Below are positions 1-64,000 of a stretch of DNA of 64,000 nt, in pieces. Source of the stretch: Anaerolineales bacterium. GTDB lineage: Bacteria > Chloroflexota > Anaerolineae > Anaerolineales > UBA4823. The stretch spans positions 1,983-65,982 of the forward strand of contig JAGVAD010000017.1 of NCBI GenBank assembly GCA_020060465.1, written 5' to 3'. The notes under the pieces were generated by a model. It saw nothing but the letters and a program-made list of their open reading frames with translations. It was not told the origin of the DNA and did no database searches. The position numbers and the translations under genes were made by a program. The stretch's first letter is position 1. Every line of letters starts with the position of its first letter.

Positions 1-1
1 C

Positions 2-1129
2 AGCGCGCAAGGACAACCCAAGTACGTCATCTGCAACGCAGATGAAAGCGAGCCTGGCACTTTCAAAGATCGCCTGATCCTGGAGGGGGACCCGTTTAGC
101 GTCATTGAAGCGATGACTATCGCCGCCTATGCAGTGGGCGCGCAGGATGGGTTCATTTACATTCGGGGAGAGTATCGCCTGGCATATCGCCGATTAGAAA
201 ACGCTATCCAGCAAGCCACGCAACGCGGCCTTTTGGGCGATCATATCTTTGGAAAAGATTTCAACTTCCACATCCATTTGCACGCCGGTGCTGGAGCGTA
301 TATTTGCGGCGAAGAGACGGCATTGATCGAATCCATCGAAGGGAAACGCGGACAGCCGCGCCCACGCCCACCTTACCCACCCACCTATGGGTTATGGGGC
401 AAGCCGACCCTGGTGAACAACGTCGAAACGTTAGCAAATATCCCCCCCATTATACGCAATGGCGCGGAGTGGTTTCACCAATTTGGCACCCAAAGGAGCC
501 GCGGCACGAAGGTCTATACCATCCTGGGCAATGTGAACTTCACCGGAGTTATCGAGGTGCCGCTGGGCATCACCTTACGCGAGGTGATCGAAATTTACGG
601 CAAGGGTATTAAGCGAGGCGCGCAGCTCAAATTGGTGCAAACCGGCGGTTCAAGCGGCTCTATTGTACCGGCCAGCTTACAAGATACCCCTATGGACTTT
701 GAGTCGTGGCGCAAAGCTGGCGTTTCGCTCGGCTCCGGCGCCTTGTTGATCTGCGATGAGCACACCTGCGTGGTGGATCTGGCAAAGGTCATTCTGCAAT
801 TCTTCCGCTTCGAGAGCTGCGCGAAGTGCGCTCCCTGCCGCGTTGGCACGCAGCGGTTGTATCAGCTCATGTCCGAAATCTCTCAGGGGCGCGGGGCGCC
901 CGAATATTTAGACGAGATTCTTGTTCTGGGCCGGGATATGGAACTGCTATCCAACTGCGGGCTGGGGCAGACGGCATCGGTTGCCGTGCGCGACATTCTG
1001 AAATATTTCCGCGACGAGGTGGAGGAACACATCTACCAGCGCGTCTGCAGGGCAGGCGTCTGTCAGATCCCTGGGTCGCCTCCTGCTGAATTTTCCATGT
1101 CTCAGCAACCTGCGGCTCAAGCAGATTGA
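2..1129 (+). CDS. NADH/FMN-binding [4Fe-4S] subunit, NuoF/HoxF/FdsB-like (5' end lies outside the window)
   Basis: The frame is open from the window edge (KYVICNADESEPGTFKDR). FMN/NADH motif GAGAYICGEETALIESIEGKRG. Cluster motif ESCAKCAPCRVG...SNCGLGQ. Confidence 0.9.
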   Translation, partial: SAQGQPKYVICNADESEPGTFKDRLILEGDPFSVIEAMTIAAYAVGAQDGFIYIRGEYRLAYRRLENAIQQATQRGLLGDHIFGKDFNFHIHLHAGAGAYICGEETALIESIEGKRGQPRPRPPYPPTYGLWGKPTLVNNVETLANIPPIIRNGAEWFHQFGTQRSRGTKVYTILGNVNFTGVIEVPLGITLREVIEIYGKGIKRGAQLKLVQTGGSSGSIVPASLQDTPMDFESWRKAGVSLGSGALLICDEHTCVVDLAKVILQFFRFESCAKCAPCRVGTQRLYQLMSEISQGRGAPEYLDEILVLGRDMELLSNCGLGQTASVAVRDILKYFRDEVEEHIYQRVCRAGVCQIPGSPPAEFSMSQQPAAQAD

Positions 1130-1144
1130 ACAGGAGAGTCTTCT

Positions 1145-3607
1145 ATGATAAGCTTGACGATTAACGGCCAAACTGTTGAAGCGCCCGAAAACTATACTGT
1201 GCTGCAAGCCGCCGAGAAGCTGGGGATCACGATTCCCACGTTATGCTATCACAAAAATTTAAGCCCATTCGGGGGATGCCGTTTGTGTGTGGTGGAAGTG
1301 CAAGGGGCGCGTCTGCCGATGACCTCCTGCGTTTTGCCTGTCAGCCCTGGGTTGGTGGTGCAAACCGAATCACCGGCGGTTATTCAATACCGACGAGCTA
1401 TTCTGCGCATTTTGTTGACCAACTACTACGATGCCGGATATAAACGGACGAATGGAAAATTCGATCTGGATGAAGACAATGAACTCATGCATTGGGCGCG
1501 GGTATACGAAGTTGACAGCCGTAAATTCATGGCAAAGAAACCGCGCTTCCCAATAGACAGCGACCCCAACCCCTTTGTATGGGTGGATATGAATAAATGC
1601 ATCCAATGCACACGCTGCGTGCGGGCTTGCGCTGAGGTGCAAGGACGCTTTGTTTGGTCGCAATCGTATCGCGGCTATAAAGCGCGCATCGTGGCTGGCG
1701 CGGATACTACAATGCTGCAAGCGCGTTGCGAATCCTGTGGGGCGTGCGTGGCTTATTGTCCAACCGGCGCGCTGGATAATAAAATGTCGGTCGGCGCGGG
1801 GCGCGCCGATCGGTTGATACGTACTACCTGCACGTATTGCGGAGTGGGTTGTCAACTGGTGCTGAACGTCAAAGATGATGTCCCCGGTGGACGGGTGATT
1901 CGCGTCACATCCAACACCGACGAATCTGTTGCTTCTGTCAACGGTTTGCACCTATGCGTGAAGGGGCGCTACGGCTATGAGTTCATCCATAGCAGCCAAC
2001 GCGTCACCCGCCCGCGGGTGCGAGAGTATTTACTGGATGGAACACCGCGACCAAAAGAACGCGGCAGGTGGGTAGAGGTGGATTGGGATACCGCTCTGAA
2101 TGCGGCGGCGCAGGGATTGCTGCGCGCCCGGAATCAACACGGCGGTCAGGCAATTGGGGTGCTGGCTTCTGGCAAAAACACCAACGAGGAAAACTACCTG
2201 CTGAACAAACTCGCCCGTCAGGCGCTGGGAACAAACCACATTGATTGCTGTTCGCACATTTACCACGCCCCCCTGACGGAAGGTCTGAATGAAGCGCTCG
2301 GCATTCCCGCTATGTCCAACTCTTTCGATGACATCGCCAGCCGCGCCAACAGCCTGCTGGTGATTGGCTCCAACCTCACCGAACAACACCCTGTATTTGG
2401 CGCTCACATCCGTCAGGCAGTTCTCCGACGTAAAATCAAGATGATCGTAGCCAACCCAGATTTCACCAACATCGCTGAATACGCCGCCCTGCCGTTATAT
2501 CATCGCCCGAACACCGAAACCGCCCTCATTAATGGCTTGATGCACATTATCCTGGAAAGGGGCTGGGAGGATCAAACCTGTATTGCAAAACATCCCAACG
2601 GGTTCGCTGAATTCAGAGCTGTGGTTGCGAAATATACCCCGCAAAAAGTCGCTAAAATTACCGGCTTATCGGTAGAGGATCTCTACCAGGTAGCGGAAAT
2701 CCTGGCAACCAACCGCCCCACAGCAGTTTTATGGAGCGTGGGTCTGGCCGATCCTTCGACCGGGCGCGGCAACGTCCAGAGCCTGGCAAACTTGCAATTG
2801 CTGCTCGGCAACCTGGATGTCCCCGGCGGCGGAGTCAATCCGTTGGGGGGGCAAAACAACATCCAGGGCGCCTGTGATATGGGCTGCCTGCCAGAATTGC
2901 TGCCCGGTTATCGACGCGTGGCGGATGAGGCGGCGCGGGCGCAATTTGAGCGCGCCTGGGGAACAACGATCCCTGCCGAAACCGGATTGCCAGCCGCGCA
3001 AATGCTGAGCGCCGCCGGACAAGGACGGATCAAAGCCCTTTACCTCTACGGCGAGGACATTCTAAACACATCCACGCTAGGCGCGCAGTTGCGCAGAGAT
3101 CTGCAAGCCTGCGAATTCGTCGTGTTGCAAGAGATCCTGCCCTCAGAGGCTACCCGCTATGCGGATGTCCTGCTGCCAGGGGTCGGCTTTGCAGAGAAAA
3201 GCGGAACCTACACCAGCGCTGAACGACGCATTCAGATGATCCATCAGGCGATTGAACCCATCGGGGAAGCGCGCCCGGATTGGAGGATCATCGCCGATGT
3301 GGCGCGCCGCATCCTGACAGGCGAAGGCCGGTCAATCCGGGAAACCGATTATTCCGCCTGGGATTACGAAACTCCAGAGCAAATCTTCCATGAAATCGCG
3401 GCGTTGACGCCCATCTACGCGGGCGTTTCATACGAACGGCTGGAGCGCGGCGAGCGCCTCCAATGGCCGGTGGATACCGCTGAGCACCCAGGCACGCCGC
3501 TCTTGCACTGCGGATATTTCTCGGAAGGTCAGGCGCGCTGGACGCCGGTGGAACAGAAGCCGCTCGACATAGAATCATCAAAACCGCAGGAATTGACGCT
3601 GGTTTGA
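1145..3607 (+). CDS. Formate dehydrogenase alpha / NuoG-like molybdopterin oxidoreductase homolog, degenerate (see findings)
   Basis: N-terminal 2Fe-2S motif (CYHKN..CRLCVV). Two ferredoxin 4Fe-4S motifs (CIQCTRCVRAC, CESCGACVAYCP). MopB 4Fe-4S motif (CTYCGVGC...HLCVKGRYG). HIDCCSHIYHAP aligns to the NNVDCCARV(U/C)HGP active-site stretch. Lies 16 nt after the NuoF-like gene. Confidence 0.8.
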   Translation: MISLTINGQTVEAPENYTVLQAAEKLGITIPTLCYHKNLSPFGGCRLCVVEVQGARLPMTSCVLPVSPGLVVQTESPAVIQYRRAILRILLTNYYDAGYKRTNGKFDLDEDNELMHWARVYEVDSRKFMAKKPRFPIDSDPNPFVWVDMNKCIQCTRCVRACAEVQGRFVWSQSYRGYKARIVAGADTTMLQARCESCGACVAYCPTGALDNKMSVGAGRADRLIRTTCTYCGVGCQLVLNVKDDVPGGRVIRVTSNTDESVASVNGLHLCVKGRYGYEFIHSSQRVTRPRVREYLLDGTPRPKERGRWVEVDWDTALNAAAQGLLRARNQHGGQAIGVLASGKNTNEENYLLNKLARQALGTNHIDCCSHIYHAPLTEGLNEALGIPAMSNSFDDIASRANSLLVIGSNLTEQHPVFGAHIRQAVLRRKIKMIVANPDFTNIAEYAALPLYHRPNTETALINGLMHIILERGWEDQTCIAKHPNGFAEFRAVVAKYTPQKVAKITGLSVEDLYQVAEILATNRPTAVLWSVGLADPSTGRGNVQSLANLQLLLGNLDVPGGGVNPLGGQNNIQGACDMGCLPELLPGYRRVADEAARAQFERAWGTTIPAETGLPAAQMLSAAGQGRIKALYLYGEDILNTSTLGAQLRRDLQACEFVVLQEILPSEATRYADVLLPGVGFAEKSGTYTSAERRIQMIHQAIEPIGEARPDWRIIADVARRILTGEGRSIRETDYSAWDYETPEQIFHEIAALTPIYAGVSYERLERGERLQWPVDTAEHPGTPLLHCGYFSEGQARWTPVEQKPLDIESSKPQELTLV

Positions 3608-3828
3608 AGGAAAACCCATTTACTTATTGATATCCACCGAAATTGGTCTATCTGGTCGGTGAAAAACATCCCGCAGGTTCCCCTTAAAAACAAGCCTGTG
3701 TGAGCAGGTTTCCAGCTCGCCAGACGGTGGAGCGGATTCAGGCACAGGCTCAGGCGGTTCGTCGAATCGAAGCGTATCTCGCGATGATGAGGGTTTCGAG
3801 GCGATTGAATTAAAATCTATACAACCTG

Positions 3829-4761
3829 CTAGGCTGGGTTACGAACTTTATTCCAATAGCGCTGGATGCCATACGCCGACATCCAGGAGGGGTTGGCTGC
3901 TTCGAGTGGATCCAACAAATGCGGGTTAACGCCATACCTCAAGGAGCGCTCGCGCGCCCAGGCAACAAATAATTCTTTCAGCTCTTCCATCGGAGGGTTT
4001 TGTGGCATCACACGCAACATCCAATACTCCACCTCATCCAAAGCCTGTCGCGCAGCTTTCAGATGCCAGTCTGGGTCGTCGTAGATGCCAAAATGCGTGG
4101 GGGCAATGCGTTTAAAATCGCCCAATGTATATGCGGTTTGCAATCGCTGCAAACTCTCGCGCCAGAGTTCCAGGTGAAACTCTGGGGGAGGCATGGGCAT
4201 CCGCAGGTGACGCACGCCGCCGATGCGCACACCGCCAATATCGCCGCTGAAACACACATCTTGAAACAGATAAACGTGATGATGATACGCATGTCCCGGC
4301 GTATCCAGGGCGGTGAAACGCAATCCTTCGATTTCGATCACCTGGTTGTCTTCGACCACCGATAACCGCTCCGCGGGAACAGGAAGAAATTCGCCCCACA
4401 ACTCGGTCATTTGATCACCATAGATACGTTCGGCGCTGGCGAGGAGTTTTTCGGGGTTGAGCAAATGTGGCGCGCCGAACGGATGGACATGAACGCGCGC
4501 GCCACGACGCGCCAGCCAGCCTGCTGCGCCCGCATGGTCAAGATGGATATGGGTGAGTAAGACGTCTGTGACATCGCTCACATCCAAACCATAAGACTGC
4601 AAGCCAGCTTGAAGCGCTGGCAAGGTTGACGCAGGGCCGCATTCGATCAAAACTGCGCCATGCGCATGAGGGATCAAGTAGGCGGCGATTGCGCCTGCCT
4701 GGCCGCGGAAGTTCAAATCCAGCGTTTGGATGGTTATTTTTGTTGCCGGTTTCGTTGCCAT
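3829..4761 (-). CDS. MBL-fold metallo-hydrolase
   Basis: HxHxDH motif (THIHLDHAG). Start moved to the ATG of MATKPATK, which has GGAGG 8 nt upstream. The longer ORF-track start has no RBS. Confidence 0.8.
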   Translation of the reverse strand: MATKPATKITIQTLDLNFRGQAGAIAAYLIPHAHGAVLIECGPASTLPALQAGLQSYGLDVSDVTDVLLTHIHLDHAGAAGWLARRGARVHVHPFGAPHLLNPEKLLASAERIYGDQMTELWGEFLPVPAERLSVVEDNQVIEIEGLRFTALDTPGHAYHHHVYLFQDVCFSGDIGGVRIGGVRHLRMPMPPPEFHLELWRESLQRLQTAYTLGDFKRIAPTHFGIYDDPDWHLKAARQALDEVEYWMLRVMPQNPPMEELKELFVAWARERSLRYGVNPHLLDPLEAANPSWMSAYGIQRYWNKVRNPA

Positions 4762-5006
4762 AGCTGTATACCTCCATCCTTTTATTCTACCCAATTCAGC
4801 TTACATTTTTGTTAGAGATCACAGAGATTATCTGAATTGCAAAGAAGAAAGGTTCAGGAGACAACGTTCATGTGATAGAATCTTTACGCATTCAATCATT
4901 GACGTTCTAATGAACCCGGAGAACTGTCTACTCGTCATGAGTAGAAGTTTGTTTATATCGCCAAAACAACAGCACTTATTCCGGGGACATCCTTCCTGAG
5001 CTAAAC

Positions 5007-5957
5007 ATGCCGGACCTCACCGTACTGATCGTTGAAGATCACGACATCCTGCGTGAAGGACTGCAAATCTTATTAGAATCTGAGGGCTATCGCGTCATTC
5101 CTGCGGCGCATGGCGGTGAAGCCCTCAAGCAAATGGAGTACCTTACTCCAGATCTCATTCTCTCCGATATTTCCATGCCGGAAATGGACGGCTATGCCTT
5201 TTATGACGCCGTCCGATCGCGACCAGAGTGGGTGGCTATCCCCTTCATTTTCCTGACTGCCCTGGGCGACCGCGACTCGGTCTTTGCCAGTAAACGGCTG
5301 GGAGTGGAAGATTATCTGGTCAAGCCGGTGGATCGTCAGGAATTGGTGACGACGATCCGCTCGCGGCTGGAGCGCAGTCAACAGTTAATGCTGGCGCAAT
5401 TGCAGCAAGCGTATGAGTCCAGCCTGATCATGCTGGCAAACGCCATTGAACTGCGCGATAAATATACCCGCGGCCACGTTGAAAGGGTGATGCGATATGC
5501 GCTGCTGGTGGCGGAACGCCTGGGCTGGACAGATGCCCAACTCCGCTCGCTGCGCTTTGGAGCAATTCTGCACGACATTGGAAAAATTTATATTCGCGAA
5601 AGCATCCTCAGCAAACCTGGGCTGCTGACAGATGAAGAATGGGCGGAGATGAAACAACACACAGTCATCGGAGCGGATTTGATCCGCAATATCCCATTCC
5701 TGAGCGGCGCCATCCCCATCATCCGTCATCATCACGAGCGCTGGGATGGCAAAGGTTATCCAGACGGCCTGGCAGGCGAAGATATTCCCCTGGGAGCGCG
5801 TATTGTGGCGGTGGTGGATTGCTTCGACGCTATGACCACCGACCGCGTCTATCACGAGAGCAGCACAGCGCAGGAAGCAATCCAGGAAATCATTGATGGG
5901 CGCGGCACACGATATGACCCAGCCGTTGTGGATGCATTTCTATCTATCTACTCCTGA
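5007..5957 (+). CDS. Two-component response regulator with HD-GYP domain (RpfG-type c-di-GMP phosphodiesterase)
   Basis: REC signature (VEDHD...LILSDISMPEMDG...LVKP). HD-GYP signature (ILHDIGK...HHHERWDGKGYPDGL). Confidence 0.88.
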   Translation: MPDLTVLIVEDHDILREGLQILLESEGYRVIPAAHGGEALKQMEYLTPDLILSDISMPEMDGYAFYDAVRSRPEWVAIPFIFLTALGDRDSVFASKRLGVEDYLVKPVDRQELVTTIRSRLERSQQLMLAQLQQAYESSLIMLANAIELRDKYTRGHVERVMRYALLVAERLGWTDAQLRSLRFGAILHDIGKIYIRESILSKPGLLTDEEWAEMKQHTVIGADLIRNIPFLSGAIPIIRHHHERWDGKGYPDGLAGEDIPLGARIVAVVDCFDAMTTDRVYHESSTAQEAIQEIIDGRGTRYDPAVVDAFLSIYS

Positions 5958-5960
5958 GAA

Positions 5961-6926
5961 TCAATCTTTCCACTGAGTGGCCTCATCCAGCGTCTGCTTC
6001 TCTTCGGGGGTCAAACGCAATCCAATCGCGCCCAGATTATCCTGAAGCTGCTCGACAGTGCGCGGCCCAATGATCGGGCTGGTAACAAGTGGATTGCTGA
6101 GCAGCCAGGCCAGAGCCATTTGGGAAATTGTGTAATTGCCTTTTGTTTTCCCCATCTCTTCCATCTGTTCTAACAAGGCAAAGTTGCGCTCAGAATAATA
6201 GCGTTGCACGTTGCGCTGCCGCACGCTATCTGGCGTTTCTCCACGGCGATATTTGCCCGTCAGGAATCCGCCCGCCAATGGGCTATATGGAATGACGCCC
6301 AGCCCATAAGCGCGGCAGACATCCGCCAGCTCGCGCTCGAATTCGGCGCGGCGCAATAGATGATAGTGCGGCTGAAGCGAATCAAAACGCTGCAAACCCA
6401 AATGCCTGGAAGTCCAGAGCGCTTCGGTCAGCCTCCAGGCGGGGTAATTCGAGCAGCCCAGATAACGCACCTTACCCTGGCGCGCCAGGTCATCCAGGGC
6501 GGTCAGGGTTTCTTCGATGGGGGTATTTGCATCGTACCAGTGAGTTTGGTACAGATCAATGTAATCGGTTTGCAGGCGACGCAACGAGTTTTCGACCGCA
6601 GTGAAGATATGGGCGCGCGACAGGCCTTCATCGTTGGGGCCGGGCCCCATCCGCCCGCGTACTTTTGTGGCAATCACCACCTGATCGCGCGGGATGTGGC
6701 TGCGTTTCATCCAGCGCCCTATGATGGTCTCGGCGACGCCTCCGGGGTTGCCCTCCACCCAATTCGAGTAGATGTCCGCGGTATCAATGAAATTGACGCC
6801 AGCGGCAAACGCCTCGTCCAGGATGCGATATGACAACGCCTCATCCGCCGACCAGCCGAATTGCATACTTCCCAGGCAAAGCTCGGAAACTTTCAAACCT
6901 GTGCGACCCAGATTGCGATATTCCAT
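5961..6926 (-). CDS. Aldo/keto reductase (Tas/YajO-like)
   Basis: [21 protein letters not shown]...FIDTADIYS...LGCSNY: typical AKR motifs over the full length. Confidence 0.88.
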
Positions 6927-6935
6927 AGAAGACTG

Positions 6936-7952
6936 CTACGCCTCCGGATAACCTTCAGGATTATTCAACTGCCAGCGCCACACGTCGGCGCACATCTGTT
7001 CCAGATCGCGCTCGCCGCGCCAACCAAGCTCTCGATTGGCTTTGGCAGCGTCAGCAAAGCTGATAGCAATGTCGCCCGGACGCCGTTCGACAAAACGATA
7101 AGGAATTTTACGCCCACTGACCCGTTCGAACGCCGCCACCAATTCCAGCACGCTGTAGCCGCGATGATTTCCCAGATTATAAATCTCAAAGCCCGGCCGA
7201 GTGGACAGCTTTTCCAGCGCTTTCAGATGCCCCTGCGCCAAATCCAGGACGTGGATGTAATCGCGCACGCCGGTGCCATCCGGGGTGGGATAATCATTGC
7301 CAAATATCTTCAACTCCGGCAATCGCCCAATGGCTGTTTGACTGATGACCGGCATCACGTTGTTGGGAATACCCAACGGATTCTCGCCAATGCGGCCGCT
7401 GGGATGCGCACCGACCGGATTGAAATAGCGCAAGACGATGATATTCCATTGCGGGTCGGCGGCGTGCACGTCCTGGAGGATCATTTCGCACATCCATTTG
7501 GTGCGAGCGTAGGGATTGGGAGGTTTACAGGGAGCGTCTTCTGACACCGGAACGCGCTCTGCATCGCCATAGACGGCGGCGGATGAGCTATACACCAGGT
7601 CTTTAACGCCGAATTGCGCCATCCGTTCAAGCAAAATCAACGTCCCGGTGAGGTTGTTATGATAGTAAGCCAATGGCCTGGCGACCGACTCCGCCGGCGC
7701 TTTCAACGCGGCAAAATGGATGACTGCGTCAAACCGCTGCCGTCGAAAGACCTGCTCCAGCGCCGAATGATCGAGCAAATCTACCTGCTCAAAGATCAAC
7801 GATTTACCGGCTAGCTCCTGCACCCGCCGCAGTGATTCGACATTGCTGTTGACCAGATTATCTACTACGGTGATTTCGTAACCCGCTTGCAGCAGTTCGA
7901 GGCAGGTGTGGCTGCCAATATACCCGGCGCCGCCGGTGACCAGAACATTCAT
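6936..7952 (-). CDS. galE: UDP-glucose 4-epimerase
   Basis: MNVLVTGGAGYIGSH Rossmann start, YSSSAAVYG, and YxxxK (YARTKWM). The upstream 61 codons of the ORF-track ORF run through repeat elements and are taken as non-coding. Confidence 0.9.
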   Translation of the reverse strand: MNVLVTGGAGYIGSHTCLELLQAGYEITVVDNLVNSNVESLRRVQELAGKSLIFEQVDLLDHSALEQVFRRQRFDAVIHFAALKAPAESVARPLAYYHNNLTGTLILLERMAQFGVKDLVYSSSAAVYGDAERVPVSEDAPCKPPNPYARTKWMCEMILQDVHAADPQWNIIVLRYFNPVGAHPSGRIGENPLGIPNNVMPVISQTAIGRLPELKIFGNDYPTPDGTGVRDYIHVLDLAQGHLKALEKLSTRPGFEIYNLGNHRGYSVLELVAAFERVSGRKIPYRFVERRPGDIAISFADAAKANRELGWRGERDLEQMCADVWRWQLNNPEGYPEA

Positions 7953-8004
7953 GTTGCTTTTCCTTTTGTATTCGTTATGTTGGGTAGCTTTACACGATAA
8001 GAAA

Positions 8005-8049
8005 GCCTTCGGACATCCCTCCACCTCTGACCTCGCCCCCCAAGGGACG
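8005..8049. repeat. GC-rich hairpin repeat, copy A
   Basis: atccctCCACCtCTGaCCTCGCCCcccAAGGGACGaaGGGATGgg. CATCCCT...AGGGATG form inverted arms. About 75 percent identical to copy B, which lies about 50 bp downstream. Confidence 0.55.
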
Positions 8050-8097
8050 AAGGGATGGGTAAGAAAGATGATTTCCGAACATTTTCTATAACAGATA

Positions 8098-8140
8098 ACA
8101 TGGTCATTCACTCCACCCTCGGCCTCGCCCTTCAAAGGAC
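8098..8140. repeat. GC-rich hairpin repeat, copy B
   Basis: tcaCTCCACCCTCGGCCTCGCCCTTCAAAGGACGGGGATGTGG. Same orientation and same core as copy A and as the copy at 32421. Confidence 0.55.
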
Positions 8141-8196
8141 GGGGATGTGGACGAATTCGGGCAACTGCGGTTCACTGTGGTGCTACTGTGACATTG

Positions 8197-9225
8197 TCAA
8201 GCTTCAAATAAAGCAGCGATGGCATCTCGTTCAGGCAGAGGAACGAGCTCTCGCTTTTGCTGCGCGCCGCTCCACACGGCTGGTTCGCCGGGTTCGTCCA
8301 GCACCACGCCGATCTCGGCGCAATCTATGCCCGAAGCAAGCATCGCATTGCTAATCGCCTGGGCGTCGGAAGGCGCAACCGAAAGCAGCAACGCGCCAGA
8401 GGCAATGGCCGCCAGCGGGTCCACCCCCAGCGCCTGGCAGATGCGCCGCGAAAGCTGCGGCACTGGCACGGATTGTAAATCCACCCAGAGCGAATGCTGG
8501 CAGGCTTGCGCCAGCTCCCAGAGTGCAGTGAGCAACCCGCCCTCTGTGGGGTCGTGCATGGCATGAACATCCCCAGCCCGAATCGCTATTTGCGCGTCTC
8601 GCAAGACGCTGATGCCCGGCTCGTAAAGGAAACGGCGGGCAGTCTCCAGTTCATGCTCGTCTACAGCGCCGCTAGCCAGCAGGCGTTCGCCAAATTCGCG
8701 CGCCAGGATGGCGGTGGCTTCGATGGGCGCGCCTTTGGTGAGCAACAATCGGTCGCCGGGCAGCGCACCCCTGGGGGTAACCAGCCGCTCCCGCGTCACT
8801 TCCCCAATCATCGCGCCTACCAGGATTGGCCGGTCGAGACCAGAGGTAATCTCCGTATGCCCCCCGACAAGCGCCACACCAACAGACTGACAGGCGCGTT
8901 TCAGGTCGTCTGCGATACGCTCCACCAATTCGGCAGAGGCTTTGCTCTCCGGCAGGAGTAAAGTCGCCAACATCCAGCGCGGCGACGCGCCGGTGGTGGC
9001 GATGTCATTGGCGTTGATCTGAACCGCATACCAGCCGATGGCGTCCACCGCAAAGGTAATCGGGTCAGATTTCAACACCAGTAAAGCATCGCTGCCTTCC
9101 ACCACCGCGCAATCCAGCCCTATTCCTGGGCCAAGCACCAGGCGCGGTGTGGGGGTCGAAATTTGCCCCAACAGCTTTTTCAACAGCGTTGGAGGCAGCT
9201 TGCCAACCGGCAACGATCTGTCCAC
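8197..9225 (-). CDS. AIR synthase-related protein (PurM/ThiL/HypE superfamily)
   Basis: PurM-like N-terminal domain (GLDCAVV...DPITF...ANDIATTGA) and C-terminal domain (GGHTE..., HDPTEGGL). Confidence 0.75.
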   Translation of the reverse strand: MDRSLPVGKLPPTLLKKLLGQISTPTPRLVLGPGIGLDCAVVEGSDALLVLKSDPITFAVDAIGWYAVQINANDIATTGASPRWMLATLLLPESKASAELVERIADDLKRACQSVGVALVGGHTEITSGLDRPILVGAMIGEVTRERLVTPRGALPGDRLLLTKGAPIEATAILAREFGERLLASGAVDEHELETARRFLYEPGISVLRDAQIAIRAGDVHAMHDPTEGGLLTALWELAQACQHSLWVDLQSVPVPQLSRRICQALGVDPLAAIASGALLLSVAPSDAQAISNAMLASGIDCAEIGVVLDEPGEPAVWSGAQQKRELVPLPERDAIAALFEA

Positions 9226-9250
9226 TGCGAGAAGCGTTGGTTTGAAAGAG

Positions 9251-9736
9251 CTAAAATTTGTAGCCGATCATGCGCAGGAAACCTTTGCGCCAGACGACGT
9301 CCTCTTCTGCTTCGACGCCCTGAGGCGGAAAACCATCAATGACGCCTAGAACGCCGCGTCCCTGCTCTGTTTCGGCAACGATTACTTCTGTGGGGTTAGA
9401 CGTAGCGCAGAATATATGGCAAACCTCCGGCACATTTTTGACGGCGTTCAAGACATTAATTGGGTAATATCCCTCGCCCAGGAACAAGATAAAACTGTGT
9501 CCGGCGCCAATCGCCAGAGCGTTTTTCTCCGCCAATTTGACCAGCTCCGCATCTGTGCCGGTGGTGCGCACCAGACATTTGCCGGAGGCTTCGCAGAAAG
9601 CCAGGCCAAATTTCACGCCGGGCACGGTATTCACCAGAGTTTCGTGAATATCTTCCACCGACTTAATAAAGTGGGTTTGCCCCAGAATGAAATTGAGTTC
9701 AAGCGGCTTTTCAATCGTCACAGTGGTCAAATTCAT
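9251..9736 (-). CDS. Adenosine-specific kinase family protein (PF04008-like)
   Basis: Full-length resemblance to the small family that is mostly archaeal (FGLAFCEASG..LVR..G.D...GAGH.F......PINVLN.....EV..I.CAT.NP). Start set at MNLTTV, with GGAGG 5 nt upstream. Confidence 0.65.
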   Translation of the reverse strand: MNLTTVTIEKPLELNFILGQTHFIKSVEDIHETLVNTVPGVKFGLAFCEASGKCLVRTTGTDAELVKLAEKNALAIGAGHSFILFLGEGYYPINVLNAVKNVPEVCHIFCATSNPTEVIVAETEQGRGVLGVIDGFPPQGVEAEEDVVWRKGFLRMIGYKF

Positions 9737-9751
9737 ACAAACCTCCATCCT

Positions 9752-10927
9752 TTAGTAGCCGATGTAATCCAACGGATTGACCTTTGCACCGTTGATGGAC
9801 AGTTCGAAGTGCAAGTGCGGCCCGCTCGAATTGCCTGTGCTGCCCAAGGCGCCAATGTACCCGCCCTGATACACGCTCTGTCCACACGAGACTCCCACGG
9901 CGCTCAGGTGAGCGTAGGCGCTTTGCCAGCCATTGCCATGATCAATAACGATCATATAGCCATAGCCATAAGAAGACCAACCGGCGAACACCACCACGCC
10001 GCTATCCGAGGCATAAATGGGGTTGCCCTCGGCTCCGCCTATGTCAACCGCCGGGTGCGTCGAAGAATCAAAGGTGTAACCAGAAATTGTATGGTCTGTG
10101 GTTGGCCAGATAAACGTGCCCGTACCAATGGCGCCGGAATACACGCTGCCGCAAGCGCCCTCACCATAATAGCGCGCCACAGCCGGATTGGTACGCGAAA
10201 TAGCCGGAGGGCCCCAGTCTTTGATTGGCCGTGTGCCGCCGGGAATAATCAACCAGGTGCCCGGCTCTATGCCTTTCCCGGTGATGTCTGTGGTGGTCAA
10301 ATCAATGAAGTTACCTGGGTAATCCAGAATCACCTGTGGGTCAACATTGAAAGATGCAGCCACATCCGCCAGGTTATCCCCTTCTTTCCACTCATAATAA
10401 GCGCCATCTACAGGCAAAATGTTCAAGACTTGCTTGGGCTTGAGCAAATGAGGGTTATCTTGCAGCGCAGCGTAGTTGCCAAACAGCACCGTGGCCGGTT
10501 TAATGCCAAAGTTTTGCGCAATCAGGAACAGCGTATCGCCCGTTTGAACGGTGTAGGTGATCACATTCACCCGCGGACGGGAGGGGATGATGGTCTTCAA
10601 GTTGGTCTTTCGCACCACGCTATCTATAGCGGAGGGCGGCTGCGCCATAGGGTTCAAGGAGGCAGTAAAGGTATTTGAAAGCTCTGCAGCCTGCGGCGCG
10701 ATGCCGCCGCCAGCGGCTCGCGATTCTTCGCCGGTCAGAGAAATATTCAACAAGGGTTTCCCGGAAAGCCGCTGCCAGGCCAGGTAAGCCAGCAGCGCCA
10801 CAAGACCAACCATGAGCATATTCAAACCGATCTGCTGAAGCAAAGCAGCAGTTTGAATAGACTTCGAATTGTCGCTTCTCTGCGTTTTATTTGCAGGGGA
10901 TTTTTTATGAACTGGCTTTTTCTCCAT
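9752..10927 (-). CDS. Membrane-anchored LysM + M23 peptidoglycan metalloendopeptidase
   Basis: N-terminal TM helix. LysM (YTVQTGDTLFLIAQNFG). M23 motifs HPAVDIG and GSTGNSSGPHLHFEL. Confidence 0.9.
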   Translation of the reverse strand: MEKKPVHKKSPANKTQRSDNSKSIQTAALLQQIGLNMLMVGLVALLAYLAWQRLSGKPLLNISLTGEESRAAGGGIAPQAAELSNTFTASLNPMAQPPSAIDSVVRKTNLKTIIPSRPRVNVITYTVQTGDTLFLIAQNFGIKPATVLFGNYAALQDNPHLLKPKQVLNILPVDGAYYEWKEGDNLADVAASFNVDPQVILDYPGNFIDLTTTDITGKGIEPGTWLIIPGGTRPIKDWGPPAISRTNPAVARYYGEGACGSVYSGAIGTGTFIWPTTDHTISGYTFDSSTHPAVDIGGAEGNPIYASDSGVVVFAGWSSYGYGYMIVIDHGNGWQSAYAHLSAVGVSCGQSVYQGGYIGALGSTGNSSGPHLHFELSINGAKVNPLDYIGY

Positions 10928-11101
10928 GATTTCTCAGTATCAATCTGTTCCCGTCAACAGAGCAGGATCGGTGAAATTCAGCGTCAACATCAGACGCAGT
11001 GGGTGTAGCAAATTGTACCACTGAGGCTTTCTTATACCACGAAAGCGCTTTTCTTGTAAACTGGTGCTAAAATTACCCTAACCCGTTTGGGATGTGCTCC
11101 G

Positions 11102-12325
11102 ATGATTACCGCCAGGCGAAACAAGACAATTTTGCGATGGATGTTCACGGTTCAGGCGCTGCTGGCATTCGCCCTATCCGCCTGCAATGGCGAACAGATT
11201 TCTCCGCAGCCGATTCGTCTTGCCACGGCCACCTATACTCTGGCGCCCAGCGTCACGCCGCTGCCGTCATTCACGCCGTTGCCGACGCCGACGCCCACCA
11301 ACACGCCCACGCCAACGCTTACCTTTACGCCAACGCCGCTACTCCTGGCGATGGTTGGCACACCGCTGCCGCCATCTTTGCCGCCTATCACCTATGAAAA
11401 CGCCGGACAGGTATCGGGGTTGGCCGAATGGTATGAGCCAACTGTGACAGATCTGACCTGGACACCGGATGGGCGGTTTTTAGTGGTATCAACGGAGAAT
11501 CTGGTGCATTTTTACGACGTCTCCCAACGGCAGGTCGTCCGTTCGCTCCATCCCAGTCTGGAAAGTGTGGTAGATGTCGCCTTTGATGCTTCCGGTTTCT
11601 GGTTTATCGCTGGCAGCCGCCGCGGTTCGGAGCAAGAAGGTTATGTCAGCGGGTTAGAGATCTGGCGGGGACCAGACTGGAAACCGCTGGGCGTGATGTA
11701 TGGCACGGACCGCGCCCTTACCAACCTGGCGTTCTCGCCGGATAATCAATATCTTGCCGTGGCATATTCTCATCCCCGCGCAAGCCAGAACAGCGTTGAC
11801 CTGTGGTTGCCCATCACCTGGACGATTTCCAGCACGCTGCAAACCGGTCTGGTTCAGGGGCTGGCTTTTTCGGCTGACGCTCGTTATCTGGCTGTCTCGC
11901 CAGACCGCTACGCCATCCGTGTGTTCGATTTGAAAGATAGGGTATGGTTTCTAAACTTGCCCACCTCCTTTACCGGCGCGGTGAACGCTCTTGCTTTCTC
12001 GCCAGATGGATTTACCCTGGCCTCCGGCCATTACGACGGCTCAGTGAACTTGTGGGATGTGCGCGACGGCAGCCGATTGGTTTCTTTTCAAACGGATGAA
12101 GTGATTCAAAGCCTGACTTTCAGCCCCGACGGACGCATGGTAGTCACCGGCGGCAGTTATCAGAACAGTCTGGTGCGTTTGTGGGCTGCCGGTTCGGGCG
12201 AACTGCTGCGCACGCTGGAGGGTCATCAACACGGGGTGACGCATCTCACCTTTTCTCCCGATAGTCAATATCTGGTTTCGGCATCTTATGATGGCGCAAT
12301 ACGCCTGTGGGGCATCCGACCCTAG
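11102..12325 (+). CDS. WD40-repeat lipoprotein
   Basis: Signal peptide with lipobox (AFALSAC). Pro/Thr linker (PTPTPTNTPTPTLTFTPTP). Repeated FSPDG...SGSxDGxxxLW blades. The start could instead be the TTG at 11087. Confidence 0.8.
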   Translation: MITARRNKTILRWMFTVQALLAFALSACNGEQISPQPIRLATATYTLAPSVTPLPSFTPLPTPTPTNTPTPTLTFTPTPLLLAMVGTPLPPSLPPITYENAGQVSGLAEWYEPTVTDLTWTPDGRFLVVSTENLVHFYDVSQRQVVRSLHPSLESVVDVAFDASGFWFIAGSRRGSEQEGYVSGLEIWRGPDWKPLGVMYGTDRALTNLAFSPDNQYLAVAYSHPRASQNSVDLWLPITWTISSTLQTGLVQGLAFSADARYLAVSPDRYAIRVFDLKDRVWFLNLPTSFTGAVNALAFSPDGFTLASGHYDGSVNLWDVRDGSRLVSFQTDEVIQSLTFSPDGRMVVTGGSYQNSLVRLWAAGSGELLRTLEGHQHGVTHLTFSPDSQYLVSASYDGAIRLWGIRP

Positions 12326-13580
12326 GCATCGCCGCCTGTCAACCTGGCTGAGCGCGAGGCTGCGTTTGGCCTGTTTGTTCGTTCTTCTCTCTGGCTTGTT
12401 GGCCTGCAACATCCACCAATCTACACAACCCATGCAGGCATCCAGCCTGGCTTCGCCTGCCCCAGGATTGACGCCCACGTCCGCCGCTTCGCCCACCCGC
12501 GCCGCGTTTGTTACGCCTCCGCCCCCTTCCACTCAGGTTACAGTCACACCTGGCGCTGCAGCGGATGCTACGGAAATCCCGCGTATTCCTACAGAGTTGC
12601 CTCGGATCGAGGCGCAAAGCGCGGCAAAGCTGGCGCCTTTGACCAGCATTCGTTTTGGTCCCTGGGAGCTGACGATGGCGCTTGCCTGGTCGCCGGATGG
12701 GAAACTGTTAGCGATTTCTGCCGGCGAGTATCTGCACCTGTATCGCGCCACCGATTGGCAGCGCCTGTCATCTACACGCATCGGCAGTCTGACCCATAGC
12801 CTGGCTTTCAGCCCAGATGGGGTCTGGCTGGCGGCTGGCAGCCGCGATGGCTATCTGCGTCTCTGGTCAACGGATGCGCTGACGGCTACCGCAGATGCGC
12901 CGCCGCGCTGGTCTCAACAGGCACACCGTAAAGGGGTCAATATGACGGCGTTTAGCCCGCGGCCAGTGGATGGTGACTGGCTGCTGGCTTCCGGCGGCAA
13001 CGATGCAGTGGCTCGTTTTTGGGAGCTGGAAAGCGGCGAGAACATTGGATTAATGGTGGGAGGTACTTTTGCCGTGCCCTCCATTGCCTTCCTGCCGGAT
13101 GGGAAGAACCTGGCGGTGACCAACGGCGACCGCATTCGTCTGCGCGAAATCGGCACAGAACGCATCACCGGAACGCTGGCAGCCGACGTTCCGCTGTATA
13201 GCCTGGCGGTCAGCCCCGACGGGCGCTGGCTGGCGTCCGGCGGCAGCGATAATCGCATTCGGTTGTGGGAGCCGCAGACGGCTTACCGCACGGGTCAGGA
13301 GAAATATCCGCAGCCTGTGATGTTGAGCGGTCACAATGGGCGGCTGGAAACTTACCAGGCGTTGATCTGGCAGGTAGCGTTCAACCCCCATGGCGACTTA
13401 CTGGCTTCGGTTGGCGGGGATGGCAATCTATATTTGTGGGATATACTCCTCCAGCAACCGGTGATCTCCAGGTTTGCCCATATAGGCGGCGCGACCTGCC
13501 TCGCTTTCCGCCTCGATGGACAGTTGCTTGCCACCGGCGGCCTGGATGGAAACGTTTTGATCTGGGGAATTGGGCAATAA
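12288..13580 (+). CDS. WD40-repeat lipoprotein (tandem paralog)
   Basis: Lipobox LLSGLLAC. Repeated WSPDG/FSPDG...GSRDG/GGSDN..RLW blades. The 5' end overlaps the previous gene by 38 nt, so the start is uncertain. Confidence 0.75.
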   Translation: MMAQYACGASDPRHRRLSTWLSARLRLACLFVLLSGLLACNIHQSTQPMQASSLASPAPGLTPTSAASPTRAAFVTPPPPSTQVTVTPGAAADATEIPRIPTELPRIEAQSAAKLAPLTSIRFGPWELTMALAWSPDGKLLAISAGEYLHLYRATDWQRLSSTRIGSLTHSLAFSPDGVWLAAGSRDGYLRLWSTDALTATADAPPRWSQQAHRKGVNMTAFSPRPVDGDWLLASGGNDAVARFWELESGENIGLMVGGTFAVPSIAFLPDGKNLAVTNGDRIRLREIGTERITGTLAADVPLYSLAVSPDGRWLASGGSDNRIRLWEPQTAYRTGQEKYPQPVMLSGHNGRLETYQALIWQVAFNPHGDLLASVGGDGNLYLWDILLQQPVISRFAHIGGATCLAFRLDGQLLATGGLDGNVLIWGIGQ

Positions 13581-13598
13581 GCAGTAAGACGCCCTGCG

Positions 13599-13808
13599 TC
13601 AAGGACTGGGGTCAGCAATAGCCGTTAGTTGAAGGTGAAATTGCTGCGCGCCATAGGTTGCAGTAGCGCCGGCGGACTGGGTAGCCTGTATGCCTGAACC
13701 TGTAGCATTGCTATTGCTATTCACATCTCCTCCGCCGCCAACACAAGCCAGGCTGGCCAGCGTCAGAACCAAGAAAATCAACAGAATTCGCGCAGTCGCT
13801 TTTCTCAT
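13599..13808 (-). CDS. Small putative lipoprotein (hypothetical)
   Basis: MRKATARILLIFLVLTLASLAC lipobox-like signal followed by a Gly/Asn/Ser-rich tail. The longer ORF extends to 13934. No family recognised. Confidence 0.35.
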   Translation of the reverse strand: MRKATARILLIFLVLTLASLACVGGGGDVNSNSNATGSGIQATQSAGATATYGAQQFHLQLTAIADPSP

Positions 13809-13950
13809 TCGCTCAATCTCTACCGGACGAGGTGTGGCTTGGTAAAATTGCACAGATCGCCCTATCTCTTCATCATCGGATGTTGCCGCTAATGGAGTTG
13901 CAATTTTAGTGCCAATATCTGGCAAGTTAAACAACTCTTGAGCGCCGCGT

Positions 13951-14859
13951 ATGGAAATGACGCGCCTGCCAGACCTACGACGTTACATTCTGGATGAGAT
14001 CTTCGCTGCGTTCGGATTTCAGGATCGTCCTGTGCTACGCAGCGTTTTGACGCCGCTTTTCTGGCCGCCAGCGCAGATTTTCGCACGCATAGCTGCCAGC
14101 TTTGAACAGGATGTTGTTCAATTCGGTCTGCCAGAAGCAGCACGCCGTTTGCTGCCCCGCTTTGTAAAGGGCGTGCAGGCGCGAGGCGTAGAGCGCATCC
14201 CCACCGAGGGTCCATTGTTGATCGCTTCCAATCATCCGGGGGCGTACGACTCGGTCGTCATCGCCTCGCTCATCCCTCGCCAGGATGTGAAGATCGTGGT
14301 GAGCGACATCCCCTTTTTCCGCCGCCTGCCGGCGCTCAATGAGCGCATGATTTATACCCGGCGCGGCGTGGATGGGCGCATGGCGGCTTTCAGGGGCATG
14401 ATCCGCCATTTACGGGAAGGTGGGGCGGCGCTGATATTTCCCAGCGGCCTGGTAGATCCCGATCCGGACATTCTACCCGGCACCAGCCAAAAGCTGGCTG
14501 AATGGTCACGCAGCCTGGAACTCGCCATGCAGCGCGTTCCCGAAACCCGGCTTTTAACCACCATTGTCAGCGGCGTGCTATCGCCGCGCTGCCTGCGCAC
14601 CCCCCTGGCGCGCCTCCAAAAAGAACCCTGGCGGCAGCGCAAGCTGGCTGAGTTCATCCAGGTGATCCAACAGTTGGTCTTTCAGCGCGACTACCATCTC
14701 AGCCCATGCGTGTCTTTTGGCGCGCCGCTAAATGCAGCCCAACTGCGGGCGGGCAGAGATTCTACCGACCTGATGCAACTGATCGTGGAACATGCACAAG
14801 CGACGTTAACCGAACACATGAGGCGGGCGGAACAGTTGCCTTCAATATCACTGAATTGA
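13951..14859 (+). CDS. Lysophospholipid (PlsC-family) acyltransferase
   Basis: HX4D-type motif (SNHPGAYDS) and downstream FPSG block. Confidence 0.7.
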   Translation: MEMTRLPDLRRYILDEIFAAFGFQDRPVLRSVLTPLFWPPAQIFARIAASFEQDVVQFGLPEAARRLLPRFVKGVQARGVERIPTEGPLLIASNHPGAYDSVVIASLIPRQDVKIVVSDIPFFRRLPALNERMIYTRRGVDGRMAAFRGMIRHLREGGAALIFPSGLVDPDPDILPGTSQKLAEWSRSLELAMQRVPETRLLTTIVSGVLSPRCLRTPLARLQKEPWRQRKLAEFIQVIQQLVFQRDYHLSPCVSFGAPLNAAQLRAGRDSTDLMQLIVEHAQATLTEHMRRAEQLPSISLN

Positions 14860-14989
14860 TCAAAGTCTGAAGCCAAAGCGAGGAAGTGACTATTGTTTCG
14901 GACGTCGGCGCCTTTCACGATATAGTAAAATCATTCCTGAGGCGATCTTTCTCTATGAATTGCCAGACCCAGGAATTGGAGCGTGATTC

Positions 14990-16324
14990 ATGTGTGATAC
15001 AGTTGTAGTAACTGGAGAAGCCGCGCTGGATGGCGTTACCCTGTTTGGGAAGAACTCCGACCGCGAGCCGAACGAAGCGCATCATCTGGCGTATTCTCCG
15101 GCGCAAGACCACGCCGAGGGCAGCCGGGTGCGCCTTACCTATATCGAAATTCCACAAGTCAAACACACCTATGCGGTTCTGCTCGCCAAGCCGTTCAACA
15201 TTTGGGGCGCGGAAATGGGAGTGAACGAGCACGGCGTTGCCATCGGCAATGAGGCGGTCTTTACCCGCATCCCTTATGTGAAGACAGAGGCGATGACCGG
15301 CATGGACTTGCTGCGCCTGGGACTGGAACGCGGCCGCAACGCGCTGGAAGCTCTACAGGTGATGACCGCTTTACTGGAAGAGCATGGACAGGGCGGCAAT
15401 TGCGGTTATCAACATCCCTTTTACTATCACAACAGCTTCATCATCGCCGATGCACGCCAGGCCTGGGTATTAGAGACCGCCGACCGGCATTGGGCGGCGC
15501 TTGAGGTGCATGGCGTTTACACGATCTCTAACGGCATCACCATTGGCAACCAATGGGATCTCGCCTCGCCGGACATGGTATCCTACGCCATTGAGCGCGG
15601 CTGGTGCAAGAGCCGCGACGATTTCCATTTCGCCCGTTGCTACTCAGATTTTCTATACACGCGTTTCAGCGCCTGCCGCTACCGCTGCCAGCGCTCCGCT
15701 GAATTGCTCAACGCCCAACGCGGACGGATCACACCTGGCATGGTGATGTCTGTGCTGCGCGACCACGGCGCAACGGCAGATAGCAACTGGCAGCCTGATC
15801 GAGGGCTTAGCGGGGCAGAAATCTGTATGCATGTGGGCTTCGGCCCAGTACGAGTGAACCAGACGGTCGGATCCATGGTCTCTCACCTGCACCCCGAACA
15901 CCCAACCCATTTCTTCACTGCCACCGCCGCCCCTTGCACCAGCATTTTTAAGCCAGCCTGGATTGATGCTGGCTTGCCGGAGATGGGAGCGACACCTCAA
16001 GGCGTTTATGATCCAGAGACATTGTTTTGGCAGCATGAGCGCCTGCATCGCCTCACCCTGCAAGATTACCCACGGCGCATCGCCGCTTACTGTGCCGAGC
16101 GAGATGAGCTGGAGCGAGGTTTTGTCAGCCGGGCTTTGGAGCTGGCAGCCGCGCCCGTAGAAGAGCGGCGCGCCTTTAGCGAGGCTTGTTTCTCCGCCGC
16201 CCGCCAGGCGGAAGAAAATTGGCTGGAGCGTGTTCGTGAAACACCGGCGCAGAACTCGCCAGGGTGGCTTTATCGAAAAGCCTGGGATGGATTCAATCGC
16301 CAGGCGCGGATGCCGATGGATTAG
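14990..16324 (+). CDS. Ntn-hydrolase, peptidase C69/secernin-like
   Basis: N-terminus MCDTVVV...FGKNSDREPNE, with the nucleophile Cys directly after the initiator Met. Confidence 0.75.
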   Translation: MCDTVVVTGEAALDGVTLFGKNSDREPNEAHHLAYSPAQDHAEGSRVRLTYIEIPQVKHTYAVLLAKPFNIWGAEMGVNEHGVAIGNEAVFTRIPYVKTEAMTGMDLLRLGLERGRNALEALQVMTALLEEHGQGGNCGYQHPFYYHNSFIIADARQAWVLETADRHWAALEVHGVYTISNGITIGNQWDLASPDMVSYAIERGWCKSRDDFHFARCYSDFLYTRFSACRYRCQRSAELLNAQRGRITPGMVMSVLRDHGATADSNWQPDRGLSGAEICMHVGFGPVRVNQTVGSMVSHLHPEHPTHFFTATAAPCTSIFKPAWIDAGLPEMGATPQGVYDPETLFWQHERLHRLTLQDYPRRIAAYCAERDELERGFVSRALELAAAPVEERRAFSEACFSAARQAEENWLERVRETPAQNSPGWLYRKAWDGFNRQARMPMD

Positions 16325-16330
16325 CAGGAG

Positions 16331-17422
16331 ATGGGGTTGCAATTCATCTTTCTGATCACAGGCCTGGCAGCGGGCTTTGGTCTGTTTCTGGCTTTTCTCA
16401 ACCGCGTCTTGAGCTATATGCGGAGAAAGATCCTCAAGACGGCGGCAGCGGCGGGTATTTTGCTGCTGTTTTTGGGCATCTTTGGTGGGGCGGCATGGTG
16501 GGGCGGCGAGTGGGGGCGCTGGCTCATCTTGTTGACTTACGTCGTGCTCTTCATCGGCGAGTTCATCCACCGCTGGCGAACGCGGCAACTGCGCGGCGCG
16601 CCGCCTGTGAGCCAAAGCGGCGACGCCTTTTCCCTGCGCCGACCGCTGACCACCACACATCTCGTCGTCAGCCAATATAATCTCTCTCTCAACGGGGCTT
16701 CTGCCCCAACACACGCAAACCCTGGGGCGATTCACCAGGAAGGCATCAAACGGCTGAGGGTGGCTCACCTGAGCGACCTGCACTTGAACCATCATCTGCC
16801 GCACGTTTATTACCAGCAGGTGATGGAACAGGTGCAGCGCGCCGAACCCGATCTCATCTTATTCACCGGGGATTTCATCACCGAACTGGAGAGCATCCAT
16901 CAGTTGCCCGACCTGGCGCGCATGCTGCACAGCCGATTGGGGATGTATGCCATCTTTGGCAATCACGATCACTGGGCGGGCGCGCAGCAAATCGCCGAGA
17001 CGCTGCATCAATCGGGCATTGAATGGATCGGCAACGGTTGGCGGCGCATTCCTCTGGATGGCTGGCGAGATATTTTGCTCATCGGCTGCGAAGAACCATG
17101 GAGCCCGGATGCGTTTTCCCCGCCCCCGGCGCAAAACGGCGATCTGATCCTGGCGCTTTCACACACCGCCGATCACGTCTATCGCCTCAGCCAGTTGGGA
17201 GCGACGGCTGTCTTCAGCGGCCATTATCACGCCGGGCAATTTCAAGCGCCGGGCTTTGGTCCGCTTTTTATCCCATCACGCTATGGTCGCAGGTTTCATC
17301 ACGGCCATTATCGCATTGGCAATACACATTTGTTCGTCTCGGCGGGCATTGGCGCGGCCGAGCCGCCGCTGCGCCTGTACTGTCCGCCGGATGTGTTCCT
17401 GGTGGACTTTTACGAAGATTGA
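16331..17422 (+). CDS. Membrane-anchored metallophosphoesterase
   Basis: N-terminal TM helices. Calcineurin-like motifs HLSDLH, GDFI, GNHDHW, GHYH. Confidence 0.85.
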   Translation: MGLQFIFLITGLAAGFGLFLAFLNRVLSYMRRKILKTAAAAGILLLFLGIFGGAAWWGGEWGRWLILLTYVVLFIGEFIHRWRTRQLRGAPPVSQSGDAFSLRRPLTTTHLVVSQYNLSLNGASAPTHANPGAIHQEGIKRLRVAHLSDLHLNHHLPHVYYQQVMEQVQRAEPDLILFTGDFITELESIHQLPDLARMLHSRLGMYAIFGNHDHWAGAQQIAETLHQSGIEWIGNGWRRIPLDGWRDILLIGCEEPWSPDAFSPPPAQNGDLILALSHTADHVYRLSQLGATAVFSGHYHAGQFQAPGFGPLFIPSRYGRRFHHGHYRIGNTHLFVSAGIGAAEPPLRLYCPPDVFLVDFYED

Positions 17423-18222
17423 GCCTGGGCGATCAAATCGTCCACGTCCGGCGGGGTGTGATCATCTGGTTCAGTCAATGTCAGCCAGGTCAAGAATTCC
17501 ACATTGCCTTTCGGACCCAACAGCGGAGAGCGGATCAGCCCACGCACCACGTAACCGTGCCGAACGGCAAACTCCAACACCTCGCGCAACACCTGGCGAT
17601 GAAGTTGTGGGTCGCGGATGACGCCCTGGCCGCGCGCAACCTGCGCTCTACCGGCTTCAAATTGCGGCTTCACCAGCGCCACCACTGCGGGGAAAGCTGG
17701 ACTTGGGGCCACTGGCTTGGCGGCAAACCAATTGCGCACCACAGGCAACAGAACGCGCAGCGAGATAAAGGAGGCGTCAATAGTTGCCAGGTCAATCGCC
17801 TCCGGCAGGCGTTCGACATAACGGGCGTTGGTCGCCTCCATAACAATCACGCGGGGATCCTGACGCAGCTTCCAGTGCAGGATACCCTTCCCAACATCTA
17901 TGGCATAGACCCGCCGAGCGCCATTTTGCAACAGACAGTCGCAGAACCCGCCGGTCGAAGCGCCCACATCTGCACAAATCAAGCCGTTCACATCTAATTG
18001 AAAAGCCCTCAAAGCGGCTTCCAGCTTTTCGCCGCCGCGCGAGACGAAGCGCGGCGGTTGCTCCAGGGCGATTTGGGCGTCTTCTTCCACCAGGGCGGCG
18101 GGTTTCAGCGCCATCTGCCCATTCACGCGTACCTGTCCGGCCATGATCAAACGCTGCGCTAAAGAGCGGCTTTCCGCCAGACCGCGCTCTACTATCAAAA
18201 CATCCAGGCGCACCTTTGCCAC
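17410..18222 (-). CDS. tlyA: TlyA-family 16S/23S rRNA (cytidine-2'-O)-methyltransferase
   Basis: S4 domain (RLDVLIVERGLAESRSLAQRLIMAGQVRVNG) plus FtsJ-like MTase (DVGASTGGF). GTG start. Confidence 0.88.
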   Translation of the reverse strand: MAKVRLDVLIVERGLAESRSLAQRLIMAGQVRVNGQMALKPAALVEEDAQIALEQPPRFVSRGGEKLEAALRAFQLDVNGLICADVGASTGGFCDCLLQNGARRVYAIDVGKGILHWKLRQDPRVIVMEATNARYVERLPEAIDLATIDASFISLRVLLPVVRNWFAAKPVAPSPAFPAVVALVKPQFEAGRAQVARGQGVIRDPQLHRQVLREVLEFAVRHGYVVRGLIRSPLLGPKGNVEFLTWLTLTEPDDHTPPDVDDLIAQAQSS

Positions 18223-18442
18223 GCGCCGATTGTATCATGCGTCCAAATCGGCGGGAGGCGCGCCAAGGGATGTGCCCAAAAGTTCACCCGGAATCGGTTG
18301 GAAACCGACGCCTCAGGGTACGAAGCCCGCTTGAAGCAGGCTGTGGGTCGGTTCGCTTTTAGCAGACGTAAACCCCGATTTCCAATATTTTATGCTATCA
18401 TTCACCCGAACACGCCCAGACTAAAAGTTTGATCCTTCGACT

Positions 18443-19345
18443 ATGCCGCTCAAAAGGTCTTTTCAAATCGCACTGGCTTTGATCCAAACTATGCGCCCCA
18501 TTCAGTGGGCGAAAAACGTCGTCCTGTTCGCCGCCCTGGTGTTCGACCGTCAACTGGGGCTGGATCACCTCATCCCCATGTTGCGCACTACGGCTGGATT
18601 CGTAATCTTCTGCCTGCTCTCCGGCGTGGTGTATATCATCAACGACCTGGCCGATGTGGAAGCAGACCGAATGCACCCGGATAAACGGCGACGCCCCATC
18701 CCTTCGGGGCGACTGCCGGCCCCCATCGCTTTAATTGCCTCGGCGTTAATCCTGGCGGCGCTCTTTCCCCTTTCCTATCTCCTGTCGCCAGCGTTCGCCG
18801 CAGTTGCCCTGGGGTATTTTTTACTTAACCTGGCTTATTCCAAGTGGATCAAGCATATCCCCATTTTGGATGTATTTTCGATTGCCTTGGGGTTTGTGCT
18901 GCGGGTGGCCGCGGGCGTGACGTTGATCCATGTGGCGCGCTTCTCGCCCTGGCTGTATGTGGTAACCACGTTGGGATCGCTGTATATCGGCTTTGGCAAG
19001 CGGCGCGCCGAGATGACCATGCTGGCGACCAACTCCAACTCGACGCGACGCGTGCTCAGCGGTTACACGCTGCCCCTGTTAGATCAATTCATCACCATCG
19101 TTTCGGCGACTACGATTGTCGCCTACAGCCTGTACACTTTCTCAGCGCCCAATCTGCCCTCCAATCACGTGATGATGCTGACCATTCCCTTCGTGATTTA
19201 TGGGATCTTTCGCTATTTATTTCTGATCCAAACCACGAACCAGGCCAGCGCGCCGGTGGAGGAGGTTCTGATGCGCGACCGCCCGTTGCAAATCACCATC
19301 CTCATGTGGGGCGCGGCGGTGTTGCTCATCTTCTATTTTTTCTAA
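18443..19345 (+). CDS. UbiA-family prenyltransferase, decaprenyl-phosphate phosphoribosyltransferase-like
   Basis: RPIQWAKNVVLF start. NDLADVEADRMHPDKRRRPIPSG Asp-rich motif. About 8 TM helices. Confidence 0.8.
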   Translation: MPLKRSFQIALALIQTMRPIQWAKNVVLFAALVFDRQLGLDHLIPMLRTTAGFVIFCLLSGVVYIINDLADVEADRMHPDKRRRPIPSGRLPAPIALIASALILAALFPLSYLLSPAFAAVALGYFLLNLAYSKWIKHIPILDVFSIALGFVLRVAAGVTLIHVARFSPWLYVVTTLGSLYIGFGKRRAEMTMLATNSNSTRRVLSGYTLPLLDQFITIVSATTIVAYSLYTFSAPNLPSNHVMMLTIPFVIYGIFRYLFLIQTTNQASAPVEEVLMRDRPLQITILMWGAAVLLIFYFF

Positions 19346-19369
19346 TTCGTCGCCTTGCCTGGAGCACTT

Positions 19370-20347
19370 ATGCCGGCGGTTATGGCTTCTGCGCCTGGAA
19401 AGATCATCTTGTTCGGCGAACACGCGGTGGTATATGGACAGCCCGCGATTGCTGTCCCAATTACCCAGGTCAAAGCGCAGGTGGTGATCCGCGCCGAGCC
19501 GCGCTTCCCCGACGGACAGGTCCTGATCCACGCCCCAGATATTAACTTACAGGCGACGCTTTCTGATTTACCCGAAGACCATCCTCTGGCGAGGGCGATT
19601 AGGGGGGTACTCGCCGAGCTAGGCGTGAATCGGGCGCCAGCCTGTAGCGTACGCATCCGCTCAACAATCGCCGTGGCAGCGGGGATGGGTTCGGGAGCGG
19701 CGGTTTCGGTGGCGTTGATCCGCGCCTTGAGCAAGTTCTTAGGACATCCGCTTTCAAATGAGCAGGTTTCCGCGATAGCTTATGAGGTGGAAAAGCTGCA
19801 CCACGGCACACCTTCCGGGATTGACAACACGGTCATCACCTACGCCCGACCGGTCTATTTCGTGCGTGGCCAGCCGATCCAAATCCTGCGCCTGCCGCGG
19901 CCCTTGCACCTGGTAATCGCCGACACCGGCATCGCCAGCTCGACGGCGGCGGTGGTTGGCGATGTACGTCGCCGCTGGAGCGATGAGCCAGCGCGTTATG
20001 AGGCGATGTTCGACGCTATCGGCGCCATTTCGCAGGCTGCCCGCCAGGCAATTGAGAAAGGTCATCCTGAACATTTGGGGGAGTTGATGAACGAGAATCA
20101 CTCGCTTTTGGCGCAAATGGGCGTATCCTGTCCAGAGTTGGATGCGCTGGCGCAAGCGGCGCGGCGAAGCGGAGCATTGGGCGCCAAGCTCTCTGGGGCA
20201 GGGCGCGGCGGCAACATGGTCGCCCTGGCGGCTGAACCGGAGGCGGAGCGCATTGCGCAAGCGCTGATGGACAATGGCGCAGCACGCGTGCTGATCAGCA
20301 CCGTTCGAGAGCCGAGGAGCGCCGCTCACACTGGGCAAACAGGATAA
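19370..20347 (+). CDS. mvk: Mevalonate kinase
   Basis: APGKIILFGEHAVVYG and the GHMP motif (GMGSGAAVSVA). Start set at the ATG with GGAG 5 nt upstream; the ORF-track start is a TTG at 19355. Confidence 0.88.
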   Translation: MPAVMASAPGKIILFGEHAVVYGQPAIAVPITQVKAQVVIRAEPRFPDGQVLIHAPDINLQATLSDLPEDHPLARAIRGVLAELGVNRAPACSVRIRSTIAVAAGMGSGAAVSVALIRALSKFLGHPLSNEQVSAIAYEVEKLHHGTPSGIDNTVITYARPVYFVRGQPIQILRLPRPLHLVIADTGIASSTAAVVGDVRRRWSDEPARYEAMFDAIGAISQAARQAIEKGHPEHLGELMNENHSLLAQMGVSCPELDALAQAARRSGALGAKLSGAGRGGNMVALAAEPEAERIAQALMDNGAARVLISTVREPRSAAHTGQTG

Positions 20348-20351
20348 CTTC

Positions 20352-21197
20352 ATGCAGGACAAAAGCGCAACATTCGCAGGTCTCCAATTCCTGAAACTGG
20401 GCGGCTCGCTGATCACCGAGAAATCTCGCCCGCACACGGCGCGCGTAGAAGTGTTGGAGCGCCTGGCGCAGGAGATCGCTTCTGCCTGGCAGAAGATCGA
20501 AGCCGGGCGTCTGGTATTGGGACATGGTTCTGGCTCATTCGGGCATACGCCAGCGCGCCGCTTTGGCACTCGTCTGGGAGTGCATACGCCACAAGAATGG
20601 CGCGGTTTCATCGAGGTCTGGCGGGAAGCAGCGGCTTTGAACCGATTGGTGGTAGAGGCGCTCACCGCGGCCGGGCTGCCCGTCATGCCCTTTCAGCCCT
20701 CCGCCAGCGTCATCGCCAGGGACGGGCGCGTAACGGCGTGGGATTTAACTCCTTTGCGCTGCGCCCTGGAAGCCGGGCTGCTGCCGGTGGTGTATGGCGA
20801 TGTGATTTTCGATCTACAACGCGGCGGGACGATCCTTTCCACGGAAGATTTATTCGCCCATCTGGCGCGTCAGTTGCGCCCTCTCCGCATCCTGCTGGCT
20901 GGCCTGGAAGACGGCGTCTGGCAGGACTATCCAGCCCGCACCCGACGGGTGGAAGCGATCACGCCGGAAAACTATCCCTTGATCCAGCCTGTTTTAAGCG
21001 GGTCGGATGCCACCGACGTGACCGGTGGGATGGCCAGCAAAGTGCAGCAAAGCCTGGAGCTGGTTCGGGAGATGCCAGGTCTAGATATATATATCTTTTC
21101 GGGGGAGATTAACGGCGCGGTTGAACGCGCCTTAACCGGCGAAGCCATTGGCACACTGATTCACCGCGGAAATAATTCCTCAGAGCAATTCATATAA
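20352..21197 (+). CDS. Isopentenyl phosphate kinase (amino-acid kinase fold)
   Basis: LKLGGSLITEK and GHGSGSFGH motifs. Lies 4 nt after mvk. Confidence 0.82.
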   Translation: MQDKSATFAGLQFLKLGGSLITEKSRPHTARVEVLERLAQEIASAWQKIEAGRLVLGHGSGSFGHTPARRFGTRLGVHTPQEWRGFIEVWREAAALNRLVVEALTAAGLPVMPFQPSASVIARDGRVTAWDLTPLRCALEAGLLPVVYGDVIFDLQRGGTILSTEDLFAHLARQLRPLRILLAGLEDGVWQDYPARTRRVEAITPENYPLIQPVLSGSDATDVTGGMASKVQQSLELVREMPGLDIYIFSGEINGAVERALTGEAIGTLIHRGNNSSEQFI

Positions 21198-21315
21198 ATT
21201 TCATACGATGCTCCAATGAGTTTCTGATATTTGTAGATTAAGCTTTAGGGCGAAAACGAAAGCCAGGCGAATCGGGAAGCCTGGAATTACGAAATTCTAG
21301 CTTAGGAGGTGCGCT

Positions 21316-21804
21316 ATGTCTAATCTGACTCGTTGGGATCCGTTCCGTGAGATGATGACTTTCCGCAATTGGATGGACCGCATGTTCGAATCGGCGCTTT
21401 CTACGCCGAGCTGGCAACCCTTCACCTGGGACCTGGCTCTGGATGTAGCCGAAACCGACGATGAATTCCTGGTCAAAGCTTCGCTGCCGGGCATCAACCC
21501 CGATGACCTGGAAATCACCTATAACAACAATGTGCTGACCATCCAGGGCGAGATCAAGGAAGAGAAGGACGTGGAGCAGCACCGCTATCATCTGCGCGAG
21601 CGCCGCTATGGCAACTTCTCACGCAGCATTTCCCTGCCCGCCACGGTCAAGGCGGATGCCATCCAGGCTACTTACGAAGCTGGCGTGCTGACGCTGCATC
21701 TGCCCAAGGTGGAAGAGGCCAAGCCGAAGCGCATCGCGGTGAAAAGCGTTGGCGCTCCTCAAATGATCGAAGGCAAGGCGAAAGAGATCGCCAGCAAGAA
21801 CTAA
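21316..21804 (+). CDS. Hsp20/alpha-crystallin small heat-shock protein
   Basis: Alpha-crystallin domain (DVAETDDEFLVKASLPGI...GVLTLHLPK). AGGAGG RBS 7 nt upstream. Confidence 0.92.
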   Translation: MSNLTRWDPFREMMTFRNWMDRMFESALSTPSWQPFTWDLALDVAETDDEFLVKASLPGINPDDLEITYNNNVLTIQGEIKEEKDVEQHRYHLRERRYGNFSRSISLPATVKADAIQATYEAGVLTLHLPKVEEAKPKRIAVKSVGAPQMIEGKAKEIASKN

Positions 21805-21832
21805 ATCTAAGCCTCGCGCTTGAGCGAATTTT

Positions 21833-21865
21833 CGGGACGGCTGAGTAAGCCGCTCCGAATTTTTT
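21833..21865 (+). terminator. Putative intrinsic terminator after hsp20
   Basis: CGGGACGGC-tgagtaa-GCCGCTCCG stem with one mismatch and one G-U pair, followed by aaTTTTTT. Confidence 0.55.
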
Positions 21866-21919
21866 AACCCTCTTGTCGAAGGGCAAGCGTGAAAGCCCCA
21901 TTTACAGTCCAGGCAAACC

Positions 21920-22873
21920 TCATAGAATGACCAGACGCTGACCAGCGACGATGCGAGCGGGATCAGTCACCTTATTATCCAACGCCAGGCGCTCCACAGT
22001 GGTGTCAAAACGTTCGGCGATGGTGCTCAAGGTATCGCCAGGTTGCACGATATAGATGGCGATTCCCTTCGCAGGTGCAGTTCGATTGCCGGAAGGCGGT
22101 TTAGGGATGGTCAGCAACATGCCCGGCCGGATAAGGTTCGGGTTAGCTTCCACCAGACTGCGTAGCTCAATGCCGAAATGTTCACTGATGGATACCAGCG
22201 TATCGCCTTCCTGGACGAAATAGGGCTGGGTCTGGCTGTCTTTGCCCACCAGCGCGTAGAGCTGCTCGACAGAGCCATTGAACCAGTTCAAGTCCACCTC
22301 AGCGCGAATGCCATCCACCCGCCCATGCGCGGAATATTGCCAGAATACCCATGTACTCCAGCCCCTGGGAAGGGTGGGCTGCTGCACGCCTGCGGCGGTC
22401 CAATGGGCAATCCATAACATGTGATCACGCGCCCACAGCGGTGGGCCACCAGCAGGGATCTGAAAATACGTATTCAAAAACGAGGGGCTGGAATAGATGA
22501 TCGCCTTCTTGCCAGTCTGTTCCTCGATGCGCTTGACCCAGATCTCCACTTTAGAAATAATAGTGGAGGCTCGCAAGTTGTTGCTGATTTCGAGGTCTAA
22601 CACAGGCGGCAGGTCGCCGCCTTCTAAGGTCACAGTCCTTAAGAACAGATCCGCCTGCCGCGCCGGGTCTGCCAGCGGGCGGAAAAAGTGATACGCGCCG
22701 CGCACCAGACCAGCTTGTTTGGCTTGCTGCCAGTTGTTGGCGAATTCCGGGTCCACAAAGGTTGTGCTCTCTGTGGCTTTGATGAAGGCAAAAATCTTAC
22801 CAGCCGCCTGGACGCGCGGCCAGTCAATCTTGCCTTGCCAATGAGAAATGTCAATTCCTGGGGTCAGGGTCAT
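21920..22873 (-). CDS. GH25 muramidase with two C-terminal LysM domains
   Basis: GIDISHWQGKIDW...GAYHFF GH25 signature. Two LysM repeats (YFVQEGDTLVSISEHFG; YIVQPGDTLSTIAERF). No obvious signal peptide. Confidence 0.88.
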   Translation of the reverse strand: MTLTPGIDISHWQGKIDWPRVQAAGKIFAFIKATESTTFVDPEFANNWQQAKQAGLVRGAYHFFRPLADPARQADLFLRTVTLEGGDLPPVLDLEISNNLRASTIISKVEIWVKRIEEQTGKKAIIYSSPSFLNTYFQIPAGGPPLWARDHMLWIAHWTAAGVQQPTLPRGWSTWVFWQYSAHGRVDGIRAEVDLNWFNGSVEQLYALVGKDSQTQPYFVQEGDTLVSISEHFGIELRSLVEANPNLIRPGMLLTIPKPPSGNRTAPAKGIAIYIVQPGDTLSTIAERFDTTVERLALDNKVTDPARIVAGQRLVIL

Positions 22874-23385
22874 CTTTCCTCCTTCTCTACTTTTCCGATT
22901 CCATATCCTTTACGGTTGCGCCATGCCAGAATTTGCGCGGTATGCTCTGCCTCGTGCTTGAAGCTATCTTCAGCAACCCACTCCCCCAATGCATGGCCTC
23001 GCAGCCAGGGATAGCGCTGCGCATCTGTCAGATCGCGCTCCTGAAAGGCTTGCAGGCGGCGAGAAGTCTGTTTGCGCACGGCGATAAAATCCTCCATCAC
23101 GCGCGCCAACGGGCGATCCTTGCCTTGCTCATGCCAGGCAGCGTTGATCTGATCAACGCCCTGTTTGCTGAAATGGACAGTGGTCGGCTTGACGCCCTGC
23201 AAGGCCTGCCATAACAACTTGACCATCTCCGCCTCCCACATGGCGAGGTGATGGAGGATATCTTTCACCGACCAATCGCCGATGACATCTGGCTCGCAAA
23301 GTTGTTCTTCGCTCAGCCCGTCAATAGCGTCGAGAAAGTTCTCGCGTGTGTCTTCCAGGGCATCCAGTATCCCGTCCAGGGTCAT
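22870..23385 (-). CDS. DinB-family four-helix-bundle protein
   Basis: WSVKDILHHLAMWE...HEAEHTAQI: His-rich DinB-like pattern. Overlaps the GH25 gene by 4 nt. Confidence 0.65.
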   Translation of the reverse strand: MTLDGILDALEDTRENFLDAIDGLSEEQLCEPDVIGDWSVKDILHHLAMWEAEMVKLLWQALQGVKPTTVHFSKQGVDQINAAWHEQGKDRPLARVMEDFIAVRKQTSRRLQAFQERDLTDAQRYPWLRGHALGEWVAEDSFKHEAEHTAQILAWRNRKGYGIGKVEKEER

Positions 23386-23404
23386 AGGCTTTCCGTAAAC
23401 TGAT

Positions 23405-24214
23405 CTAAGATGATAGGTTAGGTTGGAACTGGCTCAAAAAATCTCGCACGGCAGCATTGAATACCTGAGGTTGTTCCAGGTTAAGCAAGTGACCGGCGTC
23501 TGGAATGACCACCATCTGCGAATGAGCAATAGCGTTGCGCATGGCTTCTGTTTCCTCCAGCGGAATGAGCTGATCATCCGCCCCGGCGATGACCAGCGTC
23601 GGCAGATTAATCTGCGCCAAAGTGGGAGAAGAATCGGGGCGATCTTTCAAACCATCCAGGTCGCCCAGCACCCCTTCCAACGAGCTATGCAACATGATCT
23701 CCCGCATGCGCTGCACCAGTTCGGGCCTGGACTGGAGGGTTTTGGGGGAAAGCAGGCGCGGGGCCATGCCTTCGGCGATGACAGCGATCCCACGCTGGCG
23801 CGCCAGCAAAGCGGCGGCCTCACGCCCCTGCCGCGCCTCGGGTGAATCGGGGATGGCGCGGGTGGTGGCCAGGATCAAACCGCGCAAACGATGAGCGTAT
23901 TTCCGATAAAAGGCAAAAGCGATATATCCGCCCATGGACAAACCGCACAGTACGACGGGTTCGTCAATGCGAAGCGCGTCCAGGAAAGCCGCCAGGTCGT
24001 CCGCGAACAAATCCATGGAGTAAGGTCCAGGAACCGCCTGCGAGTCGCCGTGCCCGCGCAGGTCAGGCGCGAGGATCCGCATGTATTGTTTTAATCCATC
24101 TATCTGCGGCTGCCACATCTGGCGGTTCAGTGGATATCCATGAACCAAAAGCAGCGGGATTCCCCGCCCAACATCGGTATATGCCATTTCGAAACCATTG
24201 ACGATCACGTTCAT
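23405..24214 (-). CDS. Alpha/beta hydrolase
   Basis: HGYPLN oxyanion region, GLSMGG nucleophile elbow, and C-terminal DAGHLLNLE. Confidence 0.85.
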   Translation of the reverse strand: MNVIVNGFEMAYTDVGRGIPLLLVHGYPLNRQMWQPQIDGLKQYMRILAPDLRGHGDSQAVPGPYSMDLFADDLAAFLDALRIDEPVVLCGLSMGGYIAFAFYRKYAHRLRGLILATTRAIPDSPEARQGREAAALLARQRGIAVIAEGMAPRLLSPKTLQSRPELVQRMREIMLHSSLEGVLGDLDGLKDRPDSSPTLAQINLPTLVIAGADDQLIPLEETEAMRNAIAHSQMVVIPDAGHLLNLEQPQVFNAAVRDFLSQFQPNLSS

Positions 24215-25104
24215 TCTCGTCCTCCTTCCCTTACCATTCTACCCTCTTCGGGCGAGGATTTCTTCCACAGATCCAGCGAGCCGATTGCTGCGCCGCCGAC
24301 GATCAATGTCATGGCGACGCCAGATACCCAGTTCAACTTCTGACCTCCCAGCAAGATCAGATTGAATGTGGAGAGCAGCGGAGTGAGATAGGATAGCGAG
24401 CCGATCACACGCGGATCGCCGCGCTTGAGAGCGGCATCCCAGGCGAAGAAAGCCAATCCCATGGGGCCAAGGCCCATCAACAACAGGGAGAACCCATTGC
24501 CAACCAGGGCTTTATGCAAATCCAACGCAACGCCGCTCAAGGCGAACGCCGACAGGGAAAGCGCGCCCGAGAGCAGGCAGAAACCCCCTACAGCGGCGGT
24601 GGAAAAAGGCGGCAAACGCTTGGTGAGCAGCGAGTAGCACGCCCAGGTCAAAGCGGCGCCGGCGGCCAGCAAGTAGCCGGACATATTTGCCAGATCCAGG
24701 CGAAAGCGGCCGCCGCTCAGGATCAATGTCGCCCCCGCCAGCCCGATCAGCGCCCCCAGCAGATGATGACTGCGCAAATGGTGATTGGGGAGAAACAGCG
24801 GCGAAAGCAATACAATGAGTAGAGGCCAAAGATAGTTGATCAGGTTGACTTCTACCGCCGGGGCGCGTTGGAAAGCAGAAAAATACAGGAAATGGTAACC
24901 AAAAATGCCACCCACACCCACCGCCCAGGTGCGCCACGGCAACCGCCACTCGCGCCAGCGTAGCGACCCTGCCAACCCGCTGACGCACAGAGCCACGCCC
25001 ACCACAAATAGAGGCGGCAAAGAGCGAAAGCTGGCGCCAAAATAGGCCAGAAAACTCCATAAAAGGATCGCAGACAGAGCCAAAAAAGTAGCAGCGAGCG
25101 ACAT
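24211..25104 (-). CDS. EamA/DMT-family transporter
   Basis: About 10 TM helices in two EamA-like halves. Overlaps the downstream gene by 4 nt. Confidence 0.78.
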   Translation of the reverse strand: MSLAATFLALSAILLWSFLAYFGASFRSLPPLFVVGVALCVSGLAGSLRWREWRLPWRTWAVGVGGIFGYHFLYFSAFQRAPAVEVNLINYLWPLLIVLLSPLFLPNHHLRSHHLLGALIGLAGATLILSGGRFRLDLANMSGYLLAAGAALTWACYSLLTKRLPPFSTAAVGGFCLLSGALSLSAFALSGVALDLHKALVGNGFSLLLMGLGPMGLAFFAWDAALKRGDPRVIGSLSYLTPLLSTFNLILLGGQKLNWVSGVAMTLIVGGAAIGSLDLWKKSSPEEGRMVREGGRE

Positions 25105-25132
25105 AAGAATAAGGTTGCGCGTTATTCTGCGG

Positions 25133-26005
25133 TCAATTTTTCAAGCCCATGGCATCTGCCAGCAACTGCGCTGCCGCCAGGTGTTGGGCAGGGGTTTTGA
25201 ATCCATGCCCCATGGTGTTGAAGGAGATGTGCGTGGCACCGGCCGCCTGCCAGTCGCTGATCAGGGTCGCCCAAACGCTGGCGTCGCCATCGCCGTAAGC
25301 AAAGCGCGCCTCCACACCGAAATGCTCCCAACTGCGGCCGGCTTGCTCCACATACGTACGTAGCTTTTCCAGCGAGGGAAGGGCGTCTGCAGCAGCGCGG
25401 TAAGTAGGCATCCAGCCATCGCCGAGGCGGGCGGCGCGGCGCAGAACCGGCTCGGCGCGACCGCCAAACCACAACGGAATTGGACGCTGCAGCGGCAAGG
25501 GGTTCAGCCCGGCGTCCAGAATGGTGTGCCAGCGGCCGTGAAAAGTGACCAGCGGCTCTGTCCACAAGCGTTGCAAGACAACAACTTGCTCCTCGATACG
25601 GCGGCCGCGGTTATGGAAGTTTTCGTTCAAGGCAACGTATTCCACCGGGTTCCAGCCCAAGCCGATGCCGATGCGCAGCCGCCCACCGCAGAGGACATCC
25701 AACGTGGCCGCCTGCTTGGCAAAAAGAGCGGTTTGGCGCTGCGGCAAAATAATGATGCCGGTGGTGAACTGGATGCACTGGGTTACCCCAGCCATATAGC
25801 TGAACAATGTAAGCGGTTCTTGAAAGGGATGTAGATAGGTGTAAGGCCCCTGCCACCCGCCAGGGCGTTCTGGGTTAGCGCCCAAAACATGATCGTAAGC
25901 CAGGATGTGCGAGAAACCCAGTGCCTCGACGGTTTGCGCGTAATCTCGGATGGCGATTGGATCGCTGACAAACTCGGTTTGGGGGAAGACTACACCGATC
26001 TTCAT
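25133..26005 (-). CDS. LLM-class (luciferase-like) F420-dependent oxidoreductase
   Basis: MKIGVVFPQTEF...GFSHILAYDHV...LRIGIGLGW: a pattern typical of the LLM family. Confidence 0.78.
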   Translation of the reverse strand: MKIGVVFPQTEFVSDPIAIRDYAQTVEALGFSHILAYDHVLGANPERPGGWQGPYTYLHPFQEPLTLFSYMAGVTQCIQFTTGIIILPQRQTALFAKQAATLDVLCGGRLRIGIGLGWNPVEYVALNENFHNRGRRIEEQVVVLQRLWTEPLVTFHGRWHTILDAGLNPLPLQRPIPLWFGGRAEPVLRRAARLGDGWMPTYRAAADALPSLEKLRTYVEQAGRSWEHFGVEARFAYGDGDASVWATLISDWQAAGATHISFNTMGHGFKTPAQHLAAAQLLADAMGLKN

Positions 26006-26081
26006 CCTCTGCTTGCTCCACGGGAGCGTATCCGCTGCGCGGCAAGTCAGCCATCGCCGACCCGCCGCGCAGCAGATAAAA

Positions 26082-27587
26082 TTACAGTGTGTAAAGCTGA
26101 CCGTACTTCGTTTTCAGGTATTGGATATATGGGCCGACGCGGATTTTACCGCCGTCCACCCGCTGCACCAACTCATCCGCCGTGAATTTGCTGCCATGGC
26201 GGTAGATATTTTCGATCAACCAGTTGTGCAATTTATCAAATTTGCCGCGGCGGATTTCTGAAGGGATCTCTGGATGGGCGCGCAAAGCAGCCTGGTAGAA
26301 AAGCGCTGAAAGGATGTTGCCCAACGTATATCCCTGAAACGAACCGCCGATCACGCCAGCGTACCAATGAACGTCTTGTAACACGCCGTCTTTATCATCC
26401 GGCGGCAGGATGCCAATATCCTGGCGATAGCGCTCGCGCCAGGCTTCGGGGAGATCACGTACCGACAGTTGTCCTTCCAACAGCGCCATCTCGAATTCGA
26501 AGCGCAGCATGACGTGCAGGTTATATGTCACCTCGTCGGCGTCGGTGCGGATCAAGGAACGCTCGACTTTGTTGATCGCCCGATAAAAGGTCTCCAGCGG
26601 CGTATCGCCCAACTGAGAAGGGAAAGCCTTTTGCAGGCGCGGATAGAAGAATTCGGTAAATTCAAGGCTGCGTCCAACGATATTTTCCCATAGACGAGAT
26701 TGGCTCTCATGCACTCCCGCCGAAGTGCCGCCGCACATCGGCGTGCCTTCTAGCTTTGGGTCCACGCCTTGTTCATACATGGCGTGCCCGGCTTCATGGA
26801 TCACGCTGTACAGACATTCGCCGAGCAGATTTTCCTTCACCCGCGTGGTGATGCGCACATCTCCTACAGAAAAATTGATCTCAAAAGGATGATGGGTCAG
26901 ATCGAGACGGCCGCGCTTAAAATCATACCCCAATATAGCGGCGATCTTTTTGCTAATCGCCATTTGCTCCGCTTCTGGATAATGCTTGCGCAAACAAGAG
27001 TCATCGGCTGGCGGTTGCGAGGTAATCACCTGCACAAGGGGCATGAGTTCTCTTCTCAACTCGGCGAACAGGGCGCTGATACTGGAGGCCTTCATGCCAT
27101 AGTCGGCGAAATCAATCAGCGGGTCAATGATGTGATCGTAGCCAGGGAAGTAATCTGCCATCTGGCGGCTGTAATCCAGCGTTTTTTCCAGCAACGGTTG
27201 GATGCGGGAGAAATCGTTCGCTGGCCGCGCTTCGGTCCAGACCTGATAAGCTTTGGCTTGATGTTCATAAAGCTCGCCGATGAATTTTGGCGGAATGCGG
27301 GTGGCGCGTTCATACTCTCGGCGCGTGACACGGATCAGGCTGGCGTCATCCGAATCGTATGGGAGACTTTCAGCATACGGCTGCAATTCATCGAGCAGTC
27401 TGCCGATGGCTGGGTCAACGAATTTCTCCTGCGCCAGGCGCGCCAGAGTCGCCGAATGACGCCCGCGCGCCTGAGCGCCGCCTTCCGGCATATAGGTGGA
27501 TTGATCCCAAATCAGCATTGCATTGGCCTTATTCAGGTCGTCAATTTCGAGCAGGCGGGTTTTTAACTCTTGCAGCTTCTTTTCCAT
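26082..27587 (-). CDS. Carboxypeptidase Taq (M32) metallopeptidase
   Basis: HEAGHAMYEQG (HEXXH). HPF, DVRITTR and GVHESQSRLWEN blocks. Full length, about 500 aa. Confidence 0.92.
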   Translation of the reverse strand: MEKKLQELKTRLLEIDDLNKANAMLIWDQSTYMPEGGAQARGRHSATLARLAQEKFVDPAIGRLLDELQPYAESLPYDSDDASLIRVTRREYERATRIPPKFIGELYEHQAKAYQVWTEARPANDFSRIQPLLEKTLDYSRQMADYFPGYDHIIDPLIDFADYGMKASSISALFAELRRELMPLVQVITSQPPADDSCLRKHYPEAEQMAISKKIAAILGYDFKRGRLDLTHHPFEINFSVGDVRITTRVKENLLGECLYSVIHEAGHAMYEQGVDPKLEGTPMCGGTSAGVHESQSRLWENIVGRSLEFTEFFYPRLQKAFPSQLGDTPLETFYRAINKVERSLIRTDADEVTYNLHVMLRFEFEMALLEGQLSVRDLPEAWRERYRQDIGILPPDDKDGVLQDVHWYAGVIGGSFQGYTLGNILSALFYQAALRAHPEIPSEIRRGKFDKLHNWLIENIYRHGSKFTADELVQRVDGGKIRVGPYIQYLKTKYGQLYTL

Positions 27588-27625
27588 ATTCTCTCCATCT
27601 CCCTCAGGGGATGGAAGAGATTATA

Positions 27626-29014
27626 TCAGAACCCGCCTAAGACTTGTTTTGCCCGTTCAAGCTGACTTCGCACCGCCTGCGGGGCGGTTCCACCAAACGA
27701 GCACCGCCGTGAAACGCTTTGCAACGGATCGAATACGGAGTAGATCGAGGGGTCAATTTTCAGATTTATTTCCGGGTCAGCCAGGGCGCGGATTTCATCC
27801 AGGCTGATCGAATTCAGGGGCTTCCCTTGAGATTGTGCAAGCTGAACCAGCTTTCCCACCAGGGTATGCGCCTGTCGAAATGGCAACCCCTTGTCCACCA
27901 GATAGTCCGCCAGATCAGTCGCCATTAATCCGGCATCTAATGCGTCACGCATACGGTCGGCATGAACGGTGAGCGATTGTAGCGCGCCGGCTAAAACAGG
28001 CAGAATAGCCATCAAGGTATCATAGGCAGCGAAAAGCGGCGGTTTATCTTCCTGTAAATCCTTATCATAGCTGGACGGCAGACCTTTTAAAACGGCAAGC
28101 AGACCGGTTAAGTAGCCCAGCAACGCCCCGGCTTTGCCGCGCGTCAGTTCAAACACATCTGGGTTCTTCTTCTGCGGCATCAGGCTGGAGCCGGTCGCAT
28201 AGGCGTCTGAAAGCTCGAAATAGCCGAACTCCGCGCTGGCGAATAACACTACGTTCTCAGCCAGGCGGCTCAAATGCACACCGATCAGCGCGGCACAGAA
28301 CAAGAATTCGGCGACGAAGTCCCGGTCGGATACGGCATCCAGGCTATTGGGGGCGGCATCGGAAAAGCCCAGCTCGCCAGCCAGCGCCAGGCGATCCACT
28401 TCAAAAGGCGCACCGGCCAGCGCGCCGCTGCCCAAAGGCAAAATGGCAGCGCGCTGAAGCGCCTGAGCCAGGCGCTGCCGGTCGCGTTGGAGCGGCCAAA
28501 AATGGGATAACCACCAATGGCCGAGTAAGATCGCCTGCGCCCGCTGGAGATGAGTATAACCAGGCATCAGCACGTCCAGGTCATGTTCGGCGCGCTGGAT
28601 CAGGGCGGATTGCAATTCCCGGAGCGAAGCATCCAAAATGGGCAAGTGATCCAGCAGCCACAGGCGCAAGTCGGTGGCTACCTGATCGTTGCGGCTGCGA
28701 CCGGTGTGTAATTTACCGGCCAGCAGCCCGATGAGTTCTCCCAGGCGGCGTTCAACAGCGGTGTGGATATCCTCATCGCTTTCGACGAAGATGAACTCGC
28801 CATTGGCAAACTCTGCATCTATGGCTTCCAGCCCGGCGCAGATCTGCCGCCGCTCATCTGAAGACAACACACCGGCTTGCTCCAACGCTCCAGCCCAGGC
28901 CAGGCTGCCGCGCACATCCTGGCGCGCCAAGCGATGGTCAAAACTAAGCGAGGCGTTGAGTTGCCAGGCTTGAGGGTCCATTTTCCCAGAGAATCGTCCG
29001 CCCCAAAGTTGCAT
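27626..29014 (-). CDS. argH: Argininosuccinate lyase
   Basis: MQLWGGRFSG, TGRSRNDQV, and GSSLMPQKKNPD fumarate-lyase signature. Confidence 0.95.
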   Translation of the reverse strand: MQLWGGRFSGKMDPQAWQLNASLSFDHRLARQDVRGSLAWAGALEQAGVLSSDERRQICAGLEAIDAEFANGEFIFVESDEDIHTAVERRLGELIGLLAGKLHTGRSRNDQVATDLRLWLLDHLPILDASLRELQSALIQRAEHDLDVLMPGYTHLQRAQAILLGHWWLSHFWPLQRDRQRLAQALQRAAILPLGSGALAGAPFEVDRLALAGELGFSDAAPNSLDAVSDRDFVAEFLFCAALIGVHLSRLAENVVLFASAEFGYFELSDAYATGSSLMPQKKNPDVFELTRGKAGALLGYLTGLLAVLKGLPSSYDKDLQEDKPPLFAAYDTLMAILPVLAGALQSLTVHADRMRDALDAGLMATDLADYLVDKGLPFRQAHTLVGKLVQLAQSQGKPLNSISLDEIRALADPEINLKIDPSIYSVFDPLQSVSRRCSFGGTAPQAVRSQLERAKQVLGGF

Positions 29015-29029
29015 AAGCGCCTCCTCAAA

Positions 29030-30292
29030 CTAATCTCGTTTGAAGCGTGAGTAATCGGGCTTGGGCATATCCAAACCAGACACTGGCAAGCCATTCAGAG
29101 CGCGGACCTTCAAAGGCAATCCATAGAGATGAATGAAGCCCTCCGCATCCGATTGGTCATAGACATTCTCTTGACCAAAAGTGGCAAAATCTTCGCGGTA
29201 CAGGCTGAACGGGCTTTGCCGCCCGACGGGTATGATGTTGCCTTTATATAATTTCAAGCGCGCTTTACCGGTCACCGGCCCTTGTGTGCTGCTCACAAAA
29301 GCATCCAGCGCCTCACGCAAGGGGGTAAACCACATCCCATTATAGACCAGCTCGGCGTATTTCAACGCAATCATGTCTTTAAACGACATGGTATCCTTGT
29401 CCAGCACGACCGACTCGATTTCACGATGGGCAGCCAGCAGAATGGCGCCGCCGGGGGTTTCATACACGCCATGCGATTTCATACCCACCAATCGGCCTTC
29501 CACCATATCCGCTCGACCGATGCCATGCTTGCCACCCAATACATTTAACCTGGCGATCAGCGTCGCCGGAGAGAGTTGTTCGCCGTTCACCGAAACCGGC
29601 GTTCCGCTTTCAAAGCCGATCTCGACGATTTCGCCCTGTTCAGGAGCCTCTTCTGGCGATACAGTGAGCTGATACATTGATTCTTCGGGCTCCAGCCACG
29701 GATCTTCCAGAGGGCCGCCCTCGTGCGACAAATGCCATAGATTGCGGTCGCGGCTGTAGATGGACTTCAGCGTAGCAGACACCGGCACTTGATGCGCCTG
29801 AGCGTAGGCAATGGCGTCTTCGCGAGAGCGGATATTCCACTCGCGCCAGGGGGCGATCACCGCCAGACGCGGATCCAGGGCGGCGTAAGTCAACTCGAAG
29901 CGCACCTGATCGTTGCCCTTGCCGGTGGCGCCGTGCGCCACGCCGTCCGCGCCCACCTGATGCGCCACCTCCACCTGATGTTTGGCAATCAACGGACGCG
30001 CCATCGAAGTGCCTAACAGGTATTTGCGCTCATAGACTGCGCCGGCGCGCAAGACGGGGAAAATGTAATCGCGGGCGAACTCTTCTTTCATGTCATGAAT
30101 GATCAACTGGCTGGCGCCGCTGGCAAGCGCTTTGGCTTCCAGACCATCCAACTCCTCGCCCTGACCGACATCTGCGGTGAAGCAGACCACTTCACAGCCA
30201 TAATTTTCGCGCAGCCAGGGAACAATCACCGAGGTATCCAAACCGCCCGAATAAGCCAGAACGACTTTCTTGACATTTTTTGCCTTAACCAT
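29030..30292 (-). CDS. argG: Argininosuccinate synthase
   Basis: [13 protein letters not shown]-loop-like motif and [13 protein letters not shown]. Confidence 0.95.
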
Positions 30293-30320
30293 TTTGAGCC
30301 TCCTGAAATCTGTTGAGAAT

Positions 30321-30352
30321 TAAAATAAAAAGCCCTCCTGGGGTAGGAGGGC
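30321..30352 (-). terminator. Intrinsic terminator hairpin 29 nt upstream of the argG start codon (candidate attenuator)
   Basis: On the minus strand: GCCCUCCU-acccc-AGGAGGGC followed by UUUUUAUUUU. The perfect 8-bp GC-rich stem occupies 30332-30339 and 30345-30352. Confidence 0.7.
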
Positions 30353-30382
30353 ATGTCTGACTGGCGATAACGGTCGTCTTGC

Positions 30383-30472
30383 TTAGCGCACGTCGAAAAA
30401 ACAACCGCACCCTGCCTCCCCGGTGGGAAGAGGGGTGCAACGACGGGAGCGGATTTCGACGTAAAGTTTCAT
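30383..30472 (-). promoter_or_regulatory. Structured leader with a 29-codon mini-ORF (MKLYVEIRSRRCTPLPTGEAGCGCFFDVR) upstream of argGH
   Basis: 9-bp long-range inverted repeat ACGTCGAAA (30390-30398) / TTTCGACGT (30454-30462). It encloses a GCACCC...GGGTGC hairpin (30407-30438). Arg codons at positions 8, 10 and 11 of the mini-ORF. Confidence 0.4.
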
Positions 30473-30571
30473 CTTCACCAAAGCGCCTCTAAGGAAATGC
30501 TTGTAAATGTTGGGCTGGACTATATCACCTGCTTGCGGATCCGTCAAGAGATTGAGCGCCAGGTTAATCCA

Positions 30572-31255
30572 CTATGCAACAGCGTTACGCGCCCGATGAA
30601 ACTCTTCGATCAATTCGGCTTCGATCTCTCGCCGCCGATTGACCAGGTAACGAAACAAGACGCCTCTAAAATGAGGTTCGGGAGCGAAACGCAGCGAAAA
30701 ACGATACTGGCCTCGGGCGCGAACAGCGCTTAAGATGGTGCCACGTGCAGAAACAGCGCCGGTTGGCAATTCGGTCGCGATGTGTATTATCGCGCCTGGC
30801 TTTAGCGCTGGAGTATATTGGTCGGGCAAAACCCGCAAGCCGGCGCCGATCATCGAGATGTCTGCCAGTTCTGCCGCTGTTTGATCCTTGCCAATCAAGA
30901 TATTGACCGGCAGCGGCGCTTTTGGTTCCACGCGCGCCAGCATTCGCTCGCCTAACTTAACGCCCAGATAAGAAAAGTTGTATAAATCCGCCAACCCTTG
31001 CAAAAGATCCACCGACAAGACCTGCGCAGAGAATGGCTCGAAGAAGTCGCTGCCCAGCACTTTTGTATGGCGATCTCTCTGCAATAGCACGATCTCGGCG
31101 CCATCCGTCCGAACCTGCGCATGATCTCCATAAACGCCCGCCAAATATCCCTTACAGACAAAAGGCGCCCCCTTGTACGTGTTCAACATTTCGATCGGCT
31201 GTTGGTTTTCCATCATCAACCGCAGATCTGAAATGATCTGAAGATTGGTTGTCAT
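30572..31255 (-). CDS. PilZ-domain protein (YcgR-like two-barrel architecture)
   Basis: RxxxR (RMLAR, aa 104-108) and DxSxxG (DISMIG, aa 132-137) at canonical spacing. The N-terminal half is beta-rich and PilZN-like. Confidence 0.72.
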   Translation of the reverse strand: MTTNLQIISDLRLMMENQQPIEMLNTYKGAPFVCKGYLAGVYGDHAQVRTDGAEIVLLQRDRHTKVLGSDFFEPFSAQVLSVDLLQGLADLYNFSYLGVKLGERMLARVEPKAPLPVNILIGKDQTAAELADISMIGAGLRVLPDQYTPALKPGAIIHIATELPTGAVSARGTILSAVRARGQYRFSLRFAPEPHFRGVLFRYLVNRRREIEAELIEEFHRARNAVA

Positions 31256-31267
31256 GTTTTTTCGCCC

Positions 31268-32296
31268 CTAATGAATGCGTAACACCTTCGCGCCGCGAAT
31301 CTTGCCCTGCTTCAGTTCTAATAACGCCTGGTTGGCCTGGCTGAGGTCATATTCCTGGTATTCCGGGCGGATGGGGATTTCCGCTGCCAGCTTTAGAAAT
31401 TCGCTGACATCTCTCCGGCTGACATTGGCGACGCTCAAGATGGATTTTTCCATCCATAAATGCGTCGGATAGTCCAGTTGTAGTAGGGCAGCCTTGTCGC
31501 TCTCTTCTTTGCGAATGGCATTGATCACCAGCCGCCCACCCGGGGCCAGATTGCGCATGGCTTCTACCACCGGCAGCCAGACCGGCGTCGTATCAATGAT
31601 GCGATCCAAAGGCTGCGGAGCGCGGTCGGTGATCGCGCCAGCCCACACTGCTCCTAACTGGCGGGCGAACGCCTGTTCCTTCTCGTTGCGGCTGAATACA
31701 TACACCGGGCTGTGCGGATAGACGTGGCGCGCCAACTTCAGGACAATGTGAGCTGATGCGCCAAAACCCGTCAGCCCCAGTTTTTGTCCATTCTGCAACC
31801 CGGCGAGGCGCAGAGAGCGATAACCAATGGCGCCGGCGCAAAGCAACGGAGCGGCTTCAGCATCGTTAAACACCTGCGGAATAGGGTAGGCGAAACTTTC
31901 GGAGACGGTCATGTACTCCGCATATCCACCGTTTGCATCGCGACCAGTGGCGCGGAAATCGGGGCAACGATTTTCGTTGCCCGCCAGGCAATGGGCGCAT
32001 TGTCCGCAGGTCGAATAAATCCAGGCGACGCCCACGCGCTCGCCTACCTGAAAGCGCCCCGCGCCAGGACCGTTCGCCTCCACTCGCCCGACGACCTGAT
32101 GACCTAAGATGACCGGCAGGCGGGGCGGAGGGGTGCGCCCCTCGATCTCATCCAATTCGGTATGACACACGCCACAGGCCGAAACGCGCACCAAAATTTC
32201 CCCCTGCGCGGGGATCGGATCTGGCAATTCAACCAGCTCCAAGGGCGGAATACCATCGCCGAGATTACAGATTTGTTTGAACAGCATAGCTTTCAT
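31268..32296 (-). CDS. Zinc-dependent alcohol dehydrogenase (MDR family)
   Basis: GVCHTELDEIEG catalytic-Zn motif. Structural Zn Cys cluster (CGQCAHCLAGNENRC). GFGASAH Rossmann. Start set at MKAMLFK, with GAGGTG upstream. The 124-codon N-terminal extension in the ORF track crosses a repeat element. Confidence 0.88.
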   Translation of the reverse strand: MKAMLFKQICNLGDGIPPLELVELPDPIPAQGEILVRVSACGVCHTELDEIEGRTPPPRLPVILGHQVVGRVEANGPGAGRFQVGERVGVAWIYSTCGQCAHCLAGNENRCPDFRATGRDANGGYAEYMTVSESFAYPIPQVFNDAEAAPLLCAGAIGYRSLRLAGLQNGQKLGLTGFGASAHIVLKLARHVYPHSPVYVFSRNEKEQAFARQLGAVWAGAITDRAPQPLDRIIDTTPVWLPVVEAMRNLAPGGRLVINAIRKEESDKAALLQLDYPTHLWMEKSILSVANVSRRDVSEFLKLAAEIPIRPEYQEYDLSQANQALLELKQGKIRGAKVLRIH

Positions 32297-32310
32297 AAAC
32301 ACCTCTGGTA

Positions 32311-32328
32311 ACTTATTATATAATAAGT
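32311..32328. promoter_or_regulatory. Perfect 18-bp AT-rich palindrome ACTTATTATATAATAAGT (possible operator and/or -10 elements)
   Basis: Perfect dyad symmetry. Contains TATAAT on both strands. Lies 15 bp upstream of the ADH start codon. Confidence 0.35.
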
Positions 32329-32420
32329 GTTGAAAGCCTTTATGTCCATTTTGATTGCACCGCACTCGACAGCGCATGGACAGAACGAATATTTTCTTTA
32401 GCAATATGCATTCGGCAATT

Positions 32421-32465
32421 CCCCCCACCCCTGGCCCTGCCCTCCAGGGGGCAGGGAAAAGGGGA
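32421..32465. repeat. GC-rich hairpin repeat, copy C
   Basis: CCCCCCACCCCTGGCCCTGCCCTCCAGGGGGCAGGGAAAAGGGG. Shares the CCACCC-T-GGCC-T-GCCC...GGG core with the copies at 8005 and 8098. Followed by a GGTGGTTGT...ACAACCACC inverted repeat. Confidence 0.5.
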
Positions 32466-32636
32466 AACTGGTGGTTGTCACGCGGCATCGCCACCCAAAA
32501 ACAACCACCCCCCTTTGTTCCAGGTCTAAGGGAAAAGGATAAGAAAGACGGGTTCCAAACATTCTCTAGCATTGAAAACTTCAGGTCGAAATTCTTTGTA
32601 ACGGTGATCCGATGATCAGATCGGGGGTATGTTAAG

Positions 32637-34217
32637 ATGCGCATCCGGTTGAAGGAAGACTTAATCATTGCGGGTGCAACGATGGTTTTTTATTTATCGC
32701 TGGGGGGGTATCTCAGTCTCTATCGTCATTACCTGCCCTACGACAGCCTGGCTCGACTGGTGAGCGCCTGGTTGGTTTTCTATGGAACAGAGACCAAACT
32801 GGCTTCCATCGGTTTTGTCTGGCCGCCAATCCCCACTCTGGCAATCCTCCCCTTCACCATTTTCCCCTGGATGGTCGAGAGTTGGTTCGCAGTGGTAGCA
32901 GTTTCAGCAGTAGCTACCGCTCTGTCTTGTGTGGCGATCAATCACCTGGCTGCCTTATGCGGCTTTCCCTCTGGCTGGCGCTGGGCAGTGGTCTTTTTAT
33001 TCGCAATCAACCCTCTTATCATCGTCTTCGGCATCAATGGAATGAGCGAAGCGCTGTTGATGTTGTTTTTGCTTACTGCCTGTTACTGGCTGGTGCGCTT
33101 CTGGCAAAGCGACCGTAATACTTACCTGATTATTTCCGGCAGTTTCTTTGGGTTGTTGCCTCTGGTGCGATATGAATTTATCTTGATCACTTTGTGGAGC
33201 GGTTTGATTCTGGTGGCGCTGTGCTGGAAACGGCGCAACAGCTTCTCCGAGTTTGAGTTCCGAGAGTTCTTAGAGGGCCGGCTGCTGGCTTATGGTTCGC
33301 TGGCGATTTATCCCTTGTTTCTGTGGGCAGTGGCCAATTGGTTCATTATGGGGAATCCGCTCTATTTCCTATTCAACAATCGCAGCGCGGTCAGCCTGGC
33401 GGAGATGCAGCTTTCGGGCTATGTTAACCTGGTCACCAGTTCCTCGTATTCTTTCCGCCTGGTTTTTGGGGTCTGGATTTCCCTGTTCTTCCTGGGAGCG
33501 ATTGGCAGCCTGACAGCCCTTATCATCGGCTGGCGGCAGAAATCGCTCTTTATGAACTATCTTGCGCTGATGTTCTGGATCATCCCGGCAGTACAGTTCA
33601 TCCTGCTCATCCAGCGCGCCAATGTGCCGCTGTTGCGATATTTTGTCATGTCCATCCCGTTGGGGTTCGTGATCGCTCTAGTTGCGGCGTATCGTCTCTT
33701 GCCGATTGTATCGAATGATCGGCGCGGGAAGATGCTCTTTTTCGGTGTGTTCATTTTCCTTACCATTGCCTCCAATGTCGTGTCATGGATGACATTGGAA
33801 AGATACCCCTATCAGGACATCGAGCGGGAGTCCTGGAGAGGCATCACCACCAAAGAACCGCTGGACAATAGAAACTTCGATCAAGCTTACCAGATTGGCC
33901 AACTCTTGCCGAATATCATCCCTGCCGGCTCGCGAGTGTTGATTGATACCTACCAATTTGGCTTTGGCATTATGCTGGGGGCGAAAGACCATGCGCTATT
34001 CTTGGATTTCACCGACCCCAACTATGAGGAGGCGCTCAAAAATCCACCAGCTTATGTAGATTATCTCATTCTGCCACGCCCTGAGCAACGCGGCGCGCTA
34101 TATGCGATCAATATCGCCCAAAAGAAGCTTTATTCAGAAGGCGCGTCCTGGGCGGAATGGTTGGACGTGCTTCCTACTACAGATTTGGGATGGAAACTAT
34201 ATAAGGTCAAAAGATGA
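32637..34217 (+). CDS. Polytopic GT-C-type membrane glycosyltransferase-like protein (ArnT/PMT_2-like; family uncertain)
   Basis: About 11-12 TM helices followed by a soluble C-terminal domain of about 130 aa. Located directly upstream of a polyprenyl-phosphate GT2. Confidence 0.55.
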   Translation: MRIRLKEDLIIAGATMVFYLSLGGYLSLYRHYLPYDSLARLVSAWLVFYGTETKLASIGFVWPPIPTLAILPFTIFPWMVESWFAVVAVSAVATALSCVAINHLAALCGFPSGWRWAVVFLFAINPLIIVFGINGMSEALLMLFLLTACYWLVRFWQSDRNTYLIISGSFFGLLPLVRYEFILITLWSGLILVALCWKRRNSFSEFEFREFLEGRLLAYGSLAIYPLFLWAVANWFIMGNPLYFLFNNRSAVSLAEMQLSGYVNLVTSSSYSFRLVFGVWISLFFLGAIGSLTALIIGWRQKSLFMNYLALMFWIIPAVQFILLIQRANVPLLRYFVMSIPLGFVIALVAAYRLLPIVSNDRRGKMLFFGVFIFLTIASNVVSWMTLERYPYQDIERESWRGITTKEPLDNRNFDQAYQIGQLLPNIIPAGSRVLIDTYQFGFGIMLGAKDHALFLDFTDPNYEEALKNPPAYVDYLILPRPEQRGALYAINIAQKKLYSEGASWAEWLDVLPTTDLGWKLYKVKR

Positions 34218-35164
34218 ATAAGCCCCAGATTTCCGTTGTGCTACCTGTTTACAATGAAGCGGAAGCTGTGGAGGAAGTGGTGCAGCAGGTAATTGAGACG
34301 CTCTCCACAGCCGGGAAGTCTTTCGAAGTGCTGGCAATTAACGACGGTTCTCAGGATTGTTCTGAAGAGAAATTGCTAAAGTTACAAAGAGAATATCCTC
34401 AATGGCTGCGTGTCGCCGCTCATGTGCATAACAAAGGCAACGGCGCAGCCTTGCGCACCGGCATCCGCCTGGCGCGAGGAGAGATCGTCGTGTGCATGGA
34501 CTCGGATGGGCAGCATCGCGCAGCAGAAATGCTCAACCTGCTGGCGAAGATACCGCCGTATGATATGGTCGTCGGCGCGCGGACACGCGACTACGCTGGC
34601 AAATGGTATCGAAATTTAGGCAATCATTTTTATAACTGGTTTGCCAGTTGGCTGACTCAATATCCCATTCTTGACCTGACATCGGGTTTCCGAGCTATGC
34701 GGCGGGAGGCAGTGCTGCATTTCCTGCCCTTGTTTCCGGCCGGTTTTTCTTCCCCCACTACCCTCACCATGGCTTTTTTGAAAGCCGGCTATAGCGTCGC
34801 TTATGTACCGATCCAGGTATACCCACGTACACTGGGCAAGAGCAAAATCAACGTCCTAAAAGATGGGCGTAAATTTGTCCTGATTATCCTGCGCATGATC
34901 ATGCTCTATGACCCCTTGCGCATCTTCTTACCGATCTCCAACTTTCTTCTGTTCTTGGGCCTGGCGGCCATGGCAGCCGGTGTTTGGGCGGCGGGGAGAT
35001 TGGTTGTGCCGGGCTCTTCGGTGGTATTATTCATTGCCGGGGTATTAGCCATGCTGTTGGGTTTGGTATCCAGCCAGATCTCCAATGCAACGATCACTTA
35101 TCACGGCGACGAGTTCGTTAAACTATACGAAGCGCCGTTTAGCGGGGCGAATGAAGAAAGCTGA
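34214..35164 (+). CDS. GT2 polyprenyl-phosphate sugar synthase (DPM1/GtrB/ArnC-like)
   Basis: ISVVLPVYNEAE, INDGSQD and MDSDGQH (DXD) motifs. Two C-terminal TM helices. Overlaps the previous gene by 4 nt. Confidence 0.85.
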   Translation: MNKPQISVVLPVYNEAEAVEEVVQQVIETLSTAGKSFEVLAINDGSQDCSEEKLLKLQREYPQWLRVAAHVHNKGNGAALRTGIRLARGEIVVCMDSDGQHRAAEMLNLLAKIPPYDMVVGARTRDYAGKWYRNLGNHFYNWFASWLTQYPILDLTSGFRAMRREAVLHFLPLFPAGFSSPTTLTMAFLKAGYSVAYVPIQVYPRTLGKSKINVLKDGRKFVLIILRMIMLYDPLRIFLPISNFLLFLGLAAMAAGVWAAGRLVVPGSSVVLFIAGVLAMLLGLVSSQISNATITYHGDEFVKLYEAPFSGANEES

Positions 35165-36185
35165 GCCGCCAGCCAAAAACTGGCGAGCTGTCACTACATT
35201 TCTTCGCGCAACTTTTTTGCTGGCTTTGGTAGCGCCGCTTGGCTATGCCATTTATCAGCAGTGGGCAGAAGTCCGCCAGGTTCTGGCGCAGGTCAACTGG
35301 CTCCAGGCGTCGCTTGGCTGGGTGATCTTGATGCTGGCGCAGCCCTTCATGGGCGCCATCTCCTGGATCGTGTTGCGCTATTTGAAACAGGATTTTGCTT
35401 ACTGGCGTATTACTGCGGTCTATTTCATCTCGCAAGCGGCAAAGTATCTGCCTGGCGGCATCTGGGCTTTTCCGGGACGTGTAGCGGCTTATCAAGCCAT
35501 TGGCGTAGAAAAATCCGCCTCGGTGATCAGCCTTGTGCAAGAAGTTGGGGCACTTTTCTTAGGAGCTGCGACGTTGGGAATCATTGGCATTTTCAACGGG
35601 CTGCTCATCGAGAACTGGGTGCGCACGGCGGCACTTGCCGGGGCGTTCGTATGTCTGGCAGCAACGTTGTTCTCGCAACATCCCCTGACATGGAAAGCGC
35701 TCGCACAGGCGCGACGCGCCTTGGAGGCGCTCAAATTCAAACTCAAAAGCGGCAAGCGGCAACCAACAGAAGAAGCTGACCAAGTGATCAGCGCGCCTCG
35801 AGGCGAAAGCCCGCCGGGGACATTCAGTATCGCCTGGGCACCAGCCTCTTTGCTAACCAGCCTGATGTTCTGGCTATTGGTAGGCGTCGGTTTTTACTAT
35901 CTGGCGATCAGCGTCGCGCCGCAACTGCGGCTGCTCTCCTGGCTGCAAGCAACCAGCATTTTCGCCCTGGCATGGTGCGCCGGCTTTGTCATCGTCCTGG
36001 CGCCAGCCGGCCTGGGGGTGCGCGAAGCGGCGCTCTCCGGCCTGTTAGCCGCCTACATTCCGCTTAGCGAGGCCTTGAGCGTAGCGCTGATGGCGCGTTT
36101 GTGGTGGACGTTGGGGGAAGCGCTCTTTATCTTGATTTCGCTCGCTTGGGCGTCAACTAATGCGCATTGGAATGTTCGTCGCTGA
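35151..36185 (+). CDS. Lysylphosphatidylglycerol-synthase-TM-region / UPF0104 flippase-like membrane protein
   Basis: About 8 TM helices and an AKYLPGGIWAFPGRV motif. Start set at MKKAEPP, which overlaps the GT2 stop. Confidence 0.65.
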   Translation: MKKAEPPAKNWRAVTTFLRATFLLALVAPLGYAIYQQWAEVRQVLAQVNWLQASLGWVILMLAQPFMGAISWIVLRYLKQDFAYWRITAVYFISQAAKYLPGGIWAFPGRVAAYQAIGVEKSASVISLVQEVGALFLGAATLGIIGIFNGLLIENWVRTAALAGAFVCLAATLFSQHPLTWKALAQARRALEALKFKLKSGKRQPTEEADQVISAPRGESPPGTFSIAWAPASLLTSLMFWLLVGVGFYYLAISVAPQLRLLSWLQATSIFALAWCAGFVIVLAPAGLGVREAALSGLLAAYIPLSEALSVALMARLWWTLGEALFILISLAWASTNAHWNVRR

Positions 36186-36234
36186 CTTGGGCTTCGCAGT
36201 CCGCAGGCGAAGATTTATTCATCTCAGAGCGAAA

Positions 36235-37986
36235 TCACTTCTGCACCAAAGGGAGAAACAAATTATTTGGCCCAGTGATCGGCAGGCTGAAGGCAGGGAA
36301 CAATTGCTGATCGGTGTTTCCAGTAATGGGGTCGCGCAAATAATAGTCGCCGGTCAGGTTGCCTGGAACGCGCATGGTCAGGCGATAACGCAACCACAGC
36401 CCGCTGCTGACACCAGGTAAGAGGCGCAGGCGCAAGGAGTAGTTCTTCACCCCGCCGCCAAAGAGAGGCTCGCTGGCTTCATAGATGGGATGGACTGTTA
36501 CCATACAAGGGGTTGAGCAGCCATTGGCTTTGACCAGACTGCCCACCGGGTAAGAGGTCCAAACGCCGCCTGGCGAGGCGTTTGTAACTGTGATGGCATT
36601 TGAGAAGCTCACCGTCAGGTACATCTGTTCGGCGTCGGCGCCGGTGTAAGAAACGCTGAAGGTCAGGTCCTTCTCCTGGTCAGGATAAAGCTCCAACGGA
36701 GCGGGCGCTGCCGTCACGTCAATCGGGTACGGCTGGACGGTAAAAGCAGGCAAAAGGCTTGAGGTGAAGAAACCCAATAAATAGGTGTGATCTTTTATAC
36801 GCAGCGTGTAGGAAACTTGCTCGGAGATGGTTGAGGATGGCGGAGCTATTAACGAGTAATTCAGATCGCCTACGCCAGCGCCATACGGCAACGACGAGAG
36901 GCTGACATCCTGGCTGGGAGTTTGGGTGTGGCTGTCATAGACGGTCTCTCCATTTTGCATCAATTCCAGCGACCCCATCACGACATCATTCACTGGATTG
37001 CCCCAATTGGAAATTTTCAAGCTGACGGTGATTGGCTCGCCGGAATAGAATGCTGTGCGCTCGCGGTTGGCGGCGTCTTTGACGCGAAAATTGCTAATGC
37101 TGATATAGGGGGCGGGAAAATTCGGGTCCACACGGCGCATGAAAAACCAATAAGGATCACTTGGATTGAGATCCAAAGAGACATCTCGCTTGATGGCGCG
37201 GCGAGGCAAAGCCCACAGATCGGAAATGGAGGGATTAGCCAAACCATCGTTCGGGCTAAAACCCACTGCGGCGGAATAGCCGGCAGTCTGCACGTTGGCT
37301 CGCACGGTTGGGTCCATAGACCCATCGCCATAAGGATAGGCAAAAAAGCGGGTGGGGTTTTGTGGGAGATGGGTTTGGATATCCTGGCGGGATTGATTGA
37401 GCTGATATTGCTGCTGCGCAGAACTCAGGCCGGTCAAAGCCAGGTGGGACACTGTGTGCGACTCGATGGCAAAACCGTCTTGATATAAACTAGCCACTTC
37501 AGGCCAGATTAGGTGATAAGCCGGCGGTTCGGGAGGATAAGGCTGCCAATCCTGGTTGTCCTGACGCTGCTCGTCTGTTTCAGCCACTTTCCCGGTGATG
37601 ATGAAGAATGTGGCGCTCATGTTCCGCTCTTTTAAGATCGGCGCGGCGTAATCGAACAACCCTTGAAAGCCGTCATCGAAAGTCAGGATGATGGGTTTCT
37701 CCGGCGGCTGTCCAACGCCCTGGGTGTAGTCCATGTAATCATCCAGACCGATCGTCTGATAGCCATAAGCTTGCAGTACGTCCATCTGGCGCGCAAATTG
37801 ATCTGCGGTCACGTACCATTCCGTAGGGGCAGTCTGGTCAATTTTATGATAAGCCAGGATGGGGATGTTGATATCGAACGGCGACTGCGGATCCAGCAAA
37901 GCACGCGCCAACGCCCGGCTATTTGCCTTCATCGGCGCCAGAGAGAGCAGCGCAATTACAATACCTAAGAACCAGCGGGTTTTCAT
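36235..37986 (-). CDS. Secreted CE4 (NodB-homology) polysaccharide deacetylase with a C-terminal beta-rich extension of about 300 aa
   Basis: Signal peptide (MKTRWFLGIVIALLSLAPMKA). ILAYHKI. TFDDG (motif 1). HTVSH (motif 2). The ATGA start/stop overlap couples it to the synthase gene. Confidence 0.85.
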   Translation of the reverse strand: MKTRWFLGIVIALLSLAPMKANSRALARALLDPQSPFDINIPILAYHKIDQTAPTEWYVTADQFARQMDVLQAYGYQTIGLDDYMDYTQGVGQPPEKPIILTFDDGFQGLFDYAAPILKERNMSATFFIITGKVAETDEQRQDNQDWQPYPPEPPAYHLIWPEVASLYQDGFAIESHTVSHLALTGLSSAQQQYQLNQSRQDIQTHLPQNPTRFFAYPYGDGSMDPTVRANVQTAGYSAAVGFSPNDGLANPSISDLWALPRRAIKRDVSLDLNPSDPYWFFMRRVDPNFPAPYISISNFRVKDAANRERTAFYSGEPITVSLKISNWGNPVNDVVMGSLELMQNGETVYDSHTQTPSQDVSLSSLPYGAGVGDLNYSLIAPPSSTISEQVSYTLRIKDHTYLLGFFTSSLLPAFTVQPYPIDVTAAPAPLELYPDQEKDLTFSVSYTGADAEQMYLTVSFSNAITVTNASPGGVWTSYPVGSLVKANGCSTPCMVTVHPIYEASEPLFGGGVKNYSLRLRLLPGVSSGLWLRYRLTMRVPGNLTGDYYLRDPITGNTDQQLFPAFSLPITGPNNLFLPLVQK

Positions 37987-40900
37987 TCAACAGAATCCGG
38001 TTGCGGCGTATTGGCATTCTCGGTGACAGGGACTCCTTCGTAAAGACCATGTTCGGTCTTCTCCCAAAAGTGCGGGCGGGTGAGCAATTGCCCAAAACCT
38101 TTCCAGGCGCCAATGCTGGCTAAGCCCCAATAGAGAGGAGTGAGCAAAGCGTATTTGACCATCCCATAATAGCCGCGCCGCAGCGCGCCGGCCACATTCA
38201 TGTAAGTGAATGCAAAGTTGCCGATAAAGAGACAAATCGCGCCCAGATAAAAGATCGCGCCAGGGAAAATCTTTTGGATGAGCTGCCATTGCACCAAAAA
38301 CCATAACGTGGTCAACAGCCAGTAGACCGGGTTAAGCAACGCAGCAAAGAAGGTGCCGCCAATCACAAATTGAAAGCCCAGAAAAGCCTTAAAGCCAATT
38401 TCACGGATCAGCTTCGCCGGGTTGCGCATGTGAACCAGCCAGGTCTGGATGTAACCCTTGATCCAGCGCGAGCGCTGGCGGATCCAGTTATAGATCTGGC
38501 TGTTAGCTTCTTCATAGGTGGTGCTGTCAACAATCGCCGTCTTATAGCCGCGCTTATACAGGCGGATGCCCAAATCGGCATCCTCGGTGACGTTATATGG
38601 GTCCCATGCGCCTACCTCGATCAAAGCTTCGCGGCGGAAGTGATTGGAGGTGCCGCCAAGAGGGATTGGCGCGCCGCTGGCATCCAGTCCTGGCAGGAAA
38701 AGATCAAACCACATCGAGTATTCGACGGTGAACCAGCGGGTGAGCAGGTTTTGATTGCGGTTGTAGTAATTCAACTTGGACTGGATGCAAACCACATCCG
38801 GCGGCGCTTTGCTGAAAGCGACGACGATCTTTTTCAACTGATCCGGCTCAGGCAGGTCTTCTGCGTCATAGATGACCACATAATCGCCCCTGGCGTGGAT
38901 CAGGCCGTAATTACAGGCTTTGGGCTTGGTTTTCGGCTGTCCATAAGGCACAATGATGCCGTGGAAATGGGAGGGGGGGTTCCAACGATAGAACGCCTGA
39001 ATTGTCTCCTGATCGTCCGCTTCCATCAAGATTTTGATATCCAGCTTGGCTTGCGGATAATCCAGTTTGCGCAGCGAATTGAGCAACTCCACCAACACTT
39101 CGGCTTCACGATAAACCGGAATGAGAATGGTGTAAATTGGCAGGTCGCGGTCATCTAACTTGCGAATATCTTCTTCTGTCACCGGCACTTCCAGATCGCG
39201 GGATAAGGCGCGGTAGATCAGGTAGAACTTATACGTAGAGAAGGATAAATAGAAAGCTGTGAAAATCAGATTGATCGTGATCAAATAACTGACATAGTCG
39301 AATAGCAGCCAGGCAACTGAAATAACCAGGAAAATGAGCAAGGCAATCTGCTGGCCTCGGCTCAATACACGGTAGGCCGAATCTTGCGGCGAGCGTTCCA
39401 GTAGCTCTGAAATAGAACGCGCCAGATAATGGTCACTATACAAGCGATCCAGGGCGGCATCCAGATCATTTTCGGTGACCAGCACCGGGGTGATGGGCTC
39501 GCCCAAAGCCTCATGGGCAAAATCCAGCGCCTGATTATCCAACGGATCCACAACAGCCAACAGGATGCGCCCATCCTGCCTGCCGATGGGGAGAACCCCA
39601 TTCTGCCGCGCGGCTTGTGGGTCAATGCGTTGCGCCGTTTGCCGATCTATCTGCACTTCTTCCAGCCCATAGAACGGCAATCCGGACTGCTCCGCAAGCG
39701 CGTGATAGACCTGTTCCCAGGTCACATAGCCGCGATGAACCAGAGCGTGCCCAAGCCGAATGCCGGTGCGCTGCGCATAACCCAAGGCGTCATTCAACTG
39801 AGCGCGAGTGATCAGGCCCTCCATCAAGAGGTAGGTACCAATGTTTCGTCGCCCCAGGTGGCGTTGAATGGCATCCTTCAACTCTCGGCGTGTGACCAGG
39901 GCCGGAATGATTTGGCGTTTCAGGGTTTTCTCAAGAGCAGTCTGGGCGGCTTCATATAAGGGATTGGCAAAGGCGACGCGCAGCTTATCACCCTGGAACG
40001 CCACCGGCAGGGCGGAAAGTTGCTGAGCCGTCTCCTGGTCAATCAATGTAGCCGCGGAAAGATCAACCGGATCGTGGACAGTCACCCGCTCGATGGGTTT
40101 TCCCAACGGATCAATGACCTGAACCAGGCGTTCTTCCAAATCCAGGTGAAGGATGGGCAACCCCAAGAGGCGGGAATACGCCTGAACCAGTTGCGCCTGA
40201 TCCAGCCCGCTGGAGCGCCAGATGGCTTCATCCAGCGGCATGTGCAACTCCACATACTCATTCAGCGCCTGGGTTGCCTGGGTGTGGGTAATATAGCCAT
40301 TCTCCACCAGGCGGGTGGTCAACGCCTGGGCTGGCGAAAGGAGCGTACCCGCAGCTTGAACCCCGACCCAGCGCTCCAAAGCAGCAGTAATGGCTGCACG
40401 TGGGGCAATCACCGGACGGACGCGCTTTCCACAAGCCTGCTCTGCGGCGCGCAAGCCAGCCACATCCAATGGGTCGGCGATGACCAGCCACAATTCGTTT
40501 GCGCCAGACCAAATTGGCAACATACTATGCTCAAGCGCCAGACGAGAGGGAATTTCTGCGATGAGCTTTTCATCAAAGCGGACATGATCCAGGCGAATGT
40601 GGGGCAAGCCGGTTTGCAAGCTAAGCGCCTCGGCCATGTCCGCATCATCTAACAAACCTTCTGCCACCAGTTGCGTCCCCAGGCGCGGATCCAGGGCATG
40701 GTTATGGGATAACACTTTCTCCATTTGCTCTGGGGCAACCAGACCCAGGCGCAGCAGGATATTGTCCAAAGATGGCATTGTTTGAAGCGCTTCTCGGGGA
40801 GGTCGGTCGGATAAATGAGCCAAATGCGCTTCCAGAATCTCCCGCGGTATTAACCGCGGCGTTACTTTCAAACGGGTCAGCGCCTGCGCCAGTTTCACGA

Positions 40901-41945
40901 CCTCTGGGTTGGGTTGAGACATCCCTAATACAAGATCATCGCCCTCCACGCGCAAGGGGATCATCTTGAAGCGGCGCGCCACTTTGAGCGGGATGAGGTT
41001 TTCGACCGCGGCGTTATCCGTTATCCTGGTTTCTATCTGCGTTTTTGAGGCATGGGACAGAGCGCGCAACCAGTCATTGTCCGAAATCAGCCCTCTTTCA
41101 ATGAGAATCGAGGCTATCGGGCGGTGGGTCTGTCGGCTGGCGGCGCGGCTGATCTGGAGATCCAGATCGGTGAGTTTGCCGGTCTTCATCAGCCAATGAA
41201 TGGCTTCCTGATCGTATTTCGCCGGATTTGGCTGCCCGGTCAGGTAGATTTTTCGATAATAGCGATCCCACAAGTCATAAGGGCAAACAATTGGCTGCAC
41301 TGGCGTTCCAACGATCTGAGACAGCTCAGCCAGGCGATCTACGTCTTCGATCCCAGCCAGACCCACCACCAGAACGCCATCCAGCCACCATAGCGGTAGG
41401 GCGCGACGCTCCTGCGCCGCCTCCCAGGGGATCAGCCCAGCCAGTTCAGGCGTTGGCTCGAGTCCAGATGACCGCAGATGTGGGATACCAAACAATAAGC
41501 CGGTGGCTTCAGCCAGCGCCTGCTCATCGGTCAATCCGAGACGGCGCACCGCCTGCTCCGGGGTAACGTTTGCGCTGCGTTGTACAGCCGCCAATTGTTC
41601 GAGGCCCGAATCATCCAGATAACCGAGTAAATAGAGGATGCGTTCCAAACCCGGGCGCTGCACCTTTTTGCTCTCGCCGCGATAGAAACGATCTAACGCA
41701 TCCCATAACTCTGGATAATTGACTTGATAGGCGCGCACTGGCCGCCGACAAATGGTCTGTAATTCGCGCAGTCTTTGCTGATCGCAGGCGTCAGCGCAAG
41801 CAATCACCAGCTCGTTCTTCTCCAGCCAGAGCGGGGCAGCCAAATACTGACGCGCCGCCTCTTCTGGAAGTATTCGCAAGGCGAATGGATCAGGTTCGAC
41901 GCCATCTAAACGAATAAAGGTGGGAGGAGCTTGCGCAACGATCAT
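37983..41945 (-). CDS. Processive family-2 glycosyltransferase (exopolysaccharide synthase) fused to about six N-terminal T2SS-E N-terminal / MshEN-like modules
   Basis: The C-terminal third has 2 TM helices, a GT2 core (LIPVYREAE; YDAED; TED; QRSRW = QxxRW) and about 4 more TM helices. The N-terminal 865 aa contain repeated GSPII_E_N-like units (G[LI]P..., ...LPL/LPI..., ...V....DPLD). These carry MshEN-type motifs, for example RLGTQLVAEGLLDDADMAEALSLQ. Confidence 0.85.
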   Translation of the reverse strand: MIVAQAPPTFIRLDGVEPDPFALRILPEEAARQYLAAPLWLEKNELVIACADACDQQRLRELQTICRRPVRAYQVNYPELWDALDRFYRGESKKVQRPGLERILYLLGYLDDSGLEQLAAVQRSANVTPEQAVRRLGLTDEQALAEATGLLFGIPHLRSSGLEPTPELAGLIPWEAAQERRALPLWWLDGVLVVGLAGIEDVDRLAELSQIVGTPVQPIVCPYDLWDRYYRKIYLTGQPNPAKYDQEAIHWLMKTGKLTDLDLQISRAASRQTHRPIASILIERGLISDNDWLRALSHASKTQIETRITDNAAVENLIPLKVARRFKMIPLRVEGDDLVLGMSQPNPEVVKLAQALTRLKVTPRLIPREILEAHLAHLSDRPPREALQTMPSLDNILLRLGLVAPEQMEKVLSHNHALDPRLGTQLVAEGLLDDADMAEALSLQTGLPHIRLDHVRFDEKLIAEIPSRLALEHSMLPIWSGANELWLVIADPLDVAGLRAAEQACGKRVRPVIAPRAAITAALERWVGVQAAGTLLSPAQALTTRLVENGYITHTQATQALNEYVELHMPLDEAIWRSSGLDQAQLVQAYSRLLGLPILHLDLEERLVQVIDPLGKPIERVTVHDPVDLSAATLIDQETAQQLSALPVAFQGDKLRVAFANPLYEAAQTALEKTLKRQIIPALVTRRELKDAIQRHLGRRNIGTYLLMEGLITRAQLNDALGYAQRTGIRLGHALVHRGYVTWEQVYHALAEQSGLPFYGLEEVQIDRQTAQRIDPQAARQNGVLPIGRQDGRILLAVVDPLDNQALDFAHEALGEPITPVLVTENDLDAALDRLYSDHYLARSISELLERSPQDSAYRVLSRGQQIALLIFLVISVAWLLFDYVSYLITINLIFTAFYLSFSTYKFYLIYRALSRDLEVPVTEEDIRKLDDRDLPIYTILIPVYREAEVLVELLNSLRKLDYPQAKLDIKILMEADDQETIQAFYRWNPPSHFHGIIVPYGQPKTKPKACNYGLIHARGDYVVIYDAEDLPEPDQLKKIVVAFSKAPPDVVCIQSKLNYYNRNQNLLTRWFTVEYSMWFDLFLPGLDASGAPIPLGGTSNHFRREALIEVGAWDPYNVTEDADLGIRLYKRGYKTAIVDSTTYEEANSQIYNWIRQRSRWIKGYIQTWLVHMRNPAKLIREIGFKAFLGFQFVIGGTFFAALLNPVYWLLTTLWFLVQWQLIQKIFPGAIFYLGAICLFIGNFAFTYMNVAGALRRGYYGMVKYALLTPLYWGLASIGAWKGFGQLLTRPHFWEKTEHGLYEGVPVTENANTPQPDSVE
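38451..39143 (-). other. Domain region: GT2 catalytic core (aa 935-1165 of the synthase)
   Basis: D, DxD (DAED), TED and QRSRW motifs in canonical order. The C-terminal tail after the last TM helix is only about 35 aa, so there is no PilZ domain. Confidence 0.8.
39351..41945 (-). other. Domain region: about six tandem MshEN/T2SSE_N-like modules (aa 1-865 of the synthase)
   Basis: Approximate module boundaries are aa 10-90, 100-235, 245-380, 390-528, 537-697 and 699-838. The best motif matches are at aa 421-444 (nt 40614-40685) and aa 700-753 (nt 39687-39848). Confidence 0.7.
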
Positions 41946-41948
41946 GGA

Positions 41949-42254
41949 TCAGTCTTCAGAATCCGAGCGCTCCGAATAGGTCTTTAACAGAGCCTCGCGC
42001 TCCTGACGCGCCCGCTGTTGGCGTTTTTTCACGGTCATGTATAAGCCGAAGTCAGAAATCATATAGATCACGGTGACCAAACCGATCAACAACACCGGCA
42101 AGGTAAAATATCCCAGGAAAATCGCCAGGAAAAGCGTAACCCACAACACCAAGATCATGACCACCCGACCGAGGATGACCAACGTCACCCAGAAATCCGT
42201 GGCCGGATTACGTTCCAGGTCATGGTTCTGATCTTCGCGGCGTCCCTGATCCAT
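41949..42254 (-). CDS. Small 2-TM membrane protein with a basic/acidic C-terminal tail (hypothetical)
   Basis: 101 aa, with two hydrophobic helices at about aa 21-70. Its stop lies 3 nt before the synthase ATG. Confidence 0.6.
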   Translation of the reverse strand: MDQGRREDQNHDLERNPATDFWVTLVILGRVVMILVLWVTLFLAIFLGYFTLPVLLIGLVTVIYMISDFGLYMTVKKRQQRARQEREALLKTYSERSDSED

Positions 42255-42288
42255 ATCTGCCTCCCCGGTTGTTCAGAACTTGCCCTTC

Positions 42289-43161
42289 TTAGTCCGCCGG
42301 GCGAATCTGAGTGGCTTCGTGCAATTGTGCATATTGCACAAAAGGACGACCGGTGGTCTCTGCGACGTGCAAAGCAGCTTCGGCGGCGCGCATCAGTTCT
42401 TCCTCAGTAACGCCATCGGCTGGAAATTGGGCGATGCCAATGTGCAGCGGAACACGCAGTTTTCGCTGCACGCTTTCCAACAGACGAGCGACGACCTTTT
42501 GCGCCCCTTCGAGATTCGTTTCGGGCAGGATGGCGCCAACCTTTTCGCCGCTGAAGGGGATATCCATCGCCCTCAACGAGGCGGGCAGTAATTCAAGCAT
42601 CTGGCGTTTCATCTGTTCCAGTTCGCTGGCACCCAGTTCCTCTTGCAAGCTTTGCTGGTTTCCGATTTTGAGCAGCAAGACACACAAATATTTATCGTAA
42701 CGCTGGCTGCGCAACACCTCCGAGCGCAACGTCTGATACACATAGCGATAACGCATGATACCGGTATCCGGATCATACAGGCGCAACTCTTCGATCAGCT
42801 TTTGATCGTTGCCAATCTGGCGGTAGAGGCGATGGATCTCCGCAGCCGTCCATCCACCCAGCCAGGCGGTAATGACCAAGGCGACCGCCATGACGGTCAG
42901 AGGTAAAACAATGTCAATTGTCATACCTTTCAACCCCGCCTGGACAAAGAAATAGACGATAAAAGAAAGCAGCGCGGCAACCCAGTTCGAATATCGAAAC
43001 AAGCCGGTGAGCGCAAAGGCAACAGTGAAACCTAACAACGCCAGCGAAAGCGGCAGATTGGCTGGGTCAGCAAATAACAGACCCATCATGCTGAAGATCA
43101 GCCAGACGCCCAGGATAGCGGGCAGAAAGCGCAGTGTACGGCTAAAGGGTTGGAGACTCAT
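42289..43161 (-). CDS. 4-TM membrane protein with a degenerate (probably inactive) GGDEF domain
   Basis: GGDEF-fold blocks (YDPDTGIMRYRY...; ...GAILPET...; AEAALHVAETTG). The signature is SGEKV instead of GG(D/E)EF. The DxDxFK metal site is replaced by LLKIGN. An RxxD-like RAMD lies just upstream. Confidence 0.75.
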   Translation of the reverse strand: MSLQPFSRTLRFLPAILGVWLIFSMMGLLFADPANLPLSLALLGFTVAFALTGLFRYSNWVAALLSFIVYFFVQAGLKGMTIDIVLPLTVMAVALVITAWLGGWTAAEIHRLYRQIGNDQKLIEELRLYDPDTGIMRYRYVYQTLRSEVLRSQRYDKYLCVLLLKIGNQQSLQEELGASELEQMKRQMLELLPASLRAMDIPFSGEKVGAILPETNLEGAQKVVARLLESVQRKLRVPLHIGIAQFPADGVTEEELMRAAEAALHVAETTGRPFVQYAQLHEATQIRPAD

Positions 43162-45409
43162 GGCTCTTCCCTGCCTTTCGACGATTCATGAATTCGGAAA
43201 CTGCAATCAACAGCAGAAGCACCAGTGTAACCAGGAATAGACCACCTGCCAGCCAGGCGACCCAGCGCGGCGTTGACGGTTCGCTTTGGGTTGAGGGCGT
43301 AATAGGCGCAGGCGCGGCTGGCTTATGGATATAAGCGGTGGTGATGGCGCCATCGGCGTCTAAGATAGCCAGATCGCCGTTCAGGTCGCGGATTAAGGCC
43401 GGGTCTGTCAACGCCCTGGCCGCCCACTCAACTCCTTGAGAGTCGCTGCCGGTGACGACCAGGCGGGGTTTGCCGTCCGAGGTCAGCGCTGCCTGCACAT
43501 AACCGGTTGAGCCGTTCGGCGGCAAGATGCGAGCAATCTGCGCATTCGGCTTTGGATCGTTAGAGCCTTCCACAAAAGGCAGGGGTAACAATGCGTTCAG
43601 CCGGGCAATGGCGCTGTTCTCCTTGGGCGCGCCCAACAAGATCTGATAAGGGGTTTGGACGGAGGTTTCGGTTTGATCTGGGCGAATGACACGCGGCGCC
43701 AGGGTTTCGCCTTCGGCGGCGCGACCAATACGCCCAGCGATGCCGACGATGGCATTTGCAATAGTCAAATCGGGCGAGACAGGCGCCACAAAAGCCAGAT
43801 CGGAGAGATCCGGGCGACCGATGAATCCAAATGGGTAATCAGACAGGTTGAGGGCGAGCATCGCCGGGCCGCCCGGCAGATTCAAGCGAGTATCCGAAAA
43901 TACCACCACCCAGGCCTCGGCGATATATTCTTCATCGCATTCTTGATCGTCCTCATAATTCTCTATCAACTCGATGCTGGTTGTAACCGTGATGCGGTTC
44001 TCGCCGATCTTGAGTTGTCTGGCAGGAATGATAAATCTGGAATGCCCATCGTCGGCGTTATCATTATCGAGCAAGATGCTGCCAATGGGCGAGCCGTTGA
44101 CGGAGACGGTGAGCGAGGATTTTTGCTGATGAAGCAGCTTAGAATGAGCAAAATGCAAATCCAGGCTGGCTTCAGTAAGCACCTGCCATTGCATGGGCAG
44201 CGAGATGATGAAATTCAACGATTGTTGGCGGGTGCCGGAAGCGGTTTCATCTCGATACCCTAGCTCCTCCAGGGTGATCACCTGTTTGAATTCATTATCT
44301 TCGCCGCTCGGCTCAGGCGTATGCAAAACGATGCCCAACTGACCGCGTAAACGAGGATAAACGGCTGCGCTTGCCAGCGCCCGAGCGGCGGCAAGCAGAC
44401 CCTCATCGGTCGGCCCGGTAACGACCATTTCCACTGCTGTGGGGTCATCGCTGGAATTCTGCATCCATAGCACACCGCTGGAGGGATCCACCTGGACGCC
44501 ATCTTCCGACTTCAACCTGACCTGTTCTCCATCTACAAAAACGAAGGGGAATTCTCGCGAGCGCAATACTCCCAGCCGGTCGGCCTGTCCGACATACATG
44601 ACATCGCCGCCTGGTTGGGATAGAGCAGCAAACTCGGTTTCGTTCAAAACCTGAAAGGTCAGTGTGCGCCAGGCGGCCAGTTGTCCAAGTTTGGCGCTGA
44701 TCAAAGCCAGGGCGTTCATCTCGGCAAGGGTCGCATCATCTGGAATGACAAAAGTCAACGAGTTTTCTATCAGCCCGCTGTTATCCAGGATCGGCGCAGG
44801 ATAATCGCCCAGGTTCGCTTGTGGAACGGCCAGATCATAAGAGAGTTCAAAGAAAGAGCTGCTTTGAATGGTGGCCCATGTGGCGGGATTGTTCGGGTCC
44901 TCGCAACGGTCGTCATGAATGCCCATGTACAGCACGATGCGCAGTTGGTTGTAGCCCTTATCAATCTGATCTTCGGGAATGCTCACCGTCAGGCTGCCGC
45001 CGTCCGCGTTTTCCGGCGTCAGCAGGATGCTACCCAGGCGGACGCCGTTCCAGTCAACAGCCAGGCTGGAGTAGCGTTCCAAAACGGGCGAGTGTTTAAA
45101 TTCCACGGTGAAAGCGTTGCCAGGGCGAACATCCCAGGCGTCGGGCCAATTAAATGTGTAAGAGCGGGTGGCTGAAATCCCCTGCAGGGTCTCATCTCTG
45201 GTATATCCGAGATCTGCCAAAGTCAGGGTCTTGGTCAGCACACGCGGCGCGCTGAATTGCCCGTTCGTCGGTTGGCGTGAGGGCAAGATTTCCGAGCGGT
45301 AGCCAATCGCCACGGGCGGCGCCGTGGACGCTGCCAAAATCGGCGTTGGCCTTGCGCCCAAAACAGAAACGATTGTAAAGATCACCAGCCAGAGCACTTT
45401 GTGTGCCAT
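43142..45409 (-). CDS. BcsB-like (cellulose-synthase subunit B family) periplasmic/extracytoplasmic protein with a C-terminal TM anchor
   Basis: Two BcsB-type repeats (LTLADLGY...LAVDWNGVRLGSILL...NQLRIVL...CEDPNNPATW; ITLEELGY...LTVSVNGSPIGSILL...NRITV...). C-terminal TM helix WVAWLAGGLFLVTLVLLLLIAV. Start set at MAHKVLW, with GGAGAGGTGAT upstream. Overlaps the next gene by 20 nt. Confidence 0.8.
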   Translation of the reverse strand: MAHKVLWLVIFTIVSVLGARPTPILAASTAPPVAIGYRSEILPSRQPTNGQFSAPRVLTKTLTLADLGYTRDETLQGISATRSYTFNWPDAWDVRPGNAFTVEFKHSPVLERYSSLAVDWNGVRLGSILLTPENADGGSLTVSIPEDQIDKGYNQLRIVLYMGIHDDRCEDPNNPATWATIQSSSFFELSYDLAVPQANLGDYPAPILDNSGLIENSLTFVIPDDATLAEMNALALISAKLGQLAAWRTLTFQVLNETEFAALSQPGGDVMYVGQADRLGVLRSREFPFVFVDGEQVRLKSEDGVQVDPSSGVLWMQNSSDDPTAVEMVVTGPTDEGLLAAARALASAAVYPRLRGQLGIVLHTPEPSGEDNEFKQVITLEELGYRDETASGTRQQSLNFIISLPMQWQVLTEASLDLHFAHSKLLHQQKSSLTVSVNGSPIGSILLDNDNADDGHSRFIIPARQLKIGENRITVTTSIELIENYEDDQECDEEYIAEAWVVVFSDTRLNLPGGPAMLALNLSDYPFGFIGRPDLSDLAFVAPVSPDLTIANAIVGIAGRIGRAAEGETLAPRVIRPDQTETSVQTPYQILLGAPKENSAIARLNALLPLPFVEGSNDPKPNAQIARILPPNGSTGYVQAALTSDGKPRLVVTGSDSQGVEWAARALTDPALIRDLNGDLAILDADGAITTAYIHKPAAPAPITPSTQSEPSTPRWVAWLAGGLFLVTLVLLLLIAVSEFMNRRKAGKSHESPTL

Positions 45410-45569
45410 ATCACCTCTCCCCTGGTTGACAGTTGAATAATCTCTCCGATCTCTCTGAGCAAACTTTATGAAAACCGCAACAGATTGACCGGGCCAGATT
45501 GATTTGTCAACCTGAACTTGATCCCGCAGGCGTTTATTCAATTATACATATTAAACATGCAATTGTGGT

Positions 45570-45587
45570 GAATTGAAAGGTCAATTC
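45570..45587. promoter_or_regulatory. Inverted repeat GAATTGA-aagg-TCAATTC in the AT-rich region upstream of the EPS operon
   Basis: Perfect 7-bp arms with a 4-nt spacer, about 160 nt upstream of the bcsB-like start. A minus-strand TATAAT lies at 45541-45546. Confidence 0.3.
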
Positions 45588-45669
45588 AAATAATTTTGGA
45601 TTACAAATGTGTAAGCAGCGCCCAGACAAAGGGGGCAACGATCTATTGAAGGCAATGTTCCAGCCGACG

Positions 45670-46617
45670 TTAATTGACCACACCATACATTTGATCCGGC
45701 GTCAGAACCTCTGGAAAGCGAGGCCGCAGCGCCAGCCGGCTCTGATAACACAGATGACAGGCATCCGCGAAACCGCCGCGCAGAGGCAGATCGTAACTGC
45801 GCACCAGCGCAGCAGGCCCGCCGGATAAAAGCGGGGCTGCAATGGGGTGCATAAGCGGATCGTATTGGCGGATGACCTCAGCCAACGGTTGGTGATAGAG
45901 GTTGCCAATGGCGATGCCCTGGCAAAGATGGAGGTAACCGAACGGATCCACATGTAACCGTCCTGGATTTGCCAGGTCTTCGTAGGGACAGCGATCCAAT
46001 TCTTCCCACTGGGTTAGCGGAACAAGAGGGGTCAGCTTTTCGGCGGCGCGCCCACGATACATCAACCTGGCTGGCTCATCCGCTGCAATTTGACCATGCG
46101 AAGCGACCGAAGCCGTCGCTTCTGGCTGCGCAACCTGGATAAAGCCAACAGGGATGCCCAACGCCTCAGCCGCCTGGCGGGCGTTTTGCGCCTGTTGACT
46201 GACCATTTCATTGTAGTGATAGAGATCGCTGCTCACCGAAAGATCCTGGATCAGACCTGCCAGCGGCACAAGCCACAGGCGGGCGTCTTCTGGCGTGGTA
46301 GCCCAATAAGCGTTCGAGACCACCCCTACACGGAAGTCCATTTGGGCAGCTAGCTGCGCTGCTTTGAAGAGGAGCGGGGAATACAGAAACGGTTCGCCGC
46401 CCTCGAAATAGATTTCGCTAACTGTGCCTAGCTCTTGCGCCTGATGTAATATCAACTGAATATCCTGCAACGTCATCACGCCGGATTGCCAGGGACTACC
46501 CCAAACGAAGCAATGATCGCACTCAAAGGTGCATTGATAGGTCAACAAAAGGTGAAGACCATGAATATCCATATCAAAAGGGGGCAAGAAATAGCCAGAG
46601 GCTCTTCCTGCGAGCAT
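45670..46617 (-). CDS. Radical SAM protein with a Cys-rich C-terminal (SPASM/twitch-like) region
   Basis: CTFECDHC = CX3CX2C. FEGGEP. C-terminal Cys residues (CPYED...HLCQG...CHLC). The start is uncertain; an alternative is MDIHG at 46572. Confidence 0.7.
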   Translation of the reverse strand: MLAGRASGYFLPPFDMDIHGLHLLLTYQCTFECDHCFVWGSPWQSGVMTLQDIQLILHQAQELGTVSEIYFEGGEPFLYSPLLFKAAQLAAQMDFRVGVVSNAYWATTPEDARLWLVPLAGLIQDLSVSSDLYHYNEMVSQQAQNARQAAEALGIPVGFIQVAQPEATASVASHGQIAADEPARLMYRGRAAEKLTPLVPLTQWEELDRCPYEDLANPGRLHVDPFGYLHLCQGIAIGNLYHQPLAEVIRQYDPLMHPIAAPLLSGGPAALVRSYDLPLRGGFADACHLCYQSRLALRPRFPEVLTPDQMYGVVN

Positions 46618-46660
46618 GCGACGGACGGCAAGAAGATGTCTGCATCAGTGCAGCCATCAA

Positions 46661-47128
46661 TCAGCGCAGCTCTTCAGGGTATTTGCGCAAAATATCCGCA
46701 AAATCTTTCCATGCTTCTTGCAAGTTCTGATTGCGCGTGAGCAGGGCAAAATCCAGAGATTTCAACCGACCAAGGCATTCATTGGCGCGAGACAGGCGTT
46801 CTCTGGCTTGAAACTGCTGGTTGACGCCCATGAAGAGAGTAGTCAAAAAACCAAGCACGGCTGCTACGATGCAGGTCAGACGCCAGGCTGAGACATCATT
46901 GCCCCATATAGGGCCGGCAGCAGAGGTCCAAGCGGTGAGCAACGTAGTGGTCGCGGAAGAAAAGATGCCCGCAAAGCTCAGGGTGTTGTAAACCTTTTCC
47001 AAACGCGAAACATGGCTTTCGACTTTCTGTAAACTGGCGGAGACGCGCAGCGCCAGGGCTTGCAGATCGTTGGGAGAGCTTCCCGGAGGGGAGTCAGATA
47101 AACCAGCAGAATTGAGGGTCGGATCCAA
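46661..47128 (-). CDS. Hypothetical 2-TM protein
   Basis: N-terminal helix, two TM helices (aa about 50-100), and a C-terminal helical tail. No family confidently recognised. Confidence 0.45.
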   Translation of the reverse strand: MDPTLNSAGLSDSPPGSSPNDLQALALRVSASLQKVESHVSRLEKVYNTLSFAGIFSSATTTLLTAWTSAAGPIWGNDVSAWRLTCIVAAVLGFLTTLFMGVNQQFQARERLSRANECLGRLKSLDFALLTRNQNLQEAWKDFADILRKYPEELR

Positions 47129-47202
47129 GAATCACCTCGCCTTCTACTCAAGTTATGGCAACAAGCCATCCGCAATCGGCTTCTCGCGAAAGGATTTTAT
47201 GT

Positions 47203-47580
47203 TTACTGGGCCTCTGCAGCAGCGTCTTCAACTGGCGGTTCAACGATTGGCGAGGCGGTTATTTCGCTCGCTGCTCCTTGCGCCTCTTCGATTTTCTTTT
47301 GCGCTTCCGCCAACTGAGCTTTAAGGTCTGCCAGATTGGTTTCCATCTCATTCATTTTCTTACGTTGCTGGCGAATCGTCCAGCGCGCCCGAACATTGGA
47401 GGGCAGCGACACGAAAAAACTCATCAGCGCGCCAGACAGCAAAGCAACCAGCAACACCAGAGCCAGCGAGCTATCGAAGCGCCACAGCAAGAACGAGACC
47501 TGCACCGGCGCGCTATTTTGCAAAGCAAATACCACCGCCATCAGGGCAATAAACAGAGCGAAAAAGAGAAAAATCTGCAT
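47203..47580 (-). CDS. LapA-domain (DUF1049) membrane protein with a C-terminal coiled coil
   Basis: MQIFLFFALFIALMAVVFALQN...two TM helices, then NEMETNLADLKAQLAEAQKKIEEAQ. GGGAGG RBS 6 nt upstream of the chosen start. Confidence 0.65.
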   Translation of the reverse strand: MQIFLFFALFIALMAVVFALQNSAPVQVSFLLWRFDSSLALVLLVALLSGALMSFFVSLPSNVRARWTIRQQRKKMNEMETNLADLKAQLAEAQKKIEEAQGAASEITASPIVEPPVEDAAAEAQ

Positions 47581-47634
47581 AACGAGCCTCCCAGACAAAT
47601 TGAGTATGTCCGAACGCCGATCCCAACAAACCGC

Positions 47635-48228
47635 TTATGCCGACCCTTCGCTGAGCGCCTGGATGATTGCAGCGCAAAATTCAGGCAGATCATTGGGGGC
47701 GCGGCTGGTGATTAAATTGCCATCCACCACTACTGGTTCATCCAGATACTCTGCGCCAGCATTGATCAAGTCATCGCGCAACGCAACCACGCCCGTCGCC
47801 CGGCGACCGCGTAGGATACCCGCTGAGATCAACACCCAGGGAGCGTGGCAAATCGCCGCTACCACTTTCCCTAGTGCATGACATTCACGAGTCAATTGAA
47901 GTATTCCGGCATGGCGGCGCAAGTAATCCGGGGAGAAGCCGCCCGGAATCAAAAGAGCGTCCAGCTCTTGAACTTTAATGTCCTCTAAATCGGTCATCCG
48001 GTAACGCTTACCCTCCGGCATCACCGGTATGGGTACAGGCGTACCAAACCGCCCTGTGATCGGTTTATCGTTCAGGTAGGGCCGTGGATGAAAGCCCATA
48101 CGCACAGCCGCCACGAGAATCGAGGCGCCCTCCTCGCTAAGCCGCAGGATTGGATAAAGTAGTTCAATATCTTCGAATTCATGCGCTACCAAAATGGCAA
48201 TCTTTTTTCCAATCAGCCTGGTTGTCAT
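47635..48228 (-). CDS. DJ-1/PfpI-family protein
   Basis: IAILVAHEFEDIEL and the nucleophile elbow AAICHAPWVL. Confidence 0.88.
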   Translation of the reverse strand: MTTRLIGKKIAILVAHEFEDIELLYPILRLSEEGASILVAAVRMGFHPRPYLNDKPITGRFGTPVPIPVMPEGKRYRMTDLEDIKVQELDALLIPGGFSPDYLRRHAGILQLTRECHALGKVVAAICHAPWVLISAGILRGRRATGVVALRDDLINAGAEYLDEPVVVDGNLITSRAPNDLPEFCAAIIQALSEGSA

Positions 48229-49757
48229 GGTTTGCCTCCGGTTGGGTACTCATCAGGCGTTGTGGCGATAAACGGCCGCTCATCTTCGTGACAGATTACC
48301 TGAATGGTATTGCGCCCGGATGCAGCCACCACAGGCACGCTGCCACCCGGCTCGACCCACTGACCAGTCATATAGAAATTCGCCAACCCTGGCAGCGTTT
48401 TGCGCATCCCGTTGATCATCATCATCATGGTATCCCGCGTCAACAACCAACCACAGCTTGAACCTTGCCAGTTGCCGGTATAGCGCTCATAGCTGAGCGG
48501 GGTGGCGACGTCGCAGTACTCAATTTGCCCTTTGAGGCCCGGATAGCATTGCTCCAACCAATCTATCAGGATGCCTGATTCCTGGATTTGTTCGACGTTG
48601 TAAATTTTACGCCCATAGATGCGCTGCCAGTAATCGTACGGCGTGGTCAACATAATTTCGACCACCGATTTCCCTGGCGGGGCCAGGCTGGGATCAAAGC
48701 CATAGTGCTTTACGCCAACCTCATAACGATCCTCGCCAGCGATTAATAGCGGCTGATCTAACAAATACGTCACCCAATGCGGTTCATTTTCAAACGTCCG
48801 ATTCACTCCCAGGGAGACTTGCAATTGCGAATGGATGGGTAAATGCCCATCGTACAGCCTCTTGATCTGGCGATTGAGATAACGCCCGCCCAGCAAATCA
48901 AAGATGGTGCTGTGGCCATCGCAGGCGGAGATCACCCTGCCGGCGCGGTATTCCTGGTTGTCGTAGAGACGAACGCCAACCGCCCGGTCATTCTCAACCA
49001 GGATGCGTTCTACCTGTGCGTTGTAATGAATTTGCCCGCCCAACCCCAGGTAACGCTTCTCAATAGCGCGGGCGAATTCTAGCGAGCCGCCTACCGGAAA
49101 ACCAGCGTTGCGATTGTGCATATATGCCAGCAATGACATCCCTACCATTGTGGGTATGCTGCTCCAGGCGAACATTTGCGGGACCGCGCGGCGCAAAAAC
49201 GGATCTTTGAATCGCTGAGCGAAAGAGGCGGCGGAAAGCATGCCCCATTGCGCCAGAGGCAAAACAAAGGGCATCATCCTGCGACCAAGATCAGACCAAT
49301 CCTGTGGAGTCATCAAGGCTTTCGGTTTTTGCTGTAATAGAGAAAGGTCAAAGGTCGCGAATGCCCGTACCCCCTCGCAAAATTCCTCGATCAAATCCGC
49401 GTCCGCCGGAGATAGAGACTTCATGTGATCTTCGAGGCGGTCCGGGTCGCTGTAAACAATCAGGCTCTTGCCATCCTCAGCAATGATGCGCATGAATTCG
49501 TCATGATGAACAAATCCTCGGCCCTGAACTGCGCCTAACTCCTCCCACATGGCGTAGAAAGGCTGTCCGGGTGCGGAGCCGAACAGATAATGGATGCAAC
49601 CGTCGAAAACGTAATCTTTACGCTCCCAGGCAGTGCATAAACCACCAGGCAAATTGTGCATTTCGAATATTTGCGTGCTATAGCCGTTCATTTGGGCATA
49701 GCAACCCGCCGATAGGCCGGCAATTCCGGCTCCGATGATCAGGATATCGCTGTCCAT
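48225..49757 (-). CDS. FAD-dependent oxidoreductase, phytoene desaturase (CrtI)-family
   Basis: DILIIGAGIAGLSAG dinucleotide fold and a C-terminal YMTGQW.PGGS.P block. Start chosen at MDSDIL; the ORF-track start at 49820 is also possible. Confidence 0.75.
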   Translation of the reverse strand: MDSDILIIGAGIAGLSAGCYAQMNGYSTQIFEMHNLPGGLCTAWERKDYVFDGCIHYLFGSAPGQPFYAMWEELGAVQGRGFVHHDEFMRIIAEDGKSLIVYSDPDRLEDHMKSLSPADADLIEEFCEGVRAFATFDLSLLQQKPKALMTPQDWSDLGRRMMPFVLPLAQWGMLSAASFAQRFKDPFLRRAVPQMFAWSSIPTMVGMSLLAYMHNRNAGFPVGGSLEFARAIEKRYLGLGGQIHYNAQVERILVENDRAVGVRLYDNQEYRAGRVISACDGHSTIFDLLGGRYLNRQIKRLYDGHLPIHSQLQVSLGVNRTFENEPHWVTYLLDQPLLIAGEDRYEVGVKHYGFDPSLAPPGKSVVEIMLTTPYDYWQRIYGRKIYNVEQIQESGILIDWLEQCYPGLKGQIEYCDVATPLSYERYTGNWQGSSCGWLLTRDTMMMMINGMRKTLPGLANFYMTGQWVEPGGSVPVVAASGRNTIQVICHEDERPFIATTPDEYPTGGKP

Positions 49758-49980
49758 AATTTGGGTTTTTTGCGCCTTGTCCTCAAGGGTGGATGTTGCA
49801 TAAGGACATGATAAGGACATTAAGAATTATAGCATACAGGCTCTTGGGGGAACACTTTGCAGATTTGTTGATGAAATTCCTGTATAAATTTCCAACCTAT
49901 ATGATAAGATATTACCAGATGAAGCGAAGCCTCTATTTACATCTAGAGGCGCAATCATCCGATCACATGGGGATAAGAAT

Positions 49981-50856
49981 ATGGACAAGTATCAAGTGCT
50001 GATCGTCGAGGATGATAAAGACACAGCCAATTTTTTTGATCTGGTATTCAATCTGCTGGGGTTTCGCTGTCTCAAAGTCCATTCGGCTGAATCGGCGCTG
50101 TCGGCGCTTGAGAATTTGCTGCCAGACATGATTTTGTTAGATTTACATCTCGATCATCCTTACAGCGGCGAACAGATTTTGCTGAAGGTTCGATCCGATC
50201 GTCGCTTTGATGCGACGCGGGTGGTGGTGATCACCGCCTACCCAGTGATGGCGCGAGCGGTGACGGATCTGGCCGATCTGGTGTTGATAAAACCGGTTGA
50301 TGTTGAACAGCTAAAACTGCTTACCGGACGTTTATTGGGGATGGAAATCCGGCCTCGGCAGTATTTCTTCCGCGATCCAACCACGGATTTATTCAACCAG
50401 GAATTTTTCCACACGCGCCTGGAACATGCTTATGAAAGGAGCAAACGCCGCGAGGATTTTCATTACGGCGTTGTGGCGCTGGCAATTCATGTTGAAACCG
50501 AGACCGCCAAGACGATCCCTTCGCCGGTGCTTAAGCAAATCTATAGATGGGTCGCTGAGCGACTGAAGGGCAGTTTTCGTCCCACCGACACGCTGGCCCA
50601 TTTTGAAGGCAACCAGTTCGCCAGCTTACACGAAGAATTAAAACGCCCAGAAGATATCGAGGTAATCGTCCAGCGGATGAGAGAGGCGCTATCTCAACCG
50701 TGCATTGTGGCGGATCAAGAATACACAGTCTATCCATGCATTGGGGCAGCGACTAACAGCGCCTCTGACCAAAGCGCCCAGGATGTCCTCCTGGCGGCTC
50801 AACAAGCCTCGAAGGCTGCGCCGCAATTGGATACTCAATCTTCAAACATAGATTGA
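49981..50856 (+). CDS. Response regulator: REC domain + degenerate GGDEF domain
   Basis: REC domain (VEDDKD, LLDLHLD, LIKP). The GGDEF-fold C-terminus has EGNQF in place of GGDEF and RPTD (RxxD) five residues upstream. The metal-site DxD is replaced (ALAIHVE). Confidence 0.78.
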   Translation: MDKYQVLIVEDDKDTANFFDLVFNLLGFRCLKVHSAESALSALENLLPDMILLDLHLDHPYSGEQILLKVRSDRRFDATRVVVITAYPVMARAVTDLADLVLIKPVDVEQLKLLTGRLLGMEIRPRQYFFRDPTTDLFNQEFFHTRLEHAYERSKRREDFHYGVVALAIHVETETAKTIPSPVLKQIYRWVAERLKGSFRPTDTLAHFEGNQFASLHEELKRPEDIEVIVQRMREALSQPCIVADQEYTVYPCIGAATNSASDQSAQDVLLAAQQASKAAPQLDTQSSNID

Positions 50857-53435
50857 TCTATCCACTCATAACCGCAAAGGGGGAACCAGGAACGCTGGCG
50901 CAGCGTCTCATGAAGTACGCTGATGGAATGGTCATGAAATTCCACTTTCTGCGCCTTTTCTCTTTCTCGATCCTGATTCTCGTCTTAGGCGGGTTTGCTA
51001 TCTGGCTGTGGATTTTCAAGGACTTACCCGCAGTGGACGGTCTATCCACGCGCGCCCATATCCCCAGTGTGCGCATCGTAGATCGCAACAACCGTCTGTT
51101 GTATGAGGCGCTGCAGGATGACAACGGGCGGCACGCCGCCATCACTCTGGACGCCATCCCGCTGGCCTGTCAGCAAGCTACCATCGCTACAGAAGACCGA
51201 CGTTTCTATTCGCACCCAGGGGTGGATTTCGTGGGTATTTTGCGGGCAGCCTGGATCAATTTGCGCCGCGGCGAAACGCTGGCCGGTGGAAGCACGATCA
51301 CGCAGCAAGTGGCGCGCAATCTGCTGATGGACGCCCAGGAGCGCGGCGAACGCAGCCTGCGCCGCAAACTGCGCGAAGCAGCCCTCGCCTGGCAAATCAC
51401 TCGTAGCTTTTCCAAAGGTTATATCCTGAATTTATATCTCAACCAGTCTTATTACGGCGGCATGGCTTATGGCATCGAAGCTGCCGCGCAGACCTTCTTT
51501 GGCAAAAGCGTCCGTCAATTGGACGCGGCTGAATGCGCCATGTTAGCCGGCCTGCCTCAAGCCCCGGCGCTCTATAACCCTTTTACCGATCCCGAAGCGG
51601 CGAAAGAACGCCAGAGGGTTGTGCTGCGGCTGATGCAGGAGGATGGCTATCTGACCGCCGAACAGCGATTGCTGGCAGAACGAGAACCCCTGGTTTTCGC
51701 GGAAACACCCTACCCGATGGAAGCGCCGCACTTCGTGATGATGGCGCGCGCCGAATTGGATCGTCTGCTCCCGCCAGAACAACGTCATCTATACAGCGGT
51801 CTGGTGGTGCGAACGACGCTGGACCTGGACTGGCAGAAATTAGGTGAGGCCGCCGTGGCTCGTCATTTGGAGGAGTTGCAACGCAGCAATGACGGACTGG
51901 GGCATCGAGTCAACAACGCCGCCCTGGTCGCCCTGGATGCTCACAGCGGCGAGATTCTGGCGCTGATTGGCAGCCCAGATTACTTTGACGGGCAACATGG
52001 CGGAGCCATCAACATGGCGCTTGCGCCCCGCCAACCGGGGTCGGCGATCAAACCGCTGGTGTACGCCGCGGCGCTGGATCCACGTTCGCCGGGCGGCGGG
52101 TGGACCGCCGCGACCCTGTTGTTGGATGTAAGCACTGCATTTAGGACGCACAAAGGCGAAGCGTACATCCCCGCCAATTACGATTTGCGCCAGCACGGTC
52201 CGGTTTTGGTGCGTGAAGCGCTGGCTTCTTCCCTGAACATCCCGGCTGTGCTGACCCTGGAGCATGTTGGTTTGACCAACTTCTTCGGCCTGGCAAAAAA
52301 ACTGGGCATCAACACTTTTGGCAACCCGCAGGAATATGATCTCTCGCTGGCGCTGGGCGGCGGCGAAGTGCGGCTGCTGGAGCTTACCGCCGCTTATGCG
52401 GCGTTGGCGAACCAGGGTTATCGGATAGATCCGCAAATCATCCTGGAAGTGCGCGATCTCAACGACAACCTCATCTACCGCCCTGCAACACAAACTCAGA
52501 TGCGTGTGCTGGACGAGCGGGTTGCCTGGCTGATCAGTGATATTCTGAGCGACAATGAGGCGCGGCGTCTGGGTTTTGGCGCGCACAGCATTTTGCGCCT
52601 CGACCGGCCAGCAGCGGTAAAGACAGGCACTACCAGCAATTTTCACGATAACTGGACGATCGGTTACACCCCCGACCTGGTCGTCGGCGTTTGGTCGGGC
52701 AACACCAACTACGAACCGATGCGCGGCGTGAACGGCTTAAGCGGCGCTGCGCCCATCTGGCATCAATTTATGCGCTCGGCGCTGGCAAATCAACCGGCGA
52801 AAGCATTCGCAAGGCCGCCTGGGATGATCCAGGTGGAGATCTGCGCCCTGTCCGGGCGGCTGCCCACCCCTGAATGCCCCTACCGTCGTTTGGAATGGTT
52901 TATCGAGGGCACCCAACCCACGCAATTCGACACTTTCTATCGAGAGGTGGTGATAGACGCCAACACTGGGCGTCTGGCGACAGCGGAGACGCCCCCGGAG
53001 CGTTGGCTGCGGCGCACAGCGCTCGATTTGCCGCCGCAGGCGCAACCCTGGGCGCGCGCTCAAGGGCTGACGCTCTACGCAGATCTGCTGCCGTTGGAGG
53101 AGAGCAATGCGTCTGCCGAAGTGACGTCGTTGGCGTACCAGTCTTCGACAGAGGCGCTGCGGCTCGTTTCGCCAGCGGCAGGAAGTCTGTTTCGCCTCTC
53201 CTCTTCCATAAGTCGGGACGCCCAGAGGATTCAGCTTGAAGCCGTTGGCGCGCCGAATCTCCAAAGCGTTACTTTATGGGTGGATGGCGTGATGACGGCG
53301 CGTCTGGATCGAGCGCCGTATCGAACCTGGTGGACGCTGCAACCCGGCGCGCATCGCGCCTGGGCGGAGGCGGTTTTGGCAAACGGCCAACACCTCTCCA
53401 GCCCGGTGATCTATTTCTCCGTCGTCCAGGAATAA
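50853..53435 (+). CDS. Class A penicillin-binding protein (GT51 transglycosylase + transpeptidase), PBP1C-like
   Basis: ATEDRRFYSHPGVD and GGSTITQQ (GT51). SAIKP (SxxK), SLN and KTGTT (transpeptidase). The C-terminal domain of about 100 aa resembles the PBP1C-specific tail. The start is uncertain: TTG at 50853, or ATG at 50910 or 50928. Confidence 0.85.
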   Translation: MIYPLITAKGEPGTLAQRLMKYADGMVMKFHFLRLFSFSILILVLGGFAIWLWIFKDLPAVDGLSTRAHIPSVRIVDRNNRLLYEALQDDNGRHAAITLDAIPLACQQATIATEDRRFYSHPGVDFVGILRAAWINLRRGETLAGGSTITQQVARNLLMDAQERGERSLRRKLREAALAWQITRSFSKGYILNLYLNQSYYGGMAYGIEAAAQTFFGKSVRQLDAAECAMLAGLPQAPALYNPFTDPEAAKERQRVVLRLMQEDGYLTAEQRLLAEREPLVFAETPYPMEAPHFVMMARAELDRLLPPEQRHLYSGLVVRTTLDLDWQKLGEAAVARHLEELQRSNDGLGHRVNNAALVALDAHSGEILALIGSPDYFDGQHGGAINMALAPRQPGSAIKPLVYAAALDPRSPGGGWTAATLLLDVSTAFRTHKGEAYIPANYDLRQHGPVLVREALASSLNIPAVLTLEHVGLTNFFGLAKKLGINTFGNPQEYDLSLALGGGEVRLLELTAAYAALANQGYRIDPQIILEVRDLNDNLIYRPATQTQMRVLDERVAWLISDILSDNEARRLGFGAHSILRLDRPAAVKTGTTSNFHDNWTIGYTPDLVVGVWSGNTNYEPMRGVNGLSGAAPIWHQFMRSALANQPAKAFARPPGMIQVEICALSGRLPTPECPYRRLEWFIEGTQPTQFDTFYREVVIDANTGRLATAETPPERWLRRTALDLPPQAQPWARAQGLTLYADLLPLEESNASAEVTSLAYQSSTEALRLVSPAAGSLFRLSSSISRDAQRIQLEAVGAPNLQSVTLWVDGVMTARLDRAPYRTWWTLQPGAHRAWAEAVLANGQHLSSPVIYFSVVQE

Positions 53436-53436
53436 C

Positions 53437-53829
53437 CTACTCGACCTCTCGGCCGCCTTTGAGACGAGCCTGCAACGCCTCCAATTCAGCCCTCTTTCCC
53501 TGCGCCGCAAGCTGCGCCTGTTCGGGCCAAGAAGCGGGGTCAATGAAGCGCAGATCGGCATCCTCTAAAATCTGGCGCAATCGCTCGACGTCCGTTGCAG
53601 CCAGTTGAGAAAAGGTCTGAATGCCGGCCTGGTTCAACAATTGATTAACTTTGGGACCAACGCCCTCGATAAGCGTCAGGTCATCGGGTTGAAGCGCGGC
53701 CGGTTCGGCGCTCGGCTCATGCGCATGCACATCAAAATCCGGTTTATAGGATTTGACATTGCGCAACAGCGCCCACCAGACGATCAAAACAATGGCAATA
53801 ATGATCAGAAGAATGATCCAACTTCCCAT
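53437..53829 (-). CDS. Membrane-anchored helix-hairpin-helix domain protein
   Basis: N-terminal TM helix (WIILLIIIAIVLIVWW). LTLIEGVGPKVNQLLNQAGIQTFSQLA HhH motif. Start at MGSW, with GGAGGAG upstream. Confidence 0.6.
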   Translation of the reverse strand: MGSWIILLIIIAIVLIVWWALLRNVKSYKPDFDVHAHEPSAEPAALQPDDLTLIEGVGPKVNQLLNQAGIQTFSQLAATDVERLRQILEDADLRFIDPASWPEQAQLAAQGKRAELEALQARLKGGREVE

Positions 53830-53987
53830 AAAGCATCTCCTCCTCAATTTATTCTTCAAATAAGAACATTCAGAAAGCCAGGTCCTCGATGAGCAAGCAA
53901 CCGTGTTCCAACCAATCAGAAAAGTAAGAGAGCGCCGGACTGACGCATCGCTACAGGATTATATCTCAGCCAATAAATTCGCGCAGT

Positions 53988-54015
53988 AAAAAACGAGCGG
54001 AGCCTGGCTCCGCCC
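53988..54015 (-). terminator. Putative intrinsic terminator downstream of the alpha-2-macroglobulin gene
   Basis: On the minus strand: GGGCGGAG-ccagg-CUCCGCUC followed by GUUUUUU. Confidence 0.6.
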
Positions 54016-54060
54016 GTTTCCTTGATTGACACCCTCCAGCCAATCTGCTAACGGTTTGCG

Positions 54061-57000
54061 TTACGGGGTCACTGTGAACAGACCACCCTGGCTGCGCCCA
54101 TAGACTTCGGGGAAATAGAACTCGTAGGCGGTGACCGGGATGACATGGAAGACGCCCACCGTTGCGGCGCGTGCCAGATAGGTGTACACGTAGGCGCCGG
54201 CCGGCAGATAGCTGGCCGATAACACCACCTTTTCATCGCGATATTCAATATGATTAAAGAACCACCAGCCCCAACCGCGCCATATCACATCATTGAAAGA
54301 GTAGGCGCGTGGAACTTCAACGCTCTGCGGGCTGGTGCTCAAGGATTGATCTACCGATTCCAGGCCGGCTGGCAAGGGGTCTTCAACCATCACGTGGTGC
54401 AATGTATAGGGCGCTACGATCGTCAGCCGAACCAGTAACAGCTCGCCCTGCTTCGCATCTACGACAGGCGTTTCTGGATCGGTCAGGCGATAGTAACTGC
54501 GAGAGACGATGATGCCTTGATCCAGGGCTTCGGTCTTTTCAACCGGCAAGGAGACGTTCAGGTGCGCTGTGTAATACAGGTTGCCAGCGCCATCGCTGCG
54601 GGCAAATGCCAGGCGATTCAACTGGTCTTCGAGCATCTCTTTGATATCCACTTTTAAGATTTGTGTCTGGCGTAGGGTCTCCTGGTTAGCTGTTCCGCTG
54701 CCCAATTCCTTGCCATTCAGAGCCACGGCGTATTGATAGTCGGCTTTCAACTCGCCGCTGGCTTCCATCCAACGTGTCAAAGCCATCAACGTCCAGGCGG
54801 TCTCTTGGGTGCCCCGCCAATGGCCGCCCGTGCGGCTGCTCATCAGCCAGCGCACGGCGTTGGCGTTGAGCGGGTTTTGCGGGTCAATCTGGCTCAAGGC
54901 AGAAAGGACGATAGCCGTGGTGCGCGTGTCGGTATTCCAGTTCCAGCGATCCACCTGCTTTTCTTCCCAATGGCTGCCGGTGGCGGAGAGAATCGCCCGA
55001 CTGTTGAAATCTGCCAGCAGGGTTTTAATCCGTTCATCGGAAGGATCCATCAACCAAAGCGTTTGAGCCAGAAAAGCCTGCGAATACACAGCCATGCGCT
55101 GGCGTTGATCAAAGAGCTGTACTGTGCTACTGACATCGGGTTTTCCACCACGCGCCAGGACATACAGAATAAAAGCCTGACGGTTGACCTTGTATGGATC
55201 CTTCAAGCCGACCAGCGGCTCCACCTGGAGACGCAGATAATTCAGGCTGCGTTCGATGACCGATTCGTTCACCGTGTAGCCGGCCTGGCTGGCCTCGATC
55301 AAGCCCAATGCCGTATAGGCGCTGGTGAGCGGATCGCTCTTCTCGTTGCGCCACCACCCCCAACCACCGTCGGAATTTTGCCAGTTGTAGATGCGCTGCA
55401 ATGCCTTCCACACATGCTCTTTCAGCGCGGCTTCGAGTTCAGCGTTGCTCAGTCCGGCGACTTTCAACGCCTGGGTGGTGAGAACATTGGGCAAGAAGCT
55501 GGAAATGGTTTGCTCAACACAGGCAAAGGGGTAGGTTTCCAGATAGGTCAACCCATCGGTCATGCTGGCAGCCAATGAAGGGCTGACCTGGATGGTCAAT
55601 TCACCGTCGTAAGCCTTCATTGTTTGCGGCAGGAAGATGCCTTCCACACGGGCGCCGCCAGCGGTCATCTGCCCCGAAGTTCCAACTGTTTCCGGCGCAG
55701 CAAAGTGATAGACCGGCAACCCCTGGTTATCCAGCGTACCTTGCGGGGGGCAGCTGGCGTCCCGCAGATTGCCGCTCACGGCGCTGAACACCAGGTCAAC
55801 GCGCTGCGCTTCAGGCGTCACCTGGGTTTCCCAGGTGACATAGGCCTGCTGCCTGGCAGGGATGGAGACCCTTTGAAGAGCGGGGCTATTCAACGTCAGC
55901 CCTTCGGCTTCCAAAGACACATCCACATTCAACGCCTCATCGGTATTATTATGGACGGCTGCGCCTAAGATAGCCTGGTCATTGGCGATGAAGAAACGCG
56001 GCGTTTGAGGGCGCACCAACAGCGGGCGCGTGCTGACCAGATCGTAGGTGGTCTGTCCCACACGGGTATCCTGTGTGACGGCGCGGGCGTCCATGCGCCA
56101 GGTCGTCAGGTTATCCGGCAGCGTCACCACCACAGTGGCTTCGCCGCGTTCGCTGGTCAAGACATGAGCTTCCCAGAAAGCAGTGTCCGGGAAATCCTGG
56201 CGCACGTCAATCACCCCCAATTCGCCTTCGCCCTTGCCGCCGCCGCTGCCTCCGCCTTGCCCAAGTTGCACTTCCTCTTCTATTTCCAGGTTGTATTCTT
56301 CCAGATTGTTGACCATCGGCACCGCCGTCCAAACCGAGAGACTGCGTCTGGAATAGAAATGGTCAAGAATGGGGCCGGAATTGGGCGGCAACAAGGAGAG
56401 CGTAGCCAGATCGCTCAGGCTGAGCGAAACCTCGGCGCGGATCGGCTTACCTTGATAATCGCGGGTGCGCACAGTGTATTGCACCTGCTCCCCCGGCGCG
56501 GCAATCTCTCGATCGGCGACGACTTCGACCTGGATGGTCTGTTGATTGGCGTCCACTTCGATCTGGGCAATGCCCAATTTGAAATTCGGACGCGGGTTGG
56601 TTTCATCCACCCCTTTAACCACGACGACAGAGATATAGGCGTTTGGCGCCAGGTCGGGCGTGATGGGAAGCTCGTAGATGGTGCTGTTATTGGTCAAGCG
56701 CACGACATCCTGATAGCGAATGCGCCCACGTTCGACGGTCACCAGAGCATAGGTCTCTCCCTGGAAGGGGGAAGCAATTAACACCTGGGCGGTTTCGCCG
56801 GGCTGATAGCTCTTCTTATCCGTCACCAGCTCAAAACCGCGGTCATTGGTTTGCTGCCAGGGGATATAATCCTCGCCGGCCACCCACATAAAAGCCGACG
56901 CCCTTCCAGGATTGCCCCGATCGTCCAGGGCGGTGACGCGGCCGCGATAAATGCCGCCGCGCGGCGGAATGAATGTGGCCTCTGCTTTGCCGTTTTCGTC

Positions 57001-60000
57001 AGTGGTCAGCTCGTTGAACTGCTCTATCGGGATTTCCTCTACGGAGGTTTTCCATGTAATACGCCCGGAGGGGTCCTGCTCCTGAACGCTATACCAGCGC
57101 CGTTCGACAATTTCCAGGCTCAAGGGGCGATTGGGCAAAGGATTGCCGTCCCAATCCAGCAAGACCATTTCGAAAGTTTGCTCTTTCCCCTGTTTCCCCA
57201 CATAGGTTGCGGAGCGGATGCCCGGATATACCTGGCTCAGGTGAGCGACGACATTGGTCCTGCCGCTGACTGTGGTTTGCGCCAAATCGGTCACAGTGAC
57301 TTCAAGGGTCAGGTTGCGGGCTTCGGCGGCGGCGCTCAAGTCCACCGGCAGGGTCACCGTGAACTTGCCGGCGGCGTCGGTGCGCCCCTGACCTTCGGCG
57401 ATCTTCTCCGTGCGCGGCCCTTCTCCCTCTCGGTAGCCCCAAATATCCTGTTCACGATCGGTAAAACTATAGCTGGCATACTCGTCTGGCGGCTGGAAAG
57501 TGTATGTCTCTGCGATCAGCGTCCAGGCCACTGCGGCATCGGCCACGCCTCCGCCGGAGTAATAATCCGCCTGCACGGTCGCTGTAAAGCTCTCGCCAGA
57601 AAGCACATCCGCAGGCGAGGCTTCTACTTTGATTTGAAACTCCGGTTTGCGATATTCGGCGACATTGAAAGTGACATTTCCAATCGGATCTTTGCGCCCC
57701 GCCAGGTACACATCCAGGGAGTAATAGCCCAAGGCGGCTTCCGCATCCAGCACGAATTTGCCGTCGAAACTGCCAAACGAGGAAAGCGGCAGCTCTTCCT
57801 CATAAACGGTTTCCTCGAAACTGGAGATCTTGACCGTTACCTGACGAACATCCGGGATGCTGTACTCCAGGTCAGTGTCCAGTCGTACGATACCTTTGAA
57901 ATACACTGGTTGCCCAGGGCGGTAGATGGGGCGCTCGGTGTACACATAAGCTGTGGGGCGATTGGCCGGAGCATAATAATCCATCCAAATGCCGTAATCA
58001 TACGTATTAACGCCACTGCCCCATTGACTGGAGGCGAAGCCAAACACATCGCCGTTATCCACCAGCGCAAAGCGCGCGGCATAGCCCTCTTCCGAGGGAA
58101 CGGGTAAATCCAGGTGTAACTTTCCATCTGGATCGGTTCGTCCCTCTCCAATCAAAACGCCCTTGTCATCCCAAATCTTCGCCGGCTGATCGGCGAGCGG
58201 TTCGCCGCTGTCCAAATCCGTCAGCCATAGCAGACCGTCGGTGGTGGAGGTCTTGAAGGTCAGGTTGGCGCTGGCGACATACAGCAACCGGTAATCCACG
58301 AATGGGCCGTCATGGCGAACATCGGGCGAATCCAATCCCAAGAAATAGAAGCCTGGAGGCAGAGGTTGACCTTCGGTTTCGTAGGGCTGATATTTCTTGA
58401 GCACCCGCTCGTTCAGCCTGGCGCCATCCTGTTCCTGCGCCTGCCAAACGCGCGAGTCGCCCGAAGGGCGGTAATTATAGGCGTTGATGCGACCACTCAA
58501 CAAGCTGATAAACTGCTCGGAGGACAGGCGGTGCAAGGTCAGCGTAACGCTGCTCACGTTGGTGTAAGCAATGTAAAACTCCTGTCCTTTGTCTGCGCTG
58601 GTGCGCAGCATTGGAGCGTCGTAAGGCATGAGCAAGCTGGCCGATGGCGAATAGGGGGCGGTGGTAAAGCGGATTACCTGCTCCTGTCGAGTGGGATTGC
58701 CATAAATGTCTTCCATGCCCGCCCGAAAGCGGATTTCGTAATTGGTAGAAGGCTGCAAAAAGAAGCCAACCATGCTCCAATCCCACTCGTTGTAATACCA
58801 TTGGACCTCTTTTTCGGGTTGCGGCGAGATCACGATGCGCGATTTTACCGTATCTATGCGCATGGGAGAGGCAAACTTGATATACAGATCAGGGGTGTAT
58901 TGCGTTTGTGTGCGTCCATCCCCTGGCCGGGTAGATACGATCGCCGGGGGAGGGATGGTGTGGAATGACCAATCTAACCCTTCAGTCAGCTCTCCGCCAG
59001 TAGCCGCTTGAGCGCTGGTTTCCAGACGCAGGGTGTAAGCGGTGTCCAGCTTGAGGCGCTGCGTGGGAGTAATCACCAGTAGATAGTCGTTATCCTGCCA
59101 TTCTGTGATCAGGCTGGATTTTCCCCCAGCCTGATCCACGAGAGAAAGCGCCTGCTCCGTGCTGTCGCGATGCATGGGCTGCTGGAAACGAACGGAAAAA
59201 TATTCATCCAGCAGCACTCCCTCGGCGTTGTTTTCGGGGTTGGTGCGACCATCCGATAGAGCAAACCACTCAATGCCCGGCCTGGTTGTGGAGAAGCTCC
59301 AGGTGTAATCGCTGGCCAGGGCAGATTGACCGGTCACATCTTTCAAACCGGCGCGCACCGAAACCTGATACTCCGTCCCACCTTTCAAACCCGGTTCAGG
59401 GCGAAAGGCATAAACGGAGGTGTTCACCCATTCGCCTTTTCCTTCCACAGATGGTGAGATGATCAACGGGTTGGGCAGATTCTGACGCTCCTCGGCAATG
59501 GTGAGCGGCGCAACCGGGCGGTTGAAGATCACGGTGATCACGGCGTCGCTGGCAACATCACGCGCTCCATCCGCAGGAAAAACCTGGCTCACCTGCAAAT
59601 CTCCGGCGGTGAGGAACTGAAAACCGTATGGCTCAAGAATAGCAACCCCTGCAGCGCTGGCGGCCTGTGTTTCAAGGCTGGCAAAGTATAGCGCGCCGCC
59701 TGGCAAACTCTGCGAAGGAAGGAAGCGCAGGGTACGGTCGCCTTCCCAGGAAATTTCGCCGGGCGTCGCCTTACCCTCTGCATCCAGCAACTGAAATGCG
59801 CCGCCGGTTTTTTCAACATCCATCGCCTGGTCGAAGGTGAGTTCAATCGCCTCGCCCGGCGCCAGTTCTTCTCCCCCGCTTGGGCGACGCGAGATGACAC
59901 GTGGTGGGAGAGGCGAGCCGTCGTCAATCATGGTAAGGGTTGTGATTGCCGACGTAGGCTGGGCGAGAGAAGGGGTTTTCACTCCAGGTTCTTCTGTGCC

Positions 60001-60096
60001 AATGGGAGGCGCCGGCGGTGCAGGTTGGCACGCAGCCGCTATTAGACTGCTTACAACAAGCGCCAGAACAACTCGGTAAAATTTTTTGTTATGCAT
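54061..60096 (-). CDS. Bacterial alpha-2-macroglobulin family lipoprotein (YfhM-like) with N-terminal Ig-like (SbsA/Big_5-type) repeats
   Basis: Lipobox (SSLIAAAC). Thioester motif CVEQ (nt 55510-55521). Bait, MG-domain and TED architecture over about 2000 aa. Start set at MHNKKF, with AAGAGG upstream. Confidence 0.88.
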   Translation of the reverse strand: MHNKKFYRVVLALVVSSLIAAACQPAPPAPPIGTEEPGVKTPSLAQPTSAITTLTMIDDGSPLPPRVISRRPSGGEELAPGEAIELTFDQAMDVEKTGGAFQLLDAEGKATPGEISWEGDRTLRFLPSQSLPGGALYFASLETQAASAAGVAILEPYGFQFLTAGDLQVSQVFPADGARDVASDAVITVIFNRPVAPLTIAEERQNLPNPLIISPSVEGKGEWVNTSVYAFRPEPGLKGGTEYQVSVRAGLKDVTGQSALASDYTWSFSTTRPGIEWFALSDGRTNPENNAEGVLLDEYFSVRFQQPMHRDSTEQALSLVDQAGGKSSLITEWQDNDYLLVITPTQRLKLDTAYTLRLETSAQAATGGELTEGLDWSFHTIPPPAIVSTRPGDGRTQTQYTPDLYIKFASPMRIDTVKSRIVISPQPEKEVQWYYNEWDWSMVGFFLQPSTNYEIRFRAGMEDIYGNPTRQEQVIRFTTAPYSPSASLLMPYDAPMLRTSADKGQEFYIAYTNVSSVTLTLHRLSSEQFISLLSGRINAYNYRPSGDSRVWQAQEQDGARLNERVLKKYQPYETEGQPLPPGFYFLGLDSPDVRHDGPFVDYRLLYVASANLTFKTSTTDGLLWLTDLDSGEPLADQPAKIWDDKGVLIGEGRTDPDGKLHLDLPVPSEEGYAARFALVDNGDVFGFASSQWGSGVNTYDYGIWMDYYAPANRPTAYVYTERPIYRPGQPVYFKGIVRLDTDLEYSIPDVRQVTVKISSFEETVYEEELPLSSFGSFDGKFVLDAEAALGYYSLDVYLAGRKDPIGNVTFNVAEYRKPEFQIKVEASPADVLSGESFTATVQADYYSGGGVADAAVAWTLIAETYTFQPPDEYASYSFTDREQDIWGYREGEGPRTEKIAEGQGRTDAAGKFTVTLPVDLSAAAEARNLTLEVTVTDLAQTTVSGRTNVVAHLSQVYPGIRSATYVGKQGKEQTFEMVLLDWDGNPLPNRPLSLEIVERRWYSVQEQDPSGRITWKTSVEEIPIEQFNELTTDENGKAEATFIPPRGGIYRGRVTALDDRGNPGRASAFMWVAGEDYIPWQQTNDRGFELVTDKKSYQPGETAQVLIASPFQGETYALVTVERGRIRYQDVVRLTNNSTIYELPITPDLAPNAYISVVVVKGVDETNPRPNFKLGIAQIEVDANQQTIQVEVVADREIAAPGEQVQYTVRTRDYQGKPIRAEVSLSLSDLATLSLLPPNSGPILDHFYSRRSLSVWTAVPMVNNLEEYNLEIEEEVQLGQGGGSGGGKGEGELGVIDVRQDFPDTAFWEAHVLTSERGEATVVVTLPDNLTTWRMDARAVTQDTRVGQTTYDLVSTRPLLVRPQTPRFFIANDQAILGAAVHNNTDEALNVDVSLEAEGLTLNSPALQRVSIPARQQAYVTWETQVTPEAQRVDLVFSAVSGNLRDASCPPQGTLDNQGLPVYHFAAPETVGTSGQMTAGGARVEGIFLPQTMKAYDGELTIQVSPSLAASMTDGLTYLETYPFACVEQTISSFLPNVLTTQALKVAGLSNAELEAALKEHVWKALQRIYNWQNSDGGWGWWRNEKSDPLTSAYTALGLIEASQAGYTVNESVIERSLNYLRLQVEPLVGLKDPYKVNRQAFILYVLARGGKPDVSSTVQLFDQRQRMAVYSQAFLAQTLWLMDPSDERIKTLLADFNSRAILSATGSHWEEKQVDRWNWNTDTRTTAIVLSALSQIDPQNPLNANAVRWLMSSRTGGHWRGTQETAWTLMALTRWMEASGELKADYQYAVALNGKELGSGTANQETLRQTQILKVDIKEMLEDQLNRLAFARSDGAGNLYYTAHLNVSLPVEKTEALDQGIIVSRSYYRLTDPETPVVDAKQGELLLVRLTIVAPYTLHHVMVEDPLPAGLESVDQSLSTSPQSVEVPRAYSFNDVIWRGWGWWFFNHIEYRDEKVVLSASYLPAGAYVYTYLARAATVGVFHVIPVTAYEFYFPEVYGRSQGGLFTVTP

Positions 60097-60172
60097 GAAG
60101 GCCTCTTTTTCCCTAAGGATCAATCAGACTTTTATGTATCGTAGAAGACAGAAAGTTTTAACAGAGTTTGCA

Positions 60173-61783
60173 TCAGGGTTGGATTTCCACAACCACGCCG
60201 TTCTCCGCCCACTGATACAACCATTCCGCCGCAGGTAAATCCAGGATGATGCAGCCATACGATGCGGGGCGACCCAGAACGTTAGCCCACAAACGACGTC
60301 CATTCGAAAGCATCGGCAAACCATGAATGCCGTTCATAAAACCCGGCCAGGCTTCGTAAATCCCCAAGAAATTGGGCATATACAAATCCCAGATCGAAGC
60401 GTAAGCGTTCGGATCATGGGTTTGCACCTGGAAAATTCCAGGCTGCGTCGGCGAACGGTCAATGCCGGTGCTGATCACATGTTGGGCGATCAGATCATTG
60501 TTTTGATACGCTTTCAGACGTTGCTGACCGATCTGGATCACTATTCGTTTGTTGGGGATCACCGGCAGCGGCAGCAATTCGTCTTTGGAAGGAATAACCA
60601 GCGATGCCCCGGCTTGAAGCCGGTCGGGGTCCAGGCCAGGATTGGCATTTATAATCATCCAGAAGGGCATGCCCAGTTTCCATCCGATCTTGAGCAGGGT
60701 GTCGCCAGGCTGGACCGTATAGGTGGTGGGGCGATGACGCACTCTCGCCTGAAGCGTCTGACGCTGGCGCAAGGTTTCTCCCAGCAAAGCCAGGTCGTCT
60801 TGCGGTTCAAGGAAGCGTTCGGGTCCAAGTTCGAGGCTCAATTTTTCGAGATAAGCAGCGACTTTTGCATGGTCAAAAGCCGCCTGGGGGCCGTTATCGC
60901 CAGAGATGATGGTGAGCCACTCGCCTACCATCTGGCGTGGAATCGGCCAATTGAAAGTTTCATTGCGGATGGGGTCATACGCAGCGATGGTCAGCGGTGT
61001 ATCCAGCAACCGTTGCGCCTCCGCCAGCGCAGAAGAAACATCGCTCACCTGCGGCAAGACCGGCTGTGGAATGACGACCAACGTGCCCTTTTGCATGACT
61101 GCGGACGGATTAGTGGAAAGCTCCGCCAGCGTGGCGTCAATATTGATAGTGTAACCGATTTCCGCGGGTACGACGGTCAAGAGACCGTCTTGATAGCGCA
61201 ACGCGGCGTCAACCGCTGGCTGGCTCAATGAGGGTGACAGCGATTCTAAACGGCTGCGGGCGACAGATTCATCCAGGAGAATAACGGGTGTCACCGGCCA
61301 ACCTTCATAACGGGCAACTGCCATCTGCGCCGCCTCGGCCAGGATAGAGCCGCCGTGGCCTACCTCATGGGCGCGCTGCACGGTTGCGGCGGCGTCTATC
61401 TGGATGCCCAGTTCGGCAGGTGTCAGCAATTGTGACTGTATGCCATTCGTAACCCGAATCTGCGCTTCTACCCCCCAGGCTTTTTCAAGAGCGGTGCGCG
61501 CTTCCGCCATTGTCATCCCGCTCAAATCTACCCCGCCGGCGCTCACCCCTGGGGCGATCCGCCCGCTGAATTGGTAATATGCATATAACGCCGGGACGAC
61601 GCTCAAGGCCAGGCACAATGCAAAGGTCAACGCCAAAATTGCCCAAAGCGCCAGCCAATTGTATGCAGACCCACGCCGCCGTTGCGCTTCTCCGACGCGG
61701 ATCACCTTAGGCGGCGGTGTATCGCTGGACGACGGAGCAGGCGGCTCCATCCAACCAGACATTCGATTGGAATCCCAGGACAT
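60173..61783 (-). CDS. L,D-transpeptidase (YkuD) with N-terminal TM helix, PG-binding-like region and LysM domain
   Basis: LysM (YTVQPGDTLLKIGWKLG). YkuD catalytic block (GIHGLP...SYGCIIL). Confidence 0.85.
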   Translation of the reverse strand: MSWDSNRMSGWMEPPAPSSSDTPPPKVIRVGEAQRRRGSAYNWLALWAILALTFALCLALSVVPALYAYYQFSGRIAPGVSAGGVDLSGMTMAEARTALEKAWGVEAQIRVTNGIQSQLLTPAELGIQIDAAATVQRAHEVGHGGSILAEAAQMAVARYEGWPVTPVILLDESVARSRLESLSPSLSQPAVDAALRYQDGLLTVVPAEIGYTINIDATLAELSTNPSAVMQKGTLVVIPQPVLPQVSDVSSALAEAQRLLDTPLTIAAYDPIRNETFNWPIPRQMVGEWLTIISGDNGPQAAFDHAKVAAYLEKLSLELGPERFLEPQDDLALLGETLRQRQTLQARVRHRPTTYTVQPGDTLLKIGWKLGMPFWMIINANPGLDPDRLQAGASLVIPSKDELLPLPVIPNKRIVIQIGQQRLKAYQNNDLIAQHVISTGIDRSPTQPGIFQVQTHDPNAYASIWDLYMPNFLGIYEAWPGFMNGIHGLPMLSNGRRLWANVLGRPASYGCIILDLPAAEWLYQWAENGVVVEIQP

Positions 61784-61957
61784 AAGTTATGGACGAAGGC
61801 GATGGGGCGCTGGTTCCCAAAGCAACCATCTATCGTAGGTTTTTCTCAAAGTCACGCTGGGTTAAGGTGCAACGCGCTACCGCAATGAAAGAAGCCAAAA
61901 TCTTTGCTGCCAGCCACATCCACATTCTAACCCAAGCGCGTCGCACCTACCATAAGA

Positions 61958-63127
61958 TTAAACCACGGCAGCCTCCACGGAGAGGATTGGCGGAAGATAA
62001 TCGGCCATCAGCTCCCAATGATCGCCGTCATCTCGGCTGTAGAATAACTGGCCGGTGCTGGCGCCAAAATAAATCCCGGCTGGCTCCAACGGATCGGTCG
62101 CCATCGCTTCTCGCAATACAACCAGATGCGCCATTTCTGGCAGCCCGGCAGTTATCGGTTGCCATGAAGCGCCGCTATCCTGGCTGCGCCAAACCGCCAG
62201 CTTCCCCTCTATGCTCAGACGATATTCATCGCTTTCTTCAGGAATGATGTAGACCGTTTCAGGGTCTTTCGGATGCACTGCAATGGGGAAACCAAAACGG
62301 CTGGGTAGCCTGCCCTCGCCAATATCCACCCACTCGTCGCCAGCGTTATCGCTGCGATAAATGCCGCAGTGATTTTGCTGGAACAGGACATGCGGGCGGG
62401 AAGGGTGCAAAGTCATTTTATGCACACAATGGCCGAATTCCGGAAATGGATTGGGCATAAAATCGGCGCGTACATTACGGTTGCGAGGCGACCAGGTTTG
62501 CCCACCGTCATCGCTACGGTAGCACCCCCCGGCGGAGATCGCCGCATACAGACGCTGCGGCTGGTTTGGGTCCAGCAGAATGGTGTGCAACGCCAGCCCG
62601 CCAGCGCCAGGAAACCACTGAGGGCGATGAGGATGATCGAACAACCCCTCGTTCACCGCCCAGCTCTCGCCGCCATCCTCCGAACGAAACAAAGCGGCAG
62701 GTTCAACACCGGCATATAAGACATTCGGCTCTTGCGGGCGACCCGGGGTGATGTTCCACACCTTGTTCACTTTCTCCGGCTGATCGCGCACGGCGTCTGC
62801 ATCGGCCGCTTCCGCTGGCGTGCCAGGCGGGCGACCAGATTTTGATGGCCGAGGAAAAGCCGGCGGCTGACGAACCTGGGTCCAGGTCTGGCCCAGATCG
62901 TCGGAGTAATGGGTTGTGGCGCCATAAACATCGTGCGCCACCGCGGCGTGCATACGCTGATGGCGGGCGTCTAAAACCATGTGCATCACATTCCAGGATT
63001 TGAACAACAAATCGCTTCGACGCCAGCTCTTGCGCTGACGGTCGCTGGTGAAAATCACTGCCCCTTTGCGAGTGCCGACCATGACCAGGACACGATCGGA
63101 TGAGGGTGAGTTATTGGGCATGTTCAT
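61958..63127 (-). CDS. BNR/Asp-box repeat beta-propeller protein (sialidase/Xgh74/Ycf48-like fold)
   Basis: Six SxDxGxxW boxes: SDDLGQTW, SEDGGESW, SDDGGQTW, SDNAGDEW, SQDSGASW, SRDDGDHW. Confidence 0.8.
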   Translation of the reverse strand: MNMPNNSPSSDRVLVMVGTRKGAVIFTSDRQRKSWRRSDLLFKSWNVMHMVLDARHQRMHAAVAHDVYGATTHYSDDLGQTWTQVRQPPAFPRPSKSGRPPGTPAEAADADAVRDQPEKVNKVWNITPGRPQEPNVLYAGVEPAALFRSEDGGESWAVNEGLFDHPHRPQWFPGAGGLALHTILLDPNQPQRLYAAISAGGCYRSDDGGQTWSPRNRNVRADFMPNPFPEFGHCVHKMTLHPSRPHVLFQQNHCGIYRSDNAGDEWVDIGEGRLPSRFGFPIAVHPKDPETVYIIPEESDEYRLSIEGKLAVWRSQDSGASWQPITAGLPEMAHLVVLREAMATDPLEPAGIYFGASTGQLFYSRDDGDHWELMADYLPPILSVEAAVV

Positions 63128-63273
63128 ATTCCTTTCGTAAAAGATCGGATAACAGGAAACCGTCTGATAGGGAGATGGCGGCTAGACGCCGCCCGGTAAG
63201 TTGGCGCAGCGCCCTACAATATCTACCAACCAAGTCCGAATTATAATCCAGAAAGTCTATAAACCCTGAAGGC

Positions 63274-63308
63274 AAAAAAACAAGGCCTGTCCTATTGCGA
63301 CAGGCCTT
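63274..63308 (-). terminator. Intrinsic terminator after the M6-like gene
   Basis: On the minus strand: AAGGCCUGUC-gcaauag-GACAGGCCUU followed by GUUUUUUU. Perfect 10-bp stem. Confidence 0.8.
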
Positions 63309-63332
63309 GCAGTTAGAATCTTGTAGGGAATC

Positions 63333-64000
63333 CTACTTCACAAACTCATAAGTGTAGTTGGCGTAGTTATAGACGCCCTCAGGCGCAGCATAGGTGACCA
63401 GCATCACCACATACTTGGAGTATTTGAATAATTTGGTCAACTTTACGCTGCCCTCTTCGTTCAAGTCTGAGAGGCTCATGGTCATAACTTTGTAACTGCG
63501 CTTGCCGGTTCCGTTCTTGAGGGCGACAAAAGTAACCATGAAGTCGTTTTCGATCGGAACGATCTGGGTAATATCCTGGAAGGGATCCACCGATGAACCG
63601 TCTGAAATCACAACCCCATCAATCGCCACGTTATCAATGAACCAACCAGCCTCATAAGTCGCCCAGTCCGTGATGTAGCGGAAGGCGATCAAAATCTGCT
63701 GACCGCTGTAGGCGCTCAGGTCGAAGCTCATGTTCACCCAACTGCCGCCTGTGGAGCCGGTGAGGCCGGGCAAATTCTCGACGACTTTGGGATGGGCGTT
63801 TGGATCATGGTCGGAGGTGGTGTAAGCGTTGGACAGGCTGGTCCAGGTAGCGCCGCCATCGGTAGAGACCTGAACGAAACCGAAGTCCCATGCCTCCTCG
63901 ATATCATACTTTGTGTCAAAGGACAGAACGCCGCCGCCCGTGGCGGAGAAGATCGCCCAATGATCCACCAGATCGCCTTCGCCGCCCCACAGCACTTCAC
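63333..64000 (-). CDS. C-terminal part of a secreted protein resembling immune-inhibitor-A (M6) metalloprotease (5' end lies outside the window)
   Basis: The frame is open to the window edge. FGFVQVSTDGGATWTSL...ILIAFRYITDWATYEAGWFIDNVAIDG resembles the post-catalytic domains of the M6 family. Confidence 0.55.
   Translation of the reverse strand, partial: EVLWGGEGDLVDHWAIFSATGGGVLSFDTKYDIEEAWDFGFVQVSTDGGATWTSLSNAYTTSDHDPNAHPKVVENLPGLTGSTGGSWVNMSFDLSAYSGQQILIAFRYITDWATYEAGWFIDNVAIDGVVISDGSSVDPFQDITQIVPIENDFMVTFVALKNGTGKRSYKVMTMSLSDLNEEGSVKLTKLFKYSKYVVMLVTYAAPEGVYNYANYTYEFVK

Follow-up and report, generated by a model that had tools for sequence, protein, structure and literature searches.

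The locus described here comes from an Anaerolineales bacterium MAG and lies within a 64,000-nucleotide stretch of DNA (the window). It comprises five minus-strand genes and an adjoining convergent trio on the plus strand (32637-36185), with the following features (TM, transmembrane; dGGDEF, degenerate GGDEF):

43142..45409, minus strand: BcsB-family extracytoplasmic subunit, 755 aa (PF03170, 1.6e-64)
42289..43161, minus strand: dGGDEF membrane protein, 290 aa (PF00990, 1e-10; four TM helices by hydropathy)
41949..42254, minus strand: 101-aa 2-TM hairpin protein, putative synthase accessory subunit (hydrophobic hairpin by hydropathy)
39408..41945, minus strand: N-terminal cytoplasmic arm of the synthase, aa 1-846, six MshEN-type modules (PF05157, 2.5e-84, six stretches)
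39687..39845, minus strand: predicted c-di-GMP site, tandem 24-residue motifs of module M6, aa 701-753 (motif scoring)
37983..39407, minus strand: catalytic/channel part of the synthase, aa 847-1320 (PF13632, PF13641)
36235..37986, minus strand: secreted CE4 polysaccharide deacetylase, 583 aa (PF01522, Polysacc_deac_1, 4e-28)
32637..34217, plus strand: GT-C fold glycosyltransferase, 526 aa (PMT_2, 1.2e-6)
34214..35164, plus strand: polyprenyl-phosphate sugar synthase-like GT2, 316 aa (PF00535, 1e-24)
35085..36185, plus strand: LPG_synthase_TM (MprF-flippase-like) membrane protein (PF03706, 8e-17)

The earlier note had described the five minus-strand genes as tightly packed, and an ORF check found its coordinates, strand and all four junctions exact: the BcsB-family ORF (45409..43142) overlaps the dGGDEF ORF (43161..42289) by 20 nt, a 34-nt gap separates the latter from the 101-aa ORF (42254..41949), a TGA-tcc-ATG junction leads into the synthase ORF (41945..37983), and the synthase and CE4 (37986..36235) ORFs share an ATGA overlap. 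RBS-like purine-rich sequences stand ahead of the first and third starts. The sensible start of the BcsB-family gene appears to be the ATG at 45409, from which the protein begins MAHKVLWLVIFTIVSVLGA; a longer ORF opening with TTG at 45541 was rejected, because its 44 extra residues give no signal peptide. The domain assignments likewise all held in Pfam and NCBIfam profile searches.

The synthase (1320 aa) carries the GT2 motifs DDQET (977), DAED (1027), TED (1120) and QRSRW (1157) and matches Glyco_trans_2_3 at 4e-27; two membrane helices precede the GT2 domain and about four follow it, both by hydropathy and in an AF2 model of the synthase with its proximal MshEN module (pLDDT 89), so that the D, DxD, TED, QRSRW and 2 + ~4 TM architecture proposed previously is borne out. 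The best Foldseek matches of this model are BcsA, hyaluronan synthase and chitin synthase (Chs1), and BcsA also matches by sequence among PDB entries (1e-14). Motifs and modelled fold show what is predicted to be a processive GT2 part. The C-terminal 470 residues would thus act as a membrane-integrated processive synthase polymerising a UDP-sugar, with the chain probably threaded through the enzyme's own channel, as in BcsA and hyaluronan synthase. The GT2 domain is about equidistant from the CelA, PgaC and XrtG-type models, each matched far under its cut-off.

A Pfam search of the synthase found no PilZ domain, and the six-stretch PF05157 match agrees with the MshEN array recognised before. 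The best PDB sequence match of this arm is Thermus PilF (8e-27), and co-linear arms of this length are limited to about 20 Anaerolineae-like representative clusters. Internal alignment and motif scoring revealed that M1 lacks the 4-helix bundle, that M2, M3 and M5 are degenerate and that M4 is half-intact; the c-di-GMP motifs are degenerate in five of the six modules, critical Gly losses included. A near-complete c-di-GMP site is predicted in the membrane-proximal M6 only, where motif II (RLGHALVHRGYVTWEQVYHALAEQ) scores 11/11 and motif I, with Asn for Arg at position 1 and Ala for Gln at position 24, reaches 8/11 and retains the two critical Gly residues. All hydrophobic positions of M6 are retained, and its key residues are invariant in an alignment of eight sequences of relatives, among them a Solirubrobacterales protein with a perfect double motif. 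Moreover, structural superposition of the AF2-modelled M6 gave close fits to c-di-GMP-bound MshE (TMt 0.85, rmsd 2.2) and to PilF GSPII-B (TMt 0.80), and direct alignment with the MshEN domain of NfrB, which has been validated experimentally, gives 27-28% identity (E 1e-10 to 1e-16).

It could be argued that the array is a non-signalling interaction scaffold, like the N-domains of GspE/XpsE, and that c-di-GMP acts through the dGGDEF protein only, or not at all. The degenerate motifs of five modules, with losses of critical Gly, fit such a role, XpsE-type MshEN domains do not bind c-di-GMP (PMC5013675), and many Actinomycetota relatives match neither a strict nor a relaxed motif pattern; therefore, c-di-GMP binding is not guaranteed clade-wide. 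Yet the intact features of M6, their invariance among relatives and the close superposition on ligand-bound MshE and on PilF make this explanation unlikely for the synthase studied here. We favour a signalling arm, in which M6 (aa 697-846) would bind c-di-GMP and thereby release the GT2 domain from inhibition, as happens in NfrB, while the five distal, mostly degenerate modules might serve as a cytoplasmic scaffold.

The second putative input is the dGGDEF protein, whose four TM helices and SGEKV sequence at the place of GGDEF had been noted correctly. It contains an RxxD I-site (RAMD, aa 197-200); all 12 orthologues examined keep the RxxD and have a degenerate GGDEF signature. The earlier note likened it to PelD of Pseudomonas, a 4-TM inner-membrane protein in which c-di-GMP bound at the RxxD of a degenerate GGDEF domain switches on exopolysaccharide synthesis; PelF, the Pel glycosyltransferase, is not a GT2 synthase. 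The likeness extends to the four TM helices and the RxxD, but PelD holds a GAF domain between its TM region and GGDEF, whereas no profile matched a GAF domain in the protein here and 290 aa leave no room for one, so that the comparison fails as a statement of membership. The c-di-GMP role of PelD is cited in PMC4125290 and PMC12448109. Closer counterparts are YdaK, also with four TM helices, a degenerate-GGDEF receptor in which R202/D205 are needed (PMC5422440), and PssE, for which the same I-site arrangement was shown to be a receptor (PMC4125290). By analogy, we regard the protein as a candidate c-di-GMP receptor of PssE/YdaK/PelD type, which would provide a second, I-site-based switch. None of the scanned genes was found to encode a diguanylate cyclase whose GGDEF motif is intact, and a nearby REC-GGDEF protein is degenerate (EGNQF).

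The BcsB-family protein has a signal peptide and, by hydropathy, a C-terminal TM anchor at aa 720-738, and its BcsB-type region is duplicated, NCBIfam BcsB models matching two separate stretches, in agreement with the two repeats and anchor reported earlier. These model scores are far under the equivalog cut-offs; PDB BcsB chains match at 1e-10. Held by its C-terminal helix, the protein would take up the chain at the outer face. Neither a TPR protein nor a beta-barrel exporter was found among the scanned neighbour genes, which fits a single-membrane envelope like that of the bacteria with Pss and Yda systems. The 101-aa protein, whose 2-TM nature is supported by its hydrophobic hairpin, matched no Pfam or NCBIfam family; since a profile search gave no PgaD match either, the PgaD analogy drawn before does not hold as membership. 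A gene of this type is kept immediately upstream of the synthase gene in Anaerolineae-like loci, many Actinomycetota loci encode similar 45-110-aa 2-TM hairpins at the same position, and the protein may be a structural accessory to the synthase.

The CE4 protein, correctly recognised as a secreted deacetylase, contains the Asp-His-His metal-site motifs (TFDD 102, HTVSH 177); it matches the PgaB and IcaB models partially and under cut-off, and its C-terminal half (~330 aa) is without family assignment. In this lineage, the enzyme would partly de-N-acetylate the polymer, which would therefore have a backbone containing N-acetyl-hexosamine; this may apply to this lineage only, CE4 being missing from most relatives. 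Indeed, gene-neighbourhood comparison, a survey the earlier note had called for, supported its five-gene unit only in part: the four-gene core (BcsB, dGGDEF, small protein, synthase) is co-conserved down to ~40-52% synthase identity, with the dGGDEF gene always directly after the BcsB-family gene in Anaerolineae-like loci, but CE4 occurs in just 3 of 17 related long-arm loci, those of the closest relatives (L003, L005 and L006). Hence, CE4 is not a conserved member of the cluster. In the wider synthase clade it was added in particular lineages only, and so were BcsB and the dGGDEF receptor.

The unit was also drawn too narrowly, as it left out the convergent trio, which includes the GT-C gene, the near-universal and most conserved partner of the synthase clade. 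This clade (N-terminal MshEN, two TM helices, GT2) is very large and generically annotated, spans Chloroflexota, Actinomycetota and Bacillota, and is present in Actinomycetota without BcsB or dGGDEF; the GT-C gene adjoins the synthase gene in 40/41 Actinomycetota, 19/20 Bacillota and 14/17 long Chloroflexota loci. The AF2 model of the GT-C protein (pLDDT 91) has approximately 27 best Foldseek matches that are all GT-C enzymes (STT3, DPY19, PglB, AglB, ALG12, AftA/B, Pmt4, ArnT), and D36 and, in the first loop, R40 are invariant. Its neighbour, the 316-aa GT2, is most similar among NCBIfam models to AglJ, PgfS, ArnC and PpgS, and a homologue adjoins the synthase in 17/20 Bacillota loci; in Clostridium this homologue carries a fused GtrA/DPMS TM domain, and a ManC-like NTP-transferase precedes it, the set of ManC-like protein, GT-C, GT2+GtrA_DPMS_TM, synthase and BcsB amounting to a dedicated donor pathway. 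The LPG_synthase_TM gene, whose product is weakly matched by MprF, stands beside the GT-C gene in L001, L003, L004 and L006, and we propose that it encodes a flippase for a lipid-linked sugar. Given the near-universal synteny, the trio would provide a polyprenyl-phosphate sugar and flip it, and the GT-C enzyme would attach the flipped sugar extracellularly to the growing polymer. The GT-C role is read from synteny, and here the gene lies on the opposite strand from the synthase; therefore, the two are not co-transcribed.

Collectively, we consider it likely that a monoderm-type Anaerolineales bacterium uses this locus to secrete a glycan (exopolysaccharide) through a synthase-dependent system that c-di-GMP switches on post-translationally. 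The c-di-GMP-gated machine put forward earlier is thus well supported by the domains, M6, the conserved RxxD, the folds and the synteny. The accompanying claim that no characterised system is so composed was overstated, as Listeria pssA-E and B. subtilis ydaJKLMN, synthase-dependent exopolysaccharide systems of single-membrane bacteria, share most parts: a BcsB-like protein, a GT2, a TM-anchored dGGDEF I-site receptor and a deacetylase, PssB in Listeria (PMC4125290, PMC5422440, PMC6307706). Possibly, the locus could be a plain orthologue of these systems, producing a beta-1,4-ManNAc-type polymer with an extra synthase domain; the common parts list, the BcsB-dGGDEF order mirroring pssD-pssE and the monoderm-type envelope speak for this. 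We nevertheless find it improbable, since the N-terminal MshEN modules and the GT-C partner, which define the clade, are not described for PssC or YdaM (no c-di-GMP domain by description, versus six MshEN modules here), nor are polyprenyl-phosphate sugar synthase and flippase partners, candidates for which are encoded here; moreover, the clade occurs in Actinomycetota without BcsB or dGGDEF, and the GH8/GH126-type hydrolase that Pss and Yda possess (PssZ/YdaJ) is absent among the scanned neighbours.

Somewhat less probable still is a product in the form of an envelope or sheath glycoconjugate on a lipid or protein acceptor, with GT-C as ligase or primer-maker and not decorator. Anaerolineae are filamentous, conservation of the GT-C partner exceeds that of BcsB, and GT-C enzymes often glycosylate proteins, lipids or wall polymers (the matches include OST, PMT, ArnT and Aft/Emb); however, the synthase shows the complete fold of a processive enzyme, including a channel of its own, and BcsB and a secreted CE4 are characteristic of polymers that are secreted. 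A variant cellulose (Bcs) or PNAG (Pga/Ica) synthase is very unlikely despite the BcsB subunit, BcsA as best structural match, the partial PgaB and IcaB matches and the small 2-TM protein resembling PgaD/IcaD, since the scores are far too low (CelA 76.5 bits vs cut-off 699, PgaC 67.8 vs 422, PgaB 64.9 vs 322), PilZ and PgaD matches are both absent, a deacetylase speaks against cellulose and BcsB is foreign to Pga/Ica.

Within the secretion system that we propose, the receptor principle resembles that of E. coli NfrB (NfrBA-YbcH, the N4 glycan receptor synthase), a characterised c-di-GMP-activated processive GT2 with a covalently attached MshEN receptor (PMC8669469). The NCBIfam NfrB model matches the synthase (4.6e-49) with a score of 167, far under the cut-off of 1170; the domain order is reversed (GT2-TM-MshEN in NfrB, MshEN x6-TM-GT2 here), identity between the GT2 domains is only 21%, and the partners of NfrB are YbcH and the outer-membrane protein NfrA instead of BcsB, dGGDEF or GT-C. 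BcsA-BcsB likewise combines a membrane GT2 with its own channel, a C-terminally anchored BcsB and c-di-GMP activation, but the receptor is a PilZ domain at the BcsA C-terminus instead of N-terminal MshEN; the synthase here is far under BcsA equivalog cut-offs, CE4 and GT-C are added, and BcsZ and BcsC are absent. Thermus thermophilus PilF resembles the arm as an N-terminal tandem MshEN/GSPII array in a membrane-associated machine, only some of whose modules bind c-di-GMP; it has three modules and a T4P ATPase effector, compared with six and a glycosyltransferase here. Since Pss/Yda share the parts list and NfrB is a characterised MshEN-GT2 synthase, Pss/Yda-like parts with an NfrB-like receptor principle describe the locus better than the Bcs/Pga/Pel mosaic suggested previously. 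What is apparently new is the large, unstudied synthase clade to which this enzyme belongs, its six-module arm and its near-constant GT-C partner.

In view of the domains, motifs, folds, conservation and synteny that we observed directly, our preferred reading of the locus is a synthase-dependent system for glycan secretion, gated by c-di-GMP, that joins a Pss/Yda-like parts list to an NfrB-like receptor principle. The earlier note had also interpreted it as such a machine, and this part of its reading stands; its further point, that it knew of no characterised EPS system with such a composition, does not hold as a claim of novelty, since the Pss/Yda systems have four of the five parts in common with the operon. 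All five minus-strand ORFs (45409 to 36235) lie exactly where they had been placed, and their junctions are as described (a 20-nt overlap, a 34-nt gap, TGA-tcc-ATG and ATGA). For the first gene, the ATG at 45409 is the credible start, with the RBS-like GGGGAGAGG before the ORF and a signal peptide in the product. The sequence comes from an Anaerolineales MAG (protein MDI6695838.1). Profile searches against Pfam and NCBIfam upheld every domain assignment, and the proposed topologies agree with hydropathy. Consensus scans for promoters and terminators gave matches at the level of chance (6 versus 5.9 and 14 versus 10.9 expected), which speaks neither for nor against a single transcript. The Rfam scan of the whole window returned no match, hence no c-di-GMP riboswitch is found there.

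The 1320-aa synthase contains six MshEN stretches (2.5e-84) followed by GT2 families, with the GT2 motifs DDQET at 977, DAED at 1027, TED at 1120 and QRSRW at 1157. As the earlier note had claimed, the protein lacks a PilZ domain (no match to PF07238). The AF2 model of aa 690-1320 is of high confidence (pLDDT 89, pTM 0.90), and structure comparison revealed that its catalytic part resembles BcsA, hyaluronan synthases and chitin synthases. The scores against the BcsA/CelA equivalogs are far below the cut-offs (TIGR03030, 76.5 bits vs 699.1; NF008558, 50.4 vs 992). The operon thus shares with Bcs a BcsB protein with a C-terminal TM, but neither PilZ nor the equivalog score of the Bcs synthase. 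A PgaC/IcaA-type synthase was rejected (TIGR03937, 67.8 bits vs a cut-off of 422.3). The JGI label 'glycosyltransferase XagB' is the name of an orthology group and was not taken as equivalence; XagB itself is a Xanthomonas biofilm glycosyltransferase that has been studied genetically.

The first gene encodes a BcsB-family protein (PF03170, 1.6e-64; C-terminal TM anchor at aa 720-738). The 101-aa protein matched no Pfam or NCBIfam family, and its membership of PgaD/IcaD was rejected by the family test, the likeness being one of topology only. The last gene encodes a CE4 domain (4e-28) with the metal-site motifs TFDD and HTVSH; it scored 64.9 against the PgaB model (cut-off 321.9), with aa 43-140 alone matched, and 49.7 against the IcaB model (cut-off 248), and the C-terminal domain of PgaB is absent from it. 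The CE4 enzyme suggests a polymer whose backbone may contain N-acetyl-hexosamine.

Two parts of the operon point to c-di-GMP. The first is the arm of the synthase (aa 1-846), which we cut into six modules, M1 to M6, and scored by half-motif against the published 24-residue MshEN motif (PMC5013675). In the membrane-proximal M6 (aa 701-753), motif II is perfect and motif I retains both critical glycines; the M6 residues do not vary across an alignment with seven relatives, among them a Solirubrobacterales protein of 895 aa in which both motifs are perfect. In M4, motif II is perfect and a motif I glycine is replaced by Asp; M2, M3 and M5 have degenerate motifs, and M1 is without the four-helix bundle. 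The MshEN part of the AF2 model superposes on c-di-GMP-bound MshE (TMt 0.85, rmsd 2.2 Å) and also on PilF GSPII-B. Hence, we infer that the synthase binds c-di-GMP and is activated by it, and the degenerate modules may serve as a scaffold. The second part is the degenerate GGDEF protein (290 aa, GGDEF match 1e-10, four TM by hydropathy). In the alignment of the window protein with 11 orthologues, the GGDEF signature is degenerate in all 12 (SGEKV, IGNEY, DQKTI and others) and the metal and GTP positions are gone, while the RxxD I-site just upstream of it is kept in 12/12; as judged from sequence, this pattern is the signature of I-site receptors. Such receptors have precedents: in the four-TM YdaK of B. 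subtilis, R202 and D205 are needed for EPS production (PMC5422440), and in the Pss system of Listeria the essential I-site receptor is PssE (PMC4125290).

Among the known systems, Pss/Yda, whose side of the comparison comes from published descriptions, resembles the operon in that a GT2 synthase and a BcsB-like protein are encoded together, and in the operon-encoded, membrane-anchored degenerate GGDEF protein with intact RxxD, as in YdaK and PssE. For its deacetylase PssB, known by description, the CE4 protein of the window is a possible counterpart, which occurs in only 3/17 long-arm loci. No hydrolase of the PssZ GH126/YdaJ type was found among the neighbours scanned (21.9-36 kb and 45.6-63 kb), where the sole glycoside hydrolase is an unrelated GH25 lysozyme (21920-22873). 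NfrB of E. coli, which according to reviews up to 2025 is the only characterised MshEN-regulated glycosyltransferase, likewise unites a GT2 (DxD/TED/QxxRW) with MshEN in one polypeptide, and the window protein has an intact c-di-GMP motif in M6. The MshEN modules of the two proteins are 27-28% identical (BLASTP), but their GT2 parts only 21%; moreover, NfrB has the order GT2-TM-MshEN, which is reversed in the window synthase, the NfrB equivalog NF008411 gives 167.4 bits vs a cut-off of 1170, and neither the cluster nor the scanned neighbours encode a TPR or beta-barrel protein corresponding to the NfrA/YbcH partners. With Pel, the window protein shares four TM and a degenerate GGDEF with RxxD, but the GAF domain of PelD was not detected in it by profile search, and PelD-like membership is not supported by the family test. 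For tandem MshEN arrays, Thermus PilF provides a precedent, and MshEN-glycosyltransferase fusions were noted bioinformatically in 2016. N-terminal MshEN synthases, a GT-C partner and multi-module arms are undescribed in the literature searched, which covers few subscription journals.

The locus belongs to a large uncharacterised clade of synthases, whose constant partner is a GT-C enzyme. In the window, this enzyme is encoded in a trio convergent with the operon:

32637-34217, plus strand, GT-C protein (PMT_2-like)
34214-35164, plus strand, polyprenyl-phosphate sugar synthase-like GT2
35085-36185, plus strand, flippase-like protein

The scan of GTDB representative genomes yielded >594 loci encoding relatives. 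The catalytic part as a query retrieved at least 8000 protein clusters, generically named throughout, whereas the full-length synthase retrieved 8 proteins only in a word-indexed search, probably due to repeats saturating the candidate list. The window proteins were then searched against six-frame ORFs of 86 loci, where the homologue of the window GT-C protein was counted as the GT-C partner.

Partners of the synthase in the tabulated loci, by phylum (number of loci with each)
Group; loci; GT-C; BcsB; degenerate GGDEF; MshEN modules
Actinomycetota; 41; 40; 0; 0; 1-3
Bacillota; 20; 19; 8; 0; 2-3
Long-arm Chloroflexota; 17; 14 (7/7 with both flanks); 11; 12; up to 6

The order BcsB, degenerate GGDEF, small protein, synthase is kept in relatives at 89% and about 52% identity. 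The CE4 gene follows the synthase in L003, L005 and L006 only, is missing from L001 and L004, and occurs nowhere else in the tabulated loci. In the gene-order strings, the synthase followed by GT-C is the common state and the pair of BcsB followed by degenerate GGDEF is invariant in Anaerolineae-like loci; in the subclade of the window itself, GT-C is instead encoded in the convergent trio. Exhaustive comparison of the distal arm (aa 1-689) with 1.84 billion representatives gave no more than 31 proteins with E<=1e-30, of which about twenty are co-linear and 1250-1345 aa long; therefore, the six-module arm is an elaboration of a small clade. The degenerate GGDEF receptor accompanies long arms in 11/11 cases vs 1/53, a contrast confounded by phylogeny and by the inclusion rule, and we treat this association as a lead only.

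The gene directly upstream of the synthase varies. In Actinomycetota, a small 2-TM hairpin ORF recurs in this position. In Bacillota (L059, L062, L069, L073, L075, L081, L083), the position of the Chloroflexota/Actinomycetota hairpin is occupied by a protein of about 72-91 aa that is soluble, charged and coiled-coil-like. In a short-arm Anaerolineaceae locus (L029, synthase of 729 aa), a gene that starts like a response-regulator receiver domain (9194-9916, plus strand) replaces the degenerate GGDEF or small protein, and the family member P0029 contains a Response_reg Pfam domain; these two cases suggest alternative regulatory inputs within the clade.

By sequence, the GT-C protein is elusive: the Pfam PMT_2 match is weak, NCBIfam and PDB sequence searches were empty, and all of its relatives are annotated as 'hypothetical'. 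Its AF2 model, built from a 40-sequence alignment, has a pLDDT of 91, and the top ~27 Foldseek matches are all GT-C enzymes using lipid-linked donors, namely STT3, PglB, AglB, DPY19, ALG12, AftA/B, Pmt4 and ArnT; in the first loop, R40 and the acidic residue D36 are invariant. The nearest NCBIfam models of the trio GT2 are AglJ, PgfS, ArnC and PpgS, all below equivalog cut-offs, and the third gene encodes an LPG_synthase_TM (MprF-flippase-like) membrane protein, not one of the GtrA type. As regards the scheme of a GtrB/ArnC-like synthase, a flippase and a GT-C enzyme, the window thus has the GT-C fold with the acidic first-loop residue. A DPM1/ArnC-like GT2 lies beside the synthase in 17/20 Bacillota loci, and in Clostridium carboxidivorans one operon encodes a ManC-like NTP-transferase, GT-C, a GT2 fused to GtrA_DPMS_TM, the MshEN-synthase and BcsB, so that the synthase is coupled there to an entire donor pathway for a lipid-linked hexose. 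We infer from this that the GT-C enzyme would decorate the polymer extracytoplasmically. Some loci (L012, L015, L017, L061, L065, L078) combine one synthase with two or three tandem or nearby GT-C paralogues, which hints at multiple decorations or acceptor specificities. The closest MshEN-free GT2 cores, from Candidatus Zipacnadia (L071, L076; 477-519 aa, 56-58% identity to the window catalytic part), have a GT-C gene downstream despite zero MshEN modules; therefore, the pairing of synthase and GT-C seems to predate the c-di-GMP sensor or to be independent of it.

Further genes of the window touch on the same signal. A 227-aa PilZ protein (30572-31255, minus strand) has intact RxxxR (RMLAR) and DxSxxG (DISMIG) motifs and could be linked to the system as a third receptor for c-di-GMP; its gene adjoins a zinc-dehydrogenase-like gene (31268-32668, minus strand), the pair being divergent from the GT-C gene and also found next to the cluster in L003, the relative at 89% identity. 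A REC-GGDEF response regulator (49981-50856, plus strand) is encoded about 4.5 kb upstream of the operon; as its signature is degenerate (EGNQF) and its RxxD is kept (RPTD), it too probably binds c-di-GMP without being catalytic. In the genes scanned, we saw no intact diguanylate cyclase. A PBP1C-type class A penicillin-binding protein (50853-53435, plus strand; Transgly, Transpeptidase and BiPBP_C) is convergent with a 2020-aa bacterial alpha-2-macroglobulin (54061-60123, minus strand; MG, A2M and TED domains), which we take to be the known pbpC/yfhM-type pairing in a Chloroflexota genome. A radical-SAM gene (45670-46617, minus strand), 260 nt upstream of the BcsB start, is not kept in relatives. 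The remaining envelope-related genes are:

21920-22873, minus strand, GH25 lysozyme with LysM repeats
47203-47598, minus strand, LapA-domain membrane protein
60173-61783, minus strand, L,D-transpeptidase with LysM and PG-binding domains

Collectively, we tentatively propose, with somewhat less than even confidence, that the locus represents a class of c-di-GMP-gated glycan synthases that is widespread in Chloroflexota, Actinomycetota and Bacillota but uncharacterised. In this class, a BcsA/HAS-like GT2 would carry an MshEN receptor at its N-terminus and would be obligatorily paired with a dedicated GT-C enzyme fed by polyprenyl-phosphate sugar; branching or finishing of the polymer would then take place during synthesis, at the outer face. 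In Anaerolineae, the receptor would have expanded to six modules, co-occurring with, and perhaps docking, the BcsB-paired degenerate GGDEF receptor. The clade, its coupling to GT-C and the arm of six MshEN modules seem not to have been studied.

The signalling by c-di-GMP has its textbook outputs in synthase-dependent exopolysaccharides (cellulose, PNAG, alginate, Pel, Pss, Nfr), and a single MshEN-regulated synthase, NfrB, has been studied so far. The clade described herein comprises thousands of sequence clusters from three major monoderm-type phyla, with generic annotation only, and its sensor-synthase with a GT-C partner is a conserved architecture that the literature searched does not describe. 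With its six modules, the arm lends itself naturally to studies of the role of degenerate MshEN domains. If our reading is true, it would provide a concrete c-di-GMP target in Chloroflexota and many Actinomycetota, and a new joining of two glycosylation logics, the processive synthase and lipid-linked extracytoplasmic transfer.

Follow-up and report, generated by a model that had tools for sequence, protein, structure and literature searches.

The synthase gene at 37983..41945 is fairly likely to encode a membrane-embedded, processive GT2 enzyme for exopolysaccharide synthesis that acts together with a BcsB-like protein and is switched on by c-di-GMP through one MshEN module, module 6, alone, while the other modules of its six-module MshEN array serve structural or protein-interaction roles. 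The window, meaning the whole stretch of DNA analysed, comprises 64,000 nucleotides from an Anaerolineales bacterium, and all features described here lie on its minus strand. The encoded protein has 1320 amino acids, and an identical protein is present in NCBI/JGI as an Anaerolineales GT2 protein.

From the N- to the C-terminus, the synthase consists of six MshEN/GSPII modules (aa 1-845), two transmembrane (TM) helices, a processive GT2 core and C-terminal TM helices. A Pfam search with the whole protein matched MshEN (PF05157) in six stretches (E 2.5e-84) together with GT2 families, including Glyco_trans_2_3. The two TM helices (~aa 860-908; 39222..39368), located by a hydropathy scan and in an AlphaFold2 (AF2) model of aa 698-1320, link module 6 to the catalytic domain, and the model contains the long helices H166-185 and H187-218 in this TM-linker region. 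The catalytic core (aa 926-1170; 38436..39170) is defined by the Pfam GT2 families, by alignment to BcsA and by fold matches to BcsA, hyaluronan synthases and chitin synthase. Its motifs are DxD in the form DAED, which aligns to DADH of BcsA, TED at 1120-1122 and QRSRW at 1157-1161; in the sequence alignment of the GT2 part with BcsA 4hg6/5ej1 (E 1e-15) the catalytic motifs are aligned. The C-terminal TM region (aa 1171-1320; 37986..38435) was assigned from the hydropathy scan. No PilZ match was obtained in Pfam and NCBIfam searches of the whole protein, as the preliminary description of this DNA had proposed.

The first ~845 residues of the synthase are MshEN domains. The preliminary description had placed a tandem array of about six such modules at aa 1-865 (nt 39351-41945); these coordinates agree with the open reading frame, and all nine peptides it quoted are present at the residues given. 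The array was cut into six pieces, which were run singly against PF05157 (gathering score 23.1 bits): module 1 (aa 1-95; 41661..41945; 52.5 bits), module 2 (aa 96-240; 41226..41660; 43.8 bits), module 3 (aa 241-388; 40782..41225; 40.0 bits), module 4 (aa 389-532; 40350..40781; 63.1 bits), module 5 (aa 533-697; 39855..40349; 47.4 bits) and module 6 (aa 698-845; 39411..39854; 76.3 bits). All six exceed the gathering score. An AF2 model of aa 1-865 (mean pLDDT 83.8) shows modules 2-6 as a four-helix N-subdomain followed by an alpha/beta C-subdomain. The top PDB fold match of this model in Foldseek is the V. cholerae MshE N-domain with c-di-GMP (5htl; TM 0.87 on target, rmsd 2.0 A), and the top PDB sequence match of the array is PilF (6f8l; E 4.5e-28). 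The MshEN part of the NfrB NCBIfam model also aligns with module 4 (73.0 bits) and module 6 (65.6 bits). Thus the count of six copies holds; however, module 1 is a C-subdomain only, so the array offers five, not six, possible nucleotide-binding subdomains.

Judged by sequence motifs, only module 6 has a c-di-GMP motif pair that is conserved across relatives. This membrane-proximal module is immediately followed by the first TM helix, and its homologue in the widespread MshEN-GT2 family is the MshEN closest to the membrane. Its two 24-residue motifs (aa 701-724 and 730-753; together aa 701-753, nt 39687-39845) form the complete tandem layout that had been described earlier, and it scores 63.3 and 66.1 bits on NCBIfam NF053729, above the cut-off of 38 bits. 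All 11 orthologues have glycine at the third position of each motif. Among 34 non-redundant six-module proteins, the motif pair was scored as present in module 6 in 30 and absent in four; the corresponding counts of proteins with the pair are six for module 4, one for module 2 and none for modules 3 and 5. The 53 homologues compared, which carry one to six modules, show no variation at G732 and Q753, and conservation of 90% or more at G703, L706, L717, L721, R730 and L735. No other part of the array is as well conserved as the module 6 N-subdomain, which has a mean pairwise identity of 0.61 (0.26-0.36 in the remaining N-subdomains). Single-MshEN homologues match aa ~700-1300, which corresponds to module 6 and the GT2 part. 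For aa 698-1320, AF2 gives a model (pLDDT 89.6, pTM 0.90) in which module 6 and the synthase take up one confidently predicted arrangement.

In the proposed mechanism, one c-di-GMP would bind both motifs of module 6, and the signal would pass to the catalytic domain via a long helix (aa 825-851) and the TM helices. Activation of the synthase would resemble that of E. coli NfrB, which depends on an MshEN that binds c-di-GMP; mutations in the NfrB motifs cause loss of function, with the strongest effect from G491L (PMC8669469). The VcMshE substitutions G11L and G40I each abolish stabilisation by the ligand (PMC5013675). The five N-terminal modules would most probably serve as structural or protein-interaction units.

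Modules 1-5 keep the MshEN fold without an intact binding motif, and the loss is complete in modules 1, 2, 3 and 5. Module 1 is without the four-helix nucleotide-binding subdomain, its AF2 secondary structure opens directly with the alpha/beta unit, and its start is the same in all orthologues. In modules 2, 3 and 5, degeneration is seen in nearly all relatives, and in this protein position 3 of both motifs no longer carries glycine. Module 2 carries glutamate at this position in motifs I and II, and its N-subdomain is mostly deleted in loci L007-L009; module 3 carries isoleucine and alanine. NF053729 gave no match on modules 1 and 2, and scored 24.8 bits on module 3 and 23.3 bits on module 5, both below its cut-off. 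Module 5 contains an extra beta-hairpin (aa 604-624) in the AF2 model and a conserved P-L-D-x-A-I signature, with D572 and G615 invariant in an alignment of 18 sequences. Modules 1-5 are kept in every member of the six-module family (27-44% identity) and so do something, a point against the favoured reading; they are probably scaffold or protein-interaction units.

In module 4, the motif loss is partial and lineage-specific. The preliminary description regarded this module as a near-consensus site, one of several that may bind c-di-GMP, and such a multi-site sensor, in which at least two modules (6, 4 and perhaps others) bind the nucleotide for graded or cooperative control of the polymer, is the most serious alternative, although we regard it as unlikely. 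Motif II of module 4 (aa 421-444; nt 40614-40685) is near-perfect, matching 10 of 11 strict positions. Both motifs with both glycines are intact in four of 11 orthologues (L002, L003, L004 and L006) and in the six of 34 relatives counted above, and the N-subdomain of L003 module 4 scores 54.5 bits on NF053729; it is therefore probable that the ancestral array was multi-site and that some lineages have kept this state. In PilF, three tandem modules together bind two c-di-GMP molecules, and GSPII-C is a binder although one of its three motifs reads R-L-E (PMC11731258). However, the R-L-G seen in 'NILLRLGLVAPEQ...' is out of motif register, and the in-register motif I (aa 392-415; nt 40701-40772) begins S392-L-D394, so that both Arg and Gly are gone. 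The module 4 N-subdomain scores 33.0 and 35.7 bits on NF053729, below the cut-off and below the 55.1 bits of PilF GSPII-A, an experimental non-binder in which one motif is good and the other degenerate (PMC11731258, PMC12002112). Modules 2, 3 and 5 offer no position-3 glycine in either motif, and no extensive cooperativity was seen between PilF modules (PMC11731258). The claim of several near-consensus sites is accordingly not borne out in this protein, where module 6 is the conserved one.

A second alternative, that no module binds c-di-GMP, that the array is a protein-protein scaffold and that any c-di-GMP control comes from the neighbouring degenerate-GGDEF protein, appears improbable. The N1E domain of T2SS GspE binds GspL, which provides a model for such a role. 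MshEN C-subdomains are interaction modules, and EpsE-EpsL (2bh1) and GspE-GspL (4pht) are low-rank fold matches of the array model. Motif I of module 6 opens with N (P in Flexilinea) rather than R/K/L and ends in A rather than Q in all orthologues, and several have R or Q in place of G at position 10 of motif II. NF053729 scores do not distinguish binders from non-binders, as the non-binder GSPII-A scores nearly as high (55.1 vs 63.3 bits). Nevertheless, N and P at position 1 fit the relaxed pattern of Wang et al. (PMC5013675), and the residues conserved in the 53 homologues are the ligand-contacting G3, L6 and L17 of motif I and R1, G3, L6 and Q24 of motif II. Invariance at exactly these positions is a pattern that a pure scaffold role does not explain. 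Least probable is a retuning of some degenerate modules to another ligand, e.g. cGAMP, which is reported as an additional ligand of VcMshEN (PMC5013675), or another nucleotide; module 5 has its own signature with the invariant D572, but modules 2, 3 and 5 are without the hydrophobic and glycine positions of the known binding mode.

The genomic setting bears on the favoured reading of a c-di-GMP-activated synthase with a BcsB-like partner. The operon that contains the synthase gene is conserved and also encodes a BcsB-like protein, a membrane protein with a degenerate GGDEF domain and a small TM protein. The small protein (101 aa; ORF 41949..42254) lies immediately upstream of the synthase, has no family match in Pfam or NCBIfam, and has tblastn matches in L001, L002, L004, L005, L006 and L011. 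The degenerate-GGDEF protein (42289..43161; PF00990, 42 bits) has SGEKV in place of GGDEF with a conserved R..D upstream (alignment of 8 orthologues), and its operon position is conserved; this retained R..D also fits the scaffold alternative. The BcsB-like subunit (799 aa; 43142..45541; PF03170, 285.9 bits) has a C-terminal TM anchor, and its gene is conserved beside the synthase in L002, L005-L009 and L011. On the other side, a secreted CE4 polysaccharide deacetylase with a PgaB/IcaB-like N-terminal domain (36235..37986; PF01522, 98.3 bits; TIGR03938, 64.9 bits, below the model cut-off) has a start that overlaps the synthase stop by 4 nt, and it also adjoins the synthase in L001 and L006.

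The preliminary description called a six-fold array on a glycosyltransferase highly unusual, which overstates the case. The six-module form represents a family that is conserved within Anaerolineae, with 10 genomes and a minimum of 24 clusters at 50% identity. Six is the highest module count found. Relatives with one to four modules are common, as are arrays of two to four on the same GT2 family; more than 8000 relatives of the synthase were found at E <= 1e-20. Overall, the reading of MshEN repeats, the lack of PilZ and the module 6 layout in the preliminary description stands, with NfrB as precedent for an MshEN-controlled GT2 (PMC8669469), while multi-site binding and high rarity are not supported in the form given there. 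Its suggestion that the degenerate copies may act as scaffold is a reasonable one.

Several known systems resemble the synthase in part. BcsA-BcsB cellulose synthase is likewise a membrane-integrated processive GT2 with a BcsB-family partner and c-di-GMP control, the last being predicted here, and BcsA is the top solved-structure match by sequence (E 1e-15) and by fold (4p00); its FFCGS region aligns to PLGGTS of the synthase. However, the synthase is without PilZ, has only two TM helices before the GT domain, scores 76.5 bits on the CelA model (cut-off 699) and is translationally coupled to a downstream CE4 deacetylase, which is not a cellulose feature. T. thermophilus PilF and other (MshEN)2-4-T2SSE ATPases also carry tandem MshEN/GSPII arrays, and only some PilF modules bind c-di-GMP: two of the three do so, and the third, which is degenerate, does not (PMC11731258, PMC12002112); in contrast, their output is a secretion/pilus ATPase, and the longest array listed in 2016 had four modules. 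E. coli NfrB is a GT2 with DxD/TED/QxxRW under MshEN control and without PilZ (PMC8669469), but its single MshEN is C-terminal, in reversed order, its partners are NfrA/YbcH rather than a BcsB-like protein, and the whole synthase scores 167 bits on the NfrB equivalog model (cut-off 1170). The single-MshEN GT2 proteins of Alphaproteobacteria and others have an N-terminal cytoplasmic MshEN followed by TM helices and a processive GT2, and align end to end with module 6 plus GT2 (33-44% identity). The MshEN - Glyco_trans_2_3 architecture was recorded in Rhodobacter sphaeroides Rsph17029_0522 (Wang et al. 2016 Suppl. Table 4), and X. campestris XCC0678 is in their alignment (PMC5013675); JGI names some homologues in the set 'glycosyltransferase XagB'. 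No BcsB-like and degenerate-GGDEF partners were detected near the shorter homologues by tblastn (E <= 1e-5). These proteins have one module instead of six, the five extra modules here being degenerate. As only the membrane-adjacent copy keeps a conserved putative binding site, the synthase can be viewed as an enlarged version of a known regulatory design rather than as a six-site sensor.

The synthase is a 1320-residue open reading frame at 37983..41945 on the minus strand of the window (G+C ~55%), and NCBI and JGI both contain an identical 1320-residue protein. Its 90%-identity cluster includes MDI6695838.1, which is annotated as 'glycosyltransferase family 2 protein [Anaerolineales bacterium]'. 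The preliminary description had placed a repeat of MshEN modules in the N-terminal part; residues 1-865 correspond exactly to nucleotides 39351-41945, and nine of the nine peptides quoted there are present at their residue numbers. MshEN is one of two widespread c-di-GMP receptor domains. Pfam places PF05157 (MshEN) in six stretches of the whole synthase (E 2.5e-84) and GT2 families in the C-terminal third. The count of six proposed from the sequence holds when the array is cut into pieces and each piece is scored alone, since all six exceed the PF05157 gathering score of 23.1 bits (range 40.0-76.3 bits): U1 (residues 1-95) reaches 52.5 bits, U2 (96-240) 43.8, U3 (241-388) 40.0, U4 (389-532) 63.1, U5 (533-697) 47.4 and U6, the membrane-proximal module (698-845), 76.3. 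The top sequence matches of the array among solved structures are all MshEN/GSPII domains, with T. thermophilus PilF (6f8l, three tandem GSPII domains) among the best (E 4.5e-28), together with several PilB proteins and V. cholerae MshE (5htl). An AlphaFold2 model of residues 1-865 (18-sequence alignment, mean pLDDT 83.8, pTM 0.58) shows U2-U6 with a four-helix N-subdomain ahead of an H-H-E-E-H-E-H C-subdomain, and U1 with the C-subdomain only. The best Foldseek match of this model is MshE with c-di-GMP (5htl; TM 0.87 target-normalised, rmsd 2.0 A), with PilF GSPII-B also among the best, which answers in favour of MshEN the earlier question of whether the repeats might belong to an unrelated fold.

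Profile-profile comparison gives a between-module identity of 11-32% and uniformly low scores with no block pattern, so the module duplications are old. That a three-module block was duplicated recently was also considered and was rejected because the scores contain no pairing of U1-3 with U4-6. U5 has features of its own: its c-di-GMP motif glycines are gone in 34/34 relatives, a signature P-L-D-x-A-I opens the second motif, and D572 is invariant, three- and four-module homologues included. This module also bears a conserved 25-residue beta-hairpin insertion (residues 597-624, with G615 invariant), which the AlphaFold2 model shows as an additional hairpin at residues 604-624.

The c-di-GMP site consists of two in-register 24-residue motifs separated by a 5-residue spacer, and one c-di-GMP is held per MshEN by both motifs (PMC5013675); motif position 1 was later widened to R/K/L (PMC11731258). 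The motif (R/K/L)LGxx(LVI)(LVI)xxG(LVI)(LVI)xxxxLxxxLxxQ, required twice, was scored in the window protein and ten full-length orthologues (11 sequences), with the register taken from NCBIfam NF053729 and the MshE alignment. The U6 motifs, NIGTYLLMEGLITRAQLNDALGYA and RLGHALVHRGYVTWEQVYHALAEQ, hold 8/11 and 9/11 strict positions and 10/11 and 11/11 relaxed ones, and motif I departs from the pattern at position 1 (N) and position 24 (A). Gly occupies position 3 of both U6 motifs in 11/11 sequences, and the tandem-motif layout proposed earlier for residues 700-753 is borne out. Substitution of the position-3 glycines of MshE (G11L, G40I) abolishes ligand stabilisation (PMC5013675), and G491L, at the same motif glycine, has the strongest effect in NfrB (PMC8669469). 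In U4, motif II (residues 421-444) is near-perfect, as had been noted from the sequence, with 10/11 strict positions. Motif I of U4 (residues 392-415) holds 7/11 and reads SLDNILLRLG...; it starts with SLD, so Ser and Asp stand where Arg and Gly are expected, and the 'RLG' to which the preliminary description pointed falls at positions 8-10 and is out of register. The position-3 Gly is absent from both motifs of U2, U3 and U5, and U1, without an N-subdomain, has no two-motif layout. The reading favoured here, which is fairly probable, is that U6 serves as the c-di-GMP site that activates polymerisation and that the remaining modules are ligand-free scaffold or interaction units.

NF053729 (cut-off 38 bits) was calibrated on domains of experimentally known binding behaviour. 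The binders VcMshE, PilF GSPII-B and PilF GSPII-C score 86.1, 63.3 and 59.7 bits; as a binder/non-binder classifier the score is not decisive, because the non-binder PilF GSPII-A reaches 55.1 bits, and by itself it cannot prove binding. U6 scores 63.3-66.1 bits, above the cut-off, and U4 (33.0-35.7 bits), U3 (24.8) and U5 (23.3) fall below it; U2 has no match to this model. The U4 of the window protein thus scores below PilF GSPII-A, which has one nearly perfect and one degenerate motif and does not bind c-di-GMP (PMC11731258, PMC12002112) and is therefore the closest precedent for U4. That the window protein is a two-site or multi-site c-di-GMP sensor is unlikely: the near-perfect motif II of U4 speaks for it, and the degenerate motif I of the same module and the missing glycines of U2, U3 and U5 speak against it. 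The earlier proposal of several c-di-GMP sites provided by MshEN in place of PilZ is right in that MshEN replaces PilZ, and the number of sites has to be lowered to probably one, perhaps two. Among the orthologous loci in other genomes, designated by L numbers, four Anaerolineae genomes (L002, L003, L004 and L006) have a U4 with both motifs intact, those of L003 being RLGELLVATGLITEAQLAETLKAG and RLGERLVNLGYLDDVDLAAAFGLQ; the U4 of L003 scores 54.5 bits with NF053729. Judged by their motifs, these sister lineages probably possess two sites for the ligand, against one in the window protein.

Collinear proteins of 1304-1334 residues with all six modules, 40-89% identical to the window protein, are found in ten Anaerolineae genomes, including that of Flexilinea flocculi TC1, a cultured member of the six-module family. 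An exhaustive HMMER search with residues 1-865 against 1.84 billion 50%-identity representatives returned 62 proteins at E <= 1e-30. With purpose-built HMMs, at least 24 representatives carry six modules and GT2, and none has more than six modules. Position-3 Gly in both motifs together with at least 9/11 relaxed positions in both was looked for in 34 non-redundant six-module proteins and occurs in U6 of 30/34, U4 of 6/34, U2 of 1/34, and U3 and U5 of 0/34. Mean pairwise identity over nine orthologues is 0.75 for the GT2 core, 0.61 for the U6 N-subdomain and 0.26-0.36 for the other N-subdomains; it is 0.27-0.31 for U1 to U3 and 0.44 for the U5 C-subdomain.

A search with U6 and the synthase part (residues 698-1320) gave >8000 proteins at E <= 1e-20, and among the best 120 of these one MshEN is found in 27, two in 29, three in 56 and four in 7, some of the four-module homologues being probably cut off by contig ends. 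When 53 homologues with one to six modules are aligned, G732 and Q753 are invariant and conservation is at least 90% at G703, L706, L717, L721, R730 and L735, all of these being ligand-contacting motif positions. That no module binds c-di-GMP, a reading that could appeal to the two deviations in U6 motif I, is very improbable in view of this conservation; a changed ligand is also very improbable. Single-MshEN homologues from Hyphomicrobiales, Rickettsiales, Telmatospirillum and Thermotogaceae align at residues ~700-1300, that is with U6 and the GT2 part, and for this reason U6 appears to be the ancestral conserved sensor and the outer modules appear to be additions whose motifs decay lineage by lineage. 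The survey shows that MshEN-GT2 synthases of Chloroflexota and Actinomycetota usually bear arrays of 2-6 modules, and, as far as can be read from the motifs, that the membrane-proximal module within these arrays retains the predicted ligand site and the outer modules decay at a rate that varies by lineage.

Downstream of U6 the protein continues with two TM helices (about residues 860-908), the GT2 core and more TM helices, and Pfam and NCBIfam give no PilZ match in the synthase. Alignment with R. sphaeroides BcsA (E 1e-15) shows that the GT2 part retains DAED (DxD), TED and QRSRW. The AlphaFold2 model of residues 698-1320 is confident overall (pLDDT 89.6, pTM 0.90), which suggests a fixed position of U6 relative to the synthase. 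With U6 as the activating site, binding of c-di-GMP would be passed on through the helix and TM connection to polymerisation, U1-U3 and U5 would be ligand-free scaffold or interaction units, and U4 of the window lineage would probably be likewise. Fold matches of the same model include BcsA, hyaluronan synthases and chitin synthase and are equally good for cellulose, hyaluronan and chitin synthases. The polymer-specific NCBIfam models (CelA, PgaC and XrtG-associated GT) all score far below their cut-offs and so do not name the polymer; TIGR03937 (PgaC/IcaA PNAG synthase) gives 67.8 bits against 422.3, and the adjoining PgaB/IcaB-like CE4 deacetylase is likewise below its own cut-off.

The synthase is the fourth gene of a minus-strand series that begins with a BcsB-like protein (43142..45541; PF03170 285.9 bits), a degenerate-GGDEF protein with about four TM helices (42289..43161) and a 101-residue TM protein (41949..42254), and ends with a secreted CE4 deacetylase (36235..37986); the synthase stop and the deacetylase start share a 4-nt overlap. 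The order of the first four genes is kept in L002, L005, L006 and L011; L007-L009 have the BcsB-like, GGDEF-like and synthase genes in the same order and no match to the 101-residue protein. The BcsB-like gene is kept beside the synthase in 7 orthologous loci, and the deacetylase adjoins it in L001 and L006. Pairing of a BcsB-like gene with an XagB-like GT2 was noted earlier in iron-oxidising bacteria (PMC4643136). A scan of 35900-46900 for promoters and terminators gave counts no different in level from shuffled sequence.

The degenerate-GGDEF protein (290 residues) has a GGDEF-fold domain with SGEKV in place of GGDEF, and its orthologues have GGGQY, DSITL, INDYY, GGERI, VGNHF, GGNYY or NATKF at this position. 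A few residues upstream, an Arg and an Asp (RAMD, resembling an RxxD I-site) do not vary among 8 orthologues, and the place of the gene is always between those of the BcsB-like protein and the synthase; the product may be a PelD-like c-di-GMP receptor, not a cyclase. The 101-residue TM protein ends 1 nt before the synthase start, lies beside the synthase in 6 loci (tblastn) and has no family match. A possible role is that of a small accessory subunit, in a position presumably comparable to that of PgaD-type subunits. Just upstream of the BcsB-like gene is a radical SAM protein (45670..46617, minus strand; PF04055, with weak YydG/viperin-like NCBIfam matches), no counterpart of which turned up beside the operon in the other loci. 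Three genes at 32637..36185 on the plus strand, which converge on the operon at its deacetylase end, encode a PMT_2-like membrane glycosyltransferase, a 316-residue GT2 and an LPG_synthase_TM protein. The LPG_synthase_TM protein adjoins the deacetylase in L001 and L006 too; together the three could form a lipid-linked sugar modification system acting on the same polymer. Elsewhere in the window, a response-regulator receiver fused to a GGDEF domain (49981..50856, plus strand; signature EGNQF) is probably another inactive cyclase. A 227-residue PilZ-domain protein at 30572..31255 on the minus strand (PF07238 25.4 bits, cut-off 22.5) carries the RxxxR (RMLAR) and DxSxxG (DISMIGAG) motifs, so the organism encodes PilZ receptors; Wang et al. 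2016 list no PilZ for Anaerolinea thermophila UNI-1 (PMC5013675).

A more far-reaching reading, which is decidedly doubtful, takes the five degenerate modules as former c-di-GMP receptors turned into a cytoplasmic scaffold, with two kinds of c-di-GMP receptor integrated and the number of competent modules tuned by lineage. Such a scaffold would either gather units of synthase and BcsB into higher-order arrays or dock two membrane proteins of the operon, the degenerate-GGDEF (I-site-like) one and the small TM one, and a change in ligand-competent modules from 1 to 2, rarely 3, would act as an evolvable gain control. MshEN-GT2 arrays offer a natural series for asking what sequence changes cost a module its binding, what role non-binding MshEN domains have and how c-di-GMP gates a BcsA-like synthase without PilZ. 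Anaerolineae are filamentous and abundant in anaerobic digesters and sediments, and the operon is likely a biofilm or sheath polymer system in them. Since Flexilinea flocculi TC1 is cultured, the questions of binding, scaffold and gating are accessible to experiment.

To our knowledge, NfrB is the sole MshEN-controlled glycosyltransferase studied experimentally. The synthase is not an NfrB: NF008411 (equivalog) gives 167.4 bits against a cut-off of 1170, its matches cover the MshEN part of the model only, and the domain order is reversed. NfrB has an N-terminal GT2, a C-terminal MshEN and NfrA/YbcH as partners, whereas the neighbours of the window synthase are BcsB-like, GGDEF-like and CE4 proteins. 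Activation of NfrB is allosteric as its authors read it (PMC8669469), and PilF binds c-di-GMP at only two of its three tandem modules, which show no marked cooperativity (PMC11731258). BcsA is likewise rejected (TIGR03030 76.5 bits against 699; NF008558 50.4 against 992), the synthase being without a C-terminal PilZ and having PLGGTS where BcsA has FFCGS; the likeness to BcsA extends to a BcsB-family partner encoded nearby at 43142..45541. A literature search outside subscription journals found no paper on MshEN arrays on glycosyltransferases, on MshEN in Anaerolineae or on the six-module family. Architectures listed by Wang et al. 2016 include 'MshEN - Glyco_trans_2_3' (R. sphaeroides Rsph17029_0522), 'Glyco_trans_2_3 - MshEN' (NfrB) and (MshEN)2-4-T2SSE, and their alignment contains X. 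campestris XCC0678 with an N-terminal MshEN (PMC5013675, Suppl. Table 4 for the architectures). Several homologues of residues 698-1320 are labelled 'glycosyltransferase XagB' in JGI, and in Xanthomonas xagB is a gene of EPS production and biofilm (PMC3364877, PMC3609779). The MshEN-Glyco_trans_2_3 family (XagB / Rsph17029_0522 type) shares with the synthase the N-terminal MshEN, the TM helices and the DxD/TED/QxxRW GT2, and is collinear with it over residues ~700-1300; as listed in 2016 it has a single module, whereas the window synthase has six. The regulatory principle is already established, and what is new is the size of the array and the gradient of motif decay along it: the synthase is a member of the MshEN-GT2 family whose array is expanded and mostly degenerate.
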